Shown: positions 1-64,000 of the stretch, piece by piece | Position numbering within the stretch: position 1 is the first letter of the stretch | How the letters are laid out: every line of letters begins with the position of its first letter | Assembly (NCBI GenBank): GCA_965232515.1 | Contig: CBDDPY010000002.1 | Span: forward strand, 1,152,001 to 1,216,000 | DNA: 64,000 nt | Direction: 5' to 3' | From: Alphaproteobacteria bacterium | GTDB taxonomy: Bacteria > Pseudomonadota > Alphaproteobacteria > GCA-2731375 | Program-made: the position numbers and the translations under genes | The notes under the pieces: generated by a model | Database searches by the model: none | Told to the model about the DNA's origin: nothing | The model's input: only the letters and a program-made list of their open reading frames with translations

Positions 1-1515
1 CGCGGCCTGCGGGTGCCTGCCGCTCTGCCACTGCTGCCAGAGCTGTTCCTCGGGCGAGCCGTGATAGTCCAGATTGTCGCTGCCGAGATTGAGGTGGTAC
101 CACTTCAGCACGTCCTCGACCTCGGCCCCGCCGCAATTGCCCTGGAAGATCTGGTGCACCGGCAGCCAGGACTGCACGAACTTCTCGGGCTCATTATCGA
201 AGATGTCTTTGCAGCCGTCCGAGCAGAAGTGATAGCGGTCGCCGCCATAGACGCTGTCTCGGAAGCAGATCGTCGTCGGATCGTCCGGCTCGGTGAAGCC
301 CATGGGGATCTGACAGGTCGTGCAGAGCTGGGGAAGGGCGTTGTTGTAGAAGCGCTTGCCTTCCTTCGCCATCTCGCGCCACATCAGCAGGCGCGGCCGG
401 TAGAGCTTGTCGAAGGTCTCGGGATACTTCTCCGACAGCCAGTCCATGTGCGCGTCGTCGATGTCCCAGGTATGGAAGCCGGCGGCATGCGTGTACTGGT
501 AGAAGATCGCCCAGACCTCGTGGCTGATCCGGTCTTTTTCCTTGCGCGCGACGTCGGCGTATTTCGGCGGCCGGATGCCGTAGCGCGACAGGTCCTCGAA
601 CAGCGCGCCGCCCTGCTCCTCGAAATACATCTCCCAGGCTTCCTGCCAGGACATGATCTTCTTCGGCAGCATGTAGTCCATCATCATGCCGACCAGCGAC
701 AGCAGCCGGTAGCCGCGCCAGAACCACTTGTCGATCCAGCCCTGCACGATCGGCACGTTGGCCTCGTCCTGCTCGAGCATAAACTTGATGACCTCGAGGC
801 CGAGCGTCATGTGCCGCGACTCGTCCGACTGCGCCGAGAAGCCGAAGGTCACCGTCGCCAGATCGCCGTTGTAAGCGGCGCCCGACATGAACGGCACGAA
901 CAGCAGATTCGTCAGCACGTATTCGAACGAGAACGAGATCGAGGTCAGGAACTCGAACGGTCCGGCCGACACGGCATCATCGAAGAACGACTTCGGGACC
1001 GACAGGTACCAGACCCGGTCGTGCATGTGCTGCCAGTCGTGCAGGCCGTCGAAGTAACGGTTGTAGTGGCTGATGGTGTGGATCTGGGTCTGGGCGTGAC
1101 GCAGCTCGTCCAGCGACTGCATCTGCGCCGCGACGCGCGGACCGACGCCGCGCAGGTGCCGGCCGACATGGGCGAAGTGTCGATGCGCCATGTATTCCAG
1201 CGGCGACACGCCGGTCAGGAACAGCTTCACGGCGCTCAGATAGCGCGGATCGGTGAGGCCCAGATGACCGTTGTTCTGGGCGAAGGAGTCGATCACCGCG
1301 TAGAGCTTGCGCTCTTTTTCGGACTGGAACTTCCAATAGCTGTCCATGGTCAGCCGGAACGGATCTTCCCAGGCGTCCCAATCCTTGATCTTGATGCCCT
1401 CGAAGCTGTCGAACGGGAACACCTTGTCCATCGGCTGATAGGTGGTTTGCCAGTCGAGCCCGCGGGTCAGCAGCTCGTACTTCCGCTTCAGACCGAGTTT
1501 CTTCTTCCTGGCCAT
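1..1515 (-). CDS. dmpN: Phenol hydroxylase large (alpha/P3) subunit, DmpN-like; 3' end runs off the window
   Basis: Not in the ORF track because there is no stop in the window. Read from ATG at 1515: MARKKKLGLKRKYELLTRGLDWQTTYQP...WEDPFRLTMDSYWKFQSEKERKLYA; diiron motifs DELRH and DESRH; C-terminal YHFCSDGC; follows the dmpKLM-like genes. Confidence 0.93.
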   Translation of the reverse strand, partial: MARKKKLGLKRKYELLTRGLDWQTTYQPMDKVFPFDSFEGIKIKDWDAWEDPFRLTMDSYWKFQSEKERKLYAVIDSFAQNNGHLGLTDPRYLSAVKLFLTGVSPLEYMAHRHFAHVGRHLRGVGPRVAAQMQSLDELRHAQTQIHTISHYNRYFDGLHDWQHMHDRVWYLSVPKSFFDDAVSAGPFEFLTSISFSFEYVLTNLLFVPFMSGAAYNGDLATVTFGFSAQSDESRHMTLGLEVIKFMLEQDEANVPIVQGWIDKWFWRGYRLLSLVGMMMDYMLPKKIMSWQEAWEMYFEEQGGALFEDLSRYGIRPPKYADVARKEKDRISHEVWAIFYQYTHAAGFHTWDIDDAHMDWLSEKYPETFDKLYRPRLLMWREMAKEGKRFYNNALPQLCTTCQIPMGFTEPDDPTTICFRDSVYGGDRYHFCSDGCKDIFDNEPEKFVQSWLPVHQIFQGNCGGAEVEDVLKWYHLNLGSDNLDYHGSPEEQLWQQWQSGRHPQAA

Positions 1516-1526
1516 GATGGCGCTCC

Positions 1527-1796
1527 TCAGTTCCAGGCGATGACGAACTGGTCGTCGTCTTCGTCGATATTGCCGGACAGCGAGATCATGCTGAGATGGA
1601 TCTCCTGCACGTCCCATTCGCGGCCCAGACGTTCCGAGACGCTGTCCTGCTTGATGACCAGGCGGCCGGGACAGTCGATCTTGACCATCGACGGGAAGTC
1701 GGCGATTTCGGCCGTGGGGTTGTCGGCGCGGATGGCGTCGATGATCGGCCGGGCGTCGCCCGTGTTCTGCAGCGTGATCGAGACATTGCGGCTCAT
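1527..1796 (-). CDS. dmpM: Phenol hydroxylase regulatory/effector subunit (P2, MmoB/DmpM family)
   Basis: 89 aa MSRNVSITLQ...IRADNP...PSMVKIDCPGRL...ISLSGNIDEDDD; position between the L and N subunits. Confidence 0.92.
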   Translation of the reverse strand: MSRNVSITLQNTGDARPIIDAIRADNPTAEIADFPSMVKIDCPGRLVIKQDSVSERLGREWDVQEIHLSMISLSGNIDEDDDQFVIAWN

Positions 1797-1810
1797 GGCG
1801 GCTCCCCCTG

Positions 1811-2812
1811 TCACTGCACGTTCAGGCCGGCGGACGCGGCGCGGCCGTTGAGATCGTCGGCCACGGCGGCAACGGCTGCCGATCCCTCCGCGTCGAGCAC
1901 GTGGTCGGCCAGCGGCCGCGCGGCCTCGACCGCGCGCGACGACCAGCTCGCGAACCAGTCATCAAGCCGTGCCTTGTTGGCATCCGACTCGGCCGCGGCG
2001 GTCTTGACGCAGGCGTCGACCCAGCGCCGGCTGTCCTTGAACCACTCGACCATGAACTCGGACAGCATGGTGAAGGCGGCGCCGTTGTGGTTCAGGCCCT
2101 CGTCGTCGAATTTGTCGAACAGCAAGGGATGCAGGATGCCGTCCATGGCGAGGTTCTGGGCGACGAAGACCTCGAACCAGTCGTCGACCACGAAGCTGTC
2201 CTCCAGCATCTGGCGGATGCCTTGCCAGTGCGACGCGTCGAGCCAGGCCGTCTTGCCGGCCGTCAGCGAGTCCCCTGTATTGCCGTCCAGCGCCAGACCG
2301 ATGCGGCCAATGATCTGCGCCATGCCCAGACGGTCGGCCGCGTGGAACGCCGCCGCTGAGGTGATCTGCGTGCCATAGCCATAGTCGGCGATCAGGAAAT
2401 TGTTCTGGTTGGCGCCCCATTCGAAGTGACGCAACGGGACCAGATAGTCCTGCACCTTCTGCCGCCATTCCGGCGCCACGCGGGTCAGCATGTCGCGGTC
2501 CTCGACGGTGTCGAAGTTCGCGTCCAATGCCTGGTGCATGGTCGCGCGGGAGATGTTGTAGGTGGCGTAGTAGAACTGCCGCGGGTCCTTGAAGGCATAC
2601 CAGTCGGCCATCTCGATGGCTGTGCGTCGGGTATCGTGGATTTCGTACCCTGGCGCCCAGACCGGCCGGTAGTGAAAGTTCGCCCGCGCCTGCACGTCAT
2701 AGGTCGCCTCTTCATAGCGCGTCGCCGGACGGTCCTCGCCGAACCGGCGCGCCAGATAGGCGAAGGTCTGGCGGCGGGGCGCAATATCGATGGTTTGGAT
2801 CTGCAGGCTCAC
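1811..2812 (-). CDS. dmpL: Phenol hydroxylase beta subunit (P1)
   Basis: RPATRYEEATYDVQ, NFHYRPVW, DWYAFKDPRQFYYATY; GTG start at 2812 overlaps the upstream stop (GTGA). Confidence 0.92.
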   Translation of the reverse strand: MSLQIQTIDIAPRRQTFAYLARRFGEDRPATRYEEATYDVQARANFHYRPVWAPGYEIHDTRRTAIEMADWYAFKDPRQFYYATYNISRATMHQALDANFDTVEDRDMLTRVAPEWRQKVQDYLVPLRHFEWGANQNNFLIADYGYGTQITSAAAFHAADRLGMAQIIGRIGLALDGNTGDSLTAGKTAWLDASHWQGIRQMLEDSFVVDDWFEVFVAQNLAMDGILHPLLFDKFDDEGLNHNGAAFTMLSEFMVEWFKDSRRWVDACVKTAAAESDANKARLDDWFASWSSRAVEAARPLADHVLDAEGSAAVAAVADDLNGRAASAGLNVQ

Positions 2813-3105
2813 GGGCGTTCTCCCTGGTGCGGTTGGGGAGGGGTGGTGTGTTCGGTCGCATCGACGCGGCCGACCTGGGCCTCGCGCCACCAGAAGGTCT
2901 CGACGACATTCATCGCGGCTGGCGGTGGGGGCAGCATCACGGCGTCGTTGGCGCGGCAGAATTCACGGAACGCATCGACCGGCATGACCAGCTCGACCGT
3001 CAGATCCGCGTCGTTGACCGAGAATTCGAACTCGACGAAGCGGTCGCGGCGGGTGCCGGTCACACGGACATATTTGCGATCGATGCTTGGCGCGCTTCCG
3101 CCCAC
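2809..3105 (-). CDS. dmpK: Phenol hydroxylase assembly subunit (P0)
   Basis: KYVRVTG...FVEFEFSVNDADLTVELVMPVDAFREFC motif; GGAGGAG RBS before GTG at 3105 (ORF open to 3204). Confidence 0.88.
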   Translation of the reverse strand: MGGSAPSIDRKYVRVTGTRRDRFVEFEFSVNDADLTVELVMPVDAFREFCRANDAVMLPPPPAAMNVVETFWWREAQVGRVDATEHTTPPQPHQGERP

Positions 3106-3206
3106 GCTGCCCACTCCTCCCAAGCCGCGGTCCTTGGCGCGGATGACGGGGTTGTCCCCTGTCGGTTTTCGCGGCGGCAACGTTGCGCCCGCCGCATTAG
3201 GCAAAC

Positions 3207-3264
3207 ATGAAACAGTCCATTTTCTCGACTGTCAACGTTTTTATCGATATTTTTAGATTTTCGA
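3207..3264 (-). promoter_or_regulatory. Candidate sigma-70 promoter of the dmp operon overlapped by TCGA-centred operator-like sites
   Basis: Minus strand TTGACA (3230-3235), 17 nt spacer, TTTCAT; TCGA cores at about 3225, 3244 and 3261, including the palindrome TATCGATA at 3242-3249. Confidence 0.4.
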
Positions 3265-3383
3265 GCAATTTCGTGACAACAGCGATTTTCTGACGTATAA
3301 GTCAATTCGCCTCGAGGGTGGGGAGGGGGAGATATATGATCCGCCGTTCGGTCGACGGCGGGAAAATGGGGACGACGACGTCC

Positions 3384-4103
3384 ATGGCAGACGCAATCAT
3401 TCCGGCCACGTCGAACAACGGTCTGAAGACCGGCGGCAACGGCGACGCTTCCAAGACGATCATCGAAGCGGTCTACAACGAGCTGCGCGAGCGCATCGTC
3501 TCCGGCGCCATCGCGCCCGAGACCAAGCTTCGCGTCGAGCCGCTGCGTCAGGAGTTCGGCGTCAGCGCCACCACGGTGCGCGAGGCGCTGGCCAGGCTAT
3601 CCGCCGAGACCCTGGTCACCAGCGAGAGCCAGCGCGGCTTCCGGGCGGCGCCGATTTCGCTCGAGGACTTCCGGCAGATCACGCAACTCCGGGCAATCCT
3701 GGAAAAGGCCGCCGTGATCGAGGCGGCGGAGCGGGGCGACGACGAGTGGGAGGCCTCCGTCGTCGCGGCGTTTCACAAGCTGTCGAAGATCGAGCTGGCG
3801 ATGAAATCGGACCCCAAAGGCCATGCCGCCGAGTGGGAGCAGCGCAACCGGGACTTCCATCAGGCGCTGATCCAGGCCTGCGGCAATACCTGGCTGTTCC
3901 ATCTGCGCGACATCCTGCTGACGCAGACCAGCCGCTACCTCCGCATCGCGGTCGCCACCTCGGCCGACCGGCGCGATGTGCACGCCGAGCACGTGGCCAT
4001 CTACGAGGCCGCGCTGGCCCGAGACGCCGAAAAGGTCGGCGAACTGATCGAGCAGCACATCTGCCGCACGCTCGACTTCGTCACCGACGCCGCCACGGGC
4101 TGA
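3384..4103 (+). CDS. GntR/FCD family transcriptional regulator divergent from the phenol hydroxylase operon
   Basis: wHTH (YNELRERIVSG...FGVSATTVREALARL) plus FCD domain (NRDFHQAL, AEHVAIYEA); start uncertain (3336/3366/3384). Confidence 0.9.
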   Translation: MADAIIPATSNNGLKTGGNGDASKTIIEAVYNELRERIVSGAIAPETKLRVEPLRQEFGVSATTVREALARLSAETLVTSESQRGFRAAPISLEDFRQITQLRAILEKAAVIEAAERGDDEWEASVVAAFHKLSKIELAMKSDPKGHAAEWEQRNRDFHQALIQACGNTWLFHLRDILLTQTSRYLRIAVATSADRRDVHAEHVAIYEAALARDAEKVGELIEQHICRTLDFVTDAATG

Positions 4104-4135
4104 CGCGCAGAATTCGAGAATTGTCGAGAGGCGTT

Positions 4136-4169
4136 TTCGGGGACCGCCGGCACGCGACGGTCCCCCGAA
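4136..4169. terminator. Hairpin between the convergent gntR and sodB genes
   Basis: TTCGGGGACCG...CGGTCCCCCGAA imperfect inverted repeat. Confidence 0.5.
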
Positions 4170-4181
4170 CGATTAGCCGAA

Positions 4182-4781
4182 CTAGGCCTTCGCCAAGTTC
4201 TCGGCGGCGAAGTCCCAGTTCACCAGGTCATCAAGGAAGGCCTTGATGTAATCGGGCCGGCGGTTCTGGAAGTCGAGGTAGTAGGCGTGCTCCCAGACAT
4301 CCAGCGTGATCAGCGGCGTCTGGCCGTGCGCCACCGGCGTGTCGGCGTTGCCGGTCTTGGTGACCGCCAAGCCGTCGCCATCGACCACCAGCCAGGCCCA
4401 GCCGCTGCCGAATTGCGTGGTCGCGGCCTGGGTGAAGGCTTCGGCAAAGGCATCGAAGCTGCCGAATGACGCGTCGATCCTGGCCGCGAGATCGCCCGAC
4501 GGTGTACCACCGCCGCCCGGTCGCATCGAGTGCCAGTAGAAGGTGTGGTTCCAGATCTGCGCGGCGTTGTTGAAGATGCCTGCCTTCTCGGCATCGCCAG
4601 CCGTCTCTGTGATGATCTGCTCCAAGGTCTTGTCGGCCAGCGGGCCGTCCTTGGTCAGGCTGTTCAAGTTATTGACATAGGTGGCATGGTGTTTGCCGTG
4701 ATGGAACTCCAACGTACGGCTACTGATATGCGGATCAAGTCCGTCGCCGCTGTAGGGAAGATCGGGTAACGCGAAAGCCAT
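4182..4781 (-). CDS. sodB: Fe/Mn superoxide dismutase
   Basis: MAFALPDLPY, HHGKHH, NNAAQIWNHTFYW, FGSGWAW, DVWEHAYY. Confidence 0.95.
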   Translation of the reverse strand: MAFALPDLPYSGDGLDPHISSRTLEFHHGKHHATYVNNLNSLTKDGPLADKTLEQIITETAGDAEKAGIFNNAAQIWNHTFYWHSMRPGGGGTPSGDLAARIDASFGSFDAFAEAFTQAATTQFGSGWAWLVVDGDGLAVTKTGNADTPVAHGQTPLITLDVWEHAYYLDFQNRRPDYIKAFLDDLVNWDFAAENLAKA

Positions 4782-4870
4782 GACATACTCCTCCGTCTTC
4801 GACTGTGCGGCGTTTCCTCCAGGATCGATATGGTGTCGGCCGACGGTTTCGGCACGGCCGTTGGACGAAG

Positions 4871-4897
4871 AAAAACCGGGGCCGAACGGCCCCGGTT
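4871..4897 (-). terminator. Rho-independent terminator after the PuuD-like gene
   Basis: ACCGGGGCCG-AA-CGGCCCCGGT stem followed by a T-run on the minus strand. Confidence 0.7.
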
Positions 4898-4920
4898 CAA
4901 GACGCTTCGTGAAGCGAAGA

Positions 4921-5520
4921 CTAGAACAGATTTTGCGCCGAGACCATGGAGAACAGCATCGGCACCGACAACATCGTGTTGGTGCGCGAGAACAGCATCG
5001 CGGTCCGCGCCGATTTGGCTTTTGTGTCGGCGTCGGCATCGACGATGCCCAACGCCTTCTTCTGGTTCGGCCAGATCACGAACCAGACGTTGAACCACAT
5101 GATCGCGCCTAGCCACATGCCGATGCCGATCATCGTGTGCTTGGCTACCTGATCCGTCAGGCCGATGGCGATGGCGTCGACGAGATAGCCGTTCAAATGC
5201 GCCAGGATCAGGCCGGTGATGATCGTGGCCATGGCACCCCAGCGGAACCAGAACAACGCCGCCGGCGCGATCACCTTGCCAATCGCCGGCTTCTGTTCGT
5301 CAGGGATGTTCGGCATGTTCGGGATCTGCACGAAGTTGAAGTACCAGAGCAGGCCGATCCACATCACGCCGCTCAAGACATGAAGCCAGCGGAAGAAGAA
5401 CGACCAGAACGCCAAGTCAACAGCGCCCTCGGCCATGCCGAGATAGATCAGGAACAAGATGATCGCCAGGACAACGCCCGCGATCACGGTGTTGGTTAAC
5501 GACGTCAGAATTGCAGCCAA
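4921..5520 (-). CDS. PuuD-like (urate hydroxylase N-terminal) membrane protein
   Basis: RWLHVLSGVMWIGLLWYFNFVQ, ALFWFRWGA, NVWFVIWPNQKK, SRTN; multiple TM segments; no cytochrome c domain. Confidence 0.75.
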   Translation of the reverse strand: MAAILTSLTNTVIAGVVLAIILFLIYLGMAEGAVDLAFWSFFFRWLHVLSGVMWIGLLWYFNFVQIPNMPNIPDEQKPAIGKVIAPAALFWFRWGAMATIITGLILAHLNGYLVDAIAIGLTDQVAKHTMIGIGMWLGAIMWFNVWFVIWPNQKKALGIVDADADTKAKSARTAMLFSRTNTMLSVPMLFSMVSAQNLF

Positions 5521-5818
5521 TGGTCAATCCCTCCCGAGTGGTTTTGGACGAGCGGAGTTTTTCTGTCGCGCCCCCAAAAATTAGAGCGTGTCTAGACTAG
5601 CATAGGACAATGTGCCACCAACACAGCCGCCGGCCCCACGTACCGGACGGAGCGAACAGCGGCGTCGGCGTCAATCCGGCCATCCGCCTTGATTTTGCGC
5701 CGATCAGATGCTCGAAGGAAGGCGATTGGAGCGCCGACAGACCAGGGACTATATTGCCGGCCGCCATGCCACATCTCGCCGAATCGCCAGCCCCCAGTTA
5801 CAACTTTGCCGAGGTGGC

Positions 5819-6667
5819 ATGACCGCCGACGACGCCGCGATCTATTGCCTCGATCAGGTGCGTCGCGATGACCGTGACCGCTATGTCGCGACCTTGCTGG
5901 CGCCGGCGCACGCCCGCGAAGCCTTGTTCGCCCTCTACGCTTTCAATCTTGAGATCGCAAAAACCCGCGAAACCGTCTCGGAAGCTCTGCTGGGCGAAAT
6001 CCGACTGCAATGGTGGCGCGAAACGATCGACGGCCTGTTTGCCGGAACGCCGCGCCAGCACCAGGTCGTAAGCGCCCTCGATCGGGCGATCCGCGCCCAC
6101 GACCTGCCGCGCGCGCCGTTCGATGCCCTGATCGAGTCGCGTGCCCGCGATCTGGTCGATACGCCGTTCGCCGACATGGCCGAACTCGAAGACTATGCCG
6201 AAGCCACGACGGCAAACCTCCACTACCTTGCGCTCAAGACACTCGACCCACCTATCGGCGCTGCCCGGTCCGCAACGCGCGACGTCGCGATTGGATGGGC
6301 GCTGATCGGTCTGATGCGGGCGCTGCCGCATCACGCGGGCCAACGACGGCACCACCTGCCGGCGGATCTGCTGGCCAGCGCGGGCGTGCCGGATGAAGAC
6401 GTCTATCGGGGCCGCTTCACACCAGCCATGGGCCGCGTGGTCGAAGCCGTGGTCGCGACGGCAAGATCCCGGCTGGCCAGCGCCAGAGCAATGAAGGGCG
6501 GCCTGCCGACACGGGTACGGCGATCCTTGCTTTTGGCGGCGCTTGCCGACGCCTATGCCGACCGGATCGAACGGGGCGGCTTCAACCCATTTGGCGCGGA
6601 CATGCGCATCAGCGATTTGGGCCGACCTCTACGGCTGCTGTGGCTGGCCTGGCAGGGACGATACTAG
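5819..6667 (+). CDS. Squalene/phytoene synthase family protein (NDUFAF6-like)
   Basis: DRDRYVATL, ALYAFNLEIA, GEIRLQWWRE, LEDYAEAT. Confidence 0.85.
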   Translation: MTADDAAIYCLDQVRRDDRDRYVATLLAPAHAREALFALYAFNLEIAKTRETVSEALLGEIRLQWWRETIDGLFAGTPRQHQVVSALDRAIRAHDLPRAPFDALIESRARDLVDTPFADMAELEDYAEATTANLHYLALKTLDPPIGAARSATRDVAIGWALIGLMRALPHHAGQRRHHLPADLLASAGVPDEDVYRGRFTPAMGRVVEAVVATARSRLASARAMKGGLPTRVRRSLLLAALADAYADRIERGGFNPFGADMRISDLGRPLRLLWLAWQGRY

Positions 6668-7614
6668 CGGTTCAGAATCTGGTCGAGTCGCTCGTCTTCC
6701 ACATCGACGTCAAGCTGCACCCACAGGGGAAGATGGTCCGAGAGCTGGTAGGTAAAGTCGCGCTTGCTCAGGTTGGGAAACAGCTTGCGGTGGTTGCCGG
6801 CATAGAAATCGAGCACGCCCCCATGATCGGTGAAGCTCTTCACGAACCGCGGGTAATGCAGAATTTGATCGTATCGCTTGTTCTTCTTCAGGTTGCTGCC
6901 GTGCTCTCCCGTCAGCGACGCCGGCACCCTCAAACCTTTGCTGGTGATCGCGGCAAACAGTGGGTCGCTGGCCTTGATCGAAGGGATGTTGAAATCCCCC
7001 ATGACGATGATGTCTTTCTCTCGAACATCGCGACGACGTTGAAGTTTGTCGATCCATTCAGCGAGCAGCTTCAGCGGCGCGATCCGCTCGCTGTTGCGGT
7101 CGCCCCAGCGGATGTGGGCGGTCACCAAAATGAAGTCGAAACTCCCCGCGCGGAACGACGCGATATAGGGCGATCGCCACCATGAAAACTTCGAGACATA
7201 TTCGCCGTTCGGGGCCTTCCGGCGCGGTGCGTCCGCTTCGGCTGCCAGGCCAGTGAAGGCGACGGCGCGCTGATCGTACAGATAGGCCATCCGTTCCCGG
7301 TTCCCACCCGCATCTTGGATGAAATCGGAATAGACGACACGCCAGTAGGGGCCAAGAACGTCCATGACCCGTCGCAGATCCTCGAGACCGACCCGTAGCT
7401 CGGTGATGGCGATCAGATCAAACTGGTTGAGAATTTCGGCGATGTAGTGAATGGCCGCTTTTTGGCGTCGTTTCCGACCAAACTCCCGGATGTTCCAGGT
7501 CGCCAGATTGATCGATTCGTCGAGCGACGACGACGGGATCCCAGCCGCGCCGATGCGGCGGCGCAGCTCCCGCAACCCCTTGGCGATCCCGGGACCGATC
7601 CTTCCGTGTTGCAT
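6664..7614 (-). CDS. Endonuclease/exonuclease/phosphatase (DNase I-like) family protein
   Basis: ATWNIREF, ITE, MGDFN, YDQI, LSDHLPLW motifs. Confidence 0.88.
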   Translation of the reverse strand: MQHGRIGPGIAKGLRELRRRIGAAGIPSSSLDESINLATWNIREFGRKRRQKAAIHYIAEILNQFDLIAITELRVGLEDLRRVMDVLGPYWRVVYSDFIQDAGGNRERMAYLYDQRAVAFTGLAAEADAPRRKAPNGEYVSKFSWWRSPYIASFRAGSFDFILVTAHIRWGDRNSERIAPLKLLAEWIDKLQRRRDVREKDIIVMGDFNIPSIKASDPLFAAITSKGLRVPASLTGEHGSNLKKNKRYDQILHYPRFVKSFTDHGGVLDFYAGNHRKLFPNLSKRDFTYQLSDHLPLWVQLDVDVEDERLDQILNR

Positions 7615-7728
7615 CCTGCCCCCTCGGCAACATCTACGGCTGTGGATCCTGTAACTTGATGCTACACGATTGTGAAAGGAAAGAGCAACGCAACCAATCC
7701 CGCCATCCCGACGATGGATGCCGTGATC

Positions 7729-9084
7729 CTACTCGGCCGCGTCGCGCGTCCGGCCCAGCCAGGCATCGAGATCGCTGAGTGCGCGGGCGCTCATGGCCGG
7801 CTTGCGCTGCTTCTTGTGCACGCGCGCGCTGAGAGGCGGCAACAACCCGAAATTTATGTTCATGGGCTGGAAGGTCTTGGCGTCGGCGCCGCCGGTAATA
7901 TGCGCCAGCAGCGCGCCCAGCGTCGTCGTCGGAGGTGGCAGGTCCGGCGCCCGGTGAAGTCGCTCGGCCGCGGCGAAGCGGCCGGTCAGCAGGCCGATGG
8001 CTGCACTCTCGATATAGCCCTCGACGCCGGTGATCTGGCCGGCGAAGCGCAGCCGCGGCATGGCCCGCAGCCGGCAGCTCGCATCCAACAGCTTCGGGCT
8101 GTTGATGAAGGTGTTGCGATGGATGCCGCCGAGCCGGGCGAACTGCGCGTTCTCGAGCCCGGGAATGGTCCGGAAAACCTCGACCTGGGCGCCGTGCTTC
8201 AGCTTGGTCTGGAAACCGACGATGTTGTAGAGCGTGCCGAGCGCGTTGTCCTGGCGTAGCTGGACGACGGCATGGGGTTTCTCGGGCCGGTGCGGATCGG
8301 TCAGGCCGACCGGTTTCATCGGGCCGTGTCGTAGCGTTTCCGGGCCGCGCTCCGCCATCACCTCGATCGGCAGACAGCCCTCGAAATAAGGCGTGTCGGC
8401 CTCCCAGTCCTTGAACGCGGTCTTCTCGCCGTCGGTCAGGGCGGCGATGAAGGCGTCGTACTGCGCCTTGTCGAGCGGACAGTTGATGTAGTCCTTGCCG
8501 TCGCCGCCGGGGCCCGGCTTGTCGTAGCGAGACTGGAACCAGGCTTTCGAGAAGTCGATCGACTCCTTGTAGACGATGGGCGCGATGGCATCGAAGAAGG
8601 CGAGCGACTCCTCGCCCGTCAACGCGGCGATGGCTTGGGCCAGGGCAGGGGAGGTCAAGGGTCCGGTGGCGATGATGACATTGTCCCAGTCTGCCGGCGG
8701 CAGGCCGTCGACCTCGCCGCGCACAACCTCGATCAGCGGCTCGGCCGCGATGGCGTCCGAGACCGCCGCGGCGAACCCGTCACGGTCCACGGCGAGCGCG
8801 CCGCCGGCCGGCACCTTGTTGGCATCGCCCGCCGACAGGATCAGCGAGTTGCAACGCCGCATTTCCTCGTGCAGCAGGCCGACGGCGTTGTTCTCGGCAT
8901 CGTCCGAGCGAAATGAGTTGGAACACACCAGCTCGGCCAGCCGATCGGTATGGTGGGCATCCGTTTTCCGGACCGGTCGCATCTCGTGCAGCACGACCGG
9001 TACGCCCAGCCGGGCCGCCTGCCAGGCCGCCTCCGATCCGGCCAAGCCGCCGCCGATAATGTGGATCACGGGCGATGTTGTCAT
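7729..9084 (-). CDS. trmFO: Folate/FAD-dependent tRNA (uracil-54) methyltransferase
   Basis: [49 protein letters not shown]. Confidence 0.96.
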
Positions 9085-9132
9085 GCCCGCTAGATACCCG
9101 CGCGTCCGGATGCTTGCAACCGGGACGGCGAA

Positions 9133-10584
9133 TTAGCGGCGCGCCGCATCGCGCTCGATCGCGGCCAACGCGGCCTGATAGGCCGGCATCTCTCTGATGT
9201 CGCAGACGCCGGCACCGTATTCGACTGGGCCCAGATCGTGCGGCGGCAGCCGGCGCGGATGACCGCAGAAGTCGTCGGATACCTGGTGCAGGACAGCGCC
9301 CCGATCGATCACCGCCTCCGGATCGGACAGCCTGAGGTCCAGGCTGTCGGCATCGGCATAGAGCGCCCGTATGGTATTGCTGCCATGGCCGAGCCAGGTA
9401 TTGCCGCTCCAGGCCAGCATGCCGTCGACCAACCCCTTGGCCCAGGCAACATCTTCCGCATCGACATAGTTCGGATAGTTCTTGTCCTGGCCGGTCAGCC
9501 GCTTTTTCACATAGCGCGCCGTCGCCGGTAACGCCGCCGCATAAGACCGTCCGGCGACAATATTGGCGTCTGTGCTGCTGCGTCCGCCGTCACGGTCGCG
9601 GATACCGCCGGCGATGACGTTGTTCCGGATATCGGCCGTGCTGACGGGAAATCGGATATCGATGCCGTAGGTATTGAACAATAGATTGTTGTAGATCCCG
9701 ATATCGCTGGACTTGTTCACGTAAATGCCGACATCGCCGGCGCAATTGGCGATGACGTTGTTGCGGATGATGCCGTCGGAATGGTTGCGGCTGCAGTCAC
9801 CGCCGTCGCAGATCGCCTTGTTCGAAGTGCCGCCACCGCCGAACGACAGGCCGACACGGATGCCGCCGGCATGGCGCCATTCACAGATCACCAGATTGCG
9901 TTCATAGACGCCATTACTCGAGTTTCCTTTCAAGAACCCCGCGTAACCGACTTGACTCCCGGCAGATTTTGCAAAATCCGCAAAGAAATTGCCGCGGATG
10001 GTCCAGCGCTTACCGCCGACCACATCGAAACCGGATACCGGATTGCGTGTCTCGCGGATGCGGCTGTTAAAAAAGGTATTGCCTTCGATCAGGACGTCGT
10101 TCGGAAACACCCGGCCGGACTTGCCTTTTTCGCCGTTCCCTTTGATCGGCGCATTGAAATCCCTGAGGACGTTTCCACGAATGACGGTGCCGCTGGCGGC
10201 GCCGACGATATGGAATGCATGCTCGCAATTGCCGTGCTTTTCGCAGCGTCCCCGGATTTCCAGGTTTTCAAATACCCAATAGGGGGCGGCGATCTTGAAC
10301 CCCGTCGTCGAGGTGACGTCGAGCACGACGCTGCCCGGCACCGCCGCCCGCACACGGATCGGCGCATCCCGGGCGCCGGCCGCCCTGACCTTGATCGGCC
10401 GCAGGTCGTAACGCCCCGGCGCGATCGTGATGACGTCGCCGGGCCGGGCCCGCTGCACGGCCTTGCCCAGCGCGCGTGCGTCCGCGACCTCGACCCGGCT
10501 TTCCGCCGACGCCAAGCTCAGCGGCAGCGGCATGCCGGCAATCATCAAGATCGACAGAAGTCGTCGTATTCCCGACCGATGCAT
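9133..10584 (-). CDS. Secreted right-handed beta-helix (pectin lyase/chondroitinase B-like) protein
   Basis: Signal-peptide-like N-terminus; ARPGDVITIAPGRY, PIRVRA, repeated I.NN strands; start uncertain (ORF open to 10737). Confidence 0.7.
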   Translation of the reverse strand: MHRSGIRRLLSILMIAGMPLPLSLASAESRVEVADARALGKAVQRARPGDVITIAPGRYDLRPIKVRAAGARDAPIRVRAAVPGSVVLDVTSTTGFKIAAPYWVFENLEIRGRCEKHGNCEHAFHIVGAASGTVIRGNVLRDFNAPIKGNGEKGKSGRVFPNDVLIEGNTFFNSRIRETRNPVSGFDVVGGKRWTIRGNFFADFAKSAGSQVGYAGFLKGNSSNGVYERNLVICEWRHAGGIRVGLSFGGGGTSNKAICDGGDCSRNHSDGIIRNNVIANCAGDVGIYVNKSSDIGIYNNLLFNTYGIDIRFPVSTADIRNNVIAGGIRDRDGGRSSTDANIVAGRSYAAALPATARYVKKRLTGQDKNYPNYVDAEDVAWAKGLVDGMLAWSGNTWLGHGSNTIRALYADADSLDLRLSDPEAVIDRGAVLHQVSDDFCGHPRRLPPHDLGPVEYGAGVCDIREMPAYQAALAAIERDAARR

Positions 10585-10955
10585 CACACTTAAGATACCG
10601 CTTCTCAATGCGGCAATCACCACATCGGACCGGATAGTACCGGATTGTCGGGTCGGGTCAGAGCTTACGAGTGTCCGGTCATAGCGACAGACAGATGGCC
10701 GCGCCATGAAGCTGGGCGGCGCTGGCAAGCAACACAATCGCGCTCAGGAAGCCAATGCCAATATATCGGTAAAGGCTGTCGGACAGTCGTATCGCAGTTG
10801 CGCGTGTCATCACACTCTCCCTCAAAAACGGGATCTCGGACGCAACGCTACAGGCGCTCTCTCCACTGAATGGATTATGGCATATCAATTATGGCGACAA
10901 AATGTCGGCCCATGCAAATAACAGTCTTGTCACGATGCCGTGGCGGCAACCGAGC

Positions 10956-13919
10956 TCAGGCCTGCGCCTGCGCCCCGTTTCTAGTTGTCGACCGCTTGCG
11001 GCCGGCGCGCGGCGACCGGGACGCCGCTGCCGATTTCTTACTCTTCGACTTGGCCTTCGCGCGCGGCTCGGCCGATTGCGGCGCTCTAAGCCCCTTGCCC
11101 AGAAGAGGTTTGAGATACCGGCCGGTATGGCTCTCGGCGACTTCTGCGACTTGCTCCGGGGTGCCGGCGGCGACGATCTGGCCGCCGCCGCTGCCGCCCT
11201 CAGGGCCCAGATCGACAACCCAGTCGGCGGTCTTGATGACTTCCAGATTGTGCTCGATCACGACCACCGTATTGCCGCTCTCGACAAGCTTGTGCAGCAC
11301 GTCGAGCAGCTTGCGCACATCCTCGAAATGCAGACCCGTGGTTGGCTCATCCAGGATGTAGAGCGTGCGGCCGGTGGCGCGGCGTGACAGCTCCTTGGCC
11401 AGCTTCACGCGCTGCGCCTCGCCGCCCGACAGCGTGGTCGCCTGCTGACCGACATGGATATAGCCCAGGCCGACCTGCTGCAGCGTCACCAGCTTGTCGC
11501 GCACGATGGGCACCGCCTTGAAGAACTCAGCCGCCTCGTCGACGGTCATATCCAGCACGTCGGCGATCGACTTGTCCCGGAACCGGATGTCAAGCGTCTC
11601 GCGGTTGTAGCGCTTGCCGCCACAGACGTCGCAGGTGACATAGACATCCGGCAGGAAGTGCATTTCGATCTTGATCAGGCCGTCGCCCTGACAGGCCTCG
11701 CAGCGCCCGCCCTTGACGTTGAACGAGAACCTGCCCGGCTTGTAGCCGCGCGCCTGCGCCTCCGGCAAGCCGGCGAACCAATCCCGGATCGGCGTGAAGG
11801 CGCCGGTATAGGTCGCCGGGTTGGAGCGCGGCGTGCGGCCGATCGGCGATTGGTCGATATCGACGACCTTGTCCAGGAACTGCAGGCCCTCGATGCTGTC
11901 GAAGGCGCCCGGCTGGTCCCGGGCGCCGTTCAGATACCGCGCCAGGGCCTTGTAGAGCGTCTCGATGATCAGCGTCGACTTGCCGCTGCCCGACACGCCG
12001 GTGATGCAGACGAACGACCCCAGCGGCAGTTCCGCATCGACATCGGTCAGGTTGTTCGAGCTGGCCCCGCGCACGACCAGCTTCTGGCGCGGATGGCCGC
12101 TGCGCCGTTGCGCCGGCAGCGGCACCTGCTTCATGCCGACCAGATACTGGCCGGTCAGGCTGTTCGGGCTGGCCATGATGTCCTCGGGCGTACCCGACGC
12201 CACCAGCTCGCCGCCGTGCTCGCCGGCCGCCGGCCCCATGTCGATCACATGGTCGGCGGTGCGGATCGCTTCCTCGTCATGCTCGACGACGACCACCGTA
12301 TTGCCGAGGTCGCGCAGCTCCTTCAGCGTCTTCAATAGTCGGGCATTGTCGCGCTGGTGCAGGCCGATGGACGGCTCGTCCAGCACGTAAAGCACGCCGG
12401 TCAGGCCCGAACCGATTTGCGAGGCAAGCCGGATCCGCTGGCTCTCGCCGCCCGACAGCGTTCCGGAGTTGCGCGACAGCGTCAGGTATTCCAGGCCCAC
12501 ATTCACCAGGAAGCCGAGACGGTCGTTGATTTCCTTCAGTACCCGCTGGGCGATCTCGCGCTGCTTCGCGTTGAGCTTCTTGTCCAGCTGTGCGAACCAG
12601 TCCCGCGCCGCCAGAATCGAGAGCTGCGTGACCTCGCCGACATGGCGGCCGTCGATCTTCACCGCCAGCGCCTCCGGCTTCAGCCGGTTGCCGTCGCAGG
12701 CATCGCAGGTGGTGATCGTCTGGAACTTCTCCAGCTCCTCCCGCAGCCAGGTCGAATCGCTCTCGCGATAGCGCCGCTCCATGTTGGGAATGACACCCTC
12801 GAACGGCTTCGTGGTGGTGTAGCTGCGCAGCCCGTCGTCATAGGTCATGGCGACCGCCTCGTCGCCGGAACCGAACAGAATGACGTCGCGCGCCTTCTCG
12901 GGAAGGTCCGACCAGGGTTCGGTGGTCGAGAACTTGTAATGCCGCGACAGGCTGTCCAGCGTCTGCATGTAGTAAGGCGAGGTCGACTTCGCCCACGGCG
13001 CGATCGCGCCCTTGCGCAGCGTCAGTCGGTCGTCCGGCACGACCAGGCCGGCGTCGAAATGCAGCTGACTGCCGAGCCCGTCGCATTTGGGACAGGCGCC
13101 GAACGGGTTGTTGAAGGAGAACAGCCGGGGCTCGATCTCTTCGATCGTGAACCCGGACACCGGACATGCGAACCTGGCCGAGAACGTGGTCCGGTCGCCG
13201 CTGTCGGCATTTTCCACGATGGTGATCCCGTCGGCGAGCCCGAGCGCGGTCTCCAGCGAATCGGCCAGCCGGCTCGCCACATCGTCGCGGATCACGACCC
13301 GGTCGACCACGACCTCGATGTCGTGCTTCAACTTCTTGTTCAGTGCCGGGGCGTTTTCCAGCTCATAGAGCTCGCCGTCGATCTTAGCCCGCTGGAAACC
13401 CTTCTTCATCAGCTCGGCAAGTTCTTTGCGGTACTCGCCCTTGCGGCCGCGGACGATCGGCGCCAGCAGATAGAGCCGGGTGCCGTCGCCCATCTCCAGC
13501 AGCCGGTCGACCATCTGGCTGACGGTCTGGCTCTCGATCGGCAGACCGGTGGCTGGCGAGTAGGGGACACCGACCCGCGCCCAGAGCAGGCGCATATAGT
13601 CGTAGATCTCGGTTACCGTGCCGACGGTCGATCGCGGATTGCGCGAGGTCGTCTTCTGCTCGATGGAGATCGCCGGAGACAGCCCTTCGATATGGTCGAC
13701 ATCGGGCTTCTGCATCAGCTCCAGGAACTGCCTTGCATAGGCCGACAGGCTCTCGACGTAGCGCCGTTGGCCCTCGGCATAGATGGTATCGAACGCCAGC
13801 GAGGACTTGCCGCTGCCGGACAGGCCCGTGACCACGACCAGCTGGTCGCGCGGGATATCGACGTTCACGTTCTTCAGGTTGTGTTCGCGCGCACCGCGGA
13901 CACTGATGACCTTTTGCAT
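10956..13919 (-). CDS. uvrA: Excinuclease ABC subunit A
   Basis: GAREHNLKN, two Walker A motifs ([18 protein letters not shown]), LSGGE signatures, Zn-finger Cys pairs. Confidence 0.98.
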
Positions 13920-14091
13920 ACAAGCTCCCGGCCCGAAAACTGACATTGTGGCAGATAGGCCGGACGGTTGCGATTGCCAACGCCGGCGCCCCTCGAATCT
14001 GTCGGCTATTATCGCCGATTACCGGCTGGCGGGAAGCAGGTCGTTATGCCTATATTGCGGGCGGATCTCATAAAAATATGGAAGCAAGGCG

Positions 14092-14565
14092 ATGGCGGGC
14101 AGCGTCAACAAAGTCACTCTTATCGGCAACCTGGGCGCCGACCCGGAAGTGCGTCACACCCAGGACGGCAACCCCATCGTCAATCTGCGGCTGGCGACCA
14201 ACGAAACCTGGAAGGACCGGCAGACCGGCGAGCGGCGCGAGCGGGTGGAATGGCACCGCGTCGTCATCTTCAACGAGAATCTCGGCCGGATCGCACAACA
14301 GTATTTAAAGAAAGGCTCGAAGGTTTATCTCGAGGGTCAACTCCAGACCCGTAAATGGACGGACCAGAGCGGCCAGGAGCGCTACACCACCGAAGTCGTG
14401 CTGCAGCGCTACCGCGGTGAACTCACCATGCTCGACGGCCGCGCCGAGGGCGGCGGATTCAGCAGCGGCAGCAGCAACTTTGACAGCGGCAGCCGCAGCG
14501 GTGGTGGGGCGTTCGAATCGGCCCGCGGCGGCGCCGACGACCTGGACGACGAGATCCCGTTCTGA
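14092..14565 (+). CDS. ssb: Single-stranded DNA-binding protein
   Basis: [19 protein letters not shown]; C-terminal DDEIPF; divergent from uvrA. Confidence 0.98.
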
Positions 14566-14604
14566 ATTCCGGCGGCACCCTGTAGAGATTTCACTTAGCG
14601 GACC

Positions 14605-15165
14605 CTACTCGCTGGAGCCGACCGGGCGGACCATGCTGGCCTGCGGGCCGTCCTCACCTTCTTCCTGCACGTAAATCACGCCGGCCCCGACGCTGAGTTG
14701 GTCGAAACCGTCGTCCCGCACGCTGTTGCGGTGGAAGTAGACCTCGCGTTTGTCCGGGGCTTCGATAAAGCCATAGCCCTGATCGGGGAACAGTCGGGCG
14801 ACCCGGCCCACCGGCGGCACGTCGTGCGCCTTGACCTTGCCGTCGAGCTTACGGACATGGGACTGGAGCTGGCGTCGCGCGGCCTGAAAGGCATCGCGGA
14901 TCGCCACATAGACGTCCTCATGGCTATGATCCGCCGCGGCGCTGCCGCCGACCACCACGTCGCGCTGCCCCGGCAGCGTCAGATGGATGCGAGCGTCATA
15001 CAGCTTGCCCTTGTGATGATGCCGATGCGGCGCCGTTATCACCACGCGGCAGGCCGTGATCCGGTCGTGAAACCGCGAAAGCTTCTCGATTTCCGCCTCG
15101 ATGCGGGCCTTGACCGCGTCCGACGGCGGCATGCCTTCGAATACAATTTCCGGCAGAGTTTCCAT
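14605..15165 (-). CDS. HPF/RaiA ribosome-associated protein fused to a cold-shock domain
   Basis: N-terminal S30AE-like domain (ITACRVVI...DVYVAIRDAF); C-terminal CSD (YGFI...VYFHRNSV...GPQA). Confidence 0.85.
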   Translation of the reverse strand: METLPEIVFEGMPPSDAVKARIEAEIEKLSRFHDRITACRVVITAPHRHHHKGKLYDARIHLTLPGQRDVVVGGSAAADHSHEDVYVAIRDAFQAARRQLQSHVRKLDGKVKAHDVPPVGRVARLFPDQGYGFIEAPDKREVYFHRNSVRDDGFDQLSVGAGVIYVQEEGEDGPQASMVRPVGSSE

Positions 15166-15425
15166 AGCTCGAGACCACTTTCCGGGCATAACCGTCCCAC
15201 AGCCGGGACGACCGTCAGTCTGGCCCAAACCGGCCCGAAACAGGGTTGATTTGGGTCAAGCGCGGGTCAAAGACCGTCCCCTTTTGCTGCACCTGCGAAA
15301 GTTGCCGTTTCCGACATGAATTGCTATATACGGCGGCATGCAAACTCGAGCGATTCGCGGGCCCGACGCGCCCGCGTTTTTGCCATCTACCGACAGCCTT
15401 TCGCTGCTGATCTGACGGCCACCGC

Positions 15426-18143
15426 GTGACGGACGACACCACCACACCGCCTTCCGGCGACGCCAATATCGCGCCCATCTCGATCGAAGAGGAGATGCGC
15501 GCCTCCTATCTCGGTTACGCCATGAGCGTGATCGTCAGTCGCGCCATTCCGGACGCGCGCGACGGGCTGAAGCCGGTGCATCGGCGCATCCTCTACGCCA
15601 TGCACGAGGCCGGCTACACCTCGGACAAGCCGTATCGCAAGGCGGCGCGCATCGTCGGCGACGTCATGGGCCGCTATCACCCGCACGGCGACCAGGCGAT
15701 CTATGACGCCATGGTGCGCATGGCCCAGGACTTCTCGATGCGGCTGCCGCTGCTGGACGGGCAGGGCAACTTCGGCTCGATGGACGGCGATCCCCCGGCG
15801 GCCATGCGCTACACCGAGGTGCGCATGGACAAGCCGGCCGAGGCGCTGCTCACCGACATCGACAAAGACACGGTCGACTTCCAGCCGAACTACGACGAGA
15901 CCGCCCGCGAGCCGGTCGTCCTGCCGGCGAAGTTTCCGAACCTGCTGGTCAACGGCGCCGGCGGCATCGCCGTCGGTATGGCGACGAACATTCCGCCGCA
16001 CAATCTGGGCGAGGTGATCGACGCCTGCCTCGCCTACCTCGACAATCCGAACATCTCCGTCAACGACATGATGCAGTTCGTCGAGGGACCGGATTTTCCG
16101 ACTGGCGGCATCATTCTCGGCCGGGCCGGCATCCGCTCGGCCTTCCACAACGGCCGCGGCAGCGTCGTGATGCGCGGCCGGACCCATATCGAGGAGATCC
16201 GCAAGGACCGCGAGGCCATCATCGTCACCGAGGTTCCCTATCAGGTGAACAAGTCGACGATGGTGGAGAAGATCGCCGAGGCCGTGCGTTCGAAGCGCAT
16301 CGAGGGCATCGCCGACCTGCGTGACGAGAGCGACCGCGACGGCGTCCGCGTGGTCGTCGAGCTGCGGCGCGACGCCATGGCGGAAGTCGTTCTGAACCAG
16401 CTCTATCGATACACGACGCTGCAGACCAGCTTCGGCGTGAACATGCTGGCGCTGAACCGCGGCAAGCCTGAGCTGCTGAACCTGCGCGAACTGATCGCGG
16501 CCTTCGTCTCGGCCCGCGAAGAGGTGGTGACACGCCGTACCCGGCACCTGCTGGACAAGGCGCGGGAGCGGGCGCATGTGCTGGCCGGCCTGGCGATCGC
16601 GGTCGCGAACATCGACGAGGTAATCGCGCTGATCCGGCGCGCGCCCGATCCGGCGACCGCGCGGGCCGAACTGATGGCGCGCGACTGGCCGGCCACCCAG
16701 GTCGCGGCGATGATCGAGCTGATCGACGCGCCGGGCCACCGTGTCATCGATGGCAAGTACCGCCTGTCGGAAGCGCAGGCGCGGGCCATCCTGGACCTGC
16801 GGCTGCAGCGCCTGACCGCGCTGGGCGCGACCGAGATCGGCGACGAACTGCGCGAGCTCGGCGAGAAGATCGAAGACTATCTCGACATTCTCCGCAGCCG
16901 CGACCGCTTGGTCGGCATCATCCGCGAAGAACTGACCGAGATGAAGACGCAGTTCGGGACGCCGCGGCGCACCGAAATCGTCGAGCAGGAGTTCGAGCAG
17001 GACGACGAGGAGCTGATTCAGCGCGAGGACATGGTCCTGACGGTCACGCATTCCGGCTATATCAAGCGCGTGCCGTTGTCGACCTACCGCCCGCAGCGCC
17101 GCGGCGGCAAGGGCCGCGCCGGCATGGCGACGCGCGACGAGGACTTCGTGACCCAGGTCTTTGTCGTCAACACGCACACGCCGGTGCTGTTCTTCTCGTC
17201 GTTCGGCCGCGTCTACAAGCTCAAGGTCTACCGGCTGCCGCAGGGCACGCCGCAGTCGCGCGGCAAGGCGTTCGTGAACCTGTTGCCGCTGCAGACCGGC
17301 GAGGTGATCAACACGCTGATGCCGCTGCCCGAGGATGAGGCCGAGTGGAAGAACCTCTATGCGATGTTCGCCACATCGAGCGGCAATGTCCGGCGCAATG
17401 CGCTCGACGACTTCAGCAACGTGCCGTCGAACGGCAAGATTGCCATGAAGATCGGCGACGACGACGCCATTGTCGGCGTGCAGATCTGCACGGAGAAGGA
17501 CGACGTGCTGCTGGCCGCACGCGGCGGCAAGTGCATCCGCTTCCCGGTGATCGATGTGCGCGTCTTCAAGGGCCGTGACTCGGTCGGCGTCCGCGGCATG
17601 CGGCTGGCGCGCGACGATCGGGTGATCTCGATGTCGATCCTGCGCCACACCGATTTCAGCGGCGACGAGCGCGAGGCCTATCTGCGCTGGGCCAACGCCA
17701 GCCGCCGGGCCGAGAACGGTGACGAGGGCGCGGCAATGCCGTCGAAGCCGGATCGCGCCGATGCCATGGCCGAGATCGAAGAGTTCGTGCTCAGCGTCAC
17801 CGAGAACGGCTACGGCAAACGGACGTCATCGCACGAGTACCCGATCCGCGGCCGTGGCGGTCAGGGCGTGATTAACATCGAGACGTCGAAACGCAACGGG
17901 CCCGTGGTCGCGGCATTCCCCGTCGATCGGACCGATCAGATCATGCTGGTCACCAACGGCGGTCAGATGATCCGCAGCCCGGTCAACGACATCCGCATTG
18001 CCGGCCGCAGCACCCAAGGTGTAACGTTGTTCGACACTGCGGAAGGCGAACGGGTCGTCTCCGTAGCCCGCACCGGCGAGGCCGACGACGAGAACGGCAA
18101 TGGCGAAGACCCGCCAGCCGACAACGGCGCACCGGACACCTGA
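15426..18143 (+). CDS. gyrA: DNA gyrase subunit A
   Basis: YHPHGD, AAMRYTE active site, GyrA-box QRRGGKG. Confidence 0.97.
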
Positions 18144-18203
18144 TCCACCGGTTCGTATGAACAGGCGCGACGCACAACGGCAAAGCTGACGACGGAGGCC
18201 GAC

Positions 18204-18740
18204 TTGGCCACGCAACGTATTGGATTGTATCCCGGCACCTTCGATCCCATCACCGAAGGTCACCGCGACATCATCGAACGGGCCACCAAGATGGTGGATC
18301 TGTTGATCGTCGGCGTCGCGGTCAATGCCGACAAGGGCCCGCTGTTCGATCTCGAAGAGCGCGTCGCGATGGTAACGCGGGAGCTTCAGTATCTGAACAA
18401 TCGCGACGGAACGATCATCCATGTCAAACCGTTCGATAACCTTCTGATGCACTTCGCGATGGAGCAGAACGCGCGGATCATTATTCGCGGTCTGCGCGCG
18501 GTTTCCGATTTCGAGTACGAGTTCCAGATGGTCGGCATGAACGACCGGCTGAATCCGGATATTGAAACGGTCTTCCTGATGGCGACCGACAAGTATCAGT
18601 TCATCGCCTCGCGGCTGGTGAAGGAGATCGCACGCCTGGGCGGCGATGTCAGCGAGTTCGTCTCGCCACGGGTGGAAGCCGATCTTCTCGCCCGTTACGG
18701 CCGTACGCCGGCCGTCAGCACCGGCACGACCGGCAACTGA
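18204..18740 (+). CDS. coaD: Pantetheine-phosphate adenylyltransferase
   Basis: YPGTFDPITEGH, RGLRAVSDFEYE. Confidence 0.96.
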   Translation: MATQRIGLYPGTFDPITEGHRDIIERATKMVDLLIVGVAVNADKGPLFDLEERVAMVTRELQYLNNRDGTIIHVKPFDNLLMHFAMEQNARIIIRGLRAVSDFEYEFQMVGMNDRLNPDIETVFLMATDKYQFIASRLVKEIARLGGDVSEFVSPRVEADLLARYGRTPAVSTGTTGN

Positions 18741-18760
18741 TCAAATCTCCATTCAACAAC

Positions 18761-19312
<552 letters not shown>

Positions 19313-19357
19313 CCGCCGGCGGTTGAACGGCCGGCCGGTGATCGGCCGACAAGACGT

Positions 19358-20389
19358 ATGCGTGTCGACGACTTCGACTTCACGCTCGATCCGGACCTGA
19401 TCGCGACGCGCCCCTGCACGCCGCCAGAGGCGGCGCGGCTGCTTGTTGTGGACGATGAATTGCAGGACCGACACGTCGGCGATCTGCCGGACCTGCTGCG
19501 GCCGGGCGACATTGTCGTCTGCAACGACACGCGGGTCATTCCAGCGCAACTGTCGGGCCGCCGCGACGGCGCCACGGTCGAGGTCACGTTGCACAAGCGA
19601 CAGGGGCCGGGCCGCTGGCGCGCGTTCGCCAAGCCCGCGCGCCGGCTCAGGCCCGGCGACGAGGTCAGTTTCGGCGGCGATTTCGTCGCGCGTGTTCGCG
19701 CACGGGACGGCGCCGAGGTCGAGCTCGACTTCGGCCTGGACGATGCCGGCCTGCGCACGGCGCTGGCGCGCCACGGCGAAACGCCGCTGCCGCCCTATAT
19801 CCGCAAGCGCCGGCGGCCGGACCGGCAGGACATCGACGACTATCAAACCGTGTTCGCCGCCCGCGAAGGCGCGGTCGCGGCGCCGACGGCCGGTCTGCAC
19901 TTCAGCCAGGACCTGCTCGACCGGCTCGCCGGCAGGGGCATTCGTCAGGCGACGCTGACGCTCCACGTCGGCGCCGGCACCTTCCTGCCGGTCAGCGTCG
20001 ACGATACCGACGATCACCGCATGCACAGCGAGGTCGGCGAGATCACGTCGGCGACGGCAGATGTCATCAATGCGGCCCGCGCCGCGGGCGGCCGAGTCGT
20101 CGCCATCGGTACGACCTGTCTGCGACTGCTGGAAACCGCGGTCGATGACGACGGCCGTATCCAGCCGTTCGACGGCGAGACCGACATCTTCATCACGCCG
20201 GGCTACCGGTTCCGCGCTGTCGATCTACTGTTCACCAACTTCCACCTGCCGCGTTCGACCCTGTTCATGCTGGTCGCGGCCTTCGCCGGACTGGAACGCA
20301 TGCGCGCAGCCTATGCGCACGCGCAGACGAACCGCTATCGGTTCTACTCCTACGGCGACGCAACGCTGCTGCATCCGGCCGCCCCATGA
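19358..20389 (+). CDS. queA: S-adenosylmethionine:tRNA ribosyltransferase-isomerase
   Basis: [41 protein letters not shown]. Confidence 0.96.
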
Positions 20390-21510
20390 CCACCACCTTC
20401 GACTTCGCCATGACGGCACAGAACGGTTCGGCCCGGACAGGTCGGCTGCAAACGGCCCATGGCGCGATCCACACGCCCGCTTTCATGCCCGTCGGCACGG
20501 CGGCGACGGTCAAGGCCATGACGCCCGAAGCAGTGGCGCAAACCGGCGCCGAGATCATTCTCGGCAACACCTATCACCTGATGTTGCGCCCCGGCGCCGA
20601 GCGCATCGCGCGGCTTGGCGGCCTGCACACCTTCATGAACTGGCCAGGACCGATCCTGACCGATTCTGGCGGCTTCCAGGTGATGTCGCTCGCCGGCCTG
20701 CGCCAGCTCAGCGAGGATGGCGTCACATTCCGCAGCCATATCGACGGCGAACGCCACCACCTGACGCCAGAGTCGAGTGTCGAGATCCAGCGCCTGCTCG
20801 ATGCCGACATCACCATGGTGCTGGACGAATGCACGCCGTTTCCGGCCAGCGAGACCGAGGCAGCTGAGTCCATGCGACTGTCCATGCGCTGGGCCCGACG
20901 CTCGCGCGACGCATTTCAGGAGCGGCCGGGCTACGGACTGTTCGGCATCGTTCAGGGCAACGTCTATCCGCAGCTGCGTGCGGAGTCGGCGGCCGCGCTG
21001 ACCGCAATTGGCTTCGACGGCTATGCCATTGGTGGCCTTGCGGTCGGCGAGGGGCAGGGAGCCATGTTCCAGGTGCTGGACGACGTGATGCCGCATCTGC
21101 CGGCGGACAAACCGCGCTACCTGATGGGTGTGGGCAAGCCGGACGATCTCGTCGGCGCCGTCCAGAGGGGTGTCGACATGTTCGATTGCGTGCTGCCAAC
21201 CCGCTCGGGCCGCACCGGCCAGGCCTTCACCAGGCGCGGGCCGTTGAACATAAAGAACGCCCGGCATGCCGACGACCCGCGGCCGCTCGACGAAACGCTC
21301 AACTGTCCGGCCTCGCGCGACTACTCGCGCGCCTATCTGCATCATCTCGTGAAGTCGAAGGAGATCCTCGGCGCCGTCCTGCTGACCTGGCACAACCTCG
21401 CCTACTACCAGCACCTGATGGCGGGTCTGCGCGCCGCCATCGCGGACGGTGAACTGGATGCCTTCGCGGCCGAGTTCCGCACCATGCAGCGGGAAGGGGA
21501 GCCGGGCTAG
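20386..21510 (+). CDS. tgt: tRNA-guanine transglycosylase
   Basis: [28 protein letters not shown]. Confidence 0.97.
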
Positions 21511-21513
21511 GCG

Positions 21514-22455
21514 CTATTCCTTCACGGCGCCCGTCATCGATGAGACGTAGTGTTCGACGAAGAAGGAATAGACCAGCGCCACCGGTACCGAGCCCAGCAG
21601 CGCGCCGGCCATCAGCGCGCCCCAGTGATAGATGTCGCCGTCGACCAGCTCGTTCAGCACGGCCACCGGCACGGTCTTCTTCTCCGACGAGGAGATGAAG
21701 GTCAGCGCGTAGATGAACTCATTCCAGCACAGCGTGAAGGCGAAGATGCCGGCCGAGATGATGCCCGGGATCGACAGCGGCAGCACGATCTTGACCAGGA
21801 TCTGCGCCCGGCTGGCGCCGTCGATCAGCGCGCACTCCTCGAGCTCATAGGGGATCGACTTGAAGTAACCCATCAACAGCCATGTGCTGAACGGGATCAG
21901 GATCGTCGGATAGGTCAGGATCAAGGCCATCGGCGTGTCGAACAGACCGTAGTTGAAGACGACGATGGCGAGCGGAATGAACAGGATGCTGGGCGGCACC
22001 AGATAGGCGAGGAAGATCAACCCGCCGACGGCATTTGAGCCGCGATAGCGGATACGCACGATGGCATAGGCCGCCATCACGCTGGCGACGATCGACAGGA
22101 AGGTCGAGACGACCGCCACCATCATGGTGTTCCACATCCACGACGGATAATCGGTTTCGAACAGCAGCCGGGCGTAATGCTCGAACGTGGGGCTGATCAC
22201 CCACCACGGATTGTGGTTCTCCAGGTCGATCAGCTCGGCGTTCGGCTTGATGCTGGTCAGACCCATCCAATAGAACGGAAAAAGCAGGATGATCAGGAAC
22301 AGCGCGACCGGGATATAGACGATGACCACGCGCTGGGGCAGGGTGGTCAGATACTCCATACCCTCCTGCTGATCACGGCGTCGCTGGCTCCAGCGCTGCG
22401 CCCAGGTCATCTCCTTCGGCAGCTTGCTCTCGCCCGTCGAAACCTGCTCAACCAT
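21514..22455 (-). CDS. Carbohydrate ABC transporter permease
   Basis: EAA-type motif ELEECALIDGAS; TM helices. Confidence 0.9.
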   Translation of the reverse strand: MVEQVSTGESKLPKEMTWAQRWSQRRRDQQEGMEYLTTLPQRVVIVYIPVALFLIILLFPFYWMGLTSIKPNAELIDLENHNPWWVISPTFEHYARLLFETDYPSWMWNTMMVAVVSTFLSIVASVMAAYAIVRIRYRGSNAVGGLIFLAYLVPPSILFIPLAIVVFNYGLFDTPMALILTYPTILIPFSTWLLMGYFKSIPYELEECALIDGASRAQILVKIVLPLSIPGIISAGIFAFTLCWNEFIYALTFISSSEKKTVPVAVLNELVDGDIYHWGALMAGALLGSVPVALVYSFFVEHYVSSMTGAVKE

Positions 22456-22489
22456 GGTCAGACCGCCTCCATCGCGGTTCCTTGTCGCC

Positions 22490-23446
22490 TCAATCGTCGC
22501 CTTCGCCCTGCTGCCATTTGCGGCGCTGCAGGCCGAACCAGCTGAACATGATCGCGGCCAGCAGAAACGGGATCATCGCCGTCGAGATCGCTGCGCCCTC
22601 GCCGAGATTGCCGCCCTGGATCGCCCGCTGGAACGACAGCGTCGCCATCAGATGCGTGGCGTTCACTGGCCCGCCGCGGGTCATCGCGTAGATCAGTTGG
22701 AAGTCGGTGAACGTGAACAGCACCGAAAACGTCATCACGACGGCGATGATCGGTGTCAGCATGGGATAGGTGATGTAGCGGAACATCTGCCAGCGCGAGG
22801 CGCCGTCAATGGTCGAGGCCTCGTAGAGCGAGGCCGGAATGGTCTGCAGTCCGGCGAGCAGCGTGATGGCGACGAACGGAATGCCGCGCCAGACGTTGGC
22901 CACGATCACAGAGGCGCGGGCGTTGTTCGGTTCGCCCAGGAAGTTGATGTTCTCCGTGATCAGGCCGAGCTGCGTCAGCGTCCAGCTGATAATCGAGAAC
23001 TGGGAATCGTAGATCCACCAGAACGCGATGGCCGAGAGCACGGTCGGCACGATGAACGGCAGCAGCACGATCGCCCGGATGAACGCCTTGAACGGCATGT
23101 GGTTGTTCAACAGGATCGCGAGGTAAAAGCCGAGCGCGAACTTCAGGATGCTGGCGACGATCGTGTAGAGAAACGTGTTGAAGACCGAGAGCCAGAACAC
23201 CGGATCGTCCATCAGCCATTCGAAGTTCTCCAGGCCGATGAAGACGCCGGGCCGTCCGATCTTGGCGTCCGTCAGGCTGAGCCAGATGCCAAGCCCCAGA
23301 GGATAGGTCAGAAACAGGACCAGGAAGGCGCCGGCTGGCAGCATGAACCAGAAGCCAAGGAAGTTGCGGTTGTCCCGCAAGCGGCTCCAGGCCCACCACG
23401 GCGTTGACGGTGAGGTATAACGCTCGGGATAGCTCTCGGTCGCCAC
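22490..23446 (-). CDS. Carbohydrate ABC transporter permease
   Basis: LYEASTIDGASRWQMFRYITYP. Confidence 0.9.
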   Translation of the reverse strand: MATESYPERYTSPSTPWWAWSRLRDNRNFLGFWFMLPAGAFLVLFLTYPLGLGIWLSLTDAKIGRPGVFIGLENFEWLMDDPVFWLSVFNTFLYTIVASILKFALGFYLAILLNNHMPFKAFIRAIVLLPFIVPTVLSAIAFWWIYDSQFSIISWTLTQLGLITENINFLGEPNNARASVIVANVWRGIPFVAITLLAGLQTIPASLYEASTIDGASRWQMFRYITYPMLTPIIAVVMTFSVLFTFTDFQLIYAMTRGGPVNATHLMATLSFQRAIQGGNLGEGAAISTAMIPFLLAAIMFSWFGLQRRKWQQGEGDD

Positions 23447-23463
23447 GGCGCGCTCCCCTATGG

Positions 23464-23516
23464 CCGGGTCCGGTTGGCGCGCCGCTTCTGCTGCGGCGCG
23501 CCAACCCGGGTCCGGC
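23464..23516 (-). terminator. Intra-operon stem-loop after the solute-binding protein gene
   Basis: GGTTGGCGCGCCGC...GCGGCGCGCCAACC inverted repeat; typical mRNA-stabilising hairpin position. Confidence 0.55.
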
Positions 23517-24835
23517 TAGACCCGATAGTAACGCAGCGCCCGCTTCTCGGCGCGCGCCGCCGCCTCTTTCGGCGAGGCCCGACCGGTCGCCGCCTCGGCC
23601 ACCAGATCGACGATGATGAAGTCGGCATAGGCGCTTGCCGCCGCGTAGCCCAGCGGTCCGCCATGGCCGATATCGAGCGACCGCACGGTCGCGGACTTGA
23701 AGACCTTGCGTTTCGGATCCTCGTCCCAGACCGGGTGATCTTCATAGGCCTTCAGCGTGTGGGTGAAGTAGCCGACCGACTGCTGCAGCCAGTCGTTGTA
23801 CTGCTTCGACTCCATCAGGAAGGCCAGCAGCGCCTTACAGGCATTCGGATACTTGCTGTATTGGAACGCCTCGATCGGGAACGGCAGCTGCAGTTCCGTG
23901 GGCTTGCCGACCGGACCGATCGGATAGTAGGCGTGATCCATGTCCTCGGCGATGTCGGTCATGCCTTGAGCGTTCGCCGCGGCATAGATGGAAATGCCGT
24001 TGTTGGTGTAACCGACCTCGCCCGACAGGAAGGCCTTGTTGTTGTGGCCGTCGGTCCAGGCCGCCGTGCCCGGCGTCCAGTGCTGGTAGAGCTCGCGGAT
24101 GTATTCCAAGGCCGCGACCGTCTCCGGACTGTTGATGACGACGTTGCCGTCGCCGTCGACCAGGCTGCCGCCAAAGGCCCAGATCAGCCAGTGCGTCCAG
24201 GCGTTGCCGTCGCCGGTCGCCTTGCCGAGCGCCATGCCGCCCGGATGGCCGATCTTCTTCATCTCGGCCGACAGTTTCAGTAGATCGTCGGTGTTGTCCG
24301 GGAACTTGTCGAAGCCGGCCTCGTTCATCCAGCTGATGCGGTAGTTTAGGTAGTTGCCACCGACGCACAGGGGCAGGGCGATCCAGCGGCCGTCGCGCGT
24401 GCCGTAGCGCTTCGGCATGTCGTACCACCCGCCGTATTTTCCGCCGAGGTAGTCCGCCACGTCGCTGACGTCGATCAGCTTGTCAGGAATCAGATGTGGG
24501 ATCGCCTGGGTGCCCCAAATGATGTCGGGGCCGGCGCCGACATTGGCCGCGACCGCCGCCTTGGGCTGGATGTCGTCGATGAACTCCTTGTCCAAGCGTA
24601 CCGGCACGCCGGTCGCCTCCGTGAACGCCGCGATGTTGGCGTCGAACTGAATATCCTCGGATTCGACGAACCGGTTCCAGCGCAGCATACGAAGCTTCGC
24701 GCCGTCCTCGGGCTTGAACGGATTGTCGGCCGCCCATGCGCGCGCCCAACCCAACAGATCGCTGCCCGCCAGCGCGGCGCCGGCGGCAAGTGCGGTCGTG
24801 CCCTGCAGGACACGGCGTCTTGAAATGTCTGTCAT
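23516..24835 (-). CDS. Carbohydrate ABC transporter substrate-binding protein (Tat signal)
   Basis: SRRRVLQG twin-arginine leader; SBP_bac_1-type features (GPDII, NNKAFLSG). Confidence 0.9.
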   Translation of the reverse strand: MTDISRRRVLQGTTALAAGAALAGSDLLGWARAWAADNPFKPEDGAKLRMLRWNRFVESEDIQFDANIAAFTEATGVPVRLDKEFIDDIQPKAAVAANVGAGPDIIWGTQAIPHLIPDKLIDVSDVADYLGGKYGGWYDMPKRYGTRDGRWIALPLCVGGNYLNYRISWMNEAGFDKFPDNTDDLLKLSAEMKKIGHPGGMALGKATGDGNAWTHWLIWAFGGSLVDGDGNVVINSPETVAALEYIRELYQHWTPGTAAWTDGHNNKAFLSGEVGYTNNGISIYAAANAQGMTDIAEDMDHAYYPIGPVGKPTELQLPFPIEAFQYSKYPNACKALLAFLMESKQYNDWLQQSVGYFTHTLKAYEDHPVWDEDPKRKVFKSATVRSLDIGHGGPLGYAAASAYADFIIVDLVAEAATGRASPKEAAARAEKRALRYYRV

Positions 24836-24979
24836 GACTGCCTCCTCCCGTACGTTTGCTTAGCGTTGTTCAGATCGTCGTGACCGATACGACAATTTGT
24901 CGATTGTCCTTGGTTACGCCGGTGTAATCGTCCTCCCGTAGTTTTTCCGTCACGTCGTCGTCGCCGGCGGCTTCGCGCG

Positions 24980-26056
24980 CTAGATCCGCGCGCCGGAACC
25001 GCCGTCGAACAGATGTATCTTGTCGAGCTCCGGCAACAGCGTGATGCGCTCACCGGGTCTGAAGTCGTGCCGTTCGCGAAACACGGCGTTGAGCTCGTGG
25101 CCGCTGACCCGGCCGACGACGAGGATCTCGGCGCCCGTCGGCTCCACGACGACGACCTCGCTCTGGAAGCCGAAATCGTCGCCGCCGTTGGCCAGCACCA
25201 GATGTTCGGGCCGCACGCCGTAGACGACGTCCCGGCCTTCGGCGGCGGCGTGGCCGTTCGGGATCGGCAGCTTCGTGCCGTCCGAGGCCTCGACAAACCT
25301 GCCGTCGCCATTGCTGCGCACCGTGCCCGAGACGAAGTTCATGGCCGGCGAGCCGATGAACCCCGCAACGAACACGTTGTCGGGATGGTCATAGAGCTCG
25401 AGCGGCTGTCCGATCTGCTCGACGATACCGTCATGCATGACGACGATCCTGTCCGCCATGGTCAGCGCCTCGATCTGATCGTGCGTGACATAGACCGTGG
25501 TCGTGCGCAGCCGCTGGTGCAGCTCTTTGATCTCGGTCCGCATCTGCACGCGCAGCTTGGCGTCGAGATTCGACAACGGCTCGTCGAACAGAAACACCTG
25601 CGGATCGCGCACGATGGCGCGGCCCATGGCGACACGCTGGCGCTGCCCGCCGGACAGCTGCCGAGGATAGCGTTCCAGGTATTCGCCGAGGTTCAGGATC
25701 TCGGCCGCCTCGCGAACGCGCTGGTCGATCATCTTCCGGTCCGCGCGGCGCAGCTTCAGGCTGAAGCCCATGTTGTCGTAGACCGTCATATGCGGATAGA
25801 GCGCGTAGTTCTGGAACACCATGGCGACATCGCGTTCCTTCGGCGGCATTACGTTGACGATGCGCCCGTCGATCGCGATTTCACCGCCGGTGATTGGCTC
25901 CAGCCCGGCGATCATCCGAAGCAGGGTTGATTTACCGCACCCCGAAGGGCCGACCAGCACCACGAACTCGCCGTCGCCGATCTCGACGTCCACGCCATGA
26001 ATGACTTCGGTGGATCCAAACGCCTTGAAGACCCGACGCACTTCGACGCTGGCCAA
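24980..26056 (-). CDS. Carbohydrate ABC transporter ATP-binding protein (MalK/UgpC-like)
   Basis: GPSGCGKST, VFQNYALYPHM, LSGGQRQR, DEPLSNLDAKLR. Confidence 0.95.
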   Translation of the reverse strand: MASVEVRRVFKAFGSTEVIHGVDVEIGDGEFVVLVGPSGCGKSTLLRMIAGLEPITGGEIAIDGRIVNVMPPKERDVAMVFQNYALYPHMTVYDNMGFSLKLRRADRKMIDQRVREAAEILNLGEYLERYPRQLSGGQRQRVAMGRAIVRDPQVFLFDEPLSNLDAKLRVQMRTEIKELHQRLRTTTVYVTHDQIEALTMADRIVVMHDGIVEQIGQPLELYDHPDNVFVAGFIGSPAMNFVSGTVRSNGDGRFVEASDGTKLPIPNGHAAAEGRDVVYGVRPEHLVLANGGDDFGFQSEVVVVEPTGAEILVVGRVSGHELNAVFRERHDFRPGERITLLPELDKIHLFDGGSGARI

Positions 26057-26688
26057 AAACTACCCTCCCGTTTTCACGACCGACATGGGTCCACCCGCCC
26101 GTTCGGCCGTTATTCGGTGAATGGAACGGCCCTATCGTTTTCCGAGTTATGTCCGGGCAGGCCAAGCTAGCCTGATTGAGAAACCGACGCGCGTCAACCG
26201 GCGGCCGCGCCGACGTCAGGTCGGAGCCGCCGCTCAGCCGGAACGCTGCAGAGTTGTAGGGATCGCGGCCTGGCTTTCGGCCCGGCGCGTGGCGGCCGCG
26301 GCGTCCCAGTCGGTACACAAACCGCGGTTTTCCAAGGGCGCCGAGATCCATCCATAGGCCGCCGGTCGCCCGTGGTCTGCGGCCCGGATGGTGGGAGTGT
26401 TTCCCGTAAATGTTGTAGCTGATGGCCGACGGAAGGACGCGGCATATAGCCGGTCCAACATGCAAAAACCATTAATAATTGTTTTAAAATCTTTTTGCAC
26501 ATCTAAGCAAATCAATCACTTGGCCTACACGCCTATCCACTGCAAAAATCGCAATGCAAAAACACCGATTGTGATTTGCAGATCTGCCGCGATCTGATGA
26601 ATTTGATGAAATTTCCGCATATTCATGCGGGAGACACACGCGTTGGTTATGGTAAAGTTTCAGTTAAGGCCAAGGGGAGAGTCAAAAA

Positions 26689-27492
26689 ATGTCGGCACAA
26701 CAACTCGTTCGTTCCTTCATCAACATGCTTAAGGAAGATGGTTACTTTGTAACCATTAGCAGCGACCTAGAGGACTGGGTCGCATTGATGAGCGCAGCGC
26801 CGAAAATCAGTGTCATCAATCCGACATTCGATCCGAGGGTGAGCGATCTATCGGCAAAAAACAGTTTCTGGCTGCGGGTCACCGACCAGACCGACACACC
26901 GGTCGCCTGTATCGCCAACCGCCTGTTCGTCACCGACGACTATGTCGAGGTCATACGGTCATGGCGGCTGTGGTACGACCGCGGCCTGACTGCGATCCGC
27001 CCGCTCAACATGGTGCTGCCGGACGATCTTCCGTTCATCGACGGGCGCATCGGCCATCATGGCGGTCTGTGGGTGCATCCCGATCACCGCAAGCGCGGCC
27101 TGTCGTTCGTGCTGCCGCGCCTGACGCGGGCCCTGTCGCTGGTGCGGTTCCGTCCCGATTGGCATTGCGGCATGGTGTTCGCCGCGCTTGGCGACAGCCG
27201 GCTGCCGCTCGCCAACTACGGCTACCCGCACATGGTGCCGTGTATCGAGGGATACTTCCCCGTCACCGACCGGCCGGAGCGGGTCTACATGACCTATATT
27301 TCGCGGGAAGAAATGTTAGATCAGACGCGAGGGGATCTCGACCTTCTGGAACTTAACCCCAACAAGAAGGCGGTCGACGTCATGGCCATTGCTCGCCAGC
27401 GGCAGGATCAGCCGGCTATAGCCCCGCGTCGAGTAGTTCATGAACGCCCCGACGTGCTGGTACCGCGGCACGCAGGTGTACTTCACGGTTAG
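26689..27492 (+). CDS. Uncharacterised GNAT-fold protein
   Basis: GGGGAG RBS; motif GGLWVHPDHRKRGL resembles the GNAT acyl-CoA-binding motif A. Confidence 0.65.
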   Translation: MSAQQLVRSFINMLKEDGYFVTISSDLEDWVALMSAAPKISVINPTFDPRVSDLSAKNSFWLRVTDQTDTPVACIANRLFVTDDYVEVIRSWRLWYDRGLTAIRPLNMVLPDDLPFIDGRIGHHGGLWVHPDHRKRGLSFVLPRLTRALSLVRFRPDWHCGMVFAALGDSRLPLANYGYPHMVPCIEGYFPVTDRPERVYMTYISREEMLDQTRGDLDLLELNPNKKAVDVMAIARQRQDQPAIAPRRVVHERPDVLVPRHAGVLHG

Positions 27493-27873
27493 GTAGTCTT
27501 CCTGTAGAGCTTTTGAGTAGATCTCGACAGGGTAGTCGCCGATCCGCAGTCCGGTGTAGTCCTTGCCCTTGTCGAGGGTCATCTTGGAGCCGTAGAGCCG
27601 GAAAAAGAAGTTGCCCGGGTTCTCCTGGCTGACGTCCAGGATGTGGACTGTGCCCATGATGCCGATCTTGCCGAGGATGACCGGATCGATGTCGTCCTTG
27701 CTGGGCAGGTTGGCGCCCTTGTGCAGCGACATCCAATACTCCAGCAAGCCATTCAGCCGCTGGTCTTCCAACATCTGCAGATCGTCCAGACCATAATGAT
27801 AGCGGACGAGGATATCTTCGCCCTTGTAGGTCTGGTCCGTCGAAACGCGGTGAGCGATTGGCCGCACAGCCAT
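27316..27873 (-). CDS. Stand-alone PAS-domain protein (PAS_5/DUF1457-like)
   Basis: LLEYW...LPSKDDIDP...FFFRLYG...RLILPLASNG. Confidence 0.8.
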   Translation of the reverse strand: MAVRPIAHRVSTDQTYKGEDILVRYHYGLDDLQMLEDQRLNGLLEYWMSLHKGANLPSKDDIDPVILGKIGIMGTVHILDVSQENPGNFFFRLYGSKMTLDKGKDYTGLRIGDYPVEIYSKALQEDYLTVKYTCVPRYQHVGAFMNYSTRGYSRLILPLASNGHDVDRLLVGVKFQKVEIPSRLI

Positions 27874-28178
27874 GTCTATAAATCCCTACAGGATTCCCTC
27901 TATATAGACGTTATCTATTTGCATGAATTGATCGCTCCAACACAAGAGAAATATTGACCCAGCGAACCTGACTGTAGTTCCCAACTACCCGAATTATCAA
28001 ACCTGCACCAGATCTAACCTGGGTCGATGATCGGCAAGATCCATACAATTTTTGCTGAAACTACTCGAGATTGCATCTCGCAGACCGCTGGAATTTGGCG
28101 TCCGATTGCCCGAAAGTCCGCCGATACCAAGGCCCTCGGCAGATCCATCCTGCCGCATGGAAGTATGGTCGGCGTCAC

Positions 28179-28193
28179 TTAATGCGGCGTTAA
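28179..28193. promoter_or_regulatory. CtrA-type box TTAA-N7-TTAA
   Basis: TTAATGCGGCGTTAA in the intergenic region about 300 bp upstream of the PAS gene. Confidence 0.55.
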
Positions 28194-28382
28194 TATCCGT
28201 CATAATCGCCCGTCGCAGTTGATTGAAAACAGACCAAGGTTTTTTTGTCTCTTTAGCCCGTTAGACGCCAATTTGTAAGCGGCAACCCAACATATTCCGC
28301 CAAGGCCATGAAATTGACACCCCTCGGGTGCCCCCTGCCGCAGGCAGTCCCCTGGGGCTGACTGGCGACCTTTGGGCCGCCT

Positions 28383-28997
28383 CTATCCGGCCGGCGGTTG
28401 GGTTTTCTGCATCGACGGACGCTGCGCGAAACTCTCGTACCAGGCCGCCAGCCTCGGACGGCCGGGACGCCAGTCGTTGTCCGCAAACCTGAAGTCGAGA
28501 TACCCCAGGGCGCAGCCGATCGAAATCGCGCCGATATCAAGATCGCCCGAGAGGCTGTCGACGTCGGCTTCCAGGGCGTCCAACGCCCGCGAAATCTTTG
28601 CTTGCTGACTTGTCGACCAGTCGTCCCAGCGCAGTGGCTCCGGCCGGAGCGCCGCTTCATAGCGGCAGAGAACGGCCGCATCCATGATCCCGTCGGCCAG
28701 CGCCTGGCGTCGCAGGGCCGGCCAGCGCGCGCCGCCGGCGGGAAACATCTTCGGCCCCGCATGCTCCAGACTGTCGAGATACTCACAAACGACCGGCGAA
28801 TCGTAGAGCGCGGCGCCGTCATCCAACAGCAGCGCCGGTATCTTGCCGACCGGATTGCCGGCGTTCAGACGGTCGTCGGGATTGACCGGCGAGACGGTCA
28901 CCGGCTCGATCTGGAGCTGCTCGATCAACCCGGTTTCATGCGCCAGAACCAAGACCTTGCGCACGAAAGGTGAAGCGGCGGCGTAGAACAATTGCAT
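28383..28997 (-). CDS. Glutathione S-transferase family protein
   Basis: ASPFVRKV, NPVGKIPAL, LYDSPVVCEYLD. Confidence 0.92.
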   Translation of the reverse strand: MQLFYAAASPFVRKVLVLAHETGLIEQLQIEPVTVSPVNPDDRLNAGNPVGKIPALLLDDGAALYDSPVVCEYLDSLEHAGPKMFPAGGARWPALRRQALADGIMDAAVLCRYEAALRPEPLRWDDWSTSQQAKISRALDALEADVDSLSGDLDIGAISIGCALGYLDFRFADNDWRPGRPRLAAWYESFAQRPSMQKTQPPAG

Positions 28998-29032
28998 CGT
29001 TTGGTCATCTCCTCGGAATAGCGACGTATCGG

Positions 29033-30712
29033 TCAGTTTTCGAATCTGTCGAGAATGCGTCCCGGCGCTGCCCCGACATCGCGACGGCCGTCGGCATCCG
29101 CGACACGGATGCCATTCACCCAGACTCCGTGCACGCCGATGGCGTCCCGGACCAGCCGGCTGTCGCCCCCCGGCAGGTCCCAGACGCGGCGCGGTTTGGA
29201 CACCGCCACGGTATCGGCGTCGAACAGCAACAGATCGGCGTGGGCGCCAACCTCGATACGGCCACGGCCGGTGATCCCATAGATATCGGCCGGCAGACTG
29301 GTGACCTGGCGGACGGCCTCCGCCAGCGAAAACGCCTGCCGCTCGCGCACCCAATGACCGAACAGATGCAGCGCATAGCCGGCGTCACACATGAACATCA
29401 GGTGCGCGCCCGCGTCGGACATGCTGATCACGCTCGCCTCATGTCGCAGCAGGGGCTCCACCGCATCCTCGTCGGCGTTCAGCAGCTTTGCCGAAAATAC
29501 GGTGCCCAAGTCCTCGGCCAGCGCCATGTCGAAGAACAGGTCGACGGGATCGGCGCCCTCGGCGGCGGCGAGCTGATCCAACTGTGCGCCCTCCGCCGCA
29601 CGATAGGCCGGCGTCGCCGCCTGCGCCACCTCAACCCGGTGCCAATCGCCATAGAACAGCTTGCCTTTGGTGGGGGTGGCCAGTTGCCGGCGGAAGGCGT
29701 CGCGGAACGACGGATCGGTGATCGCGCGCGCCACCGAGTCCGCGTCGGCGCCGCGCAGGTCGGCCCAGACCTCCAGGCTTTGCAGCGGATAGGCATTGGC
29801 CAGCGTGAAATCCATGCTCAGCGGCTGGCACGACACCTGGGCATGCACCCGATTGCCGCGTTGCTGGGCGGCCACGCAATCGTCGAGCATGGCCGGACAG
29901 CGTTCCGGAAACTGCTCGTTGTGCAGTAGTCCGGAAAAGATGATCGGACGGCCGGTATCGACTGCCAGGGATTCAAGGAACGGCACTGTCGTGCCCGGAC
30001 CGGCGGTCATCTGGAAGATCCCGCGGCGAGCTTCGCCGAGCGCGCCAACGAGACTGCGCATTTCGTCCTCGTTCGCCAGACGAGACGGCATCGGCACACC
30101 GCCATAGCCGCGATGGCTCAGGCTTTGCGACGAGGCGAAGCCGATCGCGCCGGCCTGTACCGCGTCCAGGACAAGCCGGCGCATATCGGCGACCTCGTCG
30201 GACGTCGCCTCACGCACCGAAGCCTCGTCCCCCATCACCACGCTGCGGACCGTCGAATGGCCGACGAACACGCCGACATTCGGATGGCTGCCTTTTCTGC
30301 GCAGCAGGTTGAGGTAGTCCGAGAAGCTTTCGAAGCTCCAGTCGATTCCGGTCTCGAGCGCAGTTAGCGACATACCCTCGACCTCTGACAGATTGCGGGC
30401 GATCGCGTCGCGCTGCGCCGGTGGGGCGGGCGCGATGCCAAAGCCGCAATTGCCCATCACGACCGTCGTCACGCCAAGCGACGGTGACGGCGAAGCCGTG
30501 CTGTCCCAGGTCAGCTGGGCGTCGTAGTGGGTATGGACGTCGACAACCCCTGGGGCCAACACCAGGCCGTCCGCGTCAATTGTCTCGGCCGCGGGTTCGG
30601 CGACACGTCCGATTTCAGCGATCCGACCATCCTTGACGGCGACATCGGCGGGACGTGTCGGATTACCCGACCCATCGGCCAGGCAGGCGCCGCGGATCAG
30701 CAACTCATTCAT
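29033..30712 (-). CDS. N-acyl-D-amino-acid deacylase family amidohydrolase
   Basis: DVHTHYDAQ, GVTTVVMGNCG, SDAGAH. Confidence 0.88.
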   Translation of the reverse strand: MNELLIRGACLADGSGNPTRPADVAVKDGRIAEIGRVAEPAAETIDADGLVLAPGVVDVHTHYDAQLTWDSTASPSPSLGVTTVVMGNCGFGIAPAPPAQRDAIARNLSEVEGMSLTALETGIDWSFESFSDYLNLLRRKGSHPNVGVFVGHSTVRSVVMGDEASVREATSDEVADMRRLVLDAVQAGAIGFASSQSLSHRGYGGVPMPSRLANEDEMRSLVGALGEARRGIFQMTAGPGTTVPFLESLAVDTGRPIIFSGLLHNEQFPERCPAMLDDCVAAQQRGNRVHAQVSCQPLSMDFTLANAYPLQSLEVWADLRGADADSVARAITDPSFRDAFRRQLATPTKGKLFYGDWHRVEVAQAATPAYRAAEGAQLDQLAAAEGADPVDLFFDMALAEDLGTVFSAKLLNADEDAVEPLLRHEASVISMSDAGAHLMFMCDAGYALHLFGHWVRERQAFSLAEAVRQVTSLPADIYGITGRGRIEVGAHADLLLFDADTVAVSKPRRVWDLPGGDSRLVRDAIGVHGVWVNGIRVADADGRRDVGAAPGRILDRFEN

Positions 30713-30800
30713 GTCGGTTCCCCAAGCGGTCGGCGTCACGAACGGTGCGAGCATAGCACGCAATCCAGTGCCCGGTGCCCAGCCCGGCCGGACCGGGCAC

Positions 30801-30868
30801 CGGCAAATATTGCCGCAAAAGCCGGCAATATTTGCCGGAACGGCAATTCCTTCCCGGCAGATTTCGCC
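30801..30868. promoter_or_regulatory. Cluster of ftr-like (FlbD-type) enhancer sites
   Basis: CGGCAAATATTGCCG (30801-30815), its exact reverse complement CGGCAATATTTGCCG (30823-30837) and two degenerate CGGCA copies (30841, 30855), about 75-140 bp upstream of a sigma-54 site. Confidence 0.7.
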
Positions 30869-30940
30869 TATGGTTAACACTCAACAACCATGAAAATATA
30901 TTTATTACAATTAGCTATAGAATTTTTTTAATTCGATACT

Positions 30941-30957
30941 TTGGCATGGTAATTGCT
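30941..30957 (+). promoter_or_regulatory. Sigma-54 (-24/-12) promoter of flagellin
   Basis: TTGGCATGGTAATTGCT, GG-N10-GC, preceded by an AT-rich tract. Confidence 0.85.
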
Positions 30958-31033
30958 GCCTAGTTCTTCAGGCGCAGAGTGCGCCTTCCTGCGCGAAGCG
31001 CGGGTATTTGCTTCAGAATGAGGAGCTCGTTCC

Positions 31034-31849
31034 ATGACTTTGTCCATTAACACCAACCGGGGCGCGATGGCCGCCCTGCAGAACCTGAACAGCACCAACC
31101 GGATGCTGGAGAAGACCCAGCTCGCCATCACCACCGGCCTCAAGGTCAGCGGCCCGAAAGACGACGCCGCGACATACGCCATCGCCCAGAACCTGCGCGG
31201 TGACATCGCCGGTATGACCGCCGTCAAGACCGCGCTCGCCAACGGCGAGGCCACCCTCGACGTCGCCATCACCGCCGGCCAGTCGATCAGCGACCTGCTG
31301 ACCGAAATGAAGGCCAAGGTCGTGCAGGCCAACCAGGCCGGCCTGGACAGCGCCTCGCGCTCGTCCCTGCACAACGACTTCGTCGCGCTGCGCGATCAGA
31401 TCGCCACCGTCGTCGCCACCGCCGACTTCAACGGCACCAATCTGATCAACACCAGCGCCTCGGCGACCTCGGTGCTCAGCACGGTCGACGGCTCGACCAT
31501 CGCCGTCAGCGCCCAGAAGATGGACTCCAGCACGCTCGGCATCGCGTCCTCGGACCTGACCTCCAGCGCCAACGCCGCCACCGCGCTCACCGCCATCGAC
31601 ACCGCCATCACCAAGGTGTCGGACAAGCTGGCGGCGCTCGGTTCCGTGGCCAAGCGCATCGAAGTGCAGTCCGAGTTCACGACCAAACTGCAGGACATCT
31701 TCAAGGCCGGTGTCGGCAACCTGGTCGACGCCGACCTGGCGGCCGAGAGCGCCAAGCTGCAGTCGCTGCAGATCCAGCAGCAGCTCGGCGTGCAGTCGCT
31801 CGCCATCGCAAACTCCGGACCGCAGACCATCCTCGCGCTGTTCGGCTAA
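31034..31849 (+). CDS. Flagellin (short, Caulobacter-like)
   Basis: SINTNRGAMAALQNL, ITTGLKV, GNLVDADLAAESAKLQSLQIQQQLGVQSLAIANSGPQTILALF. Confidence 0.96.
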   Translation: MTLSINTNRGAMAALQNLNSTNRMLEKTQLAITTGLKVSGPKDDAATYAIAQNLRGDIAGMTAVKTALANGEATLDVAITAGQSISDLLTEMKAKVVQANQAGLDSASRSSLHNDFVALRDQIATVVATADFNGTNLINTSASATSVLSTVDGSTIAVSAQKMDSSTLGIASSDLTSSANAATALTAIDTAITKVSDKLAALGSVAKRIEVQSEFTTKLQDIFKAGVGNLVDADLAAESAKLQSLQIQQQLGVQSLAIANSGPQTILALFG

Positions 31850-31887
31850 GACGATCGGGACAGTCCCATTTTCCCGACCACACTTGG

Positions 31888-31923
31888 AGACGGGGCTGGT
31901 TCGCCAGCCCCGTCTTTCTTTTT
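31888..31923 (+). terminator. Rho-independent terminator after flagellin
   Basis: AGACGGGGCTGG-TTCG-CCAGCCCCGTCT followed by TTCTTTTT. Confidence 0.85.
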
Positions 31924-32046
31924 GCCGGCAAGCGCACAGACCGGCGGCACGCTCACAGAATGGTTGCAATGACCCGCTGGCATTGAAACCGAAAAGGTTG
32001 TCTTATTGGCCGCACTTGCCGACCAACAGTCGCCGATCCGCCGCCC

Positions 32047-32514
32047 ATGAACGCCTTTCATCTGCAGCCACCGACCCCACGCTTCGTTACGGATCGCTTC
32101 GAGCAGGCCTTGGCTTACTGGGAGTCGAAACGACAGGGGCGCCGAATGCCGTCCCGGCGCGATATCGATCCGCTCGAAATTCCATCGTTCCTGGCCAATG
32201 TCGTCCTGGTCGACGTCAGGCACGATCCGTTGGACTTCAGCTATCGACTGATTGGCACGTCCGTGGTGCAACGGATCGAGCGTGACTATACCGGCGTCCG
32301 GTTCATGGACATTCCGCACCAGCGGCCCGGCAGCCGGGTCTGGGACGCCGCCGTCCGGCTCGTGCATGAGAAACAGCCGTTCTACAGCGATATCCCCTAT
32401 GTCGGTCCGGACGCCTTCGTCGACGACTACCAGGATCTCTACATGCCGCTGTCGGACGACGGCGACACCGTCAATATGATCTTCGGGCTGATCGAGTTCG
32501 AAATGCGCCGCTGA
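32047..32514 (+). CDS. Stand-alone PAS-domain protein (PAS_5/DUF1457-like)
   Basis: LAYWESKR...MPSRRDIDP...FSYRLIGT...LYMPLSDDGDTVNMI. Confidence 0.85.
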   Translation: MNAFHLQPPTPRFVTDRFEQALAYWESKRQGRRMPSRRDIDPLEIPSFLANVVLVDVRHDPLDFSYRLIGTSVVQRIERDYTGVRFMDIPHQRPGSRVWDAAVRLVHEKQPFYSDIPYVGPDAFVDDYQDLYMPLSDDGDTVNMIFGLIEFEMRR

Positions 32515-32576
32515 CGGCCATTTTCGGCCACGGCGAAAGCCGTTGACATTCGGCCGGCTTGTGGCAGACAGACGCC

Positions 32577-33542
32577 ATGGTCACGTTTGCCCATTTGTCC
32601 GATCCGCATATCGCGCCGTTGCCTGCGCCAACGCTGGCGCAGCTGCTCGGCAAGCGCTTTTTCAGCCATGTCTCCTGGCGAAGGCGACGCGCGAAGATCC
32701 ATCGGCGCGATGTTCTGGATGCGCTTTGCCGGGACTTGGCCGCCTGCCGGCCGCAGCATGTTGCCGTGACCGGCGATCTGGTGAACCTCTCGCTGCCGGC
32801 GGAGTTCGCCGCCGCAGCGGACTGGTTGGCGACGCTCGGCAAGCCGTCTCAGGTCAGCGTGGTGCCCGGCAACCACGACGCCCTGGTACGGACGCGCTGG
32901 GCCGGATCGTGGGCGCACTGGGCCGACTACATGACCTGCGATCTGGCCGGCGACTCCGAAAAGCCACGGGCGCCGACGGCGTTCGATGCGTTTCCCTATG
33001 CGCAGGTCCGGCCGCCATTGGGATTGGTCGGTTTGTCCAGCGCCCGACCGACGCCACCCTTTCTGGCCGCCGGCTGGGTCGGCAAACGGCAGCGTGCGGT
33101 CCTTGGGCGGTACCTTCGCCGTCTGGGCGAGGCGGGGCTGTTTCGGGTCGTTATGGTCCACCATCCGCTGACGCGTGCGCGGTCCGCCTGGCGCAGCGGC
33201 TTGTGGGACGCCGAGCCTCTGCAACGGACGCTCATTGAGGCAGGTGTAGAATTGATCCTGCACGGACACGGCCACAAATTCGCCTCGGCCAAGATCGAGA
33301 CATCGGCCGGTCCGGCGCCGGTCATCGGCGTGCCGTCGGCCTCGGCGCTCAATACGGATACGGCGCGGTTGGCGCACTACCACCTCTATACGGTCGCCCG
33401 AACCGGCGACGGCTGGCGGCTTGAGATCAACGCCCGCGGCTATGACCGGACCAGCGGTGAATTTGTTGCCAGCGGCGGCCGTTGCTTCGAACTCAGCCGC
33501 GACCTGCCGGCCACACCAATCCAGCCGATCGCGGCCGAGTAG
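32577..33542 (+). CDS. Calcineurin-like metallophosphoesterase
   Basis: HLSDPH, VTGDLVN, PGNHD, VHHP, LHGHGH. Confidence 0.9.
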   Translation: MVTFAHLSDPHIAPLPAPTLAQLLGKRFFSHVSWRRRRAKIHRRDVLDALCRDLAACRPQHVAVTGDLVNLSLPAEFAAAADWLATLGKPSQVSVVPGNHDALVRTRWAGSWAHWADYMTCDLAGDSEKPRAPTAFDAFPYAQVRPPLGLVGLSSARPTPPFLAAGWVGKRQRAVLGRYLRRLGEAGLFRVVMVHHPLTRARSAWRSGLWDAEPLQRTLIEAGVELILHGHGHKFASAKIETSAGPAPVIGVPSASALNTDTARLAHYHLYTVARTGDGWRLEINARGYDRTSGEFVASGGRCFELSRDLPATPIQPIAAE

Positions 33543-33589
33543 GGCGCCGGAGACTCGCAGTGGCCCTTAGCGAACAGACTGGAGCGGCC

Positions 33590-34798
33590 GTGACGGCCGG
33601 ATCGATGCAATCGGGCTCGCCGGAGACGCCGGTCGTTTACATCGTCGGCCAATGCGACATGCGCGTCTGGCAGCTCTCGGCGCGCGAACGATTGGAGCGG
33701 TCCTTTCGAACGGCCGGCATCGACGACATCCGCCAAGCGCCCACGCCGTTGCCCACGTCGGGGCAGGTCATTCTCGTCCGCGCCGATCTGGTCTACGACC
33801 CGGCCATCCTCGCCGCGCTCGCGGAGACGCCGGATCTGCTGCTCGACGCCGCGGCCGACCAGGGCATATCGCACCCTGTGGCGGCACATGTCGCGGCAGT
33901 GGACGCCACGAGGGCCGCGGCCTTGCTGGATGGCGAGCGTCCACAAGACGACCTGCCTGCGGAAGTGCGTCGGCGAAGGGTCGATCAGCTCGACGGCGCG
34001 CATCGACGGGCGTTGCGCAAGCGCGAGACACCCTATGTCCTACAACTCGACCAGGCGGCGCTGCCACGGATCGAGTGGCGTTTGTTCCAGGGCGCCTACA
34101 AGGGCGTGACCGATTTCGTCACCAAGTATGTCTGGCCGGTACCGGCATTTCACATCACACGGGTCTGCACACGCCTGGGGCTCTCGCCCAATGCCGTCAC
34201 GACGGTCAGCCTCGTGTTGGTGATTGGCGCCATGATCGCGTTCTGGCAGGGACACTTCATGCTCGGCCTTGCCATGGCCTGGCCGATGACCTTCCTCGAC
34301 ACCGTCGACGGCAAGCTTGCCCGCGTCACCCTGACATCCAGCCGCTTCGGCAACGTCTTCGATCACGGCATCGATTTGGTGCATCCGCCGTTCTGGTATG
34401 TCGCCTGGGGCGTGGGGCTGGGCGCGGCAGGCTTGGCGCTGCCGGCCGAGACGCTTCTGCTCAGCCTGATCGTCGTTGTCGGCGGTTACGTCCTGGGCCG
34501 GCTGATCGAGGGCGCGTTCCTCCTGCTGCATGGCATCGAAATCCACGTCTGGCGGCGTCTGGATTCCCGGTTCCGGCTTGTTACCGCGCGCCGCAATCCG
34601 AATCTGGTGCTGCTGACGGCCGCGGCAACCGTCGGCCGCCCTGACATCGGCCTGCTGGCAATCGCCGCTTGGACTGCGCTGTCGCTACTGTTTCATATCG
34701 TTCGACTGGTCATGGCGACGGTCGCAAGGCGCCGGCATGGCGCGCTTCAGTCCTGGCTGTCCGAACCCGTCGGACCGTCTCTGGCGGCCCGAGCCTGA
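33590..34798 (+). CDS. CDP-alcohol phosphatidyltransferase family protein with N-terminal extension
   Basis: SPNAVT and DTVDGKLAR...GNVFDHGID signature; YKGVTDFVTKYVWP. Confidence 0.88.
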   Translation: MTAGSMQSGSPETPVVYIVGQCDMRVWQLSARERLERSFRTAGIDDIRQAPTPLPTSGQVILVRADLVYDPAILAALAETPDLLLDAAADQGISHPVAAHVAAVDATRAAALLDGERPQDDLPAEVRRRRVDQLDGAHRRALRKRETPYVLQLDQAALPRIEWRLFQGAYKGVTDFVTKYVWPVPAFHITRVCTRLGLSPNAVTTVSLVLVIGAMIAFWQGHFMLGLAMAWPMTFLDTVDGKLARVTLTSSRFGNVFDHGIDLVHPPFWYVAWGVGLGAAGLALPAETLLLSLIVVVGGYVLGRLIEGAFLLLHGIEIHVWRRLDSRFRLVTARRNPNLVLLTAAATVGRPDIGLLAIAAWTALSLLFHIVRLVMATVARRRHGALQSWLSEPVGPSLAARA

Positions 34799-34913
34799 CG
34801 TCGACGATCACCGAATGGCCACCGTCAGTTGATCGACGCAGTGTTGCGGAGCACGGTCGTTCGGTGATACCAACCGACGGTCGTTTCGTCTTGGGGGATT
34901 TCCGGAGATCGCG

Positions 34914-35687
34914 ATGAAGGCGCTGATACTTGCCGCCGGGCAAGGTAAACGCCTGCTGCCGTTGACCGAGGACCAGCCGAAAGCAATGCTGGACGTCGGC
35001 GGCAACAGCATGATCGGTTGGCAGGTCGACGCCCTGGTCGCGAAAGGCGTTGACGACATTGTCGTCGTCACCGGCTTCCGCTCCGAGGTCATCAGCCAAA
35101 AGCTGTCGGTGCTGCGTGAGCGCTATCGGCATTGCCGGATTCGGGCAGTGTTCAACACCTTTTACGGCGTCGCGGACAATCTGGTGAGCTGTTGGATGGC
35201 GCGTCACGAGATGAATGAGCCATTCCTGCTGCTGAATGGCGACACGCTCTTCCACGAGGACGTACTGCAGCGCCTGCTCGACAGTCCGGCGTCGCCGGTG
35301 ACCCTGGCGGTCGACCACAAGCCGCACTACGACGAAGACGACATGAAGATCCGGCTTGACGGCGCACAACTGCTCGAGATCGGCAAGACCTTGCCGGCCG
35401 ACTCCGTCGACGGCGAGTCGATCGGCATGCTGCTGTTCCGCGGCGACGGCCCGCGTCTTTTCGCCGAGGCGCTGGAGCAATGCATGCAGGCGACCGGCGC
35501 ACTGCGGCAATGGTATCTCTCCGTGATCGGCGCGCTGGCGACGACAACGAATGTCGCGACGCAGTCGATCAACGGCCTCGCCTGGTGCGAAATCGACTAT
35601 CCGCTGGACCTGGTCCGGGCCGAGCAGATGGTCTCGGGCTGGCGGAACGACGGCGACAGCGCGCCCATTTCGGTCGTCGCGTCTTAA
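34914..35687 (+). CDS. Nucleotidyltransferase (phosphocholine cytidylyltransferase/LicC-like family)
   Basis: LILAAGQGKRL..PK, LNGD, WCEIDYPLDL. Confidence 0.88.
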   Translation: MKALILAAGQGKRLLPLTEDQPKAMLDVGGNSMIGWQVDALVAKGVDDIVVVTGFRSEVISQKLSVLRERYRHCRIRAVFNTFYGVADNLVSCWMARHEMNEPFLLLNGDTLFHEDVLQRLLDSPASPVTLAVDHKPHYDEDDMKIRLDGAQLLEIGKTLPADSVDGESIGMLLFRGDGPRLFAEALEQCMQATGALRQWYLSVIGALATTTNVATQSINGLAWCEIDYPLDLVRAEQMVSGWRNDGDSAPISVVAS

Positions 35688-35867
35688 GCCAAATATCTTC
35701 GGTCCTACAGGTCCGGCGCCGGGTTATCACGGCGTTAAGCAAGCCGCGCTAACGTCCAACGCGGCAGCTTGGCATTCGCGCAATTACGCGAACATGCTCT
35801 GCCGACATACGCCTGCCGGTAGGTCCGATACCTATTCCCGACGGGCGATTGGACGATCGATCACATC

Positions 35868-38198
35868 ATGGTTGACGGCAAGATCAGGCGCGGCCACGGG
35901 CCACGGAAGATGGACAGCAGACGTCGACGCGGCCAAAAGACGCGGTTTCGCCTTGCCACGCTCTACATCTTCGCGGCGGTCGTGCTCGCTCATTTTGTCG
36001 GTATCGTCGAACCGCTGGATCGGGCTCTGATGGACCTGCGGTTCGCGGCGTCGCAGCGCAGCGCGACCGGCAACCTCGTGTTCGTCGACATCGACTCGCG
36101 CAGCCTGCAGGCTATCGACGTCTGGCCATGGCCGCGCCGCTACCATGCCAAGGTCCTCGACAATCTTCTGGCGGCCGGCGCGAGCCGGATCGCCCTCGAT
36201 ATCGACTTCAGCTCCCGATCTAGTCCCGAAGACGATGAGATATTCGAGCAGGCGCTCGCTCGCTCCGGTGGGCGCGTCATCCTGCCGGTCTTCCGCCAAT
36301 TGAGCGGCACTGCACACACCGTCGTCGACACCCAGCCGTTGCCAGAGTTCCGCCGTCACGTCGAAGTCGCTTCGGTCAACATCTCGCCGGACGGCGACAG
36401 CCTGATCAGGCAGATGGCGGTCAATCTGGACTGGGGTGACGGACGGGTACCCAGCTACGCCGCCGCACTCGCCGACGCCGTGGTACCTGGACTGCAGCAT
36501 TTCTACATCGACTATGGCATCCGCGCGGACAGCATTCCCCGCATCTCGTACGTGGATGTCGTCCGCGGCAACTATCCACGCCAGTTGTTCGAGGGCAAGA
36601 CGGTCATCGTCGGCCCCAGCGCCATCGAACTTGGCGATGTTTTGCCGGCACCCCTCTATCGTGCGCTGCCGGGATCGATGATCATCGCGCTGGCTTATGA
36701 AAGCCTCGTGCAGGATCGCGCCCTGAAGCGCACCGGCATGTTGCCCACCTTGCTGATCGCCTTTCTGATCTGTTGGCAGTTCCGGGCCATGTTTGTCGCC
36801 TGGTCCTGGCGACTAGGACTGCTCGGTCTATCGTGTGCGTCGGTGGTTCTTGTCGCGAGCTCCTTTGCCGTGCAGGCTTGGCTGCCAGTCAGCATCGACA
36901 CCTCGATCTGGCTGCTCGCCCTGGCGCTCAGCTACATCCAGTCGATCCTGTCACGCATGGACCTGCAGGCGCTGCGCATCTTCAAGCAGCGCATGGCCGT
37001 TCTGCATCGAAGCGCGTTGGCGAAGGCCGTAGTCGAGACCAGCTTCGATGCCATTCTGGTCACCGACCACACCGGCTGCATCCGTCTCTGCAATCCCGCC
37101 GCTCAGGCGCTCTTCGGTTACGGCCACGACGACCTGATCGGCCGTCGCGCCGACACACTCGTGTCGCTGCCCGGCCAGATGAGCGAAAGGTTAGCCGCCG
37201 ATGCCGAGGGCATCTCAACGGTGGCGCAAAAGCATCACGACCCACCCCGCGAGGGGCTCGGACATCGCCGCGACGGATCGACGTTTGCCTTGGAGGCGGT
37301 GCTGCGTCATGCCGCCGTCAAGACCAGCCGGCATCCGCTCGAACGCCGGCGCAAGGCGCGCGTGAACCACATCCTGGCGGTACGCGACGTGACGTTGCGC
37401 AAGGACGCGGAAGCCGCCAAACAGAAAGCGATCGAGGCGGCGCAATCGGCCAGCCGTAGCAAATCCGAGTTCCTGGCTGCCATGAGCCACGAGCTGAAGA
37501 CACCGCTGAACGCGATCATCGGTTTTTCGGAGATATTGGAAGGCGAAATGTTCGGTCCTCTGGGCAGTGAGCAGTACCGCAGCTACGTGACCGATATTCG
37601 CGGAAGCGGCACACGTTTGCTATCGGTCATCAACGATGTCCTCGACGTATCCCGGATCGAAATGGACCGCATGGAGCTACGGGACGACAATCTGGATGTC
37701 GCCGAACTGATCGACGCCGCCATCCGCATGACGACCGGACAGATCATGCCCGACAGCATCGCGATCCGACGCAACATCGGCGAGCAGGGGCTGCAACTCA
37801 TTGCCGATGCTCGTCTCATCAAGCAGTGCCTGACCAATCTGCTGTCAAACGCCGTCCGGTTCACGCCTCAGGGCGGTCGCGTCACCGTGTCCGCACATGT
37901 CGATCGTTCAGACGGTGCACTCATTCTATCAGTGGCCGACAACGGACCCGGCATACCTGAAGATCAGCTCGCAAACGTAGTTCTGCCCTTTCATCAGGTC
38001 GACAGCTCCATTGAGCGCAAATTCGATGGCATGGGCCTGGGCCTGCCGCTGACCAAGGCCTTTGTCGAATTGCACGGCGGCAGATTCTTCATCGAGAGCA
38101 CCGTTGGCATGGGAACAACGGCGACCTGCCGGCTTCCAGCCCAACGGCTGCTACGTGGCGGTTCGAAGGCCGGATTTGCGCCAACGACGGCGGCCTGA
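35868..38198 (+). CDS. CHASE2-PAS sensor histidine kinase
   Basis: CHASE2 (IDSRSL...WPWPRRYHA...DIDF), TM helices, PAS, H-box SHELKTPLNAIIGFS, NLLSNA, GMGLGL. Confidence 0.92.
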   Translation: MVDGKIRRGHGPRKMDSRRRRGQKTRFRLATLYIFAAVVLAHFVGIVEPLDRALMDLRFAASQRSATGNLVFVDIDSRSLQAIDVWPWPRRYHAKVLDNLLAAGASRIALDIDFSSRSSPEDDEIFEQALARSGGRVILPVFRQLSGTAHTVVDTQPLPEFRRHVEVASVNISPDGDSLIRQMAVNLDWGDGRVPSYAAALADAVVPGLQHFYIDYGIRADSIPRISYVDVVRGNYPRQLFEGKTVIVGPSAIELGDVLPAPLYRALPGSMIIALAYESLVQDRALKRTGMLPTLLIAFLICWQFRAMFVAWSWRLGLLGLSCASVVLVASSFAVQAWLPVSIDTSIWLLALALSYIQSILSRMDLQALRIFKQRMAVLHRSALAKAVVETSFDAILVTDHTGCIRLCNPAAQALFGYGHDDLIGRRADTLVSLPGQMSERLAADAEGISTVAQKHHDPPREGLGHRRDGSTFALEAVLRHAAVKTSRHPLERRRKARVNHILAVRDVTLRKDAEAAKQKAIEAAQSASRSKSEFLAAMSHELKTPLNAIIGFSEILEGEMFGPLGSEQYRSYVTDIRGSGTRLLSVINDVLDVSRIEMDRMELRDDNLDVAELIDAAIRMTTGQIMPDSIAIRRNIGEQGLQLIADARLIKQCLTNLLSNAVRFTPQGGRVTVSAHVDRSDGALILSVADNGPGIPEDQLANVVLPFHQVDSSIERKFDGMGLGLPLTKAFVELHGGRFFIESTVGMGTTATCRLPAQRLLRGGSKAGFAPTTAA

Positions 38199-38440
38199 CC
38201 GGGCCGGCCCGACAACCGCCGCACAAGAGCTGTCTAACGCCCAAAACACGCCAGGAAAGAATTAATCACTTTTCCTGACAGCCGACCCATGGTTTTCGGC
38301 ACGGTAACCACGATCGTTGAGAAACCGTAAACCGTGGTTCGGCGATTATTCGCTCATCTTGAAAATTCAAATGGTCGCACCTCGGCTGGGGAGCGCGAGT
38401 AAGCGCGCCGAGAGCCAGACTGTAACGATGGGATAGTTCC

Positions 38441-39526
38441 ATGTACCCCAAGCGCCAGATCCGCCGACGTAGCACCAACCGTATTCGCGGCAGCCTGCTT
38501 AGCATGTTGGCCGCTGTGGTTTTCGCGCTTGCGTTCGGCGGCGCGTTGGAGGCGTCGAAGGAGCATCCGTATGTCGGCGGCATCGCCGCCGTTCCGGCCG
38601 CGCTCGCCGGCGAGGATCTGTCGTTTCGCAGTCGCTGGCTCGTGATCGGCCAACAGGGCGACGCGCGTATCAAAAGTCCAAACAGCACCGACGGCGCACG
38701 GAGCCTTTCGCGCGGCGAGCTCGTCGAATTTGCCAGCGAGATCACCACCGGACCGGACGGCGAGGTGACACTGATGCGCGGTAAGGACTTTGTCCGCGTG
38801 CGCGCGAACAGTCAGATCGCCTTGCCGGCGCCCGAGAAAGGCGGCTTGTGGACACGGGTGATCCAAAAAATCGGCAACGTGTTCTTTGACGTCAATCCCC
38901 GGCCCCAGCCCGGATTTTCCGTCGAGACGCCGTATCTGGTGGCGGTGGTGAAGGGGACCAGCTTCGGCGTCAGCGTTGACGAGGAAGGGGCATCGGTCTC
39001 GGTCGACGAGGGCACTGTCTCAGTCGGCGAAACGGATGGCGCAGGCGCCAGCGTCGATGTCGAGGCCGGTCAGACCGCCAGCACGTCGGCAGCATCGGAC
39101 ACCGGCGTTTCCGTCGGCCCGTCGGCCAGCGCCAGCGGACAGTCGGCCGCGCCGAGCGCCGCGCCTGGAAGCAGCAGCGGCCCGGCCGGCGCCAGCGCCG
39201 GCAGCGAGGACGCATCCGACGCCGGCAGTGGACCTGGCGGCGGAGAAGGCAGCGGCGGCGGCAACGGTGGCGGCAACGGTGGGGGCAACGGCGGCGGCAA
39301 CGGTGGCGGTAACGGCGGCGGAAACGGCCACGGCAGCGGCGATGGCAACGGTAACGGCGGCGGAAACGGGAATGGTAACGGTGGCGGAAACGGGAACGGT
39401 AACGGTGGCGGAAACGGGAACGGTAACGGTGGCGGAAACGGGAACGGTAACGGCGGCGGAAACGGGAACGGTAACGGTGGCGGAAATGGCAACGGGAACG
39501 GCGGCGCGGCCAGCGATAATGCCTAG
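38441..39526 (+). CDS. FecR-domain protein with Gly/Asn-rich C-terminal tail
   Basis: Hydrophobic N-terminal segment; FSVETPYLVAVVKGTSFGV...VSVDEGTV; low-complexity tail. Confidence 0.82.
   Translation: MYPKRQIRRRSTNRIRGSLLSMLAAVVFALAFGGALEASKEHPYVGGIAAVPAALAGEDLSFRSRWLVIGQQGDARIKSPNSTDGARSLSRGELVEFASEITTGPDGEVTLMRGKDFVRVRANSQIALPAPEKGGLWTRVIQKIGNVFFDVNPRPQPGFSVETPYLVAVVKGTSFGVSVDEEGASVSVDEGTVSVGETDGAGASVDVEAGQTASTSAASDTGVSVGPSASASGQSAAPSAAPGSSSGPAGASAGSEDASDAGSGPGGGEGSGGGNGGGNGGGNGGGNGGGNGGGNGHGSGDGNGNGGGNGNGNGGGNGNGNGGGNGNGNGGGNGNGNGGGNGNGNGGGNGNGNGGAASDNA
39253..39505 (+). repeat. Coding tandem repeats (GGNG, then GGGNGNGN)
   Basis: 12-nt units, then about six 24-nt units GGCGGAAACGGGAAYGGTAACGGY. 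Confidence 0.9.
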
Positions 39527-39588
39527 GCCGCGACCCGGAGGCGTCCAGCCGATCAGACCTCCGGAATCAGAGGCACACCGCCGCAAGC

Positions 39589-39822
39589 TTAGTTCCGCTC
39601 GGATGCGTAGCCGTCCATCACCCACTCAATGGCCGGCACCAGGGCGCGCGGCAGGATGAACGCCGCGACCAGGATCGCGGCCATCACACCCCACCAATAG
39701 TCGTTGTAGGGCGCGCCGTAGAAGATCAGCACGGCCGCCATCGCCAGCGCGCAGACCACGCCACTTAGTCCACAGAGCAGGATCGTAAGGCGGCGCCGTC
39801 CGGTGCCGCTGTCTTGCGTCAT
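39589..39822 (-). CDS. Small two-helix membrane protein
   Basis: GGGGAA RBS; MTQDSGTGRRRLTILLCG... two hydrophobic segments; 77 aa. Confidence 0.6.
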   Translation of the reverse strand: MTQDSGTGRRRLTILLCGLSGVVCALAMAAVLIFYGAPYNDYWWGVMAAILVAAFILPRALVPAIEWVMDGYASERN

Positions 39823-40061
39823 GATCTTTCGTTCCCCCTTCGAGGCCGTTCGTCGAATCACCGGCCTTGACGGCAATGATCGGACGCTGACGCGTCGACG
39901 CGCAATCTTCTTGCTGTCGTCCGTCCACGGATGATTTACAGTCTTCTCGAACGGGACGGTCGCTCCCACCCACCAGCTCCGACAGCCGGCTCGCCAACGC
40001 GGCGGCTCGGCGCGTCTGTCGATCCGCACGCCGGACCGGCGTCGAACAGTTGAGATCGCCC

Positions 40062-41360
40062 ATGTCCGCAAGCCGCATCCGCGACGCGCTTTTTGCCAAG
40101 ATCAACAACCATGTGTTCTACGGCTGGGTAATCCTCGGCTTCGCCGCGTTGGGCATGTTCGCCAGCGGTCCCGGTCAGTCCCATACCTTCAGCGTCTTCA
40201 TCCGGCCGATCAGCGAGGACTTGGGCATCGGCGCCACCTCGATCGCCTCCGCCTATGCCTTCGCGACGCTGGCCGCCGCCTTCGGCCTGCCGCACATGGG
40301 CCGGCTGGTCGACCGCTTCGGGCCCCGGCGCATGGTGCTGATCGTCTCGCTGCTGCTAGGCGTCGCCTGCATTGCATTCGGCGCCGCCGCCAACATGATC
40401 TGGCTGGCGCTCGGCTTCGCCGCCTTGCGTTTTCTCGGCCAGGGCTCGCTGATGCTGAACTGCAGCAACCTGGTCGCGCAATGGTTCAGCCGGCGCCGCG
40501 GTTTCGCGCTCAGCCTGATGGCGCTGGGCTTCGCCGGGTCGATGGCGGTGCATCCGCCGCTCGGGCAATGGCTGATCGACCTGGTCGGCTGGCGTCAGGC
40601 CTGGCTCTGGCTCGGCATCCTTACCTGGATCCTGCTGCTGCCGCCGATCCTGCTGCTGGTGCACAACAAGCCCGAGGACATGGGCGTGCTGCCGGACGGC
40701 GACGACCGCACGGCGGCCCAACAGACCGATCAGGCCGCGCCCGCGCAGACGGCGGAGGCGGGTATGACGCTCTCGGAGGCCCTGCGCACGCCGACCTTCT
40801 GGATCGTCGCCACAGGCCTGTTCGCCATGGCCATGCTGGTGACGGCGCTGCACTTTTTCCAGGTATCGGTATTCGAAGCGCATGGGCTGAGCCCGCAGAT
40901 CGCCGCGCGCGTGTTCCCGGTCTCGGCGATTACCATGGTCGTGCTGATGCCGCTCGTCGGCCGCATGCTGGACCGGTTCCGCACGTCCTACATGTTCGCG
41001 GCCGCGCTCCTGGTGATGTCGGCGGCGTTGATCGCCATGAGCGGCGTGCGCGACCTGCCGACGGCGCTGCTCTATGCGGTCGTGTTCGGCCTCAACAATG
41101 CCGTCAGCCTGACGCTGTTCTCGTTCCTCTGGCCGCACTATTTCGGCCGCCGGCACCTCGGCAGCATTCAGGGCGCGGGCCAGATGATCGGCGTCGTCGG
41201 CGCTTCACTCGGCCCGCTGCCGCTCGGCATCGCCTTCGACCTGTTCGGCAGCTACGACGAGACGCTGTTGGTGATGGCGATCCTGCCGGTTATCTGCGCG
41301 GTGCTGGCCCTGTTCCTGCGCGAGCCGACGGCGCAGACCGTGGCGAAGTCGACTGCCTAG
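40062..41360 (+). CDS. MFS transporter
   Basis: GRLVDRFGPRR motif A; about 12 TM helices. Confidence 0.92.
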   Translation: MSASRIRDALFAKINNHVFYGWVILGFAALGMFASGPGQSHTFSVFIRPISEDLGIGATSIASAYAFATLAAAFGLPHMGRLVDRFGPRRMVLIVSLLLGVACIAFGAAANMIWLALGFAALRFLGQGSLMLNCSNLVAQWFSRRRGFALSLMALGFAGSMAVHPPLGQWLIDLVGWRQAWLWLGILTWILLLPPILLLVHNKPEDMGVLPDGDDRTAAQQTDQAAPAQTAEAGMTLSEALRTPTFWIVATGLFAMAMLVTALHFFQVSVFEAHGLSPQIAARVFPVSAITMVVLMPLVGRMLDRFRTSYMFAAALLVMSAALIAMSGVRDLPTALLYAVVFGLNNAVSLTLFSFLWPHYFGRRHLGSIQGAGQMIGVVGASLGPLPLGIAFDLFGSYDETLLVMAILPVICAVLALFLREPTAQTVAKSTA

Positions 41361-43024
41361 GCCGCCGTCGGACCGCCGTCGACCACAACGTCGAGCAGGC
41401 TCGGCCCGCCGCTCGCGAACGCTTCCTCAAGCGCGGGTGCGATGTCGTTGGGATCGGCGACGCGCCGCGCGGTCATGCCGAGCGACTGCGCCAACGCCAC
41501 GAAGTCGATGGCCGGGTCGCGGAAGTTCATGCCGATGAAGCTGTCGTTGTCGTGGAAGGCGACGAGGCGCTCCTTCAGGATGCGGTAGCCGCCGTTGTTG
41601 GCGATCAGGTAGGTGATCGGCAACTTCATGTGCGCCGCCGACCAGAGCGCCTGGATGCTGTACATGGCGCTGCCGTCGCCGACGATGGCCAGCACCGGCC
41701 GGTCGGGCTGGGCAATCTGCACGCCGATGGCGCCGGGCAGCGCCCAGCCGATGCCGCCGCTCGCAAGCCCGAAGAACCCGTAGCGGTCACGGAACGGCAG
41801 AAAGCCGTGCAGCGCCCGCGAGGAGACGATGCCCTCGTCGACGACGATGGCGTTCTCGGGCAAGGCCTCGACCGCGCGCAGCATCAACAGGTCGGACGAA
41901 ATCGGCTGGGCCGTTGCCTGGCCCAGCGCCGCCTCGCGGGCACGGTCGCGCTTCGCCGACCAGTTACTATCCGCGAGGGCCTTTAGAGCCGCCGCCGCGG
42001 TCTCGGCGCGTGCCGGACCACCCTTGCTCTCGAGCAGCGGGTTCAAGGCCGCCAGCGTCTCGGCAAGGTCCGCGCGGACGGCGAGCTCGGTCGGATAGTT
42101 CTTGCCCATCTCCCAGTCGCGCAGGCCGATCTGCACGATCGGCATGCCGTCGGGCAGGGGCTCGACGTCGCTCCAGACCGACATGCGCAGCACGTCGGCG
42201 CCGAGGCAGACCAGCAGATCGTAAGGTGCCAGCGTGTCGCGGACCTGTTGCTGGTCGCGGGTCAGCGCGCCCATGAAGGCCGGATGCTCGGACGGGAAGT
42301 GGGCGCCGTAGGGCACGGTCTGCTGATAGACCGGCGCGCCCAGGATGTCGGCAAAGCGGGCGGCGGCTTCAAACGCGTCCGAGTTCACCATCTCATGGCC
42401 GCAGAGGATCACCGGCCGTTTCGCCGCCAACAGCCGGTCGGCGAGGCGATCGAGCAAATCATCGCCGGGCCGGGTCGCCGAATTCACCCGCGTCGCGTGG
42501 CCGAGCTCGATGCCGCCCTCGTCGTTCAGGATGTCGCCCGGCAGCGAGATGAACACCGGCCCGGTTGGTGGGCTGAGCGCGACGGTGGCGGCGCGGCGGA
42601 CGATGCGCGGCAGGTCCTCGAGCCGGGTCACCTCGACGGCCCACTTCACCAAGGGCTCGGCGATCGGCACGAGCGGATCGTAGAGCAGGGGCTCGGTCAG
42701 GCCGTGGCCCAACTCCTGCTGGCCGGCGGTGAGGATGATCGGCGAGCCCGAGAACTTGGCGTTGTAGAGCGAGCCCATGGCGTTGCCGAGGCCCGGCGCC
42801 ACGTGAACGTTGCAGGCGGCGAGCCGGCCCGAGGCGCGGGCGAAGCCGTCGGCCATGGCGACCACGATGGATTCCTGCAGGCCGAGCACGTAATCGAGGT
42901 CCGGATGCTCCTTGAGGGCGTGCATGATCGGCAGCTCGGTGGTGCCGGGATTGCCGAAGAGGTGCGTCACCCCCTCATCCTTCAACAGCGAAAGAAACGC
43001 CGACCGCCCGGTAATCCTGTTCAT
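41357..43024 (-). CDS. Thiamine diphosphate-dependent decarboxylase (benzoylformate decarboxylase-like)
   Basis: FGNPGTTELP, QESIVVAMADG, GDGSAMYSIQALWSAA...NN. Confidence 0.88.
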   Translation of the reverse strand: MNRITGRSAFLSLLKDEGVTHLFGNPGTTELPIMHALKEHPDLDYVLGLQESIVVAMADGFARASGRLAACNVHVAPGLGNAMGSLYNAKFSGSPIILTAGQQELGHGLTEPLLYDPLVPIAEPLVKWAVEVTRLEDLPRIVRRAATVALSPPTGPVFISLPGDILNDEGGIELGHATRVNSATRPGDDLLDRLADRLLAAKRPVILCGHEMVNSDAFEAAARFADILGAPVYQQTVPYGAHFPSEHPAFMGALTRDQQQVRDTLAPYDLLVCLGADVLRMSVWSDVEPLPDGMPIVQIGLRDWEMGKNYPTELAVRADLAETLAALNPLLESKGGPARAETAAAALKALADSNWSAKRDRAREAALGQATAQPISSDLLMLRAVEALPENAIVVDEGIVSSRALHGFLPFRDRYGFFGLASGGIGWALPGAIGVQIAQPDRPVLAIVGDGSAMYSIQALWSAAHMKLPITYLIANNGGYRILKERLVAFHDNDSFIGMNFRDPAIDFVALAQSLGMTARRVADPNDIAPALEEAFASGGPSLLDVVVDGGPTAA

Positions 43025-43172
43025 GCCGCACTCGCTCCCATTTCTGCGTCGTTCGATTGCGCCGAATCGTCGCACAGGCGGCTTGAGCTTGGCCAGCGGC
43101 AAGCGGCTTTAACCGTTCGGCAAGGCCGGCGGCCCAGACTGGCGGGTCCGTTCAAGCACCGGGGGTCCCCGC

Positions 43173-44243
43173 ATGGGCCAGGCCGTCTATTCCGCCCTGA
43201 AGCCGTTCGCCTATCCCGACCGGTTGGCCGCGCTCAGCCGCGACGACGGCTGGGCCGCGCCGGTGCATGTGCGGATCAAGCCGACCAACGTCTGCAACCA
43301 TGCCTGCTGGTTCTGCGCCTACCGCAATGACGGCGTCAGCCTGGGCAGCGGCATGACCGTGCGCGACAAGCTGCCGCGCGAGAAGATGCTGGAGATCGCC
43401 GACGACCTGATCGCCATGGGCGTCGAGGCCGTGACTTTCTCTGGCGGCGGCGAGCCGCTGATCTACCCGCATCTGGTCGAGGCCATCGAGCGCCTGGCCG
43501 CCGGCGGCATCAAGATCGGCGCGCTCACCAACGGCGCGCGGCTCAAGGGCAAGGTCGCGGACGCGCTGGCCGCGCATGCGAGCTGGCTCCGGGTGTCGAT
43601 CGACGGCTGGGACGGCGCCAGCTACGCCCGCTATCGCGGCGTCAAGGAAGACGCGTTCGAGGAGGTGATGGCGAACCTGACGGGCTTCGCCGATCGCGGC
43701 AGTGCGTGCGTGCTCGGCGCCAGCATCATCGTCGACCGGGACAATGCGTCGCACATCCATGAGCTCGCCGCCCGGCTCAAGGCCTGCGGCGTCAGCCATG
43801 CCAAGATCTCGCCCTGCATAACGTCGGACGACGGCGCCGAGACCAATGCCTACCACGCCGATATCTGGGACACGGTCCGGGCCGAGATCGAGAGAGCGCG
43901 GGCGCTCGACGACGACGGTTTCCGGGTGGTCGACCACTATCACGAGGCCGCCGTCGAGACGGCAAAGCCCTATGACCGCTGTCCGTTCGCACGGCTGCTA
44001 ACGGTGATCGGCGCGGACGCAAAGGTCTACTTTTGCCAGGACAAGGCCTATACCGAGAGTGGCTGCCTCGGCAGCATCGCCGACCGCCGTTTCGCCGACT
44101 TCTGGGCCGCGCCCGAGACGCGGGCGCGCCTCAACGCCCTCGACCCGTCGGCGACCTGCCGGCACCACTGCGTTGCCGACGCCAAGAACCGGCTGCTGTT
44201 GGATTACCTCTCCCTCGACCGGGAGCACATGGCGTTCGTCTAG
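43173..44243 (+). CDS. Radical SAM protein with SPASM/twitch-like C-terminus
   Basis: CNHACWFC, SGGGEPL; C-terminal CPF...IGADAKVYFC...CRHHC. Confidence 0.88.
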   Translation: MGQAVYSALKPFAYPDRLAALSRDDGWAAPVHVRIKPTNVCNHACWFCAYRNDGVSLGSGMTVRDKLPREKMLEIADDLIAMGVEAVTFSGGGEPLIYPHLVEAIERLAAGGIKIGALTNGARLKGKVADALAAHASWLRVSIDGWDGASYARYRGVKEDAFEEVMANLTGFADRGSACVLGASIIVDRDNASHIHELAARLKACGVSHAKISPCITSDDGAETNAYHADIWDTVRAEIERARALDDDGFRVVDHYHEAAVETAKPYDRCPFARLLTVIGADAKVYFCQDKAYTESGCLGSIADRRFADFWAAPETRARLNALDPSATCRHHCVADAKNRLLLDYLSLDREHMAFV

Positions 44244-44379
44244 GGGGAGGGAGGGGGTCGCGCACGTGAGATCGCGGAACAACCCCATGCACAGGAACGT
44301 CAAGAAAAAAGAATCTCGAGAAATCAACTGATTACGGCATTTCGATAAGTGTCGAAATGTCGTCAGGCACAGAGTGATT

Positions 44380-44814
44380 TCAGTCGTCGATCAGACGGAT
44401 GTCGAAGGCGCCGTTGAGGGAGTTGCTGACGGTGCAGGCCGCCTTGGCCTTTGCCAACAGATCTCGGGCCGTGGCCGGATCGTCCGCGAAACCGGGATCG
44501 ACGCGGATCTCGTAATTCTCGACCCTGTTCGGCAGGTCGGCGGCCTTGCGGCCCGCGACGGTGACATCGACCGGGCCGATGGCCTGTTTGGCGCTCGTCG
44601 CGGCGATCTCGATCGAGCGGGCAATGCAGGCGCCGAGCGCGGCGAGGAGGATTTCGACGGGCGAGCCGGAGGGGGCGGCATCGGCCTCGCCGTAGCTGAG
44701 CGCGCCGGCGCCGTCGAGATGGATGTGGACCGGCCCGTAGGCCTTTGGTTTCGGGGTGATCTTGACCACGGCTTGTTCCTTTGCGAGAGCGGCCGGCCCG
44801 AGCTCAGAAGGCAC
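44380..44814 (-). CDS. OsmC family protein
   Basis: SPVEILLAALGAC ... CTVSNSL. Confidence 0.85.
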   Translation of the reverse strand: MPSELGPAALAKEQAVVKITPKPKAYGPVHIHLDGAGALSYGEADAAPSGSPVEILLAALGACIARSIEIAATSAKQAIGPVDVTVAGRKAADLPNRVENYEIRVDPGFADDPATARDLLAKAKAACTVSNSLNGAFDIRLIDD

Positions 44815-46093
44815 GGTCGGGCAGGAAAAGGGCGATATCGGGCGCGACGGTGAGAATGGCGACCGCCAGCAGCAGGATGGCCCAATAGGGAATTGTCGCG
44901 ACGGCGACGCGGCCGAGGCTGACGGCGTTATCGGTCAGCGCCGCCAGGACCGAGAGGTTGAGGCCGACCGGCGGTGTCACCTGGCCGATCTCGATCATGA
45001 TGGTGATGATGACGCCGATCCAGACCGGATCGAAGCCGAAGCCGACGAGCAGCGGGAAGACGATGGGCAGCGTCATGATCATCAGTGACAGGCCGTCGAA
45101 GATACAGCCGAGCAGCAGGTAGATCAGGATGATGAGCGCGAAGACGCCGTACTTGCCGAGGCCGCTCGCCTCGGTCGCCTCGAGGATCGCCTGGGGCACG
45201 CCGAGGATGCTGACCGATTGTGCGAGGATCGTCGCGCCGAGCACGACGAAGCCGATGGCCGTGAACAGCAGCGTCGACCGGTAGATGGCCGACACGAGCT
45301 TGCCGACGGTGAGATCGCCCCAGACGAAGGCGATGAGGATGGCGACACAGACGCCGACGCCGGCGGCCTCGGTGGGCGTCGCGAGGCCGAGCATGATGCT
45401 GCCCATGATCGCGAAGATGAGGATCAGGATCGGCCAGATGCGCAAGCTGCCGACAAGGATCTGCCGCAACGGGATGCGACGGTCGTCGCGGGGCGCGAGA
45501 TGCGGCGCGCGCAGGCAGAGCAGCAGGATGTAGAGCATGAACAGCAGGCTGACCATCAGCCCCGGCAGGATGCCGGCCATGAACAGGCGGCCGATCGAGG
45601 TTTCGGTGAGCGCGCCGAAGATCAAGAGCGACAGGCTGGGTGGGATGAGCAAGCCCAGCGTGCCGCCGCCCGCGAGGCTGCCGACCACGGCCTCCTTGTC
45701 GTAGCCGCGCTTCACCATCTCGGGATAGGCGACCGACCCGACGGCGGCGGCGGTCGACAGGCTCGAGCCGCTAACTGCGCCGAACAGCGTGCAGACCGCG
45801 ATGTTGGTGTGCAGCAGGCCGCCCGGGATGCGGGCGAAGACCGGCGTGAAGGCGGTATAGGCGCGCTCGCTGACGCCGCTGCGCAGGAGGATCTCGCCCA
45901 GCAGAATGAACATCGGAATGGCGCTGAGGGTGAAGTTGTTGAAGACGTTCCAGATCGCATCGATGGCGAGCGACGTGGCGCCGTCGACAAAGACGTGCAG
46001 GATGACCATACCGGTCAGCCCCAGCGCCACGCCCAGCGCGACCCCGGTGCCGGCGGCGATGATCAGCAGGCCCGCGAGCGTCGTCCAGAACAT
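44804..46093 (-). CDS. dctM: TRAP transporter large permease
   Basis: AIPMFIL, GTLGLLIPPS, ATPTEAA, TPPVGLNL. Confidence 0.93.
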   Translation of the reverse strand: MFWTTLAGLLIIAAGTGVALGVALGLTGMVILHVFVDGATSLAIDAIWNVFNNFTLSAIPMFILLGEILLRSGVSERAYTAFTPVFARIPGGLLHTNIAVCTLFGAVSGSSLSTAAAVGSVAYPEMVKRGYDKEAVVGSLAGGGTLGLLIPPSLSLLIFGALTETSIGRLFMAGILPGLMVSLLFMLYILLLCLRAPHLAPRDDRRIPLRQILVGSLRIWPILILIFAIMGSIMLGLATPTEAAGVGVCVAILIAFVWGDLTVGKLVSAIYRSTLLFTAIGFVVLGATILAQSVSILGVPQAILEATEASGLGKYGVFALIILIYLLLGCIFDGLSLMIMTLPIVFPLLVGFGFDPVWIGVIITIMIEIGQVTPPVGLNLSVLAALTDNAVSLGRVAVATIPYWAILLLAVAILTVAPDIALFLPDRAF

Positions 46094-46194
46094 GGGCGAT
46101 GGCTACCTGAGCTCTTGGGTGTCGCCAGGCGTCGGAGCCCGGCAGGAAATGACTTGAAGCATCACAACAGCCTAGAGGAAGGCGACCACCCGTC

Positions 46195-46278
46195 GTCATT
46201 GCCGGACTTGATCCGACAATCCAGGCGGCGTTTGCCTTCGCCGGGACGCTGGATCACCGGGTCAAGCCCGGCGATGAC
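46195..46278. repeat. Alphaproteobacterial palindromic repeat (RPE/REP-like)
   Basis: GTCATTGCCGGACTTGATCCGACAATCCA...TGGATCACCGGGTCAAGCCCGGCGATGAC. Confidence 0.8.
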
Positions 46279-46327
46279 AAGAGCGGCGCCGAGAACGTCT
46301 TGCCGCCACTGGATTCGAATTGGGCTC

Positions 46328-46849
46328 TCATGAGATTTGGTCGGCGGGCGCGGTCTTCGTTTCGGGCAGCAGTCTCAGTAGGCGCGCGGCATAGATCACG
46401 CCCGTCAGGATGACGGAGACCGGGAGCAGGGCCATCCAGGGGTAGAGCAGCAGGCGCGACGTCTCGGTCTGGAGGTTGAGGCGAATGGCGAATTCGAGCC
46501 AGGGCAGGGCTTCGATCGCGAGCCAGGCGCAGAACCCCACGCCCAGCAGCGCCGCCAGGCCGGCCAGCACCGCGCGTCCCCCGGGGCGAAGCGCGTTCTC
46601 GACGATGGTCACGCGCACATGGTCGGCCCGAAGCGTCACCATGGGCAGGGCCAGGAACAGCGATGCGCCCATGAGCAGCCCCACCAGTTCCTCGGTGAAG
46701 AAGAACGGCGCGTTCACCAGCTTGCGCATGACCACGCTGAGGACCACGAGGCCGACGATCGCGGTCATGGCGGTCGCCGCGAGGACGGCGAGGGCGAGGG
46801 CGGTCAGTTCCAGCCCCCGCCCGACCAGCCGGGTCAGCGTCGCGCGCAT
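46328..46849 (-). CDS. dctQ: TRAP transporter small permease
   Basis: Four TM helices; VVMRK...TEEL...HVRV; lies between dctP and dctM. Confidence 0.88.
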   Translation of the reverse strand: MRATLTRLVGRGLELTALALAVLAATAMTAIVGLVVLSVVMRKLVNAPFFFTEELVGLLMGASLFLALPMVTLRADHVRVTIVENALRPGGRAVLAGLAALLGVGFCAWLAIEALPWLEFAIRLNLQTETSRLLLYPWMALLPVSVILTGVIYAARLLRLLPETKTAPADQIS

Positions 46850-46867
46850 ACCGCGTCGCGGCTGACG

Positions 46868-47878
46868 TCAGCGCCCGAGCGCCTTCAAGACGCGTTGACG
46901 ATATTCGGGCGCGGCGCCGCCGGCCTCGTCGGCCATCTCCTTCCAGGTCACCGCGACCGCGTCCAGGAACGCCTTGCGGTCCTCGGTCGGAAAGTCGTCG
47001 AGCCATGTCACGCCCTGGCTGACGAGCTTCTCGCGCGCCGCCAGCTCGCGCTCGTGGTCATCCGAATACTCGTTCGTGCGCTGCCAGACTTTGTCGGCGG
47101 CCTGCGTGATCGCCGCCTTGTTCTCGTCGGACAGCGAGGCCCATTTCCTGGTCGAGACGCCGAGCACATAGGGACCGGCGGCCATGGGATAGAGGAACGA
47201 GCCGTATTTCGCGACTTCCTGCAGGGAGACGGTATGCGCGTAGAGAGCCGGATAGACGGCGCAATCGACCACGCCCGTCTTCATCGCGACATACATCTCC
47301 TCCTGCGGGATGATCTGCGCGGCGATGCCGAGACGCGTGAACGAGTCGACCTGATCCTTGGCCCAGACCCGCAGCTTTTTCGTCTTCAGCGCCGCGAGCG
47401 TGCGCACCGGCTCGTCGCGGCAGAAGATCGAGGCCTCGAGCATGGGAATGGCCATGTAGCCCGCGGCCACCACGTCCCACTTCGCGAACTCCTCCTCGTA
47501 GATCTGCTGGACGACGGGCAGCGCTTTCTCGAGCTCCTCGACCGTGCCGATCGAGCCCTGAACGAACACCGAGCTCAATGCCGGCGCGTCGCGGCCGACA
47601 TAGTTGGCCCAGACCAGGCTCATATCCACCGCGCCCTTGGGCAGGAACCGCAGCGCGTCGGGGTTCTTCAGACCGAGCGAGCCGCCGTTATAGACCTTGA
47701 CCGTGAATTCCCCGCCGGTCGCGGCCTTCACGTCCTCGGCGAACTGCATCAGTTCCTTGGTCTCGGGCCGCGTTTCGGGCAGCGGATTGTTGAACCGCCA
47801 TTCGAGCGCCGAGGCCGGCGAGGCCAGGAAAGCGCCGGCCGCTAGGCCCAGGACAAGACTGCGCATTTCGATTTTCAT
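46868..47878 (-). CDS. dctP: TRAP transporter substrate-binding protein
   Basis: Signal peptide; [27 protein letters not shown]. Confidence 0.9.
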
Positions 47879-48101
47879 GTTTTTCTCCGCGTTTCTTCGT
47901 TGTGAACCCCGCCTCACGGCGAAACGGCTCAACCGTTTTTGCGTCCGTTGTTAGCTTTCGATCTTAGCGTGTCGGATCGTTCACGGGAAATCTGCGGGAG
48001 CTGTTGTGGTTTCGTCTGGGGACGACAGACAACGATCTGGCCAATTCTCCGTGGGATGATTAGGCTCGGGCGCCCGGCAGGTAGCCCAGTTGACTGTGCG
48101 T

Positions 48102-49133
48102 ATGACGGATTCATCACAGAACCAGGACGAGCGTCCGATCCCGGTGACCCTGATCACGGGGTTTCTGGGCAGCGGCAAGACGACGTTGCTGTCGCATCTG
48201 CTGGCACAGACGGCGGCCGTGCCGACGGCGGTGCTGGTTAACGAGTTCGGCGAGATCGGGCTGGATCACGATCTGATCCGCCGGGGCGACGATCAGCTGA
48301 TCGAGTTGAGCAACGGCTGCATCTGCTGCGCCATGCAGGAGGACCTGGTGGCGACGCTGGGCGATCTGATGGCGCGGCGCGGGCAGGGCGACATCGCGGC
48401 GTTCCGGCGCGTGGCCATGGAAACCAGCGGGCTCGCCGACCCGGCGCCGATCGTGCAGACCCTGCTGACCTATCCGTATCTCGCCGAGACATTCCGTCTG
48501 GACGCGGTCATCACGACCGTCGATGCGGTGAATGGCGGCGCGACATTGGACAAGCATCCCGAGGCGGTCAAGCAGGCGGCGCTTGCCGACCGTCTGATCC
48601 TGACCAAGACCGACCTTGTCGACGACGATGCGGCCGACGCGCTGACGGCGCGCCTGCAGCGGCTCAACGCCGGCGCGCGTCGTCTGACCGTCGTCAATGG
48701 GACGGTCGCGCCCGAAGCGCTGTTCGACATCGGCGTGCACGATCCTGATGTGGCCGGCGCGCGGGTGCAGGACTGGCTCGGCGAGACCGGGCAGCATGCG
48801 CACGACCACAGTGTCGATATCGAAACCTTCTGCGTCGTGCGCGACCGGCCCGTGGCGCCTGCGGCTTTCGCTGACTTCCTGCGCCGGCTAAGCGTCGAGT
48901 GCGGCCCCGACCTGCTGCGGGTCAAGGGACTGGTCAACGTGGCCGGCTATCCCAACCGGCCGGCGGTGATCCATGGCGTGCAGCAGGCCTTCCACCCACC
49001 GGTCTGGCTGGATCGGTGGCCGAGCGCCGACCGGCGCACGCGGATCGTCGCCATCACGCGGGGCGCGGTAAAGGACTGGATCACCGACGCGCTGGAGGCT
49101 GTCGACGGTCCCGGCGCGCAGGCGGCCCAGTAG
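48102..49133 (+). CDS. CobW/COG0523 family metallochaperone GTPase
   Basis: GFLGSGKTT, NEFGEIG, GCICC, ETSGLADP, LLRVKG. Confidence 0.92.
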   Translation: MTDSSQNQDERPIPVTLITGFLGSGKTTLLSHLLAQTAAVPTAVLVNEFGEIGLDHDLIRRGDDQLIELSNGCICCAMQEDLVATLGDLMARRGQGDIAAFRRVAMETSGLADPAPIVQTLLTYPYLAETFRLDAVITTVDAVNGGATLDKHPEAVKQAALADRLILTKTDLVDDDAADALTARLQRLNAGARRLTVVNGTVAPEALFDIGVHDPDVAGARVQDWLGETGQHAHDHSVDIETFCVVRDRPVAPAAFADFLRRLSVECGPDLLRVKGLVNVAGYPNRPAVIHGVQQAFHPPVWLDRWPSADRRTRIVAITRGAVKDWITDALEAVDGPGAQAAQ

Positions 49134-49136
49134 GCG

Positions 49137-50585
49137 ATGCGCATCCAACTCGAGCAACAGAGCGCGATCGTCGACCTGGCCGGCGGCGCCGAAATGAGCG
49201 CCGTCGCGCTCGAGGCGGCGGTGGCCACGCGAACGGCGCTGTTGCGCGCGCGCGGGCTCGGCCGGGGCGGGTACGCGGTGATCGCCCATGGCGGCACGCC
49301 GGCGTTTTTCGCCGATCTGCTGGCGGTCTGGCGGACCGGCGCCTGCGCGGCCTGCGTCAATCCGGGCCTCGCAGATGCGGAGCTCGCCAATGTTGTGCAC
49401 TTCCTGAAGCCCGCCGTGCTGCTGGTCGACGAGGCGTTCGCCGGGGACGGGCTCGACCTGCCGGTTCTGCGGGTCGGCGAACTGGCAGGCGCGACACCCG
49501 ACGACGACGCGGCGGATACGGCGCTGGACGACCCGGCGCTGATCCTGTTCACCTCGGGCACGACGGGCGCGCCGAAGGGGGTGGTGCACAGCTTCCGCTC
49601 GCTGCTGGCGCGGGTGGCGTTGAACCGGACGCATATCGGCGACGCGACGCTGCGAACGGCGCTGTGCGTGTTGCCGACGCATTTCGGCCATGGCCTGATC
49701 GGCAACTGCCTGACGCCGCTCTTGGCCGGCGGGCGGCTGCTGCTGTTCCAGAACATGGGGCTGCGCGAGATGGCGGGCCTGGGCGGGCTGATCGACGACC
49801 GCGGCGTGACGTTCATGAGCTCGGTACCGGCGTTCTGGAAGCTCGCCAGCAAGGCGGGCCGGCCGCCAGCGACGCGTACGCTCCGGCAAGTCAATATCGG
49901 CTCGGCGCCGCTGTCGGCGGAACTCTGGCGCACGGTGATGGACTGGTGCGGCACCGACCACGTGGTCAACATGTACGGCATCACCGAGACGGCGAACTGG
50001 GCGGCCGGCGCATCGGCGCGCGACGCCGCGCCCGAAGACGGTCTGGTCGGGACGATGTGGGGCGGCCGGGCCGCCGTGCTGGCGGACGACGGCGCGGTCT
50101 CGGCGGCGGGCGAGGGGGAGATCCTGCTGCAGACGCCGTCGCTGATGACGGGCTATCACCAGCGCCCGGATTTGAGCGGCGAGGTGCTGCGGGCCGGCTG
50201 GTTCCACACCGGCGATATCGGCGCGATCGACGACGGCGGCGTCATCCGCCTGTCGGGCCGGGCCAAGAGCGAGATCAACCGTGCCGGCATCAAGGTGCAC
50301 CCCGAGGAGGTCGACCTGCTGCTGGAACGGCATCCTGATGTGGCCGAGGCCTGCACGTTTGGCGTGCCCGACGCGATCAGCGGCGAGATCGTCGGCGCCG
50401 CGGTTTGCTTGGCGGGCGATGCCGCCGTCACGCCGGCCGACCTGCGGGCCTGGTGCCTGGAGCGCATGCGGCGCGAAGGCGTGCCGGAAAAGTGGTATGT
50501 GGTGGACCGGATTCCGAAGACCGACCGCGGCAAGATCAACCGCGAGGCGGTCCGGGCTTACGCGGAAGGTTTGAGTAAGACGTGA
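49137..50585 (+). CDS. Adenylate-forming (ANL) enzyme
   Basis: FTSGTTGAPKG, YGITE, TGD, PKTDRGKI. Confidence 0.9.
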   Translation: MRIQLEQQSAIVDLAGGAEMSAVALEAAVATRTALLRARGLGRGGYAVIAHGGTPAFFADLLAVWRTGACAACVNPGLADAELANVVHFLKPAVLLVDEAFAGDGLDLPVLRVGELAGATPDDDAADTALDDPALILFTSGTTGAPKGVVHSFRSLLARVALNRTHIGDATLRTALCVLPTHFGHGLIGNCLTPLLAGGRLLLFQNMGLREMAGLGGLIDDRGVTFMSSVPAFWKLASKAGRPPATRTLRQVNIGSAPLSAELWRTVMDWCGTDHVVNMYGITETANWAAGASARDAAPEDGLVGTMWGGRAAVLADDGAVSAAGEGEILLQTPSLMTGYHQRPDLSGEVLRAGWFHTGDIGAIDDGGVIRLSGRAKSEINRAGIKVHPEEVDLLLERHPDVAEACTFGVPDAISGEIVGAAVCLAGDAAVTPADLRAWCLERMRREGVPEKWYVVDRIPKTDRGKINREAVRAYAEGLSKT

Positions 50586-51160
50586 TGGACTGGCAGCCGG
50601 GCGAGCCGCTGACGCTTCCGACGCCGCGCTTCACCGTGCGGACGACGACGATCTACGACGTGACCGAGAGCATGGTCGCCTGGATGGCCGATCCCGAGGT
50701 GATGATCACGCTGAACTCGACCGGGCGCGAGATCACGCTTGCGCAGATGAAACGGCAGGTGAAGCAGTACGACAACCGGCGCAATTTTCATCTGAGCGTG
50801 TTCGACAAGCGCGACGACACCGCCATCGGCTTCTACACGGTGAACTGCAAGCCGTGGCACCGCACCGCCGAGACCGCGGTGGTGATCGGCAACCGCGATT
50901 ACTGGGGCCAGAACGTGGTCATCGAGACGCGGTCGGCGATCCTGGATTTCCTGTTCGACGTGATGGACCTGCACAAGGTGACCGGCCTGCCGTTCGCCCG
51001 CAACTTTCCGTCCGTCTTCAACTACAAGGCGCTCGGCTTCCGCTGCGAGGGCGTGTTCCGCGAGCATCTGCGCAGTGTCGAGGGCGGCCGGCTGGACCAG
51101 TGCCTGTTCGGTCTGCTGCGCGACGAGTGGCATGCGCACCGGGAGACCCTGCAGCGATGA
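50582..51160 (+). CDS. RimJ/RimL-type GNAT N-acyltransferase
   Basis: IGNRDYWGQ, DLHKV, NFPSVFNYKALGFRCEG; GTGA overlap with the upstream gene. Confidence 0.85.
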   Translation: MMDWQPGEPLTLPTPRFTVRTTTIYDVTESMVAWMADPEVMITLNSTGREITLAQMKRQVKQYDNRRNFHLSVFDKRDDTAIGFYTVNCKPWHRTAETAVVIGNRDYWGQNVVIETRSAILDFLFDVMDLHKVTGLPFARNFPSVFNYKALGFRCEGVFREHLRSVEGGRLDQCLFGLLRDEWHAHRETLQR

Positions 51161-51405
51161 CCGACCAGCACGCCGGCAACGGCTACGAGCGGGCCCGGAC
51201 GATCCTGGCCGAAGCGCTGAACCTGGAGACCGCGGCCATCGACGCCGAGGCCTCGATCATGACGCTCGAGGCCTGGGACAGCCTGGCGCATATGCGCCTG
51301 ATCGCCGCGGTCGAGGACGACCTGGCGGTGCAGCTGGAACCGGACGCCATCGTCTCGATCGCGAGCCTGGCCGACGTCGTCAAGATCATCGAGGATCACG
51401 GCTGA
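51157..51405 (+). CDS. Acyl carrier protein
   Basis: 82 aa, acidic, WDSLAHMRLI phosphopantetheine site; ATGA overlap with the GNAT gene. Confidence 0.88.
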   Translation: MTDQHAGNGYERARTILAEALNLETAAIDAEASIMTLEAWDSLAHMRLIAAVEDDLAVQLEPDAIVSIASLADVVKIIEDHG

Positions 51406-51451
51406 CGGCGCGCGGCATGTCATTGCGGCCGTCCAATGCCTTGGCGGCGCC

Positions 51452-51727
51452 TGTCGGTGATCTTTACACTTCGCCCGCCGACGCCGTCCGCCAGACTAAT
51501 TTTGGCCGGCGGCGTTCCAGGCTTTTGAAAACAGTGGCTTATTAACGTTTGCTGTTGGTTTGCAGCAGGCGAGACGGCCACGAATTCGCTTCGTTTTGCG
51601 GTCGTTCGGCGTGGAATTCTGTCGGGATTTTTTACAAGGCGCCGAGCGACGTAAAGCGACGCCAACCGCACCTGCGCCGTAACCTGTTGATTTAATTGGC
51701 TAACATCAATCCGGTACAGTTCTTGCT
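51452..51727 (+). promoter_or_regulatory. Sigma-54 promoter cassette 1 (two enhancer boxes, IHF site, -24/-12)
   Basis: TGTCGG-N5-TTTACA at 51452 and 51620; TAACCTGTTGATT (51680-51692) is the reverse of IHF consensus WATCAA-N4-TTR; CCGGTACAGTTCTTGCT with GG-N10-GC at 51713/51725. Confidence 0.8.
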
Positions 51728-51832
51728 GAATGGACGGCAGCTTGGTTAACGGCGTCCCGGCAGGGACGACATGGATTCGATTTGGCGTCGTGGGGAGTCG
51801 CGTTGCCAGGGGAATTGGGGAGTAGTTCGACC

Positions 51833-52540
51833 ATGCAAGACAGCACAGTTACGCCGGCATCCACGGCATCGACCCATGTTTATCGCGTCGGCACGGCGAG
51901 TGCGCTGGCGCTCGGCGCCGGGTTGGCGGGCCTGAGCGAAGCCCAGGCGACCGTCATCCTGACCGATGTCAATGCCGAGGTCTCGGACGACGTCCAGGAC
52001 TTTGACGTGAACGACGACGGCATTGACGAACTGACGATCCAAGACCTTGACGGCGAGTTTGCGAGCGCGGAAGGGGGGCCGTCGTTGAAGGTGGCGTTCA
52101 CCTTCCTCGACCCGGACAAGCCGTTTTTTCTGACTCGGTTCGATTACGGCGACACGATCGGGGCCGCGACCTTTGGCCCCTCGAAGAAGGAAGCCTTCTT
52201 TTATAAGAAGTCTTTCTTCGTCAAGGGCAAAGGCAAGATCGACACTCAGGGTTTAAGCCCCTGGGAAGATGGCGAACGCGGCTTTTTCGGAATCTTCATG
52301 CCCGAGGGCACGATCAAGAAAGGCGGCTATTTCGGCTATGTCGAGGCACAGTTCTCGCCCGGCAACACCGTGACGATCTTCCGGATCGGCTTCGAGGACG
52401 AACTCAATACGCCGATCACCATCCGGAACGCCACGCAGGTGCCGGCGCCGGGCGGCATCGGCCTGCTGGCGCTGGGCGCGGCCGGCATCCTGGCCTACCG
52501 CCGGCGGCAGCGGAAGCAGGCGGTAACGGCCGCGGCTTGA
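51833..52540 (+). CDS. PEP-CTERM-like (VPAPG) sorted surface protein, paralog 1
   Basis: Signal peptide ending AQA; C-terminal VPAPG, hydrophobic helix, RRRQRK. Confidence 0.85.
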   Translation: MQDSTVTPASTASTHVYRVGTASALALGAGLAGLSEAQATVILTDVNAEVSDDVQDFDVNDDGIDELTIQDLDGEFASAEGGPSLKVAFTFLDPDKPFFLTRFDYGDTIGAATFGPSKKEAFFYKKSFFVKGKGKIDTQGLSPWEDGERGFFGIFMPEGTIKKGGYFGYVEAQFSPGNTVTIFRIGFEDELNTPITIRNATQVPAPGGIGLLALGAAGILAYRRRQRKQAVTAAA

Positions 52541-52543
52541 GCC

Positions 52544-52809
52544 TGTCGGCAAGCTTTACAAACCACCCGACGACGACGTCCGCCGGCCAAACGTTGGCCG
52601 GCGGCAATCTAGGTCGTTGAAAACAAAGGCTTATTAACTTTTCCTGTTGGCCTGCAACAAGTAAGACGGCCGCGATTTCGAACGATTTTGCGGCCGTTCG
52701 GGATGGAACCGTGTCGGGATATTTTACACCGGGCCGAGAGACGCGAGCCATGCCCGCGTCGTAACCCATTGATTTAATTGAACTACGTCAAGCTGGTACG
52801 GATTTTGCG
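52544..52809 (+). promoter_or_regulatory. Sigma-54 promoter cassette 2 (duplicate of cassette 1)
   Basis: TGTCGG-N5-TTTACA at 52544 and 52712; TAACCCATTGATT (52762-52774); CTGGTACGGATTTTGCG with GG-N10-GC at 52795/52807. Confidence 0.8.
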
Positions 52810-52914
52810 GAGAATTCGGCAGCTTGGTTAACGATGTCCGAGCCGGCATACATCGGATTCGAATTGGCGTCGCGTTCCGTCGCGTTGCCAGCGCAAGGGG
52901 GTAAACTTTCGACC

Positions 52915-53598
52915 ATGCAGGATAGCAACACCACGACGGCAGCCACGACATCGGCCAATCTCTACCGCGCAGGAACGGCGGGCGCGCTGGCAATCGGCGC
53001 CGGCCTGGTCGGATTGAGCGAGGCCCAGGCGGACGTCATTCTGACCGACTTCAATGTCACGATTACCGACGACTTCGAATTGTTCGACGTGAACGATGAC
53101 GGCGAGAACGAACTGGCCATCACAGACGAAACGGGCGTGTATTCCTCTGCGAAGGGATTTAGCGGAACGTTCTTTGCCGTCGATTCTTTCGGTGCACCCA
53201 AGGCGGTTTTTCTGACACGGTTCTATTACGGCGATACGATCGATAAGAGCAGCTTCTCCCCCGCCGGTAGAAGTGGCCTTTTCTATAGTTCGTTTCCGGA
53301 TTTTGCAGGTAAAAGCCCCTGGGAAGACGGCGAGCGCGGATTCTTCGGTTTTGCGGTTCCCTCGGACCTGGATCAAGAGGGCGTCTATTACGGTTATGTC
53401 GAGGCGCAGTTCTCGCCGGGCAACACGGTGACAATCTTCCGGATCGGTTTTGAGGACGAGCTCGGTACGCCGATCACCATCCGCGACCCCAACGCTGTGC
53501 CGGCGCCGGGCGGCATCGGCCTGCTGGCGCTGGGCGCGGCCGGCACGCTGGCCTACCGCCGGCGGCGGCGGAAGCAGGCCGCCGCGGCCACGGCCTGA
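52915..53598 (+). CDS. PEP-CTERM-like (VPAPG) sorted surface protein, paralog 2
   Basis: MQDSNTTTA...SEAQA; VPAPGGIGLLALGAAGTLAYRRRRRK. Confidence 0.85.
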   Translation: MQDSNTTTAATTSANLYRAGTAGALAIGAGLVGLSEAQADVILTDFNVTITDDFELFDVNDDGENELAITDETGVYSSAKGFSGTFFAVDSFGAPKAVFLTRFYYGDTIDKSSFSPAGRSGLFYSSFPDFAGKSPWEDGERGFFGFAVPSDLDQEGVYYGYVEAQFSPGNTVTIFRIGFEDELGTPITIRDPNAVPAPGGIGLLALGAAGTLAYRRRRRKQAAAATA

Positions 53599-53734
53599 GC
53601 CTGTCTGTTCGGCGCGGGCGCGTCTTGCCGAGCACAATCGTGCTTGGCCAACACGGTCCCAATCGGGACGAAGCGGGTTCGAATTGGCGTCGCGGCTGAC
53701 CGCGTTGCCAGCGTAACAGGGGAAGCTTTCGACC

Positions 53735-54406
53735 ATGCAGGACAGCAAGACCACCACGACGGCCACGGCATCGGCCGATCTCTACCGCGCGGGCGCGGCG
53801 GGCGCGCTGGCGATCGGCGCCGGCCTGGCCGGATTGAGCGACGCCCAGGCGGCCGTCATCCTGACCGACGTCAACGCCACGATCACCGACGATTTCCAGA
53901 CGTTCGACGTAAACGATGACGAGGTGGACGAACTGGGCATCGGCGACAACACAGGCGCGTTTTCGTTTGCGAAGGGACTTGGCGGGACGTTCGTTGGCGT
54001 CGACTTTTTCGGTCTGCCGAAGCCGTTTTTCCTGACGCAATTCGATTACGGCGATACGGTCTCGAAGGAAACCCTTGTCGTCGGCACTATGAATGGCTTC
54101 TTCTACAAGTCGTCTAAGGCAGGCAAAAGCCCCTGGGAGGACGGCGAACGCGGCTTCTTCGGATTTGCGGTTCCGTCCGACATCGATGGACTAGGCGTCT
54201 ATTACGGTTATGTCGAGGCGCAGTTTTCGCCCGGCAATACGGTGAACATCTTCCGGATCGGCTTCGAGAACGAGATCAATACGCCGATCACCATCCGCGA
54301 CCCCAACGCGGTGCCGGCGCCGGGCGGCATCGGCCTGCTGGCGCTGGGCGCGGCCGGCACGTTGGCCTACCGCCGGCGGCAACGCAAGAAGGCGGCAGCG
54401 GCCTGA
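53735..54406 (+). CDS. PEP-CTERM-like (VPAPG) sorted surface protein, paralog 3
   Basis: MQDSKTTTT...SDAQA; VPAPGGIGLLALGAAGTLAYRRRQRKK. Confidence 0.85.
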   Translation: MQDSKTTTTATASADLYRAGAAGALAIGAGLAGLSDAQAAVILTDVNATITDDFQTFDVNDDEVDELGIGDNTGAFSFAKGLGGTFVGVDFFGLPKPFFLTQFDYGDTVSKETLVVGTMNGFFYKSSKAGKSPWEDGERGFFGFAVPSDIDGLGVYYGYVEAQFSPGNTVNIFRIGFENEINTPITIRDPNAVPAPGGIGLLALGAAGTLAYRRRQRKKAAAA

Positions 54407-54502
54407 TTCCGTTCGGCGCACGCCACCCAAGACACAGATACGCCGTCGCCGCAAACCGCGGCGGCGGCTTGACGTAGTTCCGGACGCTTCCCTGCTGGCG
54501 GC

Positions 54503-57106
54503 ATGAGCGAACGACTGACCAAACGGGTATTGCTGCTCGGCTGGGACGGCGCGGACTGGAAGGTGATCCAGGCGCTGCTCGACGCCGGGCGGATGCCGAA
54601 CCTGGAGCGGCTGATCGACCGCGGCGTGATGGGCAACCTGGCGACGCTGCAGCCGATCCTGTCGCCGATGCTGTGGACCTCGATCGCCACCGGCAAGCAT
54701 GCCGACCAGCACGGCATCCACGGCTTCATCGAGCCGCGGCCCGACGGCGCCGGCGTGCGGCCGGTGACCAGCACCTCGGTCCAGGCCGAGCCGCTGTGGA
54801 GCATTCTCGAAAGCCAGGGCCTGAAGAGCGCCGTTGTCGGCTGGTTCGCGACTTATCCGGCCGACCGGGTCGCCGGCATCGCGGTCAGCGACCTCTACTG
54901 CAACGCCCGCGGCGCCAGCTTCGACGACTGGCCGCTGCCCGACCGCATGGTCAAGCCGGCGCGCCTGACGGACGTGATGGCCGACCTGCGGGTGCATCCG
55001 AGCGAAATCGAGGCCGGGCAGGTGCTGCCGTTCATTCCGCGGGCGCCGGAGATCGACCAGGAGGCGGACGAGCGGCTGGCCGCCTTCGCCCGGTTCATGG
55101 CCCGCTGCGCCACCGTGCACGGCGCCGGCACCTATGTGGCCGAGCACGAGGACTGGGACCTGCTGGCGGTCTACTACGAAACCGTCGACCGGATGTCGCA
55201 CTGGTTCATGGAGTACCACCCGCCGAAGATGCGGCACGTTATCGAGCAGGATTTCGAGATCTATCGAGAGGTGATCGACGGCATCTACCAGTTCCACGAC
55301 CAGACGCTGGGCCGCTACATGGAGCTGGTCGGGCCGGAGACGACGATCGTGATTTGCTCCGACCACGGCTTCTACAGCGACCATCTGCGCCCGCCGGTCT
55401 CGGCCAACATGCAGACCGGCAATCCGGTGCTGTGGCACCGCGACCTCGGCGTGTTCGTCGCCAGCGGTCCGGGCGTCAAGCGGGACGAGCTGGTGTTCGG
55501 CGCCTCGATCCTGGACATCGCGCCGACCGTCTTGACCCTGCTCGGTCTGCCGGTCGCGCGGGACATGGAGGGCCGGGCGCTGACCCAGATCCTGGCCAAC
55601 GATGTCCAGCCGGAACGGATCGGCAGCTATGGCGCGCCCGACGCGGCACCGGCGACCTACGAGGACCCGGGCGAGGCGCAGGCGGCGCTGACGCAGCTCG
55701 CCGAGCTCGGCTATATCGAGACGGTCTCGGACGACGCCGAGCTGGCGGTCGAGCGGGCGCTGATCCAGCAGCATCTCAATCTCGCCGACGTGCACCTGAA
55801 CAAGCGCCAGTTCAAACGGGCGATCGAGCACCTGGAGGCGTGGCGCAAGCTGGCGCCGGAAAACCGGCGCGCGCTTCTGAAGCTGGCGCAGTGTTATCTC
55901 GGGCTCGGCGAATTGGACGAGGCCCGCGCGATCCTCGACAAGCTCTTGGGCCGGGACCGCGACGGGCCGACCGCCAACCTGCTTTACGGCCAGCTGCTGT
56001 TTCGCGAGGGCAAGGACGACGACGCGCTGGCGCATTTCGAGCGCGCGGCCACGTCCGGCGCCAACAACCGCAACCTGCAGGCCCAGATCGGCCAGGTGCA
56101 CTTACGCGGGCAGCGCTGGCCGGAGGCGGACGCGGCGTTTCGCCGGGCGCTCGAGATCGACGCCGATTTCGCCCGCGCGCATCATGGGCTCGGCGTCGCG
56201 CTCTATGGCCAGGGCCACTACGAGGACGCGGTGAACACGCTGCTGCGGTCGATCGGCCTGCTTTATCACCAGCCGCTGGCGCATTACCACCTCGGCATCG
56301 CGCTGGCCGCGAGCGGCCGGGTCGGCAACGCGGTCGAGGCGCTGAACAACGCGCTGAAGCTGGCGCCGAACCTGGCCGTGGCCCAGAAGGCGCTGGCGCA
56401 GCTCGACCGCGACACGCGCAAGGCGGTGAAGGCCGAGATCCTGCGCGTGCAGACCATGCTCGACGAACGCGACGCCGAGGCCGCCGATGCGCCGGCGGCA
56501 GCCGAGAAGGCCGCGGTTTCGGACGAGGCGGCGATCACCGTGGTCTCAGGCCTGCCGCGTTCCGGGACCTCGATGATGATGCAGATGCTGGCCGCCGGCG
56601 GCATGCCGGTGCTGACCGACGATCAGCGCGCCGCCGACGCCGACAATCCCAAGGGCTATTTCGAGCTGGAGGCGGTGAAGCGGCTCGAGACCGAGACGAC
56701 CTGGCTGGCGGACGGCGTCGGCAAGGCCGTCAAGATCATCTATTCGCTGCTCTACCACCTGCCGGCGGACCGCGCCTACAAGGTGCTGTTCATGCGCCGC
56801 GACATCGACGAGGTGCTGGCCTCGCAGGCCGACATGCTGGCGCGCGCCGACAAGGCGGGCGCGGCCGAGCCGGCGAAGCTCGCCGACGCCTTCCGCCAGC
56901 AACTGGCGCGCATCGAGGCCTGGCTCGCCGGGCAGCCGAACATCGACGTGCTTTATGTCGATCACCGCGACGCGGTCGACGACCCGGCCGCAACGGCAGC
57001 GCGGGTAGCTGCGTTTCTCGACGCCGGTGTGGACGCGGCCGCCATGGCCGCCGCGGTGGACGGCACGCTCTATCGCCACCGCGGAGATGCGTCGTCGGCC
57101 CCTTAA
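54503..57106 (+). CDS. Alkaline phosphatase superfamily (type I phosphodiesterase-like) / TPR / sulfotransferase fusion protein
   Basis: N-terminal GWDGADW, SPMLWTSIATG, DRMSH, SDHG; central TPR-like helical repeats; C-terminal SGLPRSGTS (5'-PSB) and RRDIDEVLASQ (3'-PB); no signal peptide. Confidence 0.85.
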   Translation: MSERLTKRVLLLGWDGADWKVIQALLDAGRMPNLERLIDRGVMGNLATLQPILSPMLWTSIATGKHADQHGIHGFIEPRPDGAGVRPVTSTSVQAEPLWSILESQGLKSAVVGWFATYPADRVAGIAVSDLYCNARGASFDDWPLPDRMVKPARLTDVMADLRVHPSEIEAGQVLPFIPRAPEIDQEADERLAAFARFMARCATVHGAGTYVAEHEDWDLLAVYYETVDRMSHWFMEYHPPKMRHVIEQDFEIYREVIDGIYQFHDQTLGRYMELVGPETTIVICSDHGFYSDHLRPPVSANMQTGNPVLWHRDLGVFVASGPGVKRDELVFGASILDIAPTVLTLLGLPVARDMEGRALTQILANDVQPERIGSYGAPDAAPATYEDPGEAQAALTQLAELGYIETVSDDAELAVERALIQQHLNLADVHLNKRQFKRAIEHLEAWRKLAPENRRALLKLAQCYLGLGELDEARAILDKLLGRDRDGPTANLLYGQLLFREGKDDDALAHFERAATSGANNRNLQAQIGQVHLRGQRWPEADAAFRRALEIDADFARAHHGLGVALYGQGHYEDAVNTLLRSIGLLYHQPLAHYHLGIALAASGRVGNAVEALNNALKLAPNLAVAQKALAQLDRDTRKAVKAEILRVQTMLDERDAEAADAPAAAEKAAVSDEAAITVVSGLPRSGTSMMMQMLAAGGMPVLTDDQRAADADNPKGYFELEAVKRLETETTWLADGVGKAVKIIYSLLYHLPADRAYKVLFMRRDIDEVLASQADMLARADKAGAAEPAKLADAFRQQLARIEAWLAGQPNIDVLYVDHRDAVDDPAATAARVAAFLDAGVDAAAMAAAVDGTLYRHRGDASSAP

Positions 57107-57177
57107 ATTTCGGTGTCGACATCGGCAACCGATGGCCGATCCTTCGAGACGCGCCCGATCGGGCGCTCCTCAGGATG

Positions 57178-58352
57178 GAGACCTTTGCACGGTTTTGGGA
57201 AGCGTGATTCACTGACGGTATAGGGGCTGTCGGTGAGGGTTTGAGATGTCTCGCAAGCGTGTTGGTCAGCTGGGGTTTGAGGACGCGGTTGTCGAGGCGC
57301 GGCTTGGCGCTCGGTTCGATCGGCTGTCGAAGATCAATGATCTTGTGGACTGGCGGCCGTTTGAGGCGCTGCTGGAGGGGCTTTATCCGTCGCGTCGGGG
57401 CGAGCCGTCTTATCCGGCGCTGATCATGTTCAAGGTGCTGCTGTTGCAGCGCTGGTACAATCTGTCGGATCCGATGATGGAGGAGGCGTTGGCGGACCGG
57501 ATCTCGTTCCGTCGGTTTGTCGGTCTGAGCCTGAGCGATCCGGTTCCCGATCACTCGACGATCCACCGTTTCCGGGACCGTCTACGCGGGGCGGCGCGTC
57601 TTGAGGCGCTGATGGGGGAGTTGTCGCGTCAGCTCGAAGCGCACCAGGTCGTGCTCAAACAAGGCACGTTGATTGATGCCAGCCTGGTGAGCAGCGCGGC
57701 GCGGCGGCCTCGGATCAAGGAAGGCCGGACCAGCCGGACCGATCCGGATGCGCGCTTTGGCACCAACAACGAGCGCCGGCGCTATAGCTTTGGCTACAAG
57801 CTGCATGTGGCCGTGGATCAGGGCTCGGCGCTGATCCGCGGCCTGTTTCTGACGCCGGCCAATCGCCAGGAGATCGACTTTGCCGCCGATTTGGTTCAGG
57901 GCGACGAGCAGGCCGTCTATGCCGACCGTGGTTATGACGCCCGGCGCCTGCGCGATCATCTGGCGGCGCTCGGCATCGCCGACGGGGTCATGCGCCATGC
58001 CCGTAAAGGCAGGCCGCTCAACGCCGAAGAGACCGCCCGGAACCACCGGCTGGTGGCCCGGCGCCGACCGGTCGAGAAGATCTTCGGCACCCTCAAACGA
58101 AGCTACCGCCTCAGCCGCCTGCCGCATTTCAGCCAAGCACGCAACGAAGTCACCGTCACGCTCGCCTGTTTCGCCTACAACCTGCGACGCCTCGCCGTCC
58201 TCTGCGCAACTTGAGGCCGCTCGATATCGACCTCATCGACAGCAAACAGGCCTCAAGCCGGTCAGCGGCTCGAAAACAGGCGCGATCGCCGCTAACAACC
58301 CAGCGCCAAGCTCGAACATAGCGACAAACAACACCTACCGTGCAAAGGTCTC
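57178..58352 (+). mobile_element. IS5-family insertion sequence (1175 bp)
   Basis: Terminal inverted repeats GAGACCTTTGCACGG / CCGTGCAAAGGTCTC; flanking direct repeat CAGGATG (57171-57177 and 58353-58359). Confidence 0.92.
57246..58214 (+). CDS. IS5 family DDE transposase
   Basis: LQRWYNLSD, PDHSTIHRFR, IDAS, GYKLHVAVD, ADRGY, RRPVEKIFGTLK. Confidence 0.95.
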   Translation: MSRKRVGQLGFEDAVVEARLGARFDRLSKINDLVDWRPFEALLEGLYPSRRGEPSYPALIMFKVLLLQRWYNLSDPMMEEALADRISFRRFVGLSLSDPVPDHSTIHRFRDRLRGAARLEALMGELSRQLEAHQVVLKQGTLIDASLVSSAARRPRIKEGRTSRTDPDARFGTNNERRRYSFGYKLHVAVDQGSALIRGLFLTPANRQEIDFAADLVQGDEQAVYADRGYDARRLRDHLAALGIADGVMRHARKGRPLNAEETARNHRLVARRRPVEKIFGTLKRSYRLSRLPHFSQARNEVTVTLACFAYNLRRLAVLCAT

Positions 58353-58466
58353 CAGGATGAGGTTTGCGTTTGATATCAGTGCCCGACCTCATGCTGAGGA
58401 GGCCCCGTAGGGGCCGTCTCGAAGCATGCAATATGGAGTTGCAACGGCGGCTTCAAGCCGGCGTCG

Positions 58467-60005
58467 TCAGCGCAGCCACTTCTCGACTTCGTGGCGCTGG
58501 ATCTTGCCGGTGGTGCTGCGGGGCAGGTCGTCGACGGCGACGAAACGGAATTCCTTCGGCTGCTTGTAGCCGGCGAGCGCCTGGCGGCAGGCCTGGGCCA
58601 GCGTGTCGGCCGTAAGCGTTGCGTCGTTGGCGGCCACGAACGCCACCGGCACCTCGCCCCAGCGGGCGTCGGGTTTACGCACGACGACGGCGTCGTCGAC
58701 CCGGGCGTCGGCCAGCAGCACGCGCTCGATCTCGGCCGGGTAGATGTTCTCGCCGCCCGACTTGATCAGGTATTTGACGCGGTCGACGAAGTCGAGCGTG
58801 CCGTCGGGGTTGCGCACGAAGGCGTCGCCCATGTGGAACCAGCCGCCGCGGAAGTCCTGGGCGTTGACCTCTGGCGCGTTCCAATAGCCGCTGAACATGG
58901 TCGGGCCGCGGACCGCGGCCTCGCCGGGCTGGCCGTCGGGCACGTCGTTGCCGTCGGCACCGACCAGGCGTAGATCGCACATCGAGCTTTGCCGCTTCGA
59001 CAGCGAGTCCGGCACCACGCCGACGGGAATCTGGCCGGCCGACGCGGGCGGTGCGCCGGTTTCCGTCGCGCCGAAGGTGTTGGCGTAGGGCGCCTGCAAC
59101 AGCTCCGTGATCTCGGCAATCTGATGCCGCGGCACGAGATCGGCCATGGCGCCGATCAGCTTGATGCCGGCGGGCTTGAGATTGCGTTTCTTCACGGCCT
59201 CGGCGACCTGCTCGATCATGCCGGGCATCAGGATCAGCCACCAGATCGGCTGGGCGGCGGCGAGGTCGGCCAGCCGGTCGGGATCGAAGCCGTCGACGAT
59301 CACCAGCTTGCCGCCGGAACAGAGCATGGCGATGCCCTGGTCGGTCGAGGCCATGTGGAACATGGGTGGCCAGGCGACAAACGTGTCGCCGGGCGTGAGC
59401 CGCATGTCGAGGCTGAGGAGCTGCAGGCGGGCGAGCTCGGCGCGGTGGCTGATCAGCGCGCCCTTGGGCAGGCCGGTGGTGCCGCTGGTGTAGATGATCA
59501 CCAGGCCGTCCTCGGGATGGACGGGAACGCCGGGCTCGCGGTCGACGGCGCGGTTCAACAGCTCCTCGTAGGCCGACCCCAGCTCGACAATGTGCGTGAG
59601 GCCGTGCTCGACGGCCAGGAGCTGATCGCGATGGCGCGGCGAGACCAGGGCCACATTAGGCGTCGTCAGCTGAATGCAGTGCTCGAGCTCGGGCGGGGCG
59701 AGGCGCCAGTTGAGGGCGCAGAAGATGGCGCCGAGCTTGCCCGCCGCGAAAGCCAGCTCCATGTACTCGGCACGGTTTTCCGACAGGATCGCGACCCGGT
59801 CGCCATGGCCGACGCCGAGGCTGGCGAGCGCGTTCGCCAAGCGGTTCACCCGCGCGTTGAAGTGGGCGTAGGTGCAGGTCCGGTCGCCGTCCTCGATGGC
59901 GACGGCATTGGGCTGGATCCGGGCCCGGACCCGAAGCAGATCGCCGATGGTGACCTGCGACGACGCGGCGACGGGCGCCGTCGGCGAATGCGGTGTCTCG
60001 TTCAT
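58467..60005 (-). CDS. Acyl-CoA synthetase (AMP-forming)
   Basis: YTSGTTGLPKG, FGATE, KSGGENIYPAEIE, PRSTTGKI. Confidence 0.92.
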   Translation of the reverse strand: MNETPHSPTAPVAASSQVTIGDLLRVRARIQPNAVAIEDGDRTCTYAHFNARVNRLANALASLGVGHGDRVAILSENRAEYMELAFAAGKLGAIFCALNWRLAPPELEHCIQLTTPNVALVSPRHRDQLLAVEHGLTHIVELGSAYEELLNRAVDREPGVPVHPEDGLVIIYTSGTTGLPKGALISHRAELARLQLLSLDMRLTPGDTFVAWPPMFHMASTDQGIAMLCSGGKLVIVDGFDPDRLADLAAAQPIWWLILMPGMIEQVAEAVKKRNLKPAGIKLIGAMADLVPRHQIAEITELLQAPYANTFGATETGAPPASAGQIPVGVVPDSLSKRQSSMCDLRLVGADGNDVPDGQPGEAAVRGPTMFSGYWNAPEVNAQDFRGGWFHMGDAFVRNPDGTLDFVDRVKYLIKSGGENIYPAEIERVLLADARVDDAVVVRKPDARWGEVPVAFVAANDATLTADTLAQACRQALAGYKQPKEFRFVAVDDLPRSTTGKIQRHEVEKWLR

Positions 60006-60177
60006 GGCACGGCCCTCGATCGGTCAAACCTGCTGTCTACGTGCGCCCGAACCGAAACGATACACAAGGACATGCTACACGCCATAGAGGTTGGAAGTGC
60101 GGCGGAACGGCCGCATAATCCCCTCAGTTGAATAGTTCGATCAAAGGAGGCGTATCTAACAATCAGGGAGGCGTACG

Positions 60178-61773
60178 ATGAGAGGCAAACACCGTCTGTT
60201 CGCCGTTGTAACGACGCTTACCGTCTTATCGCTTACCAGTAGCGCGGTGCTCGCTCAAAAGCAGGGCGGCATTCTCAAGGCCTATCACCGCGGCACGCCG
60301 CCAAGCGGCTCGATCCACGAGGAAGCGACCAACTCCACGGTCTCGCCCTATATGGGCGTCTTCAACAACCTTGTGATGTATGACCAGCACGTTGCGAAAA
60401 ACAGCCTGGAGACGATCGTTCCCGATCTCGCCACCGAGTGGACGTGGTCGGACGACTTCACCCGGCTGACCTTCAAGCTGCGCGAGGGCGTGAGCTGGCA
60501 CGACGGCAAGCCGATGACCTCGGCGGACGTCGCCTGCACCTGGAACCTGGTGCTGGGCACGAGCCGGCAGAAGCTGCGCAAGAACCCGCGCAAGTCCTGG
60601 TACACCAACCTCGACGAGGTCACCACCAACGGCGACCATGAGGTCACGTTCCACCTGAAACGCCCGCAGCCGGCCTTCATCGCGCTGTTGGCCTCGGGCT
60701 ACAGCCCGGTATATCCGTGCCATGTCTCGCCGAAACAGATGCGCACCAACCCGATCGGCACCGGCCCGTTCAAGTTCGTCGAGCTGAAGCAGAACGAGCG
60801 CGTCGTGTTCACGCGGAACGAGAATTACTGGAAGCCGGACCGGCCCTATCTCGACGGCGTCGAGTGGACGATCATCAAGAACCGCTCGACCCGTGTGCTG
60901 GCCTTCATCGCCGGCCGTTTCGACCTGACCTTCAACCAGGACATCACCGTGCCGCTGTTGAAGGACGTCAAGGAACAGGCGCCGGACGCGGTCTGCAAGC
61001 TCAGGACGAGCAATGTCAGCACCAACCTGATCGTCAATCGCGACGCGCCGCCCTTCGATAACGAGAAGATCCGCACCGCGATGGCGCTGACCGTCGACCG
61101 TCAGGCCTTCGTCGACATCCTGAGCGAAGGGCAGAACGTCATGGGCGGCGCGATGATGCCGCCACCGGAAGGCGTCTGGGGCATTCCGAAGGACAAACTG
61201 TCGGACGTGCCGGGCTATGGCGATGTCGCCAAGAACCGCGCCGAGGCGCGGGCGATCATGGAGGGCCTCGGCTATGGCGCCGACAACCCGCTGAAGGTGA
61301 AGGTCTCGACGCGCAACATCGCGATCTACCGCGATCCCGCCGTGATCCTGATCGACCACCTGAAGGAGATCCATATCGCGGCCGAACTGGAGACGGTGGA
61401 GACCAGCAACTGGCACGCCAAGGTGGCGCGCAAGGACTACATGATCGGCCTCAACCTGACCGGCCTCGGCGTCGACGACCCGGACGCGAACTTCTACGAG
61501 AACTATGCCTGCGGGTCGCAGCGCAACTATACCGGCTACTGCAACAAGGACCTGATGGCCCTGTTCGAGAAGCAGTCGATGATGAGCGATCAGGAGGAGC
61601 GCAAGAAGCTGGTGTGGGAGATCGACAAGAAGCTGCAGGCGGACGTGGCCCGGCCGATTATCTTCCACGACAAGTCCGCGACCTGCTGGCAGGCGCACGT
61701 CAAGGGCTTCGATACCATGACGAACAGCGTCTACAACGGCTGGCGCATGGAGGACGTCTGGCTCGACAAATAG
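60178..61773 (+). CDS. Peptide/nickel-type ABC transporter substrate-binding protein (family 5)
   Basis: Signal peptide; PDLATEW, FKLREGVSWHDG, PIGTGPFKF. Confidence 0.92.
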   Translation: MRGKHRLFAVVTTLTVLSLTSSAVLAQKQGGILKAYHRGTPPSGSIHEEATNSTVSPYMGVFNNLVMYDQHVAKNSLETIVPDLATEWTWSDDFTRLTFKLREGVSWHDGKPMTSADVACTWNLVLGTSRQKLRKNPRKSWYTNLDEVTTNGDHEVTFHLKRPQPAFIALLASGYSPVYPCHVSPKQMRTNPIGTGPFKFVELKQNERVVFTRNENYWKPDRPYLDGVEWTIIKNRSTRVLAFIAGRFDLTFNQDITVPLLKDVKEQAPDAVCKLRTSNVSTNLIVNRDAPPFDNEKIRTAMALTVDRQAFVDILSEGQNVMGGAMMPPPEGVWGIPKDKLSDVPGYGDVAKNRAEARAIMEGLGYGADNPLKVKVSTRNIAIYRDPAVILIDHLKEIHIAAELETVETSNWHAKVARKDYMIGLNLTGLGVDDPDANFYENYACGSQRNYTGYCNKDLMALFEKQSMMSDQEERKKLVWEIDKKLQADVARPIIFHDKSATCWQAHVKGFDTMTNSVYNGWRMEDVWLDK

Positions 61774-61878
61774 GGATGGACGTAGCGGCGCGGGCCGGGC
61801 AGGGGCCTCGGCCCGCCCGTCCCGGCCGCGCGATCGAGTCCCGTCCCACTCGCCACACCGCGTGAAGGAGATGAGCCC

Positions 61879-62826
61879 GTGGGCACCTATATGGTGAAGC
61901 GTTTCCTGTTGATGCTGCTGACGCTGTTCGGCATCTCGGTGATCATTTTCTGCCTGCTGCGTCTGGTGCCGGGCAGCATCGTCGACATCCTGTTCGATTC
62001 CGCCGGCTTCATCGATCCGGCCGAGAAAGCTCAGATCGAGGCGGAACTCGGCCTCGACCAGCCGATCATCGTGCAGTACGCCGCCTGGATCGGCGGTCTG
62101 CTGCAGGGCGACCTCGGCTATTCCTATGTGTCCGAGCTGCCGACCATCGACGAGCTGGCGCCGCGCATTCCGATCACCGCCAAGCTCGCCCTGCTGGCGC
62201 TGATCTTCTCGGTGCTGTTCGGCCTGCCGCTCGGCGTGATCAGCGCGGTGAAGCAGGACACCAGCCTCGACTACTGCCTGCGGGTGATTAGCCTGAGCGG
62301 CCTATCGCTGCCGTCATTCTGGCTCGGCCTGCTGATCCTGATGGCCTTCGTCAGCTATTTCGACGCCATCCCGATCTACACCAATCCGCCGGACAGTCTG
62401 CTCGACGAGCTCTTGCTTTACAGCGTGCCGGCGGCCGCCGTCGGCTTTCGAAGTTCGGCATTGATCATGCGCCTGACGCGATCATCGATGCTGGAGGTTT
62501 TGCGTCAGGACTATATCCGCACGGCCAAGGCAAAGGGCGCCTCGGAGAACGCGATCAACTACCGCCACGCGCTGAAGAACGCCGTGCTGCCGGTGACCAC
62601 GATCATCGGCATCGAGGCGGGGTTTCTGATCGGCGGCCTGATCGTCACCGAGACCGTGTTCAACATCCCGGGCGTCGCCCGCTTCCTGGTCGAGGCGATC
62701 CAGTGGCGCGACTACCCGATCGTGCAGAACCTGGTGATGTTCATCGCCGTCGTCGTCGTGCTGGTGAACTTCATCGTCGACCTGACCTACGCCGCGCTCG
62801 ACCCGAGGATCAAGTATGCCGACTGA
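61879..62826 (+). CDS. Peptide ABC transporter permease (DppB-like)
   Basis: RSSMLEVLRQDYIRTAKAKG, ETVFNIPG, LDPRI. Confidence 0.92.
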   Translation: MGTYMVKRFLLMLLTLFGISVIIFCLLRLVPGSIVDILFDSAGFIDPAEKAQIEAELGLDQPIIVQYAAWIGGLLQGDLGYSYVSELPTIDELAPRIPITAKLALLALIFSVLFGLPLGVISAVKQDTSLDYCLRVISLSGLSLPSFWLGLLILMAFVSYFDAIPIYTNPPDSLLDELLLYSVPAAAVGFRSSALIMRLTRSSMLEVLRQDYIRTAKAKGASENAINYRHALKNAVLPVTTIIGIEAGFLIGGLIVTETVFNIPGVARFLVEAIQWRDYPIVQNLVMFIAVVVVLVNFIVDLTYAALDPRIKYAD

Positions 62827-62857
62827 CGCGCAGCCCGCACCGGCCGGAGCCTAGTCC

Positions 62858-63751
62858 ATGGCCCAGATCGACCATCAGCTCGAACTCGCCCGCGCCGGCG
62901 CCCATGTCGAGAGTCGGCTGGGCGCGCTGCTGTTCTTCTGCCGCCGCTATCCGCTGGGCGCGATCGGCGGCGTCATCGTGCTGGTCTTCGTGCTGGCGGC
63001 GGTCTTCGCCGATGTCATCGCGCCGCACGACCCGCTGTCGACCGATCCATTGCTGTCGTTAAACCCGCCGACCACCGAGAACGTGCTCGGCAACGACATG
63101 ATGGGCCGCGACATGTACAGCCGGATCGTCCACGGCGCCCGTATCTCGCTTGCCGTCGGCATCGGCTCGACGCTGCTGGGCGGCATCATCGGCGTCATCG
63201 TCGGCCTGCTGTCCGGCTACCTGATGGGCTGGGTCGACTTGGTGACGCAGCGCATCATCGACACCATGCAGGCGCTCCCGTTATTGGTGATGGCACTGGT
63301 GATGGCGGCCGCGCTGGGCCCGTCGCTGGAAAACACCATCATCGCCATCTCCATACCCCTTGTGCCGCAGGTGGCTCGCGTGATCCGCGCCAACACGCTT
63401 TCGCTGCGCGAGATGCCGTTCGTCGAGGCGGCGCGGGCAGGCGGCATCAGCGAGATCTGGATCGCCATCCGCCATGTCCTGCCGAACACGCTGGCGCCGC
63501 TCATCGTGCTCGGCACGGCGCAGCTCGGCTCGGCGATCCTGACCGAAGCCTCGCTCTCTTTTCTGGGTCTCGGCATTCCGGAGCCGTATCCCTCCTGGGG
63601 CCGTATGCTGTCGGAGTCGGCGGCCGAATACGTGCGTACGGCACCTTGGCTGGTGATTTTCCCGGGCATCGCCATCTCACTTGCCGTGTTCGGCACCAAT
63701 CTCCTGGGCGACGCCTTGCGCGACCTGCTCGACCCGCGGCAGCGCTCGTGA
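62858..63751 (+). CDS. Peptide ABC transporter permease (DppC-like)
   Basis: [36 protein letters not shown]. Confidence 0.92.
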
Positions 63752-64000
63752 CCGCAGAGCCGACGTCGACCGTCACCGTCGCCCGGCCGGAGGCGCAACC
63801 GGACGCCGCGCCCGTGCTCGAGATCGAGGGGCTGCAGACCTACTTCTACACGCGCGAGGGTATCGTCAAGGCCGTCGACGATGTCTCGTTCTCGCTCGGT
63901 CGCGGCGAAACCTTGGGAGTCGTCGGCGAGTCCGGCTGCGGCAAGAGCATCACCGCGCTCTCGGTCATGCGGCTGGTGCCCGATCCGCCGGGCAAGATCG
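63748..64000 (+). CDS. Peptide ABC transporter ATP-binding protein (DppD-like); runs off the window
   Basis: GTG overlaps the previous stop; [11 protein letters not shown]...AVDDVSF...[11 protein letters not shown]. Confidence 0.9.

Follow-up and report, generated by a model that had tools for sequence, protein, structure and literature searches.

Within the window, the 64,000-nucleotide stretch of DNA analyzed here as a whole, three tandem genes for similar small proteins with signal-like N-termini and sorting-type C-termini stand directly upstream of a gene for a large multidomain enzyme, raising the question of whether the two form a dedicated cassette of clients and modifier and, if so, which part of the enzyme would hold its clients and what it would do to them.

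Gene organization and leader elements

51712..51727, + strand: sigma-54-like -24/-12 element matching the consensus at 8 of 11 positions and lying 121 nt ahead of the start codon of paralog 1; putative promoter
51781..51810, + strand: conserved inverted repeat/hairpin in the paralog 1 leader, read from the sequence
51833-52540, + strand: paralog 1, 235 aa, with an N-terminal signal-like region, a beta-sandwich core, and a PEP-CTERM-type tail
52794..52809, + strand: sigma-54-like -24/-12 element matching the consensus at 9 of 11 positions and lying 121 nt ahead of the start codon of paralog 2; putative promoter
about 52864-52891, + strand: inverted repeat copy in the paralog 2 leader, read from the sequence
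52915-53598, + strand: paralog 2, 227 aa
about 53684-53711, + strand: inverted repeat copy in the paralog 3 leader, read from the sequence
53735-54406, + strand: paralog 3, 223 aa
54311..54403, + strand: paralog 3 tail, residues 193-223, with a P-x-P motif, a helix with L202, G205, and R213 invariant in the alignment, then a basic cluster
54503-57106, + strand: enzyme gene, 867 aa, AlkP/NPP-like, then TPR, then PAPS-sulfotransferase
54503..55702, + strand: AlkP/NPP-like domain, residues 1-400; PF01663 Phosphodiest at 97.8 bits over residues 9-290
55730..56482, + strand: TPR array, about residues 410-660; TPR_2, TPR_16, TPR_19, and other TPR families over their cut-offs, with matches across about 420-680
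56516..57106, + strand: minimal PAPS-type sulfotransferase domain, about residues 672-867; PF13469 Sulfotransfer_3 at 37.0 bits against a cut-off of 27

The initial annotation had described three tandem PEP-CTERM-like paralogs of 223-235 aa followed, 96 bp downstream, by an 867 aa three-domain enzyme, and this description held: the listed motifs are all present in the + strand translations, and the enzyme matched PF01663, TPR families, and PF13469, with no signal peptide by inspection. Each paralog translation has the residues A-Q-A closing an N-terminal hydrophobic stretch and then a DVNDD loop, carries a SPWEDGERGFFG block and a Y[FY]GYVEAQFSPGNTV block, and ends in a VPAPG-hydrophobic-polyArg tail. 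All four genes lie on the + strand, with intergenic gaps of 374, 136, and 96 nt along paralogs 1, 2, and 3 and the enzyme. The three paralogs, which are the only copies of the family in the source genome, share 64-75% pairwise identity; by region, identity is 78-94% in the tail, 67-82% in the N-terminal signal-like region, where the family has a conserved motif, and 54-68% in the core. The AF2 model of paralog 3 (mean pLDDT 74.7) comprises a helix at residues 19-33, strands across 42-177, and a tail helix at 198-222.

The leaders of paralogs 1 and 2 share 75% identity across 366 nt, and the duplicated leader is reduced to about its last 60 nt before paralog 3. Scored against the sigma-54 -24/-12 consensus with its 11 scored positions, the + strand of the whole window has seven sites of the kind before paralog 2, and the elements in the leaders of paralogs 1 and 2 lie at the identical offset of 121 nt from their start codons. 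The hairpin from the repeat forms in the RNA folds of the paralog 1 and paralog 2 leaders (-16.5 and -16.3 kcal/mol), while the minimum free energy fold of the paralog 3 leader (-21.9 kcal/mol) leaves the repeat arms unpaired. Consensus scans for sigma-70 promoters (1 found vs 1.0 expected) and terminators (6 found vs 5.5 expected) gave chance-level counts. Transcription of paralogs 2 and 3 and of the enzyme probably starts from a sigma-54-type promoter. PEP-CTERM genes with upstream sigma-54-like elements are likewise reported in the consulted portion of Haft et al. 2006 (PMC1569441), and the title of PMC9850573 names the RpoN dependence of a PEP-CTERM gene.

The catalytic fold starts with its first strand right at the enzyme's N-terminus, and the protein, judged by inspection to be without a signal peptide, would be cytoplasmic. 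Residues D15, S54, D229, H233, D287, and H288 of the AlkP-like domain (model pLDDT 85.2) and P685, R686, G688, T689, S690, R766, and S774 of the sulfotransferase domain are invariant across homologs, and with metal ligands, nucleophile, and PAPS loop all invariant, the enzyme appears to be catalytically competent.

Recurrence of the enzyme and the protein family across phyla

At E<=1e-30 the enzyme N-domain family comprises 5,374 representative clusters. Among 583 pattern stretches there were 554 relatives, and gene neighbourhoods were sampled at the 80 best enzyme loci. Enrichment of the protein family beside the enzyme across genomes, on which the initial annotation had staked its claim of a dedicated cassette, turned out to be strong: one or more paralog-family genes are present in 55 of the 80 loci, in at least seven phyla, and of the 107 family genes found there, 104 are encoded on the same strand as the enzyme, none of these farther than 7 kb from it. 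The same-strand adjacency is seen in Acidobacteriota, Planctomycetota, Verrucomicrobiota, Pseudomonadota, Bacteroidota, and Chlorobiota, and in a deltaproteobacterial MAG. All-against-all BLAST of the flank ORFs gave the paralog family as the sole neighbour common to several phyla, with no recurrent glycosyltransferase, polysaccharide-export, or lipid genes found in the enzyme loci. A motif seeded on the window tail only gave 49 six-frame matches, 39 of them in the same-strand upstream 1.6 kb, a region making up 4.2% of the searched space.

No family gene was found in the flanks of the other 25 loci, three of which have less than 300 bp of upstream sequence. All 10 enzyme-bearing genomes checked nevertheless have the family; it is dispersed, with up to 29 copies, in five genomes without an enzyme-adjacent member, and 5 of 15 copies adjoin the enzyme in one Bacteroidota genome. 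Up to seven diversified family genes stand in tandem per enzyme gene. In the window's lineage, too, enzyme and family go together, the enzyme and full-length family matches both being found in the source genome and in none of the 30 relatives searched. The parts are also rearranged: family genes lie between an AlkP-TPR gene and a sulfotransferase gene in a split form (L004), a helix-plus-sulfotransferase ORF precedes an AlkP-TPR ORF at another locus (L081), and the helix and AlkP domain share one frame with no stop between them at a third (L069). Comparison of these sequences strongly supports the paralogs and the enzyme being a dedicated, conserved two-part cassette, and the recurrence of the pairing in many bacterial phyla indicates an undescribed system in which an enzyme would grip a sorting tail.

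The sorting tail and its predicted docking site

The tails of paralogs 1, 2, and 3 pass the NCBIfam cut-off of 16 for TIGR02595 (17.5, 19.1, and 18.5 bits) and fall below the Pfam cut-off of 20.7 for PF07589 (19.1, 17.6, and 17.7 bits). The source genome has 49 PEP-CTERM matches, and when its tails were ranked with models built from foreign enzyme-adjacent tails only, the window tails took ranks 1-3 of 49, the paralog 1 tail coming first. The enzyme-adjacent tail of a second genome (G042) ranked first of 14 under the same kind of model, and those of a third (G044) scored 34.3 and 32.7 bits vs 16.7 for the top of the 22 others. By these sequence models the enzyme-adjacent tails, first in all three genomes ranked, are a distinct PEP-CTERM subtype. 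As for the exosortase and PAPS-synthesis genes that had been suggested as a check, the source genome encodes a single exosortase, 5.4 Mb from the cassette, and an APS kinase (for PAPS).

Homologous cores with other sorting tails, a further suggested check, were found beside the enzyme as well. Bacteroidota family members located directly downstream of the enzyme end in a T9SS type A domain (TIGR04183 above cut-off in four of the five tested), and these cargo proteins are without the tail helix. Directly upstream of the enzyme there is, in Bacteroidota, a mini-ORF of 60-100 aa encoding a tail-like helix only. Such mini-ORFs were found at about 22 loci; differences among them number 1308, 708, and 2273 by codon position, a pattern by which they are under selection at the protein level. 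An exosortase was not found in four of five mini-ORF Bacteroidota genomes searched, these being MAGs and thus incomplete evidence of absence.

The proposal that the TPR array contacts the clients was not borne out by the complex model, built with paralog residues 168-223 only, in which the tail helix instead docks on the AlkP-like domain, at its helical insert (helices 153-215 and 248-275). The model scored 0.70 against 0.01 for the best control, a result also compatible with a generally sticky groove, the controls being without other hydrophobic tail helices; among solved complexes 116 of 157 attain this mark, as do 2 of 215 mismatched pairs, counts that hold only roughly here because our own alignments were used. 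At least 54% of contacts agreed between runs, with low partner pLDDT (52-54; at least 51). The predicted docking segment is 198-213 of paralog 3 (contacts at 198-200, 202-207, 209-210, and 213), and in the model G205 and A206, both invariant in the tail, pack onto a conserved enzyme patch of H206, A208, A/G209, and T210. Taken together, the predicted docking residues vary more (mean column entropy 1.76) than the remainder of the insert (1.31).

Candidate modification and comparison with known systems

The enzyme probably modifies the paralogs before export. The reading that we prefer, tentatively and at somewhat under an even chance, is that of a widespread, undescribed module in which tail-docked, secreted beta-sandwich clients are covalently modified by a cytoplasmic AlkP-TPR-sulfotransferase enzyme before export. 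The groove in the helical insert would capture the C-terminal tail helix of the new pre-protein, and the tethered client would be modified in the cytoplasm, with the sulfotransferase domain adding sulfate from PAPS and the AlkP-like domain, its bimetal site and Ser nucleophile intact, carrying out phosphoester chemistry, with either the client or the PAP by-product as its target. The client would then be exported and its tail processed by the genome's single exosortase, as can be expected from the part consulted of the PEP-CTERM/exosortase description (PMC1569441). The same enzyme would serve T9SS-sorted family members in Bacteroidota, the docking helix being supplied in trans by the mini-protein. 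Because the helix occurs in trans there and fused to the sulfotransferase at L081, it could be a docking or assembly tag beyond a substrate mark.

A less likely alternative is that the substrate is a lipid-linked glycan, exopolysaccharide precursor, or small molecule, which the enzyme would sulfate or dephosphorylate, that the tail-like helix serves only to anchor, assemble, or activate the enzyme, and that the beta-sandwich proteins are co-functional partners, e.g., surface binders of the sulfated product. The helix would here come from a mini-protein, a sulfotransferase subunit, or the stub or tail of surface proteins. The mini-protein does supply the helix in trans where the cargo is without it, and the fusion at L081 would tether the sulfotransferase subunit to the AlkP-TPR subunit. 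Inspection of the alignment found no hydroxyl residue conserved family-wide as an acceptor, the window paralogs having Phe where the AYE motif of the family has Tyr, and Gly where the family has Ser/Thr following the P-x-P motif. The nearest structural neighbours of the AlkP-like domain (NPP, phosphonate monoester hydrolases, and sulfatases; Foldseek match to Xac NPP, E 1.4e-11) are small-molecule/glycan esterases, the profile of the sulfotransferase domain (about 190 aa) best matches small-molecule SULT1-type structures (top E 4.7e-6) and matches TPSTs only in the P-loop, and the paralog core weakly resembles HmuY-type ligand-binding all-beta proteins (Z 6.2-7.5, middling). On the other hand, the protein family, and no glycan or lipid gene, is the sole conserved neighbour, as many as seven diversified tandem genes per enzyme fit a set of substrates better than they fit an anchor, and in most phyla the cargo itself retains the helix subtype.

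Binding of peptide clients is a common role of TPR arrays, the array is retained in every full-length enzyme homolog, and the conserved motif of the N-terminal signal-like region could be a second recognition site; the array could accordingly be the module that recognizes the paralogs in the cytoplasm, with the sulfotransferase and/or phosphoesterase modifying them and the tail serving exosortase sorting only. This is improbable given that, in the model built with paralog residues 168-223, the AlkP-like domain takes every confident contact, all within its residues 158-271, and the TPR takes none, and that the specificity of the tail subtype would go unexplained. That there is no direct functional link at all, the paralogs being ordinary exosortase cargo and the enzyme unrelated and co-acquired, strikes us as very improbable: an IS5 transposase gene begins 139 nt past the enzyme end, neither the full-length enzyme (0/30) nor full-length paralog-family matches were found in 30 relatives in the window's lineage, only the source genome having the latter, and 25 of 80 enzyme loci have no adjacent family gene, but same-strand adjacency is repeated in at least seven phyla, fusions and split forms interleave the parts, and the tail subtype tracks the enzyme.

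Our literature search found no published description of the cassette. The PEP-CTERM/exosortase system is alike in its C-terminal P-x-P motif, hydrophobic helix, and basic cluster, and peptide-client binding by TPR arrays is raised there for PrsT; the words "sulfotransferase" and "phosphodiesterase" do not appear in the text of that paper (PMC1569441). Unlike in that system, the tail subtype of the cassette follows a cytoplasmic enzyme rather than the distant exosortase, and its helix also exists as a stand-alone mini-ORF. PepA (NCBIfam NF033554) resembles the paralogs in being small, secreted, and of the PEP-CTERM type; partner-family proteins from other genomes match it weakly over their own C-terminal half (18-34 bits against a cut-off of 80), the window paralogs do not match at E<=0.01, and the searches made found no enzyme of the cassette type linked to it.

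The raxX and raxST genes of Xanthomonas oryzae are neighbours. In outline RaxX/RaxST resembles the cassette, a bacterial sulfotransferase modifying a secreted protein or peptide (PMC4646787 and PMC4892823, as far as the portions consulted go). RaxST is, however, a single-domain tyrosine sulfotransferase and RaxX a short peptide, whereas the cassette has a three-domain enzyme and folded clients of 220-290 aa without a conserved tyrosine. Xac NPP (2gsn), phosphonoacetate hydrolase (3t02), and phosphonate monoester hydrolase (2w8s) share with the AlkP-like domain the core fold, bimetal ligands, and Ser/Thr nucleophile position, at a remote level only (best profile E 1.5e-6, TM 0.40-0.55), and unlike these relatives the cassette enzyme would be cytoplasmic, has a large helical insert predicted to hold a peptide helix, and is fused to TPR and sulfotransferase domains. 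Leader- or follower-guided modification of RiPPs and the capture of C-terminal hydrophobic helices by tail-anchor factors are analogies only. With RiPPs the cassette would have in common a variable core accompanied by a conserved recognition peptide, the use of one enzyme for multiple tandem substrates, and a possible supply of the recognition peptide in trans, but its clients are folded proteins with sorting signals rather than short peptides.

Three surface-protein paralogs and a three-domain enzyme

The initial annotation of this region described three tandem paralogs with a shared set of motifs, followed by a three-domain enzyme, and the ORFs, their translations, and the domain scores all confirm this description. 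The features are as follows:

51833-52540, + strand: paralog 1, 235 aa
52915-53598, + strand: paralog 2, 227 aa
53735-54406, + strand: paralog 3, 223 aa
54503-57106, + strand: enzyme, 867 aa, 96 nt after paralog 3
51781-51810, ~52864-52891, and ~53684-53711, + strand: conserved inverted repeat of the TTGGCGTCG..CGCGTTGCCAG type, 20-55 nt before each paralog start codon

The paralogs are 64-75% identical to one another and share, from N to C, a polar N-terminus, an Ala/Gly-rich hydrophobic stretch ending in A-Q-A (recognised by inspection as signal-like), an acidic DVNDD loop, the conserved blocks listed in the initial annotation, and a tail which in the translations consists of V-P-A-P-G, a hydrophobic helix, and an Arg-rich end, with P-A-P where P-E-P is usual. 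The tails of paralogs 1-3 pass the TIGR02595 cut-off of 16 (17.5, 19.1, and 18.5) and fall below the Pfam threshold of 20.7 for PF07589 (19.1, 17.6, and 17.7). The PEP-CTERM motif sits at the extreme C-terminus and is followed by a helix (residues 198-222 in the AF2 model of paralog 3) and a basic cluster. The paralog AF2 model (pLDDT 74.7) has a beta-sandwich (strands at 42-177) flanked by an N-terminal helix and the tail helix. A Foldseek search of the PDB with this model returned nothing at E<=0.001 (best 0.077), and a wider search by structure reached only middling Z values (DUF4466 protein, 7.5; HmuY-type proteins, 6.2-7.0); we leave the fold family unclaimed. The three copies are the only members of the family in their own genome, and a word-indexed search with the paralog retrieved only six clusters, two of them the window's own.

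The enzyme begins with a type I phosphodiesterase/NPP domain (PF01663, 97.8 bits against a cut-off of 23), continues with a TPR array, and ends in a sulfotransferase domain (PF13469 Sulfotransfer_3, 37.0 bits against a cut-off of 27). All three domains are well conserved. There is no N-terminal hydrophobic segment, and the catalytic fold begins at residue 8. The N-domain residues D15, S54, D229, H233, D287, and H288 are invariant among the homologues aligned and are those that a bimetal site with a nucleophile would require in this superfamily; in the alignment, S54 falls on the nucleophile position of PhnA. Residues P685, R686, G688, T689, and S690, together with R766 and S774, are invariant in the sulfotransferase domain (24 and 27 sequences) and correspond, respectively, to the PAPS 5'-phosphosulfate loop and the 3'-phosphate-binding site of the superfamily.

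The N-domain is a remote member of the alkaline-phosphatase superfamily. Its predicted structure (pLDDT 85.2, pTM 0.88) was placed by Foldseek nearest to the Xanthomonas (Xac) NPP (E 1.4e-11, TM 0.40-0.47), then to phosphonate monoester hydrolases, ENPPs, and sulfatases, and a profile search put phosphonoacetate hydrolase nearest (E 1.5e-6). Single-sequence searches of the PDB were uninformative, reaching only E 0.003 to phosphonoacetate hydrolase for the N-domain and nothing meaningful for the sulfotransferase domain. NCBIfam has no specific model for the enzyme, and its only matches were to TPR models, far under their cut-offs.

The leaders of paralogs 1 and 2 (~370 nt) are 75% identical, and paralog 3 keeps approximately the last 60 nt. 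Sigma-54-like -24/-12 elements lie 121 nt before the start codons of paralog 1 (8 of 11 consensus positions) and paralog 2 (9 of 11), with none found ahead of paralog 3 or the enzyme; the + strand of the whole window contains seven such sites at >=9/11. This pattern would fit transcription that continues from paralog 2 through paralog 3 to the enzyme. Haft et al. (PMC1569441) report a sigma-54 motif upstream of PEP-CTERM genes, and the elements in the window agree with that motif. A scan for sigma-70 promoters and terminators gave results at chance level. The predicted RNA folds of the leader stretches of paralogs 1, 2, and 3 have energies of -16.5, -16.3, and -21.9 kcal/mol; the inverted-repeat hairpin forms in the first two, and in the MFE structure of the third the repeat arms are unpaired. 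The inverted repeat may act as a hairpin in the leader or as an operator.

Two RNA libraries from other studies (X4 and X6) contain contigs of relatives of both the paralogs and the enzyme, with 90-99% identity. We have kept these contigs out of the evidence, since the presence of a contig in an RNA library does not demonstrate transcription. In the X6 contig, paralog 3 ends and the sequence resumes 6 nt ahead of the enzyme start, with 89 nt skipped (window 54407-54497); this shows adjacency in a relative in which the spacer is almost absent, and not transcription.

A module conserved across phyla

The genome carrying the window (G000:C2:1152001-1216000) is 7.39 Mb in size with 65.5% G+C and contains 49 PEP-CTERM matches. 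The initial annotation had read the tails as exosortase-processed and the enzyme as PAPS-dependent, and the genome provides for both: it has one exosortase (PF09721, 229 bits, G000:C2:6573161-6573904), 5.4 Mb from the window, and an APS kinase for PAPS synthesis (PF01583, 218 bits, C2:2941939-2942382). The enzyme is single-copy here and was found in none of 30 relatives (one sharing its genus, 17 its family, and 12 its class), and no full-length match to the paralog family was found among them. Together, these two results point to a cassette that is sporadic in the lineage and whose two parts occur together.

Several other features of the genome were recorded. An IS5-family transposase gene (window 57246-58214, + strand; NF033581, 251 bits) starts 139 nt past the enzyme, and many public contigs break or diverge at ~57139-57177, as expected of the edge of a repeated element. 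An open frame of 799 aa, 4.3 kb ahead of the window, carries a PEP-CTERM tail (G000:C2:1147506-1147670) that is the genome's best tail-only match to the family profile and ranks 7 of 49 (27.6 bits) with the enzyme-adjacent tail model described below. Genes for a flagellin, a PAS protein, a metallophosphoesterase, a CDP-alcohol phosphatidyltransferase-like protein, and a nucleotidyltransferase at window 31034-35687 (+ strand) may make up a small cluster for modifying head groups or glycans, with no relation to the cassette.

Outside this lineage the enzyme is widespread. A word-indexed search listed 120 homologues from many phyla, 40-94% identical, the large majority covering the whole enzyme and the rest 55-76% of it, with source annotations of "alkaline phosphatase family protein" or similar. 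With a profile of the N-domain, 5,374 representative clusters were matched at E<=1e-30 among 1.84 billion proteins, and the domain was N-terminal in 150 of the 150 best matches.

We compared the 10-kb flanks of the best 80 of 554 enzyme loci, taken from one-per-species genomes. In many loci, a PEP-CTERM model built from own-genome tails only picks out ORFs of 230-290 aa with such a tail immediately ahead of the enzyme and co-oriented with it, and tandem family copies are sometimes 3-7 in number. A motif seeded on the window tail alone gave 49 six-frame matches, 39 of them on the enzyme's strand within the 1.6 kb ahead of it, a space making up 4.2% of that searched; five of the ten remaining matches are further tandem copies. 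An all-against-all BLAST of flank ORFs of >=100 aa yielded only one recurrent neighbour, one connected family with 73 ORFs spread over 38 loci and with 71 of the 73 on the enzyme's strand. An HMM of the family found at least one member in 55 of the 80 loci, for a total of 107 genes, 104 of which are on the enzyme's strand and all 104 within 7 kb; 22 rows of the HMM's alignment were taken from these 80 loci and match by construction. The enrichment of the family next to enzyme homologues, which the idea of a dedicated substrate-plus-modifier cassette implied, is therefore borne out.

The 25 loci with no family member are mostly from Acidobacteriota, and three of them have <300 bp of upstream sequence. 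In five genomes with no adjacent member, the family is dispersed (9, 3, 29, 3, and 1 matches); in five cassette genomes, the copies beside the enzyme number 1 of 1, 2 of 2, 2 of 3, 7 of 8, and 5 of 15. A module of enzyme, protein family, and tail-like helix is conserved and spans many phyla.

The genes upstream of the cassette in the window are these:

49137-51405, + strand, immediately ahead of the cassette: AMP-binding acyl ligase (482 aa), GNAT acyltransferase (192 aa), and small acyl-carrier protein (PF00550), with overlapping or abutting ends
48090-49133: CobW-type GTPase, upstream of the acyl ligase cluster
43173-44243: radical SAM/SPASM gene, upstream of the acyl ligase cluster

The acyl-CoA ligase, GNAT, and ACP genes were considered as parts of the system and rejected, as nothing similar recurs in the 80 loci. 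Neither the CobW-type GTPase nor the radical SAM/SPASM gene is recurrent near the enzyme in other loci.

The tail helix and its predicted docking on the enzyme

When the tails of the window's own genome were scored with a model of enzyme-adjacent tails from foreign genomes, the three window tails ranked 1-3 of 49 (44.1, 39.2, and 37.6 bits; next 31.9), a result that counts as one event because the three are near-identical. With a generic model they ranked only 27th, 32nd, and 35th among the genome's PEP-CTERM tails. Leave-one-out models were applied to two further genomes, taking only the best 30 of the 44 (G042) and 73 (G044) generic matches. In G042, the adjacent tail ranked first of 14 (42.7 against 33.4 bits); in G044, where the model still contained a kin sequence, the adjacent tails scored 34.3 and 32.7 bits, and the highest of the 22 others 16.7. 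By these rankings, tails next to the enzyme form a special subtype that goes with it.

The family core is not tied to one sorting system. Homologous cores with other sorting tails, which the initial annotation proposed to look for, were found: in Bacteroidota loci, the enzyme is immediately followed by one to four family members in tandem that end in a T9SS type A sorting domain, with four of five members tested over cut-off for TIGR04183 and likewise four of five for PF18962. Among long family members tested from other phyla, five of seven pass the Pfam PEP-CTERM cut-off. In those Bacteroidota loci, and in one Chlorobiota locus, the enzyme is immediately preceded by a mini-ORF of 60-100 aa comprising little beyond a PEP-CTERM-like helix (G-S-L-G-L-L-A-L-G ... 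W-R) and a hydrophilic C-terminal extension, with no signal-like segment. Differences among 17 mini-ORFs number 1308, 708, and 2273 at codon positions 1, 2, and 3, and on this pattern the mini-ORFs are coding. Exosortase was not seen in four of five Bacteroidota genomes with this arrangement; as these are MAGs, its absence is not established.

Other loci carry the parts in split or fused form. In L081 (2298-5306), a 280-aa ORF joins a tail-like helix at its N-terminus to a sulfotransferase (PF13469, 41.1 bits), with an AlkP-TPR ORF directly after it, and in L069 (3-1637) the helix and the AlkP-like domain share one stop-free frame on a contig whose 5' end is open. Several Acidobacteriota encode the sulfotransferase in a gene of its own, downstream; the Acidobacteriaceae locus L004 (10001-14975) has an AlkP-TPR gene, two family genes with variant tails, and a sulfotransferase gene, with another family gene upstream. 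In the deltaproteobacterial MAG locus L077, the upstream neighbour keeps the family core including the AYE-type motif, and a C-terminal domain of ~100 aa replaces the PEP-CTERM/T9SS tail. A second such locus, L076, gave no family match, and its upstream C-terminal region resembles that of L077 by eye only. The L081, L069, and split architectures give independent support for a physical link.

We predicted the complex of the full enzyme with paralog 3 residues 168-223, using two alignments made in this analysis (A1 and A3). The complex score was 0.70 (runs of 0.70, 0.71, and 0.70) against 0.01 for the best control, giving a tool verdict of "supports binding", a mark that 116 of 157 solved complexes attain, as do 2 of 215 mismatched pairs. 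Contact agreement between runs was >=54% and partner pLDDT >=51. The initial annotation had suggested that the TPR array binds the paralogs. The prediction retains a confident contact between enzyme and paralog, made by the tail, and moves it off the TPR: all confident contacts pair tail residues 198-213 with enzyme residues 158-176, 199-215, and 264-271, which are predicted to sit in helices of an insert in the AlkP-like domain. The invariant small tail residues G205 and A206 are predicted to meet a conserved enzyme patch of H206, A208, A/G209, and T210. We do not count conservation of the docking residues as support, since as a group they vary more than the remainder of the insert does (entropy 1.76 against 1.31). 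Additionally, the controls held no other hydrophobic helix, so the site could be a generally sticky groove. Docking of the helix on the AlkP-like domain is supported by the model and by the gene fusions.

Interpretation and comparison with known systems

The inference we draw from these results is that the enzyme would capture its clients by the tail before membrane insertion and modify them, sulfating them with PAPS as donor and acting on them through phosphoester chemistry; where the cargo uses T9SS, the mini-protein would provide the helix. A broader reading, which we hold to be less likely than not, gives the tail helix a second role as a cytoplasmic docking tag, carried in cis on the cargo, supplied in trans by the mini-protein, or fused to the enzyme's own sulfotransferase subunit; this very large enzyme family would read the tag and then sulfate or phospho-modify secreted beta-sandwich proteins prior to export. 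The main rival to a simple substrate model makes the helix a tag for assembly or anchoring, with a substrate other than the protein. This rival draws its standing from three observations. No conserved acceptor residue was found: no tyrosine is invariant in the family alignment A3, and the AYE/AYD motif of the family is GFE in the window paralogs; the Bacteroidota cargo has no helix; and in L081 the helix tethers an enzyme subunit.

Should the docking-tag reading hold, it would define a pre-export protein-modification pathway of bacteria, present in at least seven phyla and serving two unrelated sorting systems, exosortase and T9SS. The role of PEP-CTERM proteins and what is done to them are still largely obscure, though these proteins are abundant in soil, water, and sludge bacteria, and the cassette offers a concrete testable pair, or in Bacteroidota a trio. 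It would also give a first function to a family annotated only as "alkaline phosphatase family protein", and it suggests that reading of a sorting signal can also take place in the cytoplasm. A literature search of limited coverage found no published description of the cassette or of the enzyme architecture.

On the side of the protein family, no Pfam or NCBIfam model covers the core or the mini-ORFs, and the nearest likeness is a sub-threshold one to PepA (NF033554): foreign members score 18-34 bits against the model cut-off of 80 bits, and the window paralogs have no match at E<=0.01. As to the sulfotransferase domain, a TPST-like nature was considered and found little backing. Its profile (A2) matches SULT1-type chains, best 2zpt at E 4.7e-6; TPST chains, the protein-tyrosine sulfotransferases compared, match only at positions 6-26, the P-loop (E 0.002-0.003). 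Characterised NPPs are secreted or periplasmic; in contrast, the enzyme has no hydrophobic segment at its N-terminus, and all of the 150 best representatives likewise have the domain at or near their first residues. If the clients are indeed sulfated or phospho-modified, bacterial protein sulfation would be widespread beyond the single RaxX/RaxST case, with a bearing on surface chemistry, flocculation, and biofilm matrices.
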